Shown here piece by piece: positions 1-32,000 of a stretch of DNA of 32,000 bases. Under the pieces are notes generated by a model. That model made no database searches, had not been told where the DNA came from, and was given only the letters and a program-made list of their open reading frames with translations. Position 1 is the first letter of the stretch. Each line of letters opens with the position of its first letter. Origin of the DNA: Schaalia odontolytica (GTDB taxonomy: Bacteria; Actinomycetota; Actinomycetes; Actinomycetales; Actinomycetaceae); NCBI RefSeq assembly GCF_005696695.1, contig NZ_CP040006.1:1920001-1952000 (forward strand). The letters are read 5' to 3'. The translations under genes and the position numbers were made by a program.

Positions 1-1586
<1,586 letters not shown>

Positions 1587-1693
1587 AGCACCCATTGCAA
1601 CACACCGAACCCCCCTGCTGGTCAGTAACGTGTGTCGCTTCACGTGGTGAACTAAGTGCGCACGAGCACAAACTTGTGGGGCACAATGGGTGC

Positions 1694-2716
1694 GTGAGCA
1701 TCACCGAGAGCCCCTCGCCCATCCCATTCCCGGCCTCGTCGAGCGTCTCGTTTGACGAGCAAAAACTGGCCGACGAGCGCAACGCCCCCAACCCCTACGC
1801 GCGCTTCGATCGCTCCGAGTGGGACCGCCTCGCCGATCGCACTCCCCTGCCGCTCACGCAGGAGGACATCGACCGCATCGCGTCGCTGGGCGACCCCATC
1901 GACATGACCGAGGTCGACGCGATTTACCGCCCTCTGAGCGCGCTGCTGCAGCTCTACATCGACGGGCGCCGCCGCACCGCCGCCGAACGGCATGCCTTCC
2001 TCGGAGAGCCCGAAGGCCACTCGACCCCCTTCGTGATCGGTATCGCCGGCTCGGTCGCCGTCGGCAAGTCGACGGTCGCGCGTCTCCTCCAGCTGTTGCT
2101 CTCCCGCTGGGATTCCACCCCGCGCGTGGACCTGGTGACGACCGACGGCTTCCTCTACCCGAACCGGATCCTGCACGAACGCTCCCTCATCGCCCGCAAG
2201 GGATTCCCGGAGTCCTACGACCGCTCGGCCCTCATCTCGTTCCTGGCCTCGGTGAAGGCCGGTAACCCCCACGCGAAGGCCCCCGTGTACTCGCACGTCA
2301 CCTACGACATCGTGCCCGACACCTACATCGACGTGGATCGTCCCGACATCCTCATCGTCGAGGGCCTCAACGTGCTCCAGCCGCCGCGCTCGGCGCCCGG
2401 ATCTATCTCGGTGGCCGTCTCGGACTACTTCGACTTCTCGATCTACGTCGACGCCGACGAGAAGTTCATCGAACAGTGGTACGTCGACCGTTTCCTCAAG
2501 CTGCGCGCGACCGCGTTCTCGCGCGAGGACTCCTACTTCAAGACCTACGCCTCCCTCACGGACGACGAGGCCGTCTCGACCGCGCACGTCGTGTGGAACG
2601 CGATCAACCTGCCGAACCTGCGCGAGAACATCCGCCCCACCCGCGAGCGCGCGACCCTCATCTTCACGAAGGGCGCCGACCACCGCGTCGAATCGTTGTC
2701 GATCCGCAAGGACTGA
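1694..2716 (+). CDS. coaA: type I pantothenate kinase
   Basis: The ORF ending at 2716 carries the P-loop [12 protein letters not shown] plus [26 protein letters not shown] and PTRERA. It is collinear with E. coli CoaA from [10 protein letters not shown] onward. The TTG at 1595 is only 8 nt from the divergent glmS ATG, so an internal GTG (1694, alternatively 1676) is more plausible. The start is uncertain. Confidence 0.85.
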
Positions 2717-2743
2717 CCCCGCCCCCGCTCGTAGCGCACGCGA

Positions 2744-2780
2744 ACGAGGCCGCAGCCGGAAAACCCGGCCACGGCCTCGT
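2744..2780. terminator. interrupted GC-rich hairpin between convergent coaA and the secreted glycan-active gene (candidate bidirectional terminator)
   Basis: Outer stem ACGAGGCCG (2744-2752) pairs with CGGCCTCGT (2772-2780). Inner stem GCCGG (2755-2759) pairs with CCGGC (2765-2769) around loop AAAAC. It lies between the coaA stop (2716) and the minus-strand stop (2799). Confidence 0.55.
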
Positions 2781-2798
2781 CTCATGTGGAGCTAACGG

Positions 2799-5700
2799 TT
2801 AGCCGATCCACGCGCCCGAGGGCGCGAAGTGGTACCAGGACCAGCCGATGAGTTCCCAACCGGTGGCCATGGAGCCGTTAGAGCGCAGGTAGAACCAGAC
2901 GGGTCCTTCCTGGTACCAGCCGGTGGTCATCGCGCCATTGGCACCCAGGTGGTACCAGGTACCACCGAGGAGCTGCCAGCCGGTGACCATGGAGCCGGAG
3001 GGCGACAGGTAGTACCAAGCGCCACCATCCTTGACCCAACCGGTGCGCATAACGCCGGAGGAGGACAGGTAGAACCAGGTCCCGTCGATCTGGGTCCAGC
3101 CGGTCGCCATCTGGCCGGTCGCGGGTGCGAGGTAGTACCAGGAGCCGCGGTCCATGATCCAGCCGTACTGCTGGGCGCCGCTGGAGCCGTGGTAGTACCA
3201 GTGTCCGCCGTCGTAGACCCAGCCCATCTTCAGGTAGCCGCTCGCGTCGAAGCGGTAGGTCTGCCCGTCGATGACGAGAGTCTCGTTGGCCGCGTAGGTG
3301 CCGTCAGAGTAGCTGTACCACCAGCCGAAGTAGCCGGACTTCCACTGACCGGTACGAGGCTGGGGCGCGGGATCCGGGGTCGGAGCCGGGGTGGGATCCA
3401 CGGTCGGCTCGGGAGCCGGGGTCGGGTCCACGGTGGGCTGCGGGTCCGGAGTGGGCTGCGGATCGGGCGTCGGCTGCGGGTCCGGAGTCGGAGCCGGGTT
3501 CTCGATCGTCACCCAGTACAGGAAGCGCGAGTCGCCGCCACCAACAGCGTGGAGCACGACCTGCGAGGTCTCGCCCTCGCCGAGTTCGACTTCCTGCGTC
3601 GTCTTGTCGGCCGGGTTGACGAGCATCAGGTGCGCGTTCGCAGCCGGCTTCTTGACGGTCAGGGTAATGTCCTGAGCGGTCTCGGCCAGCGAGCCGTTGT
3701 CGGTGCGCGGGTCGAGGAGGTAGGACGGGTAGCGGGTCTGGCCGGTCAGGGCGTTGACAACCATGAAGCCCTTGGGGACCGTCGTGGAGTCGCCGAAGAT
3801 CTCGGCGGACTTGGCGGTCTCCAGGCCCTTCAGCTGCTCGAAGTAGCCGACGACGACGTCGCCGGGCATTCCGTCGTTGACGGAGCCGACGTTGGTCACC
3901 GACATGTCAACCAGGCCGACGGCCTCGTTGGCGGCCTTGGCCTCGTCGCCGGAGGCGAAGTCACCGTACTTGTAGCCGCTCAGCGAGGGGGTCGCGCCGC
4001 GAGCCGCGTACTGGCCGGGCTTGTAGGCGACGAACGTGGAGTTCATGGCCTTCGTGTAGTTACCGATGTAGGTGACGTTGCCGAAGATGTTGGAGAACTC
4101 GTAGAACGAACGCGTGGGCGCGCCATCGTGGTCGATGATCGAGGAGCGGTCGTAGCCGTTGTACTCCATGCGGAACAGGCCGAACCACTTCTGGCCGGTG
4201 GCCAGGCCCAGGGAGGGCACGATCGACTTCTCGGAGGCCGAGACGTTGGCATCCCAGTTGTAGTCCAGGTACTGGCCGTACAGGATCGGGCTGGAGCCGT
4301 CACCGGTGAGGCCCTTGAGGCCGTATTCGCGCTGCTTCTTCCATGTGTTGGTGTTGAGCAGGTCCATGACGACTCGGCTCGGAGCCGGGCCGCCGTTGGC
4401 GCCCCAGTAGTACTTGTCCCAGCTGAGCAGGTCGGGCTTGGCGTTTTCGACGTAGTAGCTCAGGTTGGTGTCGCGGTACCAGGACGGGTCGTCCCAGGAG
4501 TTGGCGTGGACGACGGCGCCGGGGATGTTCTCCTTGGACCAGGAGAACCAGTTCTTGAAGCACTCGGACTCGCCACGGTTGAATCCACCTTCATCGCCGT
4601 ACTGGATGTCAACGAGCGTGGAGGCGTAGGGCTTCATGTACTCGTTCATGAAGTCGCGCGGCTCGCCCGCGTTGCACATGCTGTTCTTGCCGGTGGGGGC
4701 CTTGGCGAGGGCCCACGGCGCGCCCTTACCCAGGGACTCCATCATGGGGGTGTTGAACATGGGCAGGTCGTAGAACATCGGGAATGCGCCGCCCGTGAGG
4801 TCGCGCTCGTTGGCATCGAAGCCGCCGCGGCCGTAGCCCTCGGAGGGGACCCACGCGGGCATCATGACGCCGTACTGCAGCGCGAGGGCCTGGGCGCGGT
4901 TGACGCCCCACTTGCCGTCACCGGGGTTGAAGCCGGAGTAGCGCTCGTACATGGAATTGTCGACTGCCGGAGCGACGGGGGTCTTGCCGGCGGGCAGGCC
5001 CCACACCTCGACGTCGTTGAAGGTCACCGCGGTGGCGATGTTCTGCGGGGTCTGGGGCTCGGTCTCATCGTTCATCCAGATGCGGATGTTCTTGGCGAGG
5101 TGGTAGCTGTTGAAGTCCCAGTACCACAGGCCGCGCGCGTCGCGCGTGAGCGAGCCGTGGGTGACGATGGTCTTCCACGGCCCACCGTCGGCCTCCTGAA
5201 CCGCGATGGCGACGGAGTTACCGCCGTGCCAGCCCTGCACGCCGGCGGGCAGGGTCGGGGTGCCCCAGCCGTTGACGCGGTGCACGTAGCGGGCCTCGCC
5301 CAGGTGCAGCTCGATGCCGGTGACGCTGCTCGACCATTCATTCGCGCGAACGAGCGGATCGGAGGTCCACGTCGTTGTCGGGTCGAGGTCGGTCAAGGCC
5401 GCGTTGTCGGCCTCGGTGCCGCCGTTCGCCTGAGCGGTCGCGGGGATCATCACGTTGCCGCGGAAGTCGGTGTCAACCTTGGTGATGTTGACGACGTAGG
5501 TGGCTTCCTTGCCGTCCTTGCTGACCGTGGCTGTAATGACGTTCAGGCCGGTGGTGAGGTCGAGGTTGGAGACACGTCCGTCGGCGTCGGGGGTCGCGCC
5601 GTTGATGGTGACGGTGGCACCGTCGACAGCGCGGATGCGCGCGGAGACTGTCTTGGCGTGGTAGTAGCCGGTGGCCGTGTAGGTGTGGGTGCCGGGGGCA

Positions 5701-6515
5701 AAGTCAACGGGCTTGCCGGGCTCGCCGTAGGGCAGCTGGTCGATGACGAAGTCAACGACGAGGTCGGATGCGCCCGATCCCTGCTCGGGGGCCTCGGGGT
5801 GGGGCACGACGGGGCGGGCTGCTTCGTGGTTGCCACCGGTGTCCTCGTTGCCGTAGGAGGTGATGGCGTTACCGTCAGCGTCGCAGGGCAGGAGCTTGAT
5901 GTCGGACAGCGCCATGTCCTTCTTGCCGGGGGCGAGGGAGCGCAGGCCGGTCAGAGCGAAGACGCGCTTCGTGGTCGCCGGGAAGGTGACGTACTGTTCC
6001 TTGTTCCCGAACTGAAGGTCGCTTCCGTGCTTGACCTCGGTGCCGCCTTCCCACTTTCCCGCGGCGACGTTGGTCTTCCAGTCGGCGAAGGAGGCTTCGG
6101 CGGCCGGATTACCGGGGTCCTCATCGAAGGCAAACACGCGGTATTCGCCGGGGAACTGGTCGTTGCCCAGGGTCGAATCGTAGGTGGGGCGCGGGGTCAG
6201 GCCGAGGCCACAGACCTTGGTGCCGGGCGTGGGGTTCTCGACGGCGAGGGCGTGCGGGTATTCGTCGAGGCCACCCTTCCACTTGGTGGTCCAGAAGGTC
6301 TTGGTCGCGTCGGTACGGGTCGTGTCGTCGTCGACGAGGGCTGCGATCGTGCCGTTGGGTGCGCTTTCGCCGACCTTCTCTTCGGAGGTCGCCCACAGGA
6401 CGGTCGGGTGATAAGGGGTTTCGGTGGCGGCGACGGCCGCAGCGGGTGCGAGGCCAAGCATGGTGGCCGCAAGAATCGGGGCTCCGAGTGCACCGATGAT
6501 GGGTCTAGTCCCCAT
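2799..6515 (-). CDS. secreted, cell-wall-associated multidomain glycan-active protein (putative glycoside hydrolase, family unassigned), 1238 aa
   Basis: The ATG at 6515 is preceded by GAAGGAG (the track ORF extends to 6584). Signal peptide MGTRPIIGALGAPILAATMLGLAPAAAVAA. Two discoidin/F5-8 type C (CBM32-like) modules (FWTTKW..PHALAV, approx DNA 5880-6407, and a second at approx 4995-5459). One cadherin-like beta-sandwich (HTYTATGYYHAKTVSARIRAV..YVVNITK, approx 5475-5708). A central region of about 490 aa that I cannot assign (3501-4982). Then a P/T/D linker and about 8 cell-wall-binding repeats of about 20 aa (GWxxxGGxWYYLxxxGxMxTGW). No LPXTG motif. Confidence 0.9.
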   Translation of the reverse strand: MGTRPIIGALGAPILAATMLGLAPAAAVAATETPYHPTVLWATSEEKVGESAPNGTIAALVDDDTTRTDATKTFWTTKWKGGLDEYPHALAVENPTPGTKVCGLGLTPRPTYDSTLGNDQFPGEYRVFAFDEDPGNPAAEASFADWKTNVAAGKWEGGTEVKHGSDLQFGNKEQYVTFPATTKRVFALTGLRSLAPGKKDMALSDIKLLPCDADGNAITSYGNEDTGGNHEAARPVVPHPEAPEQGSGASDLVVDFVIDQLPYGEPGKPVDFAPGTHTYTATGYYHAKTVSARIRAVDGATVTINGATPDADGRVSNLDLTTGLNVITATVSKDGKEATYVVNITKVDTDFRGNVMIPATAQANGGTEADNAALTDLDPTTTWTSDPLVRANEWSSSVTGIELHLGEARYVHRVNGWGTPTLPAGVQGWHGGNSVAIAVQEADGGPWKTIVTHGSLTRDARGLWYWDFNSYHLAKNIRIWMNDETEPQTPQNIATAVTFNDVEVWGLPAGKTPVAPAVDNSMYERYSGFNPGDGKWGVNRAQALALQYGVMMPAWVPSEGYGRGGFDANERDLTGGAFPMFYDLPMFNTPMMESLGKGAPWALAKAPTGKNSMCNAGEPRDFMNEYMKPYASTLVDIQYGDEGGFNRGESECFKNWFSWSKENIPGAVVHANSWDDPSWYRDTNLSYYVENAKPDLLSWDKYYWGANGGPAPSRVVMDLLNTNTWKKQREYGLKGLTGDGSSPILYGQYLDYNWDANVSASEKSIVPSLGLATGQKWFGLFRMEYNGYDRSSIIDHDGAPTRSFYEFSNIFGNVTYIGNYTKAMNSTFVAYKPGQYAARGATPSLSGYKYGDFASGDEAKAANEAVGLVDMSVTNVGSVNDGMPGDVVVGYFEQLKGLETAKSAEIFGDSTTVPKGFMVVNALTGQTRYPSYLLDPRTDNGSLAETAQDITLTVKKPAANAHLMLVNPADKTTQEVELGEGETSQVVLHAVGGGDSRFLYWVTIENPAPTPDPQPTPDPQPTPDPQPTVDPTPAPEPTVDPTPAPTPDPAPQPRTGQWKSGYFGWWYSYSDGTYAANETLVIDGQTYRFDASGYLKMGWVYDGGHWYYHGSSGAQQYGWIMDRGSWYYLAPATGQMATGWTQIDGTWFYLSSSGVMRTGWVKDGGAWYYLSPSGSMVTGWQLLGGTWYHLGANGAMTTGWYQEGPVWFYLRSNGSMATGWELIGWSWYHFAPSGAWIG
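2802..3353 (-). repeat. coding tandem repeats, about 60-bp period, encoding choline-binding-type (CW_binding_1-like) cell-wall repeats
   Basis: The last 184 aa read GWVYDGGHWYYHGSSGAQQYGW / IMDRGSWYYLAPATGQMATGW / TQIDGTWFYLSSSGVMRTGW / VKDGGAWYYLSPSGSMVTGW / QLLGGTWYHLGANGAMTTGW / YQEGPVWFYLRSNGSMATGW / ELIGWSWYHFAPSGAW. The DNA shows recurring ccagccggtg..ccat..ggtagtaccagg units. Confidence 0.85.
3354..3500 (-). repeat. coding low-complexity tandem repeat (Pro/Thr/Asp linker)
   Basis: Encodes NPAPTPDPQPTPDPQPTPDPQPTVDPTPAPEPTVDPTPAPTPDPAPQPR: three 18-bp PTPDPQ units and two 30-bp PTVDPTPAPE-like units. Visible in the DNA as repeated ggctgcgggtccggagt. Confidence 0.85.
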
Positions 6516-6587
6516 GAGTTTAACTCCTTCGTCAGTATGGGGGTGGTGGCTGGGATCGGCCGTTAGACGGCCACAAATCCACAATAC

Positions 6588-6601
6588 CTAACACGTGTTA
6601 G
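6588..6601. promoter_or_regulatory. perfect 14-bp palindrome CTAACACGTGTTAG; candidate LacI-family operator O1 upstream of the secreted glycan-active gene
   Basis: Read directly from the sequence. It sits 73 nt upstream of the ATG at 6515 and next to a possible minus-strand -10, TATTGT (6581-6586). Two 12/14 copies lie in the other two control regions of the locus, at 10090 and 13078. Confidence 0.7.
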
Positions 6602-6636
6602 TTATTTGTGAAAAAACCTCCTTTTAGGTAGAGAAG

Positions 6637-6669
6637 ATCCCCGCGGGTGCGAGGGGCACCCGCGGGGAT
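6637..6669 (-). terminator. hairpin terminator after the ABC permease operon
   Basis: Perfect 14-bp stem ATCCCCGCGGGTGC / GCACCCGCGGGGAT with loop GAGGG, starting 6 nt after the permease stop (6675-6677). A U-run follows only about 20 nt downstream, so this is an I-shaped or partial terminator. Confidence 0.6.
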
Positions 6670-6674
6670 GAGGA

Positions 6675-7607
6675 TCAGAACTTCAGGCCGCCGTCTTCGA
6701 TGCCGCGGAAGAAGAACTTCTGGCTGAAGGCGAAGACCAGCACGACGGGGATCATCGCCACGACCGCGCCAGCCAGCACGAGCTGGTAGGTGACACCCTG
6801 AGGCGAGTTCTGGATGGCCGTCAGCGTCAGCATCAGCGTCTGCTTGTTCGGGTCGGGCAGCATGAGCAGCGGGAAGATAAAGTCGGACCAGGCGCCAATG
6901 AAGGACGTCAGGCCGACGACGGTGAGCGTGCCGCGCACCTGAGGCAGGAAGATCGACCAGAAGCGGCGCAGCTCGCCCGCACCGTCGATCAGGGCCGCGT
7001 CCTCGATCTCGTCGGGAATGCCCATGAACGCGGCGCGCATCATGAGGATCTGGAACGGCCCGATCATGGCCACCATCCACACGCCGGGGAGCGTGTTGTA
7101 CAGGTCCAGCTGCACCATCATCTTGAACAGCGAGAGCATGATCGACTCGAAGGGGAAGATCATGGCGGACAGGACCACGAAGTACATGATGTTGCGGCCG
7201 GTCCACCCGCGCCTCGACAGCATGTAGCCGCCGATGCACGACAGGATAACGTTCGAGGTGACCGTCAGGGTCGCGAGAATCGCGGAATTCTTAATCGACA
7301 GCAGGATGTTTGTGCGTTCGAAGAGCACGTAGAAGGAGTCCAGCGACCAGTGCTGGGGCAGCATGGTTGCACCCTGACCGAAGACGGATTCGCCGGGGGC
7401 CTTGAAGGCCGCCATGAGGGGCAGGACGAGGGGGCCGACCAGGATGAGGGCGACGACGACGAGGAGGGCGTAGCGGGCAATGAGGGCACCGCCGCGCATC
7501 TGACGCGATGCCGTGTTGCGCCCCTGGCGTTCGAGGCGGCGCTCCTTGCGCCACTGAGCGAAACGCTCTCCGAAGGAGGCGGGAGTGGTCGAGGTTGCGG
7601 TACTCAT
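6675..7607 (-). CDS. carbohydrate ABC transporter permease (MalG/CUT1-type)
   Basis: 310 aa with multiple TM segments and the binding-protein-dependent transport signature region IPDEIEDAALIDGAGELRRFWSIFLPQ (EAA loop). The ATG at 7607 overlaps the upstream stop (ATGA). Confidence 0.9.
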   Translation of the reverse strand: MSTATSTTPASFGERFAQWRKERRLERQGRNTASRQMRGGALIARYALLVVVALILVGPLVLPLMAAFKAPGESVFGQGATMLPQHWSLDSFYVLFERTNILLSIKNSAILATLTVTSNVILSCIGGYMLSRRGWTGRNIMYFVVLSAMIFPFESIMLSLFKMMVQLDLYNTLPGVWMVAMIGPFQILMMRAAFMGIPDEIEDAALIDGAGELRRFWSIFLPQVRGTLTVVGLTSFIGAWSDFIFPLLMLPDPNKQTLMLTLTAIQNSPQGVTYQLVLAGAVVAMIPVVLVFAFSQKFFFRGIEDGGLKF

Positions 7608-8515
7608 GAGTCTTCAGCCTTCCTCTGCAGGCTCTGCGAAGCGATGATGAAACCGAAGGTGATGAGGAACAGGCACACCGAGGCGGCGTCGCCCTGTCCC
7701 AGCGACCCGAAGGTCGGGTCCACGATTCGGTCTCGGATGTACATCGTGAGGGTCTTCGTGGGCGAGGCGGAGCCGCCCAGCAGGTAGACCTCGGTGAAGA
7801 TCTTCAGGCATCCGATCGTCGTCAGGGTGGCGACGAGGAACATCATGACCTTGACGCCCGGAACGGTGACGGTCAGGAAACGTCGGATCGGTCCGGCGCC
7901 GTCTAGTTCAGCGGCCTCGTACAGCGACTTGTCGACGTTCGCGAGGGCCGACAAGTACAGGATCATGTAGTAGGGCAAGCCCTGCCACAGGGTGATGAGC
8001 ATGGCACAGAAGAGGATCAACCACTGATTCGACAGGAATGGCACGGGGTCGAGTCCCCAAGATGCCAGCATGTTGTTGATGGGTCCGCGCTGGTCCAGGA
8101 GGTAGCGCCACGCGAGCGAAATGACGACCAGCGAGGAGATGGCTGGCAGGTAGTAGAGGGCGCGGAAAAAGCCGATGCCGGGCACGTGCGACTTGACGAG
8201 GAGGGCCAGCAGCAGGGGCAGGAGCACCATCAGCGGGACGACGCAGACCGCGTAGATGAGGGAGTTCGTCAGCGACTGCCAGAATTCGGGATCCGACAGC
8301 ACCGCGGCGAAGTTGTCGATACCAACGAAGCGACCGATGTGTCCCAATGGCTTCGTCTTCGTGAACGACACATAGACGGTCGTGATGAAGGGGTAGATGT
8401 AGAAGGAGATGACCGCGAGGACCGGGAGGGTCACCCACAGCCAGGGAACCCAGCCCGGGCGGAATCGGGCGGCGCCATTGAGGGAGCGCGTCTGCGCGCT
8501 CTTACGTGTCGGCAT
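7604..8515 (-). CDS. carbohydrate ABC transporter permease (MalF/CUT1-type)
   Basis: 303 aa with 6 predicted TM segments and the EAA-loop-like segment LYEAAELDGAGPIRRFLTVTVP. Translationally coupled to the downstream permease. Confidence 0.9.
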   Translation of the reverse strand: MPTRKSAQTRSLNGAARFRPGWVPWLWVTLPVLAVISFYIYPFITTVYVSFTKTKPLGHIGRFVGIDNFAAVLSDPEFWQSLTNSLIYAVCVVPLMVLLPLLLALLVKSHVPGIGFFRALYYLPAISSLVVISLAWRYLLDQRGPINNMLASWGLDPVPFLSNQWLILFCAMLITLWQGLPYYMILYLSALANVDKSLYEAAELDGAGPIRRFLTVTVPGVKVMMFLVATLTTIGCLKIFTEVYLLGGSASPTKTLTMYIRDRIVDPTFGSLGQGDAASVCLFLITFGFIIASQSLQRKAEDS

Positions 8516-8584
8516 ACCAAAGTCCTTTTTCAGGGATGCGCGGGGTCGTGAGCCGGCGGCCCGACGCTGGGCGAGGAATGCGTC

Positions 8585-8611
8585 GGGGGCCGAGGCCAGG
8601 CCTCGGCCCCC
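8585..8611 (-). terminator. intra-operon hairpin just after the binding-protein gene (attenuator or mRNA-stabilising stem-loop)
   Basis: Perfect 12-bp stem GGGGGCCGAGGC / GCCTCGGCCCCC with loop CAG, 10 nt downstream of the binding-protein stop (8622) and 70 nt upstream of the permease ATG (8515). Confidence 0.55.
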
Positions 8612-8621
8612 GAACGGTCAA

Positions 8622-10034
8622 TCAGTCTCCGAGAGCCTTGAGCTTCTCGTTCATCTGATCCTGAGCGGTCTTGAGAGCGGTCTTGGGATCGACCTCACCG
8701 CGGATGGCCTTGTTGACGTTCTCAATGAGGGCGTCCTTCACGGCGCCGGTCGCGTAGAAGACGTCGGTGTAGGCCTCGGCGTCCTTGGCGGCCTTAGCGG
8801 CCTCCTCGTAGGCGGCCTTGAAGACCGGGTCGTCGGCGATCTCCGGCGGGTTGGCAACGAGCTTGTCAAGGGCGTCGGTGGCGGCCGGGAAGATGATGGC
8901 GCCGCCGTCGTGCGTCCAGGCGTACTCGTTCTCAGCGTTGGTGATCCACTCGGCGAACTTCATGGCCAGGGGGGCGTTCTGCGTGGTGACGGAGACGCCG
9001 ATGTACTGGCCTTCGAAGACGGGCTTGATGCCGGGGTTGGTCGGGAACGGGCCGACGCCGGTGTTCTGGTAGACCGTCTCGTTGTTCTTCTTGACGGACT
9101 TGAGGAACGAGGCGTTGGGGGTACCGAAGGCGAGGTTGCCGTCGGTGTAGGCCTTGCCCGGGTCGGGCTCGCCGGTCAGGGAGTCCTTCGGGATGGCGCC
9201 GGAGGCGTAGAGCTCGGAGAGCTTGGTGACGTAGTTGATCGCGGCCTCGTTGTCGGCGAAGTCGAAGGCGGTCTTGTCGGCGTTGAGCAGGTTGACGCCC
9301 ATGCCGTGCAGCTGAGCGATCATGTACCACTCGGGCGAGCCGTAGATACCGTAGTCTCCCTGTCCGTCGGCGCCGACCTTGGCGGCATCCTCGAACAGCT
9401 CATCCATGGTCTTGGGCGGCATGTTCTCGTCGAGACCAGCGCGCTTGAAGACCTCCTTGTTGTAGGTGGTGATGTAGGGGCCGAAGTACCAGGGCAGAGC
9501 CGTGTGGTGGTCGTTGGCGCCCAGGGCGGTGGACTCCCAAATGGACTTCACGAACTTGTCGCCGATGCCGGGGGCCTTGACGTCGTAGTCCATGAGGAGG
9601 TTGGACTTGGACAGGGCGAGGATGGTGGAAGAGGGAACGTTGATGACGTCCGCCATCTTGCAGTTCGAGGCCTGAGCGGTCACGGTCTGGTCGAACTCGG
9701 CGCCGCCGCCCTGGTCGGTCCAGTTGATCTTGACGCCGGGGTTGGCGTCCTCGAATTCCTTGATCTTGGCCTTGAAGAAGTCGCCGAAGTCGTTCTGCAG
9801 ACCCTGGGTCTGGAACGTGATCTCGCCTTCAACCTTCGAGGTGTCGATCTTCGAGTCGTCAAGGTTGCCCGCGGGGATGTCGCACGCGACATCGGGCTCG
9901 GGGATGGAACCGGCAGCGGTCGAACCGCCGCTCGAGCTGTCGGAGCTGGAGCCACCAGGGTTGCAGGCGGCCAGGCCGAGGGTGCTGAACATGGCGAGGG
10001 CGACAACGCCTGCGGCCATCTTCTTCTTCAACAT
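8622..10034 (-). CDS. extracellular solute-binding lipoprotein of a sugar ABC importer (family 1 SBP)
   Basis: 470 aa. The ATG at 10034 is preceded by GGAGG. Lipoprotein signal MLKKKMAAGVVALAMFSTLGLAAC with an LAAC lipobox, followed by a Ser/Gly-rich tether. The overall composition is typical of CUT1 sugar-binding proteins. Confidence 0.9.
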   Translation of the reverse strand: MLKKKMAAGVVALAMFSTLGLAACNPGGSSSDSSSGGSTAAGSIPEPDVACDIPAGNLDDSKIDTSKVEGEITFQTQGLQNDFGDFFKAKIKEFEDANPGVKINWTDQGGGAEFDQTVTAQASNCKMADVINVPSSTILALSKSNLLMDYDVKAPGIGDKFVKSIWESTALGANDHHTALPWYFGPYITTYNKEVFKRAGLDENMPPKTMDELFEDAAKVGADGQGDYGIYGSPEWYMIAQLHGMGVNLLNADKTAFDFADNEAAINYVTKLSELYASGAIPKDSLTGEPDPGKAYTDGNLAFGTPNASFLKSVKKNNETVYQNTGVGPFPTNPGIKPVFEGQYIGVSVTTQNAPLAMKFAEWITNAENEYAWTHDGGAIIFPAATDALDKLVANPPEIADDPVFKAAYEEAAKAAKDAEAYTDVFYATGAVKDALIENVNKAIRGEVDPKTALKTAQDQMNEKLKALGD

Positions 10035-10089
10035 GCGAAACCTCCATTGGTCCGTTCTTGTTGGTCGATCGATGGGATCGAGTCACTAA

Positions 10090-10103
10090 CTATCTCGTGT
10101 TAG
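10090..10103. promoter_or_regulatory. candidate LacI-family operator O2 (CTATCTCGTGTTAG, 12/14 to the palindrome)
   Basis: Lies 56 nt upstream of the binding-protein ATG and 11 nt downstream of the candidate -10 box, so it would cover the early transcribed region. Confidence 0.6.
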
Positions 10104-10114
10104 TTGATGTCTGA

Positions 10115-10120
10115 ATCATA
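10115..10120 (-). promoter_or_regulatory. candidate -10 box TATGAT for the ABC importer operon
   Basis: The minus strand reads TATGAT (5/6 to TATAAT). No convincing -35 was found, which is common in Actinobacteria. Confidence 0.4.
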
Positions 10121-10189
10121 GCGGCCTGTGACGCTTCGCGCATCATTTGCCAACAACTTTACGCATCGTTATCAAGCCGCAACATAACA

Positions 10190-10214
10190 GGTTGGGGCTT
10201 AATCACCCCCAACC
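10190..10214 (-). terminator. short hairpin overlapping the beta-galactosidase stop codon
   Basis: GGTTGGGG (10190-10197) pairs with CCCCAACC (10207-10214). On the minus-strand RNA it is followed by the U-rich UGUUAUGUUG. It may separate lacZ from the ABC transcript. Confidence 0.4.
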
Positions 10215-13024
10215 TGGGCAATTACGAATGTCAGGTCCGTATCGCGCATACAACCGGCGAACTCGGGCCGAGAGTCAGGCCCGCACGAACGTGTGCCGAT
10301 GCCGTCCTGGAATGCGTCGAGCCACAGGAACGTACGCTCACTGTCAGGCAGGTCCTCCCAGTGCGAGGCCTCGGCCAATTCACGCTCGCTCCACGGCGAG
10401 GCGCTCCAGCCCAGGGACGAGGTCGGCACGACGAGGAGGTCGCCCGCCTCGCCATGCAGACGGAGGGCTTCGAGGTCGAGGCGCTGCCCGCCTTCCTGGG
10501 GGCGCACGCTGACATCCCAGAGCTCTCGCACGGGGGCGCGTCCATATCCGCGAGCGCCACTCACGCGCATGTCGGAGTATCCGATAAGGGTGTCGCCGAG
10601 CCACGAGGCTTCCCACTGCGATCCGGGCATCTCGATGCGCACGCCGAGGCGCGGGACACGCTCGGGCCAGGCCCCGTAGGGCACGACGCGAGCAGACACA
10701 GACAGGGCCGGGGTCTCCCCCAGCAGCACGGGACGATATTCCCAGGTGAGGGTGACGCCAAACTGCGCGACAGGCGGGGCCCAGCGCTCGACGACGCGCT
10801 GGCAGGGGCCATCCTCCTCGACGGATACGAGGCGTCGGCGCAGCAGGTGCAGGCGAGCCTGCTCCCAGCGGGCTGCGTGCGAAGTTCCGTGCTCGCCGCG
10901 CCCGACCCCGAGCGGGCCGAGGTCGGCCTCGTCAATCCCCCAGTAGTCGACGGGGCCGCGCCCGCGATCGTTGTCGGTGGGGGCCCTAAAGACGCTGAGG
11001 TCGACGCTCACGGGCATGGTACCGATCCGCGCGAGGCGCCCGCGCGCATCGAGCGCGTAGGGGGCTGCCACATCATCGTCCGAGCGGACGACCGCGACGG
11101 GGGCGCCGAGGAGCGCGCGCAGTCGGGCCTCATCCGGGCCATGTCCGCGCGAGGACTCGACAGCCTTCGCGAGGGCCGGAGCGTCCGGGGCCATCGCCTG
11201 AACCCACGACCAGGTGCCGGCGTAGGGGCGCGACAGGGCATCGATCAGGCCATCGCACACGAAGCTGCCGTCGTGGACCTCCTCGCCGAAGTCGCCACCG
11301 TAGGACAGGGCTCGTCGCCCGTCGGGCAGGGTGCGCCACAGGGCATGGTCGCGCCATTCCCACACGAAGCCGCCAGCATGGCGGGGGTGGCCCATCTGCG
11401 CGGCGTAGGCGGCGGCGTTTCCGGGACCTGTTCCCATCGCGTGCAGGTATTCGCACATGATGTAGGGGGCGCGGCGGATGCGCTCGCGCGCGGCGTCGTC
11501 AACCCGCGCGGCGACGTGCGTGGGGACGGCAACCTCGGCGTGGGGATCGCTTTCGTCGAGGACGGCGGCGACTTCCTCGAGGGTCGGGTACATGCGCGAG
11601 TAGATGTCCGTGTATTCGAGGCCGTGGTCGCCCTCGTAGTGAACGATCGCCCGGGAACCCGTGCGCTCGTGGATCCAGCGCGCGCAGGCGACCAGGTTCG
11701 CGCCGGTGCCGGACTCGTTGCCAAGGCTCCAGCTCATGATCGAGGGATGGTTCTTGTCGCGCTCGAAGGCGCGGACCGTGCGATCCATGTAGGCATCGGT
11801 CCAGCGCGGGTCGTCGGAGGGGTTATCGATCCACTCCCCCTCGCCCTCGAACCCATGCGTTTCAATGTCGCCTTCGAGCATGACCCACAGGCCGATCTCG
11901 TCGACCAGGTCGAGCAGGCGGGGGTGGGGCGGGTAGTGGGAGGTGCGAATCGCGTTGATTCCCATGGACTTCATGAGGGTGAGGTCTTCGCGCGCCCAGG
12001 CCTCGTCAAACACGCGTCCCTCGGCGGCGCGCACCTCGTGACGGTTAACCCCGTTGAGGGTCAGGGACTCGCCGTTGGCCATGAGAACGCCGTCCTCGAT
12101 GGACACGCGACGGAAGCCGATGCGCAGGCACCGCTCCCCCGCGTCGAGGCCTTCCGAGCCCTGGACGCTGACGCGCGCTTCGTAGAGGGCTGGGTCCTGC
12201 GCGCTCCACGGGCGCACGCTGCCCACTTCGATGCGGCCGCTGCGGTAGCGGCCGTCCTCGCCGCGTTCGAGCGAGCAGGCGAACGACCAGAGGCCGTCGA
12301 TGCTGAGATGCCCGGACAGATGAGCCTCCTGGGCGCCGAGCACCCGGGCTTCGATGGTCACATAACCCACCCCGGCCTCGTAGTCGGTGTCGACCCACAG
12401 GTCTTCGATAGCTCCGGGAGCCAGGCGGCGCAGGCTCACCGAGCGGAAGATGCCGGGCAGCCACCACTGATCCTGGTCCTCGAGGTAGGAGCCGGAGCTG
12501 AACTGGTGCACGCGCACGGTGATCGTATTGACGCCGGGGTGCACGGCCTCGGTCACGTCGAACTCGTGGGCGAGGCGCGAACCGCGGGCCATGCCGATCC
12601 ACGTGCCGTTCACCCACACGGTGGCCTGACTTTCAACGCCGTCGAAACGCAGGCGAATGTGGCTGCCCTGCCAGTCGGCGGGGAGTTCGAAGGTGCGGCG
12701 GTAGTCGCCGACAGGGTTGTCGTCGGGCGGGAACGGCGGGTCGACCGGGAAGGGGAAGTCGACGTTGGTGTAGGCGGGGTGGCCCCAGGCGCCCTCGCCG
12801 CGCAGGACCCAGTGGCTGGGCACGTCGATCTCGGACGCGTCGCCGGCGGGAGCGGGTTCATCCCAGGGCTGCTCGACGTTGACGAAGGGGGCGGGGTCGG
12901 TGCTGTGATAGGCGAAGCTCCACATGCCATCGAGGCTGAGAACCCCACAGTCGTCAGCGAGGTGCGCGCGCGGAGGCACAAGCGCGCCCGCGCCGGGAGC
13001 ATAGGAAGGTAGTATCGATATCAC
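10199..13024 (-). CDS. lacZ: beta-galactosidase, glycoside hydrolase family 2 (LacZ-type), 941 aa
   Basis: Collinear with E. coli LacZ: LSLDGMWSFAY, YTNVDFPFPVDPPFPPDDNPVGDY, SGSYLEDQDQWWLPGIFR, the acid/base motif WSLGNESG and the nucleophile motif CEYLHAMG. There is no signal peptide, so it is cytoplasmic. A GTG at 13024 with GAAAGG upstream is preferred. The 134 codons the track adds up to 13426 run into the divergent regulator gene. Confidence 0.92.
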   Translation of the reverse strand: MISILPSYAPGAGALVPPRAHLADDCGVLSLDGMWSFAYHSTDPAPFVNVEQPWDEPAPAGDASEIDVPSHWVLRGEGAWGHPAYTNVDFPFPVDPPFPPDDNPVGDYRRTFELPADWQGSHIRLRFDGVESQATVWVNGTWIGMARGSRLAHEFDVTEAVHPGVNTITVRVHQFSSGSYLEDQDQWWLPGIFRSVSLRRLAPGAIEDLWVDTDYEAGVGYVTIEARVLGAQEAHLSGHLSIDGLWSFACSLERGEDGRYRSGRIEVGSVRPWSAQDPALYEARVSVQGSEGLDAGERCLRIGFRRVSIEDGVLMANGESLTLNGVNRHEVRAAEGRVFDEAWAREDLTLMKSMGINAIRTSHYPPHPRLLDLVDEIGLWVMLEGDIETHGFEGEGEWIDNPSDDPRWTDAYMDRTVRAFERDKNHPSIMSWSLGNESGTGANLVACARWIHERTGSRAIVHYEGDHGLEYTDIYSRMYPTLEEVAAVLDESDPHAEVAVPTHVAARVDDAARERIRRAPYIMCEYLHAMGTGPGNAAAYAAQMGHPRHAGGFVWEWRDHALWRTLPDGRRALSYGGDFGEEVHDGSFVCDGLIDALSRPYAGTWSWVQAMAPDAPALAKAVESSRGHGPDEARLRALLGAPVAVVRSDDDVAAPYALDARGRLARIGTMPVSVDLSVFRAPTDNDRGRGPVDYWGIDEADLGPLGVGRGEHGTSHAARWEQARLHLLRRRLVSVEEDGPCQRVVERWAPPVAQFGVTLTWEYRPVLLGETPALSVSARVVPYGAWPERVPRLGVRIEMPGSQWEASWLGDTLIGYSDMRVSGARGYGRAPVRELWDVSVRPQEGGQRLDLEALRLHGEAGDLLVVPTSSLGWSASPWSERELAEASHWEDLPDSERTFLWLDAFQDGIGTRSCGPDSRPEFAGCMRDTDLTFVIAQVGGD

Positions 13025-13077
13025 GTCTCTGTGCCTTTCGGATGTCGTCGTCGAAACTCCGATCGTCAGAGATAAGA

Positions 13078-13091
13078 CTAACACGTTATAG
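13078..13091. promoter_or_regulatory. candidate LacI-family operator O3 (CTAACACGTTATAG, 12/14) in the divergent lacZ/regulator control region
   Basis: Lies 54 nt from the lacZ GTG and 45 nt from the regulator ATG. It overlaps candidate -10 boxes on both strands: TATAGT on + at 13087-13092 and TATAAC on -. Confidence 0.6.
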
Positions 13092-13135
13092 TTGTTGTGT
13101 TTCAACGAAACGCAACCGAGGATTGGGAGCCTTGC

Positions 13136-14218
13136 ATGGAGCGCGCAACCCGGGCTGACGTCGCCCGCGCAGCAGGCGTCGCACCGTCGACCGTCTCGCT
13201 CGTCCTCAACGGACGAGGCCGGGACGTGAAGATCGCGCCCGCCACCATCGATCGCGTCAAGCAGGCCGCACGCGAACTCAACTACATCCCCAACGCAGCC
13301 GCCCGGTCGCTGCGCCGCGGCAAGTCCCACCTCATCGCCCTCCTTATGGCCGAGCTGCCGGACGACCCCTTCGTGCCCGTCGTCCACACGGTCCTCACGA
13401 CCGCAATGATCGACATTCAGCGCCACGGCTACCTACTGCTCCCCCTCTTCCAGTCCGGCGACGGAGCCTCGGACGCCGAGGTCATCCGCGGGGTCCTGGG
13501 CGACACGCAGCTGGCCGGCATCATCCGCGAGACCACGTCGGCCGAGGCCTTCACCTCGCGCCTGCTCGCCAATCTCGGCATCCCTGTCGTCGCCATGTCG
13601 ATGATCGAGGCCAACCCCACCGGCTCGGAATCCTCCCTCATTCGCATCGACGAGGGTGCCGGCGTGCGCGACGTTCTCTCAGACTGCGCGCTCGTGGATC
13701 CGGCGACCGGCACAGGTCAGGGGCGTGCCGTCTTCTTGGCGGGACCAAACACGAATCACGCGCGCCAGAACCCGATCGCGAGCGCGTTCGGCACGAAGTT
13801 CACCCTCTACTCGCTGCCCGACTGGGAGCCCACCACGGCCTACCAGGCCGCACTGCGCCTCCTCGACGAAGACCCGTCAATCTCGCTCATCGCCCTGGCC
13901 GACGACTCGCAGGCCCCCGGCGTCTTCCAGGCTGCCGCAGACCTGGATCTGTCAGTACCCCACGACCTGTCGGTCCTCGGCTTCGGCAATCAAGACCACC
14001 GCAGCGCCTCCGCTCTCGGCCTCACGACGGTCGAGTGGCCCCTCAAGGAAATGACCGAGGCTGCCGTCTCCTCGATCATCAACGTGATCGAGGGCCGCTC
14101 CCCCATGACCGATGTTCACCCCAGCGCATCCATCGACGAGGAGGCCCCGGACGGCACCCCGATCGCGACGATCCCGACGCACCCGGTATGGCGCTCATCG
14201 GTGGCCAGGCGCGCATAG
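13136..14218 (+). CDS. LacI-family transcriptional regulator
   Basis: N-terminal HTH TRADVARAAGVAPSTVSLVLNG, then YIPNAAARSLRRGKS, then a periplasmic-binding-protein-like sugar-sensor fold. The ATG at 13136 is preceded by GGGAG with a 6-nt spacer. The GTG at 13097 in the track would abut the operator. Confidence 0.9.
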   Translation: MERATRADVARAAGVAPSTVSLVLNGRGRDVKIAPATIDRVKQAARELNYIPNAAARSLRRGKSHLIALLMAELPDDPFVPVVHTVLTTAMIDIQRHGYLLLPLFQSGDGASDAEVIRGVLGDTQLAGIIRETTSAEAFTSRLLANLGIPVVAMSMIEANPTGSESSLIRIDEGAGVRDVLSDCALVDPATGTGQGRAVFLAGPNTNHARQNPIASAFGTKFTLYSLPDWEPTTAYQAALRLLDEDPSISLIALADDSQAPGVFQAAADLDLSVPHDLSVLGFGNQDHRSASALGLTTVEWPLKEMTEAAVSSIINVIEGRSPMTDVHPSASIDEEAPDGTPIATIPTHPVWRSSVARRA

Positions 14219-14348
14219 GAGACGCACTCCCCCGCCGCGTCGGCAGTCGCGAGCTTATTCCCACGCCCACACTTCGCCCCGGGAACTGCGCATCTCCTGC
14301 ACTGGCTTCCCCACACGCGGACACCGGGACTGCCGCTACAGTGGACCC

Positions 14349-15281
14349 ATGGATCCCGATTACGTATTCAATAAGGCCCTGCCCTATCTGACGGGCAGGC
14401 TCGAAGATGCCGGCCTCACGGTTCAGATTGGCTTCAACAAAACCGAGCGCACAATGTTCCTCCTCCTCAACGATTCCGTGAAGTGCGGCATTAATCAACT
14501 CATCAACGAGCTGCTAGATGCGGAACCGGACGCGCACCACGATCTGATGGATCCGTGGGTTCCGTACCTCATCGAGCGGACACGCATCGACGAAACCATC
14601 CTGAACAAACCCGACGAGCTACGTCGACTCATACGCACCGAGTTCTGCACTGCCGACACTGTCGCACACCCGCAGTTTTCTTACGCCCGCCAATACCCCG
14701 GCGGCCTCGCGCTGACGCTCAGCCTCGACTGCCCGACACCCCTGTTCAGGCTGAAAGACGAACAGCTGGCCCAATGCCCCCTGAGCATCGACGAGCTCTT
14801 CCATTGCGCACAAAAGAACACCGACGACCTCCCCATCGAGCGCATCCAGCAGTTCGGGCCCTTCACCTGCCTGTCGGCGCAATCCCCGTTCGTCACGGCG
14901 AAGGCCGCGAACATACCCGCGCTCATGTCGCGTTTCCAGATCCAGGCACCGCACGGCCTGTTCTTTACGATCCCGGCGAACCACATGATGTACTACGCCC
15001 CCGCCGACCCCGCGAACATTTCGAAGCAGCTCTGGGATCTCGCGATCTTCGGCCGCGTCCCCGTCCTCACCACGACCAAGCAGCGCCCGGAGGCTGTTGT
15101 GAGCCGCGACATCTTCTACTACTCGCCAGAAGGAACGTACGAGCCGATCACGCAGGGCGATAACCCGGCCATCCAGGAGTTGTTCACGAATCAAGACATC
15201 GACGCCGAGACCGTGCGCACCTGCGTCGATCAGTACCTGTCCCCCTCCCCCGCTTTCCGGGCGCGATTCGACTTGCCCTAG
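14349..15281 (+). CDS. hypothetical protein, 310 aa (possible distant YtpQ/DUF1444-like)
   Basis: Clean ORF from the ATG at 14349. The upstream part of track ORF 14112.. is an Arg/Pro-rich out-of-context extension that overlaps the regulator gene. Acidic and soluble, with no TM segment or signal peptide. Hand-counted GC is about 50-63% per 60 nt, against about 67% in the neighbours. The motifs GLFFTIPANHMMYYAPAD and IFYYSPEGTYEPI recall, from memory, the YtpQ family. Confidence 0.6.
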   Translation: MDPDYVFNKALPYLTGRLEDAGLTVQIGFNKTERTMFLLLNDSVKCGINQLINELLDAEPDAHHDLMDPWVPYLIERTRIDETILNKPDELRRLIRTEFCTADTVAHPQFSYARQYPGGLALTLSLDCPTPLFRLKDEQLAQCPLSIDELFHCAQKNTDDLPIERIQQFGPFTCLSAQSPFVTAKAANIPALMSRFQIQAPHGLFFTIPANHMMYYAPADPANISKQLWDLAIFGRVPVLTTTKQRPEAVVSRDIFYYSPEGTYEPITQGDNPAIQELFTNQDIDAETVRTCVDQYLSPSPAFRARFDLP

Positions 15282-15329
15282 TCGCGAGTCCGACGCGAGG
15301 GATGCATCACAGGATCCCCGACACGACGC

Positions 15330-15367
15330 AGGGAGGGGCGGATGTCAGTTGGCATCCGCCCCTCCCT
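15330..15367. terminator. bidirectional hairpin terminator between convergent genes
   Basis: Perfect 15-bp stem AGGGAGGGGCGGATG / CATCCGCCCCTCCCT with an 8-nt loop, between the stop at 15281 (+) and the stop at 15441 (-). Confidence 0.7.
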
Positions 15368-15440
15368 CACACGTGCGCCTCGCGCCGGGCGCCTCCCGCA
15401 CGCTCACAAAGTGCGAGAGCGACACCCGGCGGCGACGCCG

Positions 15441-16343
15441 TTACTCACCGAGGCCGCAGGCCCGGTAGATGTTGGTCAGCATGGCCAAACGCTGTTCGAG
15501 GGACGCGTCCTTGGGGACGCAGACCTTCGCGCCGAGGTACTTGGCCCCACCCGCGACGGCAGCCTGTGCGCAGCGGGCGATCTCGGCCTCGTCCATGAGC
15601 GAGGTCGGTTCGTCGGCCTGCGCGGGCAGGTGTCCGTCGATCCAGGAGTAGCCGTACTGGGTTTCCTCCGGGCCTGCGCCCGAGAAGATGATGCCGTCCA
15701 GGACACCGCGCTTGCCGGCCTCGAGCACGTGCTCGTAGGCGGTGTCCGCGCTTCGGCCCTCCACGGCAGAGCGGCCCCAGTTGAGGTGAATGCCGATACC
15801 GGCCTCAGAGACGACATCGATCTCGGATTCAAGGGAGAGGAATCCCTTTTCGGGGTTCTGCTCGGGGATGTACTTGTCACAGTGCTCGATGACGAGCGTG
15901 GCCCCGCACCAGTCCCAGGTGGCCACCTCGGCGAGCGAACGCTTGAAGGCGTCCACCTGCGCCAGGCGCGTGGGTGCCGAGTGCAGCTGCACGCGGGCGA
16001 CCAGCTGGCGACCCGCCCGCTCACACAGGGCGGCGAGGTCGTCACGCAGCGCTCGGGTGAAGTCGAGAGCGGCGGCGCGTCCGGCCTCGTCGGGCGAGGC
16101 CAGGCCGAAGCTCTCGTTCTTCCACACGTTCTGCATGGTGCCGGGGATCGCGGTGATCGTATTGAAGTCCCAGTGAGCCGCCAGGTGGCTGGCCAGGACC
16201 TCACCCTGGGTGGCGAGCTGCCCCGGGTAGGGCATCTCAACGCCGCTCACCCACGGCTGATCTGCGAGGAGTCGGTAGTAGTCAGCTTCCAGCTCCGGTG
16301 CCGGATGCGACGCGTACGCGCCAAGGATGAATGGGAGTGCCAT
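15441..16343 (-). CDS. conserved protein of unknown function, 300 aa (DUF4862-like / sugar-phosphate isomerase-type TIM-barrel candidate)
   Basis: The ATG at 16343 (MALPFILGAYASHP) is preceded by GAAGGG. No TM segment or signal peptide. The pattern of alternating hydrophobic strands and helices, with conserved-looking acidic and His residues (VIEHCD, HLNWG), fits a TIM barrel. The family assignment is from memory only. Confidence 0.65.
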   Translation of the reverse strand: MALPFILGAYASHPAPELEADYYRLLADQPWVSGVEMPYPGQLATQGEVLASHLAAHWDFNTITAIPGTMQNVWKNESFGLASPDEAGRAAALDFTRALRDDLAALCERAGRQLVARVQLHSAPTRLAQVDAFKRSLAEVATWDWCGATLVIEHCDKYIPEQNPEKGFLSLESEIDVVSEAGIGIHLNWGRSAVEGRSADTAYEHVLEAGKRGVLDGIIFSGAGPEETQYGYSWIDGHLPAQADEPTSLMDEAEIARCAQAAVAGGAKYLGAKVCVPKDASLEQRLAMLTNIYRACGLGE

Positions 16344-16457
16344 GATAGTTGCCCTTCTACGATGAAATTGTCGCACGGATCACTAGAACGAACATACTCC
16401 TATTTCGCGCATGTGCGCAGCGAAGTAACACGACGCCCTGCGATTACCCCATCTACA

Positions 16458-16501
16458 TACGCGTGAGGGCGGGCACCAGCCGGTGCCCGCCCTCACGCGT
16501 A
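16458..16501 (-). terminator. very strong hairpin terminator after glmM
   Basis: Perfect 19-20-bp stem ACGCGTGAGGGCGGGCACC / GGTGCCCGCCCTCACGCGT with loop AGCC, 15 nt downstream of the glmM stop (16516). There is no U-tract (I-shaped). Confidence 0.7.
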
Positions 16502-16515
16502 CATCTCTCAGACGC

Positions 16516-17868
16516 TCACAGCGCCAGGTTCTCCTTGACGACGTCCGCCAGCGAAGCGGCGACCGAGTCGGCCTCTTCCTGCGTGGCGGCCTCGACCATG
16601 ACGCGCACGAGCGGCTCCGTGCCCGAGGGACGCAGGAGCACGCGGCCGGTGTCGCCCAGGCGAGCCTCGGCGGCTGCCACGGCATCGGCGACGGCCTCGT
16701 TCGTCGAGGCGGCCGCGCGGTCCACGCCGCCCACATTGATGAGGGTCTGCGGAAGGCGCGCAATGAAGGACGTGAGGTCGGCCAGCGAACGACCGGACTC
16801 CTTCACCATGCGAGAGATGAGCAGCGAGGACAGGATGCCATCACCCGTGGTCGCGTGGTCGCGGGCGATGATGTGGCCGGACTGCTCGCCACCGAGCGAG
16901 TAGCCGGACGCCAGCATCTCCTCAAGCACGTATCGGTCGCCCACGCCGGTCTGCACCGTCTTGATGCCGGCCTCGCGCATGGCGATCAGGAGGCCCAGGT
17001 TGCTCATGACGGTCACGACGAGGGTGTCCTTGGCGAGCGCCCCGCGCTGCTGCGCGTTCACGGCCAGCGAGCCCATGATCTTGTCGCCGTCGATGAGGTT
17101 GCCCTCATGGTCGACGGCGAGGCAGCGATCCGCGTCTCCGTCGTAGGCGACGCCGAAGTCGCAGCCGGCCTCAACGACGGCGGCCTGCAGGGACTCGGGG
17201 TGCGTGGAACCCGCGTTCAGGTTGATGTTGCGCCCATCCGGGGACGCGTTGATGACGGTGATATCCGCACCAAGCTCCCGGAACACGGCCGGACCCAGCT
17301 CGGAAGCCGCGCCATTCGCGCAGTCGATCGCGATCTTCATGCCGCGCAGATCGGTGCCGATTGCCTCGACGAGGTGCGCAATGTAGGAGTCCTTCGCCCA
17401 CGCGTGGTCGGCGTTGATCTCGCCGACGGCGTCGCCGGTAGGACGATCCCACTCGGTGTTCACGAGCGCCTCGATCTGGTCCTCCACGGCATCGGCCAGC
17501 TTGTAGCCGCCGTGCGCGAAGAACTTGATGCCATTGTCGGGCATCGGGTTGTGTGACGCGGAAATCATGACGCCGAGGTCCACGGTGTCCTCGGTGGCCG
17601 TCAAATGCGCGACCGTGGGGGTGGTGACGACGCCGATGCGGGTCACGTCCATGCCGGCACTCGCCAGACCCGCCGCGAGGGCGTGGTCGAGGAACTCGCC
17701 CGAGATACGTGTGTCGCGGCCAATGATCGCACGGGGCTTAGAGCCGTCCGCACGCGGGGAGCCGCCGAACTGGCGGGCTGCCGCCTCGCCGAGCTGCAGC
17801 GCGAGGTCCGCAGTGATGTCAACGTTTGCCAATCCTCGCACGCCATCCGTGCCGAACATCCTGGGCAT
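16516..17868 (-). CDS. glmM: phosphoglucosamine mutase
   Basis: MPRMFGTDGVRGLAN N-terminus, active-site loop ISASHNPMPDNGIKFF, and metal site GVAYDGDADR. The ATG at 17868 is preceded by GGAGAG. The 85 upstream codons in the track ORF are Arg/Pro-rich and unlikely to be translated. Confidence 0.95.
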   Translation of the reverse strand: MPRMFGTDGVRGLANVDITADLALQLGEAAARQFGGSPRADGSKPRAIIGRDTRISGEFLDHALAAGLASAGMDVTRIGVVTTPTVAHLTATEDTVDLGVMISASHNPMPDNGIKFFAHGGYKLADAVEDQIEALVNTEWDRPTGDAVGEINADHAWAKDSYIAHLVEAIGTDLRGMKIAIDCANGAASELGPAVFRELGADITVINASPDGRNINLNAGSTHPESLQAAVVEAGCDFGVAYDGDADRCLAVDHEGNLIDGDKIMGSLAVNAQQRGALAKDTLVVTVMSNLGLLIAMREAGIKTVQTGVGDRYVLEEMLASGYSLGGEQSGHIIARDHATTGDGILSSLLISRMVKESGRSLADLTSFIARLPQTLINVGGVDRAAASTNEAVADAVAAAEARLGDTGRVLLRPSGTEPLVRVMVEAATQEEADSVAASLADVVKENLAL

Positions 17869-17996
17869 AGTCTCTCCGTTCAGTGGGTCATACGACTGCA
17901 CTAAGCCTACCGCGCCCGCGCCTTCTCCTTGGCACGAGGCCGGGGCACGGACAGCGGAGACGCTCACATCCTGGCACGTGCTGATGGGTAAACGAA

Positions 17997-18026
17997 GGCC
18001 GCGCCCCGCAGGAGCGGGACGCGGCC
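17997..18026 (-). terminator. hairpin terminator/attenuator after rpsI
   Basis: 13-bp stem GGCCGCGCCCCGC / GCGGGACGCGGCC. Its single mismatch is C/A on the + strand but a G-U wobble in the minus-strand RNA. On the minus strand it is followed by UUCGUUUAC. Confidence 0.6.
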
Positions 18027-18049
18027 AACAGAAAATGTGCTGAGTGAAA

Positions 18050-18541
18050 TCAGCGCTTCGAGAACTGCGAAGCCTTGCGGGCCTTCTTGAGGCCTGCCTT
18101 CTTACGCTCGGTGGCGCGGGCATCGCGGGTCAGGAAGCCAGCCTTCTTGAGGGCCGGACGGTTCGCGTCGCGGTCGATCTCGTTGAGGGCGCGCGACACG
18201 CCGAGGCGCAGGGCGCCGGCCTGGCCGGAGACGCCGCCGCCGTTGATGCGGGCGATGACGTCGAAGCGGCCGTCAATGTCGAGCAGCACGAAGGGGGACT
18301 TCACCAGCTGCTGGTGCAGCTTGTTGGGGAAGTAGTCCTCAAGGGTGCGACCGTTGATGGTCCACTTGCCGGAGCCGGGGACCAGGCGAACGCGGGCGAC
18401 GGCCTCCTTGCGGCGGCCCAGGCCCGCGCCGGGCGCGGTGATGGACTGACCGGCGCCGGCGGGAGCCGACTCGGTCTCGGACGTGTAGGAGCTGGGGACG
18501 ACTTCCTCGTCCAGCTCAGCGGAAACGATGGTCTCAGCCAC
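18050..18541 (-). CDS. rpsI: 30S ribosomal protein S9
   Basis: C-terminus [50 protein letters not shown] at 18541 preceded by AGGAG is preferred. The track start at 18559 is a TTG. Confidence 0.93.
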
Positions 18542-18579
18542 GGTTCTCCTCAGGGTCAAAGGCGTTCAGCGACCAAAGG

Positions 18580-19023
18580 TCACTGAGCCACCTGGGTCAG
18601 TTCGTAGGGAACCGGCGACTGGCCGGCGTGGGGGTGCTCCGGGCCAGCGTAAACGTGCAGCTTCTTGAACTGCGCGCGGCCGAGGGAGTTGTGAGGAAGC
18701 ATGCCCTTAACGGCCTTCTCGACGGCGCGCTCAGGCGTCGCAGCGAGGAGGTCGCGGTAAGCGGTCGCGGTCAGGCCACCGGGACGACCGGAGTGACGGT
18801 AGGCCATCTTCTGGTCGAGCTTCTTGCCGGTCAGAGCGACCTTGTCCGCGTTGATGATGATGACGTAGTCGCCCATGTCCATGTGAGGGGCGAACGTCGG
18901 CTTGTGCTTCCCACGGAGGAGGGCAGCGGTCTGGGCTGCCAGGCGACCGAGGACGACGTCGGTGGCGTCAATGACGTACCACTTCTTGTCCGCGTCCCCA
19001 GGCTTGGGTGAATAGGTGCGCAC
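18580..19023 (-). CDS. rplM: 50S ribosomal protein L13
   Basis: [29 protein letters not shown] is the canonical L13 N-terminus. A GTG at 19023 with GAAGG 8 nt upstream is preferred. The track start at 19038 is a TTG. Confidence 0.93.
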
Positions 19024-19170
19024 GGGCGTAACCTTCAATTCTTGTTGGTCATGGGACGCCGCGCCGGTATTTCCGGGGGCATCCGCGATGAAACGGTTCG
19101 CGCGAGGCGTCGGCGAGCGCTCCTAGCGAGTGGGAGACACTAGGTACTCTGCTGACGCACAGCACTAGCC

Positions 19171-19199
19171 ATATTATCTGTGCGCAGCCCGGCGGTCAA
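19171..19199 (-). promoter_or_regulatory. sigma-A type promoter of rplM-rpsI(-glmM)
   Basis: The minus strand reads TTGACC, a 17-nt spacer, then TAATAT (-35 at 19199-19194, -10 at 19176-19171). This implies a leader of about 140 nt before the rplM GTG. Confidence 0.65.
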
Positions 19200-19226
19200 A
19201 GCGCGGCGAATACTGTGTCACATTCC

Positions 19227-20144
19227 TCAGCCGTCGTCGCCGCAGCACGTGTCGCGCCTGGCCCGGGCCTGCTCGGCCCGCGCGCCCCATCGCGAGGGAT
19301 CGGGATACTCCACGCCCTCGAGGGTGAGCCCGTGTGCGGGGGCGATCGGCGCGGCCTTGGAGCGGGACCGGGCCCTCAGGATCTGCGCCGGGTAGTCAAC
19401 GTCGCGCGCGCCCGAGCCCACCAGGAGCAGCGCCCCCACCAGGGAGCGGACCATCGAGTGGCAGAACGCATCCGCCTCGACTCGGAAGACGAGGGTCCCC
19501 TCGGCGTCACGCTCGGCGCGCAGGGTACGCAGGGTTCGGATCGTCGTAGCCCCCTCGCGCGGGCGGCAGAACCCGAGGAAGTCGTGTTCCCCGAGGAGGG
19601 CGGCCCCGGCCTCGTTCATGGCAGCCTCGTCGAGGGGATCTTCGACCCAGAGGCGATCCCAGCGCCCGAGGGGCTCGGGGCGGTCCGACACACGGTAGGC
19701 GTACGAGCGCCCAAGGGCGGAGAAGCGCGCGTCGAAAGTGGGGGCGACAACGGCGGCCGAGTAGATGCGCACGTCGCAGGTCCCGCGCGCGGCGGCCAGG
19801 TCGCGGCCACGAGCGCGCTCGCCGTAGCGACCGGAGAGGATCTTGTTGAGTCGGCGGACGATCGCCGAGGCCACGGCCTCGTCGTCGGACTCCCCTCCCC
19901 TGGGCGACAGTCGCGTCCAGGCGGCCTCGGAAATGTCCGCGTGACAGACCTGGTGACGCGCATGAACCCCCGCATCGGTACGGCCGGCCACCGTCGTGAC
20001 GATCTCTTCGCGCGAGGCCATGGCGAGGGCCGCTTCAACCTCGCCCTGGACGGTGCGCAGTCCGGGCTGGGCGGCCCAACCCCGAAAGTCGGTGCCGTCG
20101 TAGCCCAGGTCGAGGCGCAGGCGCCGCGCGCTCACAGCTCCCAC
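19227..20144 (-). CDS. truA: tRNA pseudouridine(38-40) synthase
   Basis: LRLDLGYDGTDFRGWAAQPG and GRTDAGVHA (catalytic Asp) motifs. The start is the GTG at 20144, or the GTG at 20135, which forms a GTGA overlap with the upstream stop. Confidence 0.9.
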   Translation of the reverse strand: MGAVSARRLRLDLGYDGTDFRGWAAQPGLRTVQGEVEAALAMASREEIVTTVAGRTDAGVHARHQVCHADISEAAWTRLSPRGGESDDEAVASAIVRRLNKILSGRYGERARGRDLAAARGTCDVRIYSAAVVAPTFDARFSALGRSYAYRVSDRPEPLGRWDRLWVEDPLDEAAMNEAGAALLGEHDFLGFCRPREGATTIRTLRTLRAERDAEGTLVFRVEADAFCHSMVRSLVGALLLVGSGARDVDYPAQILRARSRSKAAPIAPAHGLTLEGVEYPDPSRWGARAEQARARRDTCCGDDG

Positions 20145-20881
20145 GCCCGAACGCCGCCGATAATGCCCGCGTCGTTGGGCACGACGATCACGTCATCGCC
20201 CATGAGGCGCAGGTTCGAGGCCGTGATGCGCTTGGAGTTGCCGCCACCTAAGTAGAGGCGATCCCACATGTACATGGGGCGCAGTCCATCCACGACGCGG
20301 CGAACACGACGCGACCAGTGAACGTCGCCCAGACGCAGGCGCTCATGCTCGCCGATGTAGTCGTCGTATGTCAGGCCCCAGCGAACAGGTCCCTGAGAGA
20401 CCTCGACGTGGGGCGCCAGCTGGCCGCCGTCGAACACCGCGTTACCGAGGCCCGTTCCCAGGGTGATGATCATTTCGAGGCCGCGGCCCGTGATCGCGCC
20501 GGCGCCAGCGACTTCGGCATCGTTCAAGACCTTGGTGGGCAGGCCGAGGGCCTCCTCAATCGCACGGCCCATGTCGAAGTGGTCCCAGCGCTCGACCAGC
20601 TCGGGCAGCACGCGCGAGCGCGGCCCATCGCGGGTGATGTAGTGAGGGGTCGCGATGACAACACCGTGGCGGATCATTCCCGGCATACCCATCGTCACTC
20701 GCGTCGCAGTGGGAAGCTCACGCGCGAGGCCGATAACGGTTTCCACGAGAAGCTCAGGAGGCAGCGGGTAAGGAGTGGGCACTCTGCGAGGCGGGGCCAT
20801 CATCGTGCCGCGCTCATCCACGACGGAGCCCTTAATGCCACCGCCGCCGCAGTCAATCGCCAACGTCATCTCACGAGTCAT
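20132..20881 (-). CDS. ROK-family sugar kinase, polyphosphate glucokinase (PpgK)-like
   Basis: 249 aa. LAIDCGGGGIKGSVVD (phosphate-1 loop), VLNDAEVAGAG, ITLGTGLGNAV and YLGGGNSKR are collinear with the actinobacterial PpgK architecture, and the ROK zinc-Cys motif is absent. The 3' end overlaps truA. Confidence 0.75.
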   Translation of the reverse strand: MTREMTLAIDCGGGGIKGSVVDERGTMMAPPRRVPTPYPLPPELLVETVIGLARELPTATRVTMGMPGMIRHGVVIATPHYITRDGPRSRVLPELVERWDHFDMGRAIEEALGLPTKVLNDAEVAGAGAITGRGLEMIITLGTGLGNAVFDGGQLAPHVEVSQGPVRWGLTYDDYIGEHERLRLGDVHWSRRVRRVVDGLRPMYMWDRLYLGGGNSKRITASNLRLMGDDVIVVPNDAGIIGGVRAWEL

Positions 20882-20906
20882 GGCTTCAGGCTACCGGATA
20901 CGGCAA

Positions 20907-20938
20907 GGGCCGGACACTCCTTGCGGAATGTCCGGCCC
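20907..20938 (-). terminator. hairpin after rplQ (terminator/attenuator)
   Basis: 10-bp stem GGGCCGGACA / TGTCCGGCCC with a 12-nt loop, 29 nt downstream of the rplQ stop. Confidence 0.5.
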
Positions 20939-20966
20939 AATGCTCGAGTTGATCAGTGACGAACGG

Positions 20967-21536
20967 TCACTTCTCGTCGGCGACCTGCTCGGCGGCGTCT
21001 GCAGCCTTGCCGGCCTCCTCGGCGATTTCCTCGGCCTCGTTGGCCTTGGCGAGATCGCCTTCCTCGCGAGCCTCTTCGGCGCGCTCGGCGGCAGCCTCGG
21101 CGGCCTTCTCGGCCTCTTCGGCGACGGCCTTGGCGGCGGTCTTCTCGGCAGCCTTCACGACGGCCTTCTTCTCGACCTTCTCCATGACGAGCTCAATGCG
21201 CATCAGGGGAGCGTTGTCGCCCTTGCGGTTGCCGACGCGGATGAGGCGGGTGTAGCCGCCAGCGCGCTCGGAATCCATCGCGGGAACGAGCTCCTCGAAG
21301 AGGATCGCGACGATGCCCTTGTTGGGGATCTTCTTCATGACCGTGCGGCGGGCGTGCTGGTCGCCACGCTTGGCCTTGGTGATGAGCTTCTCGACGTAGG
21401 GGCGCAGGGCCTTAGCCTTGGCCTCGGTCGTCGTGATCGCACGGTGTTCGATGAGCTGAGCTGCCAGGTTCGACAGGATCAGCTTCTGGTGTGCCGGGCT
21501 ACCGCCCAGACGAGCACCCTTCTTGGGGGTGGGCAT
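20967..21536 (-). CDS. rplQ: 50S ribosomal protein L17 with a long Ala/Glu/Lys-rich C-terminal tail
   Basis: [49 protein letters not shown] core, followed by a low-complexity tail of about 70 aa. Confidence 0.95.
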
Positions 21537-21579
21537 GAGTTTCTCCTACGGATTCAATGCGTCCATCGGACGCACGGGG

Positions 21580-22575
21580 TCAGATGGACTGGTCGTCCGA
21601 AAAGATCGCGGCGGACTCCGAGTCGCCGAAGCTCGGCATGACCGAGTCCTTCAGCGTCATACCAAGGGCCGCCAGGGACTCCTTGATCTCTTCGATCGAC
21701 TTGGTGCCGAAGTTGCGGATGTCGAGCAGGTCGGCCTCCGAGTGAGCAACCAGCTCGCCGACGGTCAGGATGCCGCGGCGACGCAGCGCGTTGTAGGAAC
21801 GCGACTGCAGGTTCAGGTTCTCGATCGGGAGAGCCAGATCGGCTGCGAGGGTGGCGTCGGTGGTGGACGGACCCACCTCGATGCCTTCCGCTTCCTCGTT
21901 CAGTTCACGCATGAGGCCGAACAGCTCCACCAGCGTCTTGCCGGCCGAGGCCAGGGCATCGCGCGGGGTGATCGCCGGCTTGGTCTCCACGTCGATGACG
22001 AGGCGATCAAAGTCGGTGCGCTGCTCAACACGCGTCGCCTCGACCTTGTAGGTCACCTTGACGACGGGCGAGTAGATCGAATCAATCGGAATGCGAGAGA
22101 TCTCGGCCTGCGGATCCTTGTTCTGAGCGGCCGACACGTAGCCACGGCCACGCTCGACGGTCAGCTCGATCTCCAGCTTGCCCTTCTCGTTGAGGGTGGC
22201 AAGGTGCAGATCGGGGTTGTGGATCTCCACGCCGGCGGGAGGCGTGATGTCGCCGGCGAAAACCTCGCCGGGGCCAGCCTTCCGCAGGTACATGACGACA
22301 GGCTCGTCGTTCTCGCTGGACAGGACGATCTGCTTGATGTTCAGGATGATCTCAGCGACATCTTCCTTCACACCTTCGATCGTGCGGAACTCGTGGGGGA
22401 CGCCATCAATACGGATGGACGTCACCGCTGCACCCGGGATCGAGGACAGGAGGGTACGACGCAGGGAGTTACCCAGCGTGTAGCCGAACCCGGGCTCGAG
22501 GGGCTCCAGGGTGAAACGGGAGCGCAGGTCGCTGACCTTTTCTTCGGTCAGGATGGGTCGCTCTGCAATGAGCAC
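21580..22575 (-). CDS. rpoA: DNA-directed RNA polymerase subunit alpha
   Basis: [40 protein letters not shown]-terminal domain, and a C-terminal domain with LSSRSYNxL-type [26 protein letters not shown] start at 22575 with GAAAGGAA upstream. Confidence 0.96.
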
Positions 22576-22699
22576 GTCTATTCCTTTCTGGCCGGTGCCC
22601 GCTATATGACACCGGATATGGGAACCTGCTGAAGCAGGCTAAGGGAGTAAGAACCCGAAGGTTCAGACGTGGGGAGGGCAATGCCCTCCCGTCCACAAG

Positions 22700-23110
22700 T
22701 CAGCCGCGGCGGCGCTTCGGCGGGCGGGTGCCGTTGAAGGCCTGAGGCGTGACGTCCTGGATCGAACCGATCTCGAGGCCGGCGGCCTGGAGGGAACGGA
22801 TCGCGGTCTCACGGCCGGAGCCGGGACCCTTCACGAAAACGTCAACCTTCTTCATGCCGTGCTCCTGGGCGCGACGAGCCGCAGCCTCGGCCGCGAGCTG
22901 CGCGGCGAAGGGGGTGGACTTACGCGAACCCTTGAAGCCAACCTGGCCGGAGGACGCCCAGGCGACAACCGCGCCCGTGGGGTCCGTGAGGGAAACGATG
23001 GTGTTGTTGAACGTCGACTTGATGTAGGCGTGGCCGTTGGTGACGTTCTTCGAAATCTTGCGACGCGGCTTGCGGGCACCGCCCGAGCGCGAGGTCTTTG
23101 CTGCTGCCAT
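22700..23110 (-). CDS. rpsK: 30S ribosomal protein S11
   Basis: [44 protein letters not shown] motifs. Confidence 0.96.
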
Positions 23111-23171
23111 TTCTGGTTCAGTTCCTTCTTGTCGCGGAAAGCTACCCCGAGGGGATGCGCTCTCCTAGGCC

Positions 23172-23546
23172 TTACTTGGCCTTCTTCTTGCCTGCAACGG
23201 TGCGCTTGGGGCCCTTGCGGGTACGCGCGTTGGTCTTGGTGCGCTGACCGTGGACCGGCAGGCCACGACGGTGGCGAAGGCCCTGGTACGAACCGATTTC
23301 GATCTTGCGACGAATGTCGGCCTGAACCTCACGGCGGAGGTCACCCTCAACCTTGAAGTTTGCCTCAATGTAGTCACGAAGCTTGACGAGTTCCTCTTCC
23401 GTCGCGTCCTTCACGCGAGTGTCCGGGCTGACGCCGGTGGCGGCGAGGGTCTCTGCCGCGCGGGTGCGGCCGACTCCGTAGATGTATGTGAGCGCGATCT
23501 CGAGCCGCTTCTCGCGGGGGAGGTCGACGCCGGCAATACGTGCCAT
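23172..23546 (-). CDS. rpsM: 30S ribosomal protein S13
   Basis: [26 protein letters not shown] from the ATG at 23546. The 8 upstream codons in the track ORF are unlikely to be translated. Confidence 0.95.
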
Positions 23547-23694
23547 GGTGATGTTGCTCCAGTTGTTCATCGGAGGTCGTCATCGCTCAGTCCGGGCGAG
23601 CAGCCCGGCCTCGGCCTCCGAACCGAGGGTCACCCACGAGTGGGTGCTTAGAGTGATGCTGTGGGGCTTGGTGCCCCGCGGGTCGCAGCGGGTC

Positions 23695-23808
23695 TCAGCC
23701 CTGGCGCTGCTTGTGCCTGGGGTTGTCGCAGATGACCATGACGTTGCCGTGGCGACGAATCACCTTGCACTTGTCACAGATCTTCTTGACACTCGGCTTG
23801 ACCTTCAT
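23695..23808 (-). CDS. rpmJ: 50S ribosomal protein L36
   Basis: Not in the ORF track because it is too short. The minus strand reads [43 protein letters not shown], with GGAGG upstream. Confidence 0.93.
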
Positions 23809-23848
23809 GGTTGTTACCTCCACTGCCCGTCGGGCAGTTTGTGTCGGG

Positions 23849-24070
23849 TCACTTGTAGCGGTAGACGATACGGCCTCGGGAGAGGTCGTAGGGGCTCAGC
23901 TCGACGACAACTCGATCCTCGGGCAGGATGCGGATGTAGTGCTGACGCATCTTTCCCGCAATGTGGCCGAGAACCACGTGGCCATTCTTCAGTTCCACAC
24001 GGAACATCGCGTTAGGCAGGGCCTCAACGACCGTGCCTTCCATCTCAATGACGCCGTCTTTCTTCGCCAT
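23849..24070 (-). CDS. infA: translation initiation factor IF-1
   Basis: [57 protein letters not shown], with GGAGG upstream. Confidence 0.97.
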
Positions 24071-24347
24071 ATCCTCCGTTTATCCTCTACATGTCTCGGA
24101 TAGGTTGCGGCGGATGCCGCTAGGCATAGTGCACCGACGAATGCCGGATGCAGATACGCCCAAGGAACTACTCTACGGCATTGACGCCCATCGGCGGTAG
24201 TCAGGGTCCCTGTCGGTTCGCTCACGTTTAATGCGTCACATTTCAGCGAAACGCCCCCACAGTCTGTCTTCTATCGACGAGGCCGGGGCTCGCCACGCGC
24301 CACCAGAACCACCAGAGGTCCGGCCGCGACCTCGTCGACGAACGACT

Positions 24348-24380
24348 CGGGCCCGGCACCTGAATGAGGTACCGGGCCCG
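24348..24380 (-). terminator. hairpin after map (terminator/attenuator)
   Basis: 14-bp stem CGGGCCCGGCACCT / AGGTACCGGGCCCG with loop GAATG. Its one mismatch is C/A on + but a G-U wobble in the minus-strand RNA. It lies 16 nt downstream of the map stop. Confidence 0.55.
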
Positions 24381-24395
24381 CAGCCACACGTCGTG

Positions 24396-25304
24396 TCAGT
24401 CGAGCGACACCGGGGTGACACCATAGGGCGCCAGTCCGGCCACTCCCCCGTCGCGCGCCGTCAGAACGGAGACACCGTCCTCGGTGATCGCGATCGAGTG
24501 CTCCCAGTGGGCGGCGTCGCGACCGTCGACCGTGCGCACCGTCCACTCGTCGTCGTCCGTCTGCGAGGCAATGTCACCACGCGTCAGCATCGGCTCGACC
24601 GCCAGGACCATGCCAGGCTTGAGGCGAGCCTGAATGCCGCGAACGTTGTAGTTGAGGACATCCGGAGGCATGTGCATCTTCGTGCCGATGCCGTGGCCAA
24701 CGAACTCCTCGATGATGCCTGCTTCCCAGCCGTTGATCAGAGCATTCTCGGCAACAACGGTCTCGACCGCGTTGCCGACCGCGCTAATACGCTTGCCGGT
24801 CGCGAGCCCCGCGAGGGCTGCCCACAGGGACTCACGCGTCACGGCGTCGAGCTGACGACGCTCGCGCAGCAGGTTCTCGTCCACTCCGGCGATAGCACCG
24901 GTTGCCCTCTCCCCCGCCGCGAAGTCAGCGTCCGACACAAAGGTTTCCCCGACGATGACGCTGAAGGCTGCGTCTCCGTGCCACTGACGGCCGCCGCGCT
25001 CCACGTACGCACCGCAGTCGAAAGACACGATGTCTCCGGGAGCCAGCTCATAGTCACCGGGGATGCCGTGAACGATCACATCGTTCACCGAGATGCACAC
25101 CGTCGCCGGATAGCCGTAGTAGCCCTTGAAGTTGGACGTCGCTCCCCCATCGGCAATGGCCTGGGCGCTGACCTCGTCCAGCTCACGCGTCGTAATGCCG
25201 GGGCGAATGGCACCGCGCAGGGCCTCGTGGATGGACGCGACGACCAGACCGGCCTCGCGCATCCATCGAAGCTCCTGCGCGGACTTCAGTTCAATGCGTG
25301 GCAT
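24396..25304 (-). CDS. map: type I methionine aminopeptidase
   Basis: 302 aa. VVHGIPG, DCGA..DAA metal-ligand region, GHGIG, and VLAVEPM..HWEHSI motifs. Confidence 0.94.
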   Translation of the reverse strand: MPRIELKSAQELRWMREAGLVVASIHEALRGAIRPGITTRELDEVSAQAIADGGATSNFKGYYGYPATVCISVNDVIVHGIPGDYELAPGDIVSFDCGAYVERGGRQWHGDAAFSVIVGETFVSDADFAAGERATGAIAGVDENLLRERRQLDAVTRESLWAALAGLATGKRISAVGNAVETVVAENALINGWEAGIIEEFVGHGIGTKMHMPPDVLNYNVRGIQARLKPGMVLAVEPMLTRGDIASQTDDDEWTVRTVDGRDAAHWEHSIAITEDGVSVLTARDGGVAGLAPYGVTPVSLD

Positions 25305-25307
25305 CGC

Positions 25308-25886
25308 TTAGTTCTTCGCCACCGAGTCGAGGATCTCGAAAATGCGAGCCGTAACCTCGTCGATCGTGCCACTGCCATCGACAACCTCCAGGAGGTCCTG
25401 GTCGACGTAGTAGGTGGCGACGGGCAGCGTCTGCTGGTGGTAAACCTCCAGGCGGTGACGCATGACGGGCTCGGTGTCATCCGTGCGGTGCTGCTCCTGA
25501 GCGCGCTTGAGCATGCGCTCCACGACCTCGTCCTCGTCCACCTGGATCTCCAGGACGACGTCAATGGACTTGCCCAGATCGAGGAGCATGTCGCGCAGGA
25601 CGTGCGCCTGCTCCACGGAACGCGGGTAGCCGTCGAGGAGGAAACCGTCGGCAGCGTCGGGGGCTGCGAGGCGCGCCTTCACCATGGCGTTCGTGACCGA
25701 GTCCGGAACGAACTCGCCGCGGTCCATGTAGGCCTGCGCCTGCTTGCCGATCTCCGTACCTTCCGCCATGTTGGCACGGAAGATGTCGCCCGTCGAAATA
25801 GCCGGGATACCGAGGCGCTCAGCGATGCGCGAGGCCTGGGTGCCCTTGCCAGCTCCGGGAGGGCCGAGGAGGATGACGACTGTCAT
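25308..25886 (-). CDS. adk: adenylate kinase
   Basis: ILLGPPGAGKGTQA P-loop, STGDIFR and LLDGYPR motifs. The ATG overlaps the secY stop. Confidence 0.96.
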   Translation of the reverse strand: MTVVILLGPPGAGKGTQASRIAERLGIPAISTGDIFRANMAEGTEIGKQAQAYMDRGEFVPDSVTNAMVKARLAAPDAADGFLLDGYPRSVEQAHVLRDMLLDLGKSIDVVLEIQVDEDEVVERMLKRAQEQHRTDDTEPVMRHRLEVYHQQTLPVATYYVDQDLLEVVDGSGTIDEVTARIFEILDSVAKN

Positions 25887-27175
25887 TTCAGGAATCCTTC
25901 ATAGTGATGCTGCTGCAGCTGCGTGTTGATTTCCTTCACCGTCTGCAGACCAACGCCGATGATGATGAGCAGCGTGGTGCCACCGAAGGGCATCTGCGAG
26001 CTCGAGAGCTTCAGCGGAATGATCGCGAGAGACGGCAGGAGGGCGATAATCACCAGGTAGAGGGCGCCCGCCGACGTGATTCGGTTAATCACGTAGCGCA
26101 GGTACTCAGCCGTGGGACGACCCGCACGGTAACCGGGGATGAAGCCTCCGTACTTCTTCATGTTGTCCGCAACCTCGTCCGGGTTGAACGTGATAGCGGT
26201 GTAGAAGAAGGTGAAGAACAGAGTCATGAGGGCGTAGATCGTCAGGTAGAACGAGCTGCCCTGCGTGAAGTGCGCGGAGATCCACTGAACCCACGCGTCG
26301 TTCGGCTTGCCAAACTGCGCCGCCATCGGGGGCAGGGCGAGAATCGACGACGCGAAGATGACGGGAATAACGCCCGACATGTTGATCTTCAGCGGAATAT
26401 ACGTGGTGGTGCCGCCGTACTGGCGACGCCCAATCATGCGCTTGGCGTACTGGACCGGGATGCGGCGCTGGGCCTGCTCAACGTAGACGACAGCGATCGC
26501 GACGAGGAGAAGCAGGGCGACGATAGCGGCGACCGAACCCCACTTGCCGGCCTGGCCGATCGACAGGAGCTGCTCGGGCAGACGGGCCGCGATCGACGTG
26601 AAGATCAGCAGCGACATGCCGTTACCGATGCCGCGCTCAGTGATAAGCTCGCCGAGCCACATGATGACGCCGGTGCCGGCCATCATGACGATGATCATCA
26701 TGATGAACGTCAGAACAGAGCGATCCTTAATGATGTCCTGGTTGCACGACTGGAACAGCTGACCGCTACGCGCGAGTGAGATCGTCGTGGTCGCCTGGAG
26801 GATACCCAGGAAGATCGTGAGGTAACGCGTGTACTGCGTCAGCTTGGCCTGGCCCGTCTGGCCTTCCTTGTGAAGGTCGTCGAAGCGAGGAATGACCACC
26901 CTCAACAGCTGAATGATGATCGACGCGGTGATGTACGGCATGATGCCGAGCGCGAAGATCGAGAGCTGCAGGAGCGCTCCACCCGAGAACAGGTTGACGA
27001 GGTCGAGCAGCGACGCCTGCGACTCCTGCGCCATACAGCGCTGGACGGCCTGAGAGTCCACACCGGGCGTCGGAATGAACGAACCCAGCCGGAACGCGGC
27101 CATGATGAACAGGGTAAACAGCAGCTTCCGACGCAAGTCGGGGGTACGGAACGCCTGGGCGAATGCACCGAGCAA
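25883..27175 (-). CDS. secY: preprotein translocase subunit SecY
   Basis: 430 aa, 10 TM-type segments, LFSGGALLQLSIFALGIMPYITASII signature. TTG start at 27175 with AGGAGG 5 nt upstream. Confidence 0.96.
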   Translation of the reverse strand: MLGAFAQAFRTPDLRRKLLFTLFIMAAFRLGSFIPTPGVDSQAVQRCMAQESQASLLDLVNLFSGGALLQLSIFALGIMPYITASIIIQLLRVVIPRFDDLHKEGQTGQAKLTQYTRYLTIFLGILQATTTISLARSGQLFQSCNQDIIKDRSVLTFIMMIIVMMAGTGVIMWLGELITERGIGNGMSLLIFTSIAARLPEQLLSIGQAGKWGSVAAIVALLLLVAIAVVYVEQAQRRIPVQYAKRMIGRRQYGGTTTYIPLKINMSGVIPVIFASSILALPPMAAQFGKPNDAWVQWISAHFTQGSSFYLTIYALMTLFFTFFYTAITFNPDEVADNMKKYGGFIPGYRAGRPTAEYLRYVINRITSAGALYLVIIALLPSLAIIPLKLSSSQMPFGGTTLLIIIGVGLQTVKEINTQLQQHHYEGFLK

Positions 27176-27310
27176 GGCTTCCTCCTACGGGTGATGGGCA
27201 TGCGGGGCAAAGCCCCTAGACTGATCCAGCTTACCCGACACGGGTAGTGGTTGGCGATATCCAATCATTAAAAAAGCGCATTGCCGCGTATTTAACGAGA
27301 CGCGACGCGC

Positions 27311-27331
27311 AAAAGCCCCATGTGCTGGGGC
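27311..27331 (-). terminator. canonical short intrinsic terminator-like hairpin (H3) in the rplO-secY spacer
   Basis: The minus-strand RNA reads GCCCCA-GCACA-UGGGGC followed directly by UUUUG. Confidence 0.5.
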
Positions 27332-27338
27332 AAGTCGG

Positions 27339-27381
27339 TTTCGCGGGTGAAAAACACTTTGACAGCTCTTCACCCGCGAAA
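27339..27381 (-). other. 13-bp stem / 17-nt loop hairpin (H2) in the rplO-secY spacer
   Basis: TTTCGCGGGTGAA (27339-27351) pairs with TTCACCCGCGAAA (27369-27381). No coding potential. Confidence 0.45.
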
Positions 27382-27393
27382 ACACAGACACGT

Positions 27394-27427
27394 AACGGGG
27401 GTGGTCCCTCGCGGGACCACCCCCGTT
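27394..27427 (-). terminator. strong hairpin (H1) immediately after rplO
   Basis: Perfect 15-bp stem AACGGGGGTGGTCCC / GGGACCACCCCCGTT with loop TCGC, 6 nt downstream of the rplO stop (27433). Confidence 0.55.
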
Positions 27428-27432
27428 CAGCG

Positions 27433-27897
27433 TCAGCGAGCCGAGATGGACCCGCCGGCAGCCGTGATCTTCGCCTCGGCAGAGGACGACCAGGAGTCGA
27501 CCTCAACCTCGAGCTTGACGCTCAGTTCGCCGGTACCGAGCACCTTGACGGGCGCGGAGTCGCGAACGGCGTGCTTGGCGATGAGATCCTCGACCGTGAC
27601 CTTGCCGCCCTCGGGGAAGAGCTCCCCGAGCTTGCCAACGTTCACGACCTGGTACTCAACGCGGAAGGGGTTCTTGAAGCCGCGAAGCTTCGGCAGACGC
27701 ATGTGAATCGGCATCTGGCCACCCTCGAAGCCGGCAGCAACCTGGTAACGGGCCTTGGTGCCCTTGGTGCCACGGCCAGCGGTCTTACCCTTCGAACCTT
27801 CACCGCGACCCACGCGGGTCTTCGCGGTCTTGGCTCCCGGGGCAGGACGCAGGTGGTGCAGCTTAACGATCTGCGTCTTGTTCGTGGAGTCCGCCAT
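27433..27897 (-). CDS. rplO: 50S ribosomal protein L15
   Basis: [34 protein letters not shown] motif. Confidence 0.96.
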
Positions 27898-27899
27898 TG

Positions 27900-28085
27900 T
27901 CAGTCGACCTCCTCAGCGGTCACCAGGTGACGCACGGTGCGAACGGCGCCCAGAACGGCATCCGTCTGCTCACGCACGACACTCTGGCCGATCTTGCGCA
28001 GCCCGAGGGTGCGCAGCGTGTCCTTCATGTTCTGCTTCGCGTGAGCAGAGGACTTGATCTGCGTGATCTTGATGTTCTTCGCCAT
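27900..28085 (-). CDS. rpmD: 50S ribosomal protein L30
   Basis: [37 protein letters not shown]. The ATG at 28085 forms a TGATG overlap with the rpsE stop. The track start at 28088 is a GTG one codon upstream. Confidence 0.93.
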
Positions 28086-28774
28086 CACTTAGCCTCCCCT
28101 GCAGCGGCCTTGTCGGCCTCGGCGGCCTCGGCAGCCGCGCGCTTCTCAGCCTCGCCCTCTGCGCGAGCGCGCAGCATGGACGCGGGAGCAACGCGCTCGA
28201 GGGGCAGGCCGCGACGTGCGGCGACAGCCTCGGGCTGCTCGAGCTGCTTGAGTGCGTCAACCGTCGCGTGGACGATGTTGATCGCGTTGGACGAGCCCAG
28301 CGACTTGGTGAGCACGTCGTGGACGCCTGCGGCCTCCAGGACGGCGCGCACCGGGCCGCCGGCGATAACGCCGGTACCGGGGGCAGCCGGACGCAGGAGG
28401 ACGACACCGGCGGTGTCGCGGCCCTGCACCACGTGCGTAATCGTGCGGCGGATCATCGGGACGCGGAAGAAGTTCTTCTTCGCCTCCTCGACGCCCTTGG
28501 AAATGGCCTGAGGAACTTCCTTGGCCTTTCCGTAGCCGACGCCCACCGTGCCTTCGCCGTCACCCACGACAACCAGGGCGGTGAAGGAGAAACGACGTCC
28601 ACCCTTCACAACCTTGGAGACGCGGTTAATCGTCACGACGCGCTCGATGTACTCGTTCTTGTTTTCGTTGTTCCGGCGGTTATCGCGATCGTTGCCGCGG
28701 CCGGAGCGGCGCTCACGGCGATCGTTGTTCTCGCCCGCGCCCGAACCGTTCCTGTCTCGCTGCTGTGCAGCCAT
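28085..28774 (-). CDS. rpsE: 30S ribosomal protein S5 (with charged N- and C-terminal extensions)
   Basis: [44 protein letters not shown] core. The ATG at 28774 ([10 protein letters not shown]) is preferred. The track extension to 28915 overlaps rplR. Confidence 0.94.
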
Positions 28775-28802
28775 CAGATGATCTCTCTTTCTTTCGGCTC
28801 GT

Positions 28803-29174
28803 TCACAGCTCGAGTCCGCCCTCACGGGCGGCCTCGGCAACGGCCGCAACGCGACCTGCGTACTTGTTACCACCGCGGTCGAAGACGACAGCGGAGATAC
28901 CGGCAGCCTTCGCACGCTCGGCGATCAGTGCGCCGACCTTGCGAGCCTTGTCGGTCTTCGTGCCCTCGGAACCAGCGAGCTCGGTCTCGATGTCGGAGGC
29001 CGACACCAGGGTGTGACCAACCGTATCGTCGATGACCTGAGCCACCATGTGGCGGTTCGAACGGGTGACGACCAGACGGGGACGCTCGGGCGTGCCGTTG
29101 ATCTTCTTGCGGAGGCGGAGGTGACGGCGCTTGCGCGCGACGAACTTGCCCTTGCCCTTGATCGAGTAAGCCAT
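28803..29174 (-). CDS. rplR: 50S ribosomal protein L18
   Basis: [37 protein letters not shown]. The ATG at 29174 forms a TGATG overlap with the rplF stop. Confidence 0.95.
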
Positions 29175-29716
29175 CACTTACCAGCCTTTCCGACCTTGCG
29201 ACGGATGGTCTCGCCCACGTAGTGGATGCCCTTGCCCTTGTAGGGCTCCGGCTTCTTCAGCTTGCGGATGCGAGCAGCGGTCTCACCGACGAGCTGCTTG
29301 TCGATTCCGGACACCGTGAACAGCGTCTGGGACTTCGGCGCAATCGTGAACTCGATGCCCTCGGGCGGGGTGATGGTGATCGTGTGGGAGAAGCCCAGGG
29401 AGAACTCGAGGTCCTTGCCCTTGGCGACCACGCGGTAACCGGTACCCGTGATTTCGAGATCCTTCTTGTAGCCCTCGGTCACGCCGACGATCATGTTGGC
29501 GATCAGGGTGCGCGACAGTCCGTGGAGCGAACGCGAGGTGCGCTCGTCGTTCGGACGCTCGACGATAACCTGGCCGTCTTCGATCTTGGCGGTGATCGGC
29601 TCGGCAACGACGTGGGAGAGGGTGCCCTTGGGGCCCTTCACCGACACGTTCTGGCCGTCGATCGTGACGTCAACACCGGCGGGGATTGCGATGGGGTTCT
29701 TACCAATTCGCGACAT
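29174..29716 (-). CDS. rplF: 50S ribosomal protein L6
   Basis: [42 protein letters not shown]. Confidence 0.96.
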
Positions 29717-29731
29717 TGTTCAGCCTCCTCA

Positions 29732-30130
29732 TCACCAGATGTAGGCGAGGACTTCCCCACCCACACCCTTCTCGGCTGCCTGACGGTCGGTGAGCAGGCC
29801 GGAGGACGTGGACAGGATCGCCACGCCGAGGCCGCCGCGGACCTTGGGCAGGTTGGTGGACTTGGCGTACACGCGCAGACCAGGCTTGGACACGCGCTTG
29901 AGCCCCTGGATCGCGGCCTCGCGGTGCGAGCCGTACTTCAGGTTGATCGTCAGGGTCTTGCCCACGCGGGCATCCTCGACGGAGGTCGAGGCAATGTAGC
30001 CTTCCTCGACCAGGATGTTCGCAATCGCGTTCTTGAGCTTCGAGTACGGCATGGAGACCGCATCGTGGTGCGCACGAGTCGCGTTGCGCAGACGCGTCAG
30101 CATATCTGCAATCGGGTCTGTCATTGTCAT
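29732..30130 (-). CDS. rpsH: 30S ribosomal protein S8
   Basis: [45 protein letters not shown]. Confidence 0.96.
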
Positions 30131-30192
30131 GGGGGTTTATTCCCCTTCCTCGTCGCGGTTTCTCCGGTTACCCGGGACCTGCGACGTTCGTT

Positions 30193-30378
30193 TTACCAGC
30201 TGCTCTTGGTGACACCGGGGAGTTCGCCACGGTGGGCGAGCTCGCGCAGGCACACGCGGCACAGTCCGAACTTGCGGTACACCGAGTGCGGACGACCGCA
30301 ACGGTTGCACCGGGTGTAGGCACGCACGCCGAACTTCGGCTTGCGGGCAGCCTTGACCTTCAGGGATGTCTTGGCCAT
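30193..30378 (-). CDS. rpsZ: 30S ribosomal protein S14, zinc-binding type Z
   Basis: 61 aa with the [20 protein letters not shown] Cys4 motif. Confidence 0.95.
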
Positions 30379-30381
30379 GGG

Positions 30382-30927
30382 TCAGTCCTCCTTGAACGGG
30401 AAGCCGAGGTGACGGAGAAGGGCGCGACCCTCTTCGTCGGTGGTGGCCGAGGTGACAACCGTGATGTCCATGCCGCGCACTCGGTCGATCGAGTCCTGAT
30501 CGATCTCGTGGAACATCGACTGTTCCGTGAGACCGAAGGTGTAGTTGCCGTGACCGTCGAACTGCTTAGAGGACAGTCCGCGGAAGTCACGGATACGGGG
30601 AAGCGCCGTCGAGAGGAGGCGATCCAGGAACTCCCACATGCGGTCACCGCGAAGCGTGACGTGCGCACCGATCGCCTGGCCCTCACGCAGCTTGAACTGC
30701 GCGATGGACTTCTTGGCGCGGGTGGTCACGGGCTTCTGGCCAGTGATCGCGGTGAGGTCGCGGAGCGCGCCCTCGAGTGCCTTCGAGTCGCGAGCGGCCT
30801 CGCCGACACCCATGTTGACAACGATCTTCGTCAGTCCGCCGACCTGCATGACGTTCTCGTGCTTGAACTCAGCACGGAGCGCCTCGCGGATCTCGGAGAC
30901 GTACTTTTCCTTCAGACGCGGGGCCAT
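30382..30927 (-). CDS. rplE: 50S ribosomal protein L5
   Basis: [46 protein letters not shown] motifs. Confidence 0.96.
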
Positions 30928-30929
30928 GC

Positions 30930-31361
30930 TCAGATCTCCTTGCCCTGCTCAACGCCGCGCTTCGCGCCACCACGAGCCACGCGGACTCGGACGGTGCGGG
31001 TGCGGCCGCCGCGCTCGACGGTGTCCTCGCGGAAACCGGCGCGAACGCGCTTCTTGGTCTCGGGGTCGACCAGTGCGACCTTGGACAGCGAGATGGGGGC
31101 CTCGATGGTCTCGATGCCGCCGGCGCTGCCCTGCTGGCCCTGGCGCACGTGGCGCGTCTTCAGGTTGATGCCCTCGACGAGGACCTTGCCCTCAGCCGGG
31201 AACACCTGGATGACGCGGCCCTGCTTGCCCTTGTCGCCGGGGGTCAGGGGCTCGAGGCCCTCTTCCGCACGGCGGGCGTTGCGCTCAGCCAGCGCCTTCT
31301 CGTCGGACGTGCGTCCGCGAACGACCTCGACGAGGTCATTCTTACGAATCTTGGCTGCCAT
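30930..31361 (-). CDS. rplX: 50S ribosomal protein L24 (unusually long, 143 aa)
   Basis: [39 protein letters not shown] (KOW region), split by an insertion of about 25 aa, plus a basic C-terminal extension. Confidence 0.93.
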
Positions 31362-31364
31362 GGA

Positions 31365-31733
31365 TCAGATCACCTCCGGAGCGAGGGAGACGATGCGCAT
31401 GAACTTCTTGTCACGCAGCTCGCGGCCCACGGGGCCGAAGATACGCGTGCCACGCGGCTCGCCATTGTTGTTGATGATGACGGCCGCATTCTCGTCGAAA
31501 CGAATGTAGGAACCGTCGGGGCGGCGGGTTTCCTTACGCGTGCGAACGATCACTGCCTTGACGACTTCGCCCTTCTTGACGTTGCCGCCGGGAATGGCGT
31601 CCTTCACGGTGGCGACAATCGTGTCGCCGATACCCGCGTAGCGCCGACCCGAGCCACCGAGAACACGGATGGTCAGGATCTCCTTGGCCCCTGTGTTGTC
31701 GGCGACCTTCAGTCGCGACTCCTGCTGAATCAT
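31365..31733 (-). CDS. rplN: 50S ribosomal protein L14
   Basis: [38 protein letters not shown]. Confidence 0.97.
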
Positions 31734-31821
31734 TTTCTATTGACTCCTGTCGTCGTGCCGGTTCTCTTCCGGATTCTACCGGTCGAGCCTTGCCGAACGG
31801 ATTTCGGTCTGTGAGCGAAGG

Positions 31822-32000
31822 TCACTTCGCCTTTTCGAGGATCTCCACAACGCGCCAGCGCTTGGTGGCCGACAGCGGGCGGGTCTCCATGATGAGGACG
31901 AGATCGCCGACGCCGCACTCGTTGTGCTCGTCGTGAACCTTGACCTTCTTGTTCTTGCGCATGACCTTGCCGTAGAGGGCGTGCTTGACGCGGTCCTCGA
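31822..32000 (-). CDS. rpsQ: 30S ribosomal protein S17 (N-terminal part outside the window)
   Basis: The minus strand reads ..[58 protein letters not shown] then TGA (stop at 31822-31824). Confidence 0.9.

Follow-up and report, generated by a model that had tools for sequence, protein, structure and literature searches.

A Predicted TIM-Barrel Glycosidase-Like Domain, Probably of the GH111 Type, in a Wall-Anchored Surface Protein of Schaalia odontolytica

Glycoside hydrolase family 111 (GH111) comprises keratan sulfate hydrolases, also known as endo-beta-N-acetylglucosaminidases or keratanase II, and its founding enzyme came from B. circulans KsT202. Keratanase II requires 6-sulfo-GlcNAc and is already in use in glycoanalytics and enzyme therapy. 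To our knowledge, the family rests on one characterized enzyme, and we know of no Pfam model or solved structure for it; nor are its catalytic residues known to have been assigned or its physiological pathway defined. Schaalia and Actinomyces, the oral genera considered below, are abundant members of the tongue and salivary communities.

An AI model gives GH111 a TIM-barrel fold, for which a crystal structure had yet to be solved in 2021 (PMC8602953). Both saliva and the genus Actinomyces are enriched in the family (PMC8702856), and gut Clostridia have GH111 proteins that bear dockerins. Among other families active on related glycans, GH163 and GH185 are distant from GH20, and GH185, a new family of 6-sulfo-GlcNAcases, acts on sulfated or complex glycans by a substrate-assisted mechanism (PMC10570127). 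Here, we describe a core domain in a surface protein of Schaalia odontolytica, encoded within a 32,000-nt stretch of genomic DNA (the window). The core probably belongs to GH111, to which it is likened by predicted fold, taxa, architecture, and genomic context.

Locus and protein layout

The features of the locus were as follows (window coordinates; all on the minus strand except the regulator).

2799..6515, minus strand: surface-protein gene, 1238 aa (ATG at 6515, stop codon 2799-2801; open reading frame list and translation check)
6423..6515, minus strand: putative signal peptide, ~aa 1-31, MGTRPIIGALGAPILAATMLGLAPAAAVAAT, judged by eye from the translation
5871..6413, minus strand: N-terminal beta-sandwich module, ~aa 35-215, discoidin-like by weak evidence (phmmer against PDB; no Pfam match)
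5478..5705, minus strand: Cadherin-like beta-sandwich, aa 271-346 (Pfam PF12733, E=3.7e-9)
5001..5423, minus strand: second beta-rich module, ~aa 365-505, abutting the core N-terminally (no Pfam match)
3501-4982, minus strand: core, aa 512-1005, ~490 aa, predicted to comprise a barrel and a C-terminal beta-sandwich
4050..4910, minus strand: predicted (beta/alpha)8 barrel of the core, ~aa 536-822, presumed catalytic domain (AlphaFold2, Foldseek, conservation)
4590..4595, minus strand: codons for the proposed catalytic residues D641-E642 (D641, GAT 4593-4595; E642, GAA 4590-4592)
3501..4049, minus strand: predicted C-terminal beta-sandwich of the core, ~aa 823-1005 (AlphaFold2 secondary structure and conservation)
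3342..3500, minus strand: Pro/Thr-rich linker, ~aa 1006-1058, visible in the translation
2802..3341, minus strand: choline-binding type cell-wall repeats, ~aa 1059-1238, wall anchor (Pfam PF01473, E=6.6e-31; PF19127, E=5.1e-28)
7604-8515 and 6675-7607, minus strand: two ABC sugar permease genes (Pfam BPD_transp_1)
8622..10034, minus strand: lipoprotein solute-binding protein (SBP) of the ABC importer (Pfam SBP_bac_1, E=1.9e-32; lipobox LAAC in the translation)
10199..13426, minus strand: LacZ-type GH2 beta-galactosidase (Pfam Glyco_hydro_2_N, Glyco_hydro_2_C, Bgal_small_N)
13097..14218, plus strand: LacI-family regulator, divergently transcribed (Pfam LacI and Peripla_BP_3)

Pfam bore out the gene content that the original prediction had read from the sequence (GH2 beta-galactosidase, sugar ABC importer, and LacI), with the importer resolved into two permeases plus an SBP and LacI lying divergently. 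The true start of the GH2 gene is probably downstream of 13426; orthologues align only from about residue 99 of the called open reading frame. A scan for promoters and terminators around the surface-protein gene found nothing above chance, and neither a GH29 gene nor a sulfatase was present in the 32,000-nt window.

In the whole surface protein, Pfam named only the Cadherin-like domain and the choline-binding/cell-wall repeats, and NCBIfam matches were confined to the repeats and the linker. A PARP/TonB-type match of the Pro/Thr linker (Pfam, NCBIfam) was rejected as spurious and of low complexity. The repeats also matched those of CbpE, CbpJ, and toxin A among PDB sequences. The flanking modules had been predicted as two discoidin/CBM32-like modules, a cadherin-like sandwich, a linker, and cell-wall repeats; the last three were recovered, whereas the discoidin/CBM32-like modules had no Pfam match, and only aa 39-110 weakly matched "putative chitobiase" chains (2kd7/3ggl, E ~2e-4, phmmer against PDB). 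The module at ~aa 365-505 aligned with the stretch upstream of the core in a related protein (P0018), and paralogues carried F5/8 type C domains at the equivalent position; such domains were present in both orthologues and paralogues of the surface protein.

Sequence searches, family, and predicted fold of the core

No Pfam or NCBIfam family and no PDB sequence matched the core, for which no known family had been recognized from the sequence. Searched alone, it returned no Pfam family even at E<=10 and no PDB sequence (best E=2). The core was equally without a Pfam match, even at E<=10, in the 29 members of the family alignment and without a match in two further sets of 10 and 8 members (Pfam, NCBIfam, and PDB sequence searches). 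A profile of the 29 sequences reached a best E of 0.05 against PDB sequences, to polygalacturonases over the beta-sandwich, which was dismissed as noise. The six core motifs quoted in the original prediction were all found in the translation (residues 553, 634, 670, 696, 749, and 777), and regular-expression searches of the core confirmed that the GH18 DxxDxDxE, GH20 H.GGDE, and GH33 Asp-box signatures are missing.

An exhaustive HMM search matched the core to 423 representative clusters (at 50% identity), 104 of them at E<=1e-30. These span Actinomycetota, Bacillota, Bacteroidota-type T9SS proteins, and autotransporter-bearing Gram-negatives; a genome scan with an alignment of close relatives found orthologues in oral genomes of Schaalia, Pauljensenia, and "Actinomyces." Accessory modules across the family (F5/8 type C, LamG, cadherin-like, dockerin, SLH, T9SS tail, autotransporter domain) are typical of CAZymes. 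Very large members (~2000-2300 aa) with SLH domains occur in Paenibacillus and Bacillus, and some members are single-domain proteins secreted with TAT or Sec signals. Source names were all generic ("hypothetical," "cell surface protein," "discoidin/cadherin/LamG domain-containing"), and none of the recovered members, including 30 proteins checked by cluster, was named for keratan or GH111. Homologue searches started from the alignment and from a Paenibacillus member also returned generic names only and reached no wider than the single-sequence search.

AlphaFold2, given a 29-sequence alignment from the exhaustive HMM search, predicted eight strand-helix units followed by a beta-sandwich (pLDDT 89.6, pTM 0.91); a 6-sequence alignment gave a pLDDT of 53.5. 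Foldseek returned 187 PDB matches at E<=1e-3. The best 50 of the 187 were almost all TIM-barrel glycoside hydrolases (GH66, GH35, GH30, GH164, GH39-like, GH5, and GH27), at a TM-score of only ~0.4 and 7-10% identity; the top match was a GH66 enzyme, a GH27 alpha-galactosidase was also among the matches listed, and none of these 50 was recognized as belonging to the substrate-assisted families GH18, GH20, GH84, GH85, or GH123. In overall architecture, the core is similar to enzymes of clans GH-A and GH-D. It is modeled as a glycosidase-like (beta/alpha)8 TIM barrel packed against a C-terminal beta-sandwich. Because 423 clusters match it and its predicted fold is confident, the core is a genuine domain, neither a chance nor a low-complexity region. 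Pfam and NCBI annotation are blind to it, and hundreds of such proteins are therefore named only after their accessory modules.

Conserved residues and gene neighborhoods

An adjacent Asp-Glu pair following a beta-strand (YGDE) had been suggested, speculatively, as catalytic. Its codons lie exactly at 4590-4595, and the pair, which ranks as the best-conserved acidic feature across the family, is 99% conserved, with D641 kept as Asp and E642 as Glu in 69/70 family members each. In the AlphaFold2 model, it falls at the C-terminal end of barrel strand 4 (core residues 123-128; the pair is 130-131, two to three residues past the strand). The surrounding motif is [FY]-G-D-E across the family and Y-G-D-E in the window protein. 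Family-invariant positions in the barrel are W555, D641, E642, N672, D695, D700, Y702, R729, G747, Y749, W777, and F781. Four of these (N672, D700, Y702, and Y749) are 97-100% conserved in 70 sequences and lie at or near the C-terminal ends of strands 5-7, with D700 on strand 6 at 100%; residues were placed in the predicted active site by strand position only. Conserved residues of the beta-sandwich are G885-D886, N921, Q948, and G993-G994.

Position 748 on strand 7 (local sequence G747-Q748-Y749) is Gln in 59/70 sequences and Asp or Glu in 0/70, and E784, past strand 8, is retained in only 47/70, so that the 70 sequences hold no conserved acidic residue on strand 7 or 8. This agrees with the original statement that the strand-end NE motifs of GH2/GH35/GH42/GH53 are missing (strand 4 reads G-D-E, and strand 7 has no acid) and makes a classical clan GH-A mechanism unlikely. 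The suggestion of a galactan-type depolymerase is disfavored because strand 7 has no conserved carboxylate. The residue pattern would fit a substrate-assisted mechanism of the hexosaminidase type, and D700 could be a catalytic residue of another mechanism.

Schaalia, Pauljensenia, and Actinobaculum share the order GH2, SBP, permease, permease, surface protein, and this synteny across genera upholds the view of the surface protein as the extracellular partner of the GH2/ABC/LacI system. In six neighborhoods of relatives (L023, L025, L027, L030, L032, and L036), a GH29 alpha-fucosidase adjoins the family gene; the member in L036 is a single-domain enzyme only ~25% identical to the core, and L032 also carries fucI, fucK, fucA, and fucU. 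All GH29-linked clusters contain a beta-galactosidase, and no hexosaminidase was seen in them. A sulfatase adjoins the family gene in L030 and L039, a DUF4838 (GH163/GH185-type) gene lies near it in L038, and a GH85 gene lies near it in L035. Nothing informative came from the neighborhoods of the Kribbella, L037, and L040 members.

Proposed function and comparison with known systems

With moderate confidence, we read the core as a retaining endo-beta-N-acetylglucosaminidase of the keratanase-II type, likely in CAZy GH111, that feeds LacNAc import. The wall-anchored enzyme would act on the LacNAc-type chains that host glycans carry, such as those of salivary mucin O-glycans, N-glycan antennae, and keratan-sulfate-like poly-LacNAc, cutting after GlcNAc and releasing Gal-beta-1,4-GlcNAc units, possibly with fucose or sulfate. 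D641 would orient and polarize the 2-acetamido group, which would act as the nucleophile via an oxazolinium intermediate, and E642 would be the general acid/base, in a -1 subsite lined by Y749, N672, D700, and Y702. The lipoprotein SBP would bind the freed oligosaccharide for import by the ABC permeases, and the GH2 beta-galactosidase would dismantle it in the cytoplasm, joined in most related genera by the GH29 alpha-fucosidase; LacI would govern the system.

The original prediction had also allowed that the family might be still undefined. That possibility now looks doubtful, since GH111 fits in fold, taxa, architecture, and genomic context. As an alternative, it would have the core found a new glycoside hydrolase family outside all CAZy families, with the same extracellular role feeding the GH2/GH29/ABC system, and we consider it the less likely reading. 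The empty Pfam, NCBIfam, PDB sequence, and PDB profile searches, the generic source names, and structural matches no better than a TM-score of ~0.4 all speak for novelty, but the same negatives are equally expected for GH111, which has no known Pfam model and whose crystal structure was still lacking in 2021. The reports of GH111 in Actinomyces and saliva and of its TIM-barrel fold (PMC8702856, PMC8602953) also count against novelty, as does the parallel between dockerin-bearing GH111 proteins of gut Clostridia and the dockerin members of the core family. If the family were new, an Asp-Glu pair would have replaced the Asn-Glu/Glu machinery of clan GH-A in widespread TIM-barrel glycosidases, and more than 400 clusters would be harvesting LacNAc units, fucosylated or sulfated, from the glycans of hosts and plants.

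The tight linkage of the family gene to GH29 and fucose catabolism genes raises another candidate, an endo-beta-galactosidase of the GH98 or keratanase-I type that would release fucosylated blood-group/Lewis fragments with a reducing-end Gal, in parallel with the pneumococcal fucose-utilization operon. E642 would be the general acid and D700 the base, or a similar pair would serve; both residues are invariant at the C-terminal ends of strands 4 and 6, and a TIM barrel with a beta-sandwich is also the fold of GH98. We judge this improbable: Pfam Glyco_hydro_98M and 98C have no match, which led us to reject GH98 itself, neighboring-group enzymes are the more usual place for an invariant Asp and Glu side by side, and a beta-galactosidase in all GH29-linked clusters, with no hexosaminidase seen in them, argues for Gal at the non-reducing terminus of the product.

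Poorer still are the prospects of an alpha-retaining enzyme like those of clan GH-D, GH66, or GH101, for example, an endo-alpha-N-acetylgalactosaminidase-like O-glycanase freeing core-1-based glycans from mucins. D641 on strand 4 would be its nucleophile and D700 on strand 6 its acid/base; both are invariant, the catalytic residues of GH66/GH27-type families lie on those strands, and GH66 and GH27 enzymes figured among the Foldseek matches listed, GH66 at the top. The TM-scores were, however, low and no better than those of clan GH-A families, and no Pfam match to GH27, GH31, GH36, GH66, or GH101 models was found. LacZ-type GH2 enzymes act poorly on Gal-beta-1,3-GalNAc, and the sulfatase, DUF4838, and GH85 neighbors point to GlcNAc-containing chains. 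A pseudo-enzyme barrel serving as a non-catalytic glycan-binding or adhesin domain, which the several lectin-like modules, the wall anchor, and the lack of any member with demonstrated activity might suggest, is very hard to credit given near-invariant polar residues on the catalytic face in 70 sequences down to ~22% identity, single-domain secreted members with TAT or Sec signals, and operon-like linkage to importers and exo-glycosidases.

Whichever label applies, the core family is almost unstudied. New for it are a high-confidence predicted fold with a candidate pair (D641/E642) and candidate subsite residues, an alignment reaching single-domain members suited to crystallography, and a conserved operon logic that predicts the product (surface enzyme, ABC importer, cytoplasmic GH2 and GH29, and in some cases a sulfatase and fucose catabolism). 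For oral biology, the GH111-type reading suggests how Schaalia and Actinomyces forage LacNAc/Lewis epitopes from salivary mucins. Glycoanalytics and enzyme therapy could draw on the family for many candidate enzymes that may be smaller or non-sulfate-dependent.

Among known enzymes, those of clan GH-A with a C-terminal beta-sandwich (GH35, GH30, GH164, GH39, and GH5) bear the best overall structural likeness to the core, and its conserved Glu at the end of strand 4 sits at the acid/base position of the clan. The core differs in having Asp-Glu rather than Asn-Glu on strand 4 and no conserved Glu on strand 7; strand 7 carried no acidic residue in 70 sequences and Pfam gave no match, so membership in the clan was rejected. 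The core resembles GH20 (lacto-N-biosidase/beta-hexosaminidase) and GH123 in its TIM barrel, in the adjacent Asp and Glu that follow strand 4, and in a conserved Tyr on one of the later strands. In contrast to them, it had no Glyco_hydro_20 or DUF4091 Pfam match in 29 members (E<=10), and none of the best 50 of the 187 Foldseek matches was described as either family. It was rejected as GH20, with both the Glyco_hydro_20 model and the H-x-G-G-D-E motif absent, the core reading [FY]-G-D-E instead. Two further candidates were set aside: GH163/GH185 (no DUF4838 [PF16126] Pfam match; hhalign probability 0.2% for the family profile against a DUF4838 protein) and the ENGase family GH85, whose catalytic motif is N-x-E (no Glyco_hydro_85 Pfam match; hhalign probability 0.3% against the GH85 protein of L035).

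At the level of systems, the GH20 logic of Bifidobacterium, extracellular release of Gal-HexNAc followed by ABC uptake, is like that proposed here. The fucose operon of Streptococcus pneumoniae likewise combines a surface endo-glycosidase bearing lectin modules with an importer and cytoplasmic GH29/exo-glycosidases, and fucI, fucK, fucA, and fucU are common to it and L032. Compared with the pneumococcal GH98 operon, the catalytic module lacks a GH98 Pfam match, and the companion enzyme is GH2 rather than GH95 or GH36.

The comparison with GH111 draws on several likenesses. A TIM barrel is modeled for both, the core by AlphaFold2 and with no PDB match, which is consistent but not specific. The enrichment of GH111 in Actinomyces and saliva is paralleled by core orthologues in oral Schaalia, Pauljensenia, and "Actinomyces," which is supportive but not defining, and dockerin-bearing forms occur on both sides. 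The window locus has no sulfatase; a strict need for 6-sulfo-GlcNAc like that of keratanase II is therefore not expected here, and since GH29 is missing as well, plain LacNAc chains may be what the Schaalia enzyme favors. The oxazoline-type mechanism of GH111 would be compatible with the invariant Asp-Glu pair of the core family, and the family's neighbors are LacNAc-processing genes (GH2, GH29, sulfatase, and DUF4838), a context that fits the release of LacNAc units.

The surface-protein core and its family

The core lies within a gene whose features in the window are as follows:
6515-2799, minus strand: surface-protein gene (1238 aa)
3501-4982, minus strand: core (aa 512-1005)
~4248-4411, minus strand: segment missing from deletion versions (aa ~703-752)

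Over the whole protein, Pfam recognized a cadherin-like domain at aa 271-346 and, at the C terminus, choline-binding/cell-wall repeats, but nothing else; NCBIfam matches were confined to the repeats and PT linker. The core had been described as matching no glycoside hydrolase family recognizable from the sequence, and Pfam assigned it to none at a cutoff as loose as E ≤ 10; it also matched no NCBIfam model and no PDB sequence. All motifs quoted in the original prediction were found in the translation, with the Asp-Glu pair of its YGDE motif at D641/E642 (codons 4590-4595); the two discoidin-like modules it proposed had weak support in this protein and were undetected by Pfam. An antisense 1245-aa open reading frame (2829-6566, plus strand) spans the whole surface-protein gene; its translation is Gly/Arg/Val rich, and it is a high-GC artefact, not a gene.

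A word-indexed search returned no more than 48 relatives. Nearly all were closely similar and came from oral metagenomes or Actinomyces, with a Brachybacterium protein (40% identity) also among them. An exhaustive HMM search, queried with a small curated alignment (A2), matched 423 representative clusters (104 at E ≤ 1e-30); the core is a real, widespread domain. Members range from single-domain proteins of 480 to 510 aa to multi-domain proteins of up to 2300 aa, with accessory modules (F5/8 type C, LamG, cadherin-like, Big_2, FIVAR, dockerin, SLH, autotransporter domain, and T9SS tail) typical of carbohydrate-active enzymes. Pfam matched the core in 0 of 18 further members scanned whole, and at E ≤ 10 it gave nothing meaningful on 29 aligned core domains (lone match, DUF6443 in one member, E = 0.095). 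Source names were generic ("cell surface protein," "discoidin/cadherin-like/LamG/Ig-like domain-containing," "hypothetical"). Consecutive accession numbers on one 189,677-bp contig suggest that two paralogues of 1328 and 2279 aa from a Clostridiaceae MAG (P0090 and P0094; HHW01105.1 and HHW01106.1) are encoded in tandem. The NCBI name of a 1682-aa Paenibacillus silviterrae member (P0110; WP_284645162.1), "ABC transporter substrate-binding protein," suggests fusion of a glycosidase-like domain with a solute-binding domain.

Predicted fold and conserved residues

AlphaFold2 with a 6-sequence alignment gave a poor model (pLDDT 53.5); with a 29-sequence alignment (A3), pLDDT was 89.6 and pTM was 0.91. 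This model has eight strand-helix units followed by a beta-sandwich at 313-494 (core numbering, starting at aa 512):
42-45, 67-70, 90-95, 123-128: barrel strands 1 to 4
157-163, 185-189, 234-240, 266-270: barrel strands 5 to 8

Foldseek against the PDB gave 187 matches at E ≤ 1e-3. The 50 listed were almost all TIM-barrel glycoside hydrolases, scattered over GH66, GH35, GH30, GH164, GH39-like, GH5, GH27, and BT_1012, and the best reached a TM score of only ~0.4 at 7 to 10% identity. A search of PDB sequences with the family profile found nothing significant. The fold class is thus clear, yet none of the families with a solved structure matches at the family level.

Conservation was scored over 70 aligned domain sequences, with identity down to ~22% (protein numbering):
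D695, D700, G747: 100%
D641, E642, N672, R729, Y749, F781: 99%
W555, W601, Y702, W777: 96 to 97%

D641-E642 lies two to three residues past strand 4, N672 on strand 5, D700 and Y702 at the end of strand 6, and Y749 on strand 7. Clan GH-A enzymes carry Asn-Glu on strand 4 and a Glu nucleophile on strand 7. Here, strand 7 has Gln at position 748 in 59 of 70 sequences and an acidic residue there in none, and E784, past strand 8, is kept in only 47; the pattern on strands 4 and 7 therefore departs from the clan GH-A arrangement. An adjacent Asp-Glu ending strand 4, without a second carboxylate at the nucleophile position, is characteristic of neighboring-group (substrate-assisted) N-acetylhexosaminidases, e.g., GH20 and GH123. 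The pair's conservation and modeled topology support, short of proof, the original speculation that D641/E642 could be a catalytic pair; given D700, a mechanism based on strands 4 and 6 is also possible. The C-terminal beta-sandwich has near-invariant polar residues (G-D886, N921, Q948, and G-G994; aa 885-886, 921, 948, and 993-994; window ~3534-3861), unusual for a purely structural appendage, and one of its loops may contribute to the active site or plus subsites.

Three oral metagenome proteins (P0015, P0023, and P0024; 90% clusters of 6, 9, and 30 sequences) have an in-frame deletion of ~50 aa, bounded by two near-identical 14-nt repeats, CTGGGGCGCCAACG and CTGGGATGCCAACG. Helix 6 and strand 7 are lost with the invariant R729, G747, and Y749, and these versions are presumably natural null alleles.

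Genomic neighborhood and proposed function

The neighbors were as first described: two ABC permeases, a lipoprotein solute-binding protein, a LacZ-type GH2 beta-galactosidase, and a divergent LacI. The longest GH2 reading frame (GTG at 13426) overlaps the LacI frame by ~330 bp (13097-13426); because alignments with orthologues begin only at about residue 99, the true start probably lies at around 13130 or later. On the far side, 19227-27175 holds housekeeping genes with no relation to the glycan locus (truA, rpoA, secY, and one for a ROK-family kinase).

A genome scan placed the window in the Schaalia odontolytica/Pauljensenia/oral "Actinomyces" group (93 to 99% identity). The whole locus is also present, at 96 to 99% protein identity, in NZ_JVKM01000042.1 ("Xylanimonas cellulosilytica 352_XCEL") and NZ_JVOJ01000032.1 ("Sanguibacter keddieii 250_SKED"), probably mislabeled Schaalia assemblies. 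More distant orthologues were found in S. meyeri (89% identity), S. georgiae (77%), P. hongkongensis (77%), Actinobaculum massiliense (61%), a Gardnerella MAG (59%), and Brachybacterium (40%), and the order GH2, solute-binding protein, permease, permease, surface protein is conserved as far as Actinobaculum. A GH29 alpha-L-fucosidase lies within or adjoining the cluster, beside the surface-protein gene, in three of these:
L023:6875-8200: GH29, P. hongkongensis
L025:5984-7354: GH29, Actinobaculum massiliense
L027:12619-14046: GH29, Gardnerella MAG

GH29 also occurs in or next to the clusters of two metagenomic orthologues (43 to 46% identity), one with a sulfatase and the other with fucI, fucK, fucA, and fucU, and adjoins a single-domain actinobacterial member of only ~25% identity (locus L036). 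A search of the window found no GH29 gene; in the window, just ~160 bp (6516-6674) separate the permease gene from the surface-protein gene. Other members adjoin a sulfatase and ABC importers (L039) or lie near a GH85 ENGase (L035) or a DUF4838 gene (L038).

Since every GH29-linked cluster has a beta-galactosidase and none a visible hexosaminidase, the nonreducing end of the imported product should be Gal, either plain or bearing Fuc. The surface enzyme would then cut after the sugar following Gal; the simplest candidate is GlcNAc in chains of LacNAc type. The protein is thus most likely an endo-beta-N-acetylglucosaminidase anchored in the wall. Host glycans would be its substrate, and the LacNAc-type units released, which may carry fucose or sulfate, would be taken up by the ABC importer and broken down by cytoplasmic GH2, joined by GH29 in related genera.

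Comparison with known families

The original prediction had also raised an undefined family. Pfam, NCBIfam, and PDB searches do indeed miss the domain, and the proposal about the Asp-Glu pair stands up, but agreement with published descriptions of GH111 (keratanase II) points to a CAZy family probably already defined and almost uncharacterized; a new family instead of GH111 is less likely. The interest of the result is that a neglected family gains a modeled fold, candidates for its catalytic residues, and a proposed physiological role in a pathway. GH185/GH163 correspond to DUF4838 (PMC10570127), whose model did not match the family (hhalign negative), nor did models of GH20, GH98, and GH85. 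GH111 has been modeled by AI as a TIM barrel, with no crystal structure as of 2021 (PMC8602953), and GH111 proteins with dockerin have been reported in mucin-degrading Clostridia. Keratanase II is reported to take sugar oxazolines as transition-state analogues (Ohmae 2007, as cited elsewhere), the behavior expected of an Asp-Glu neighboring-group enzyme. Judged by published descriptions, the core agrees with GH111 in fold, taxa, architecture, context, and predicted mechanism, and it probably belongs to that family.
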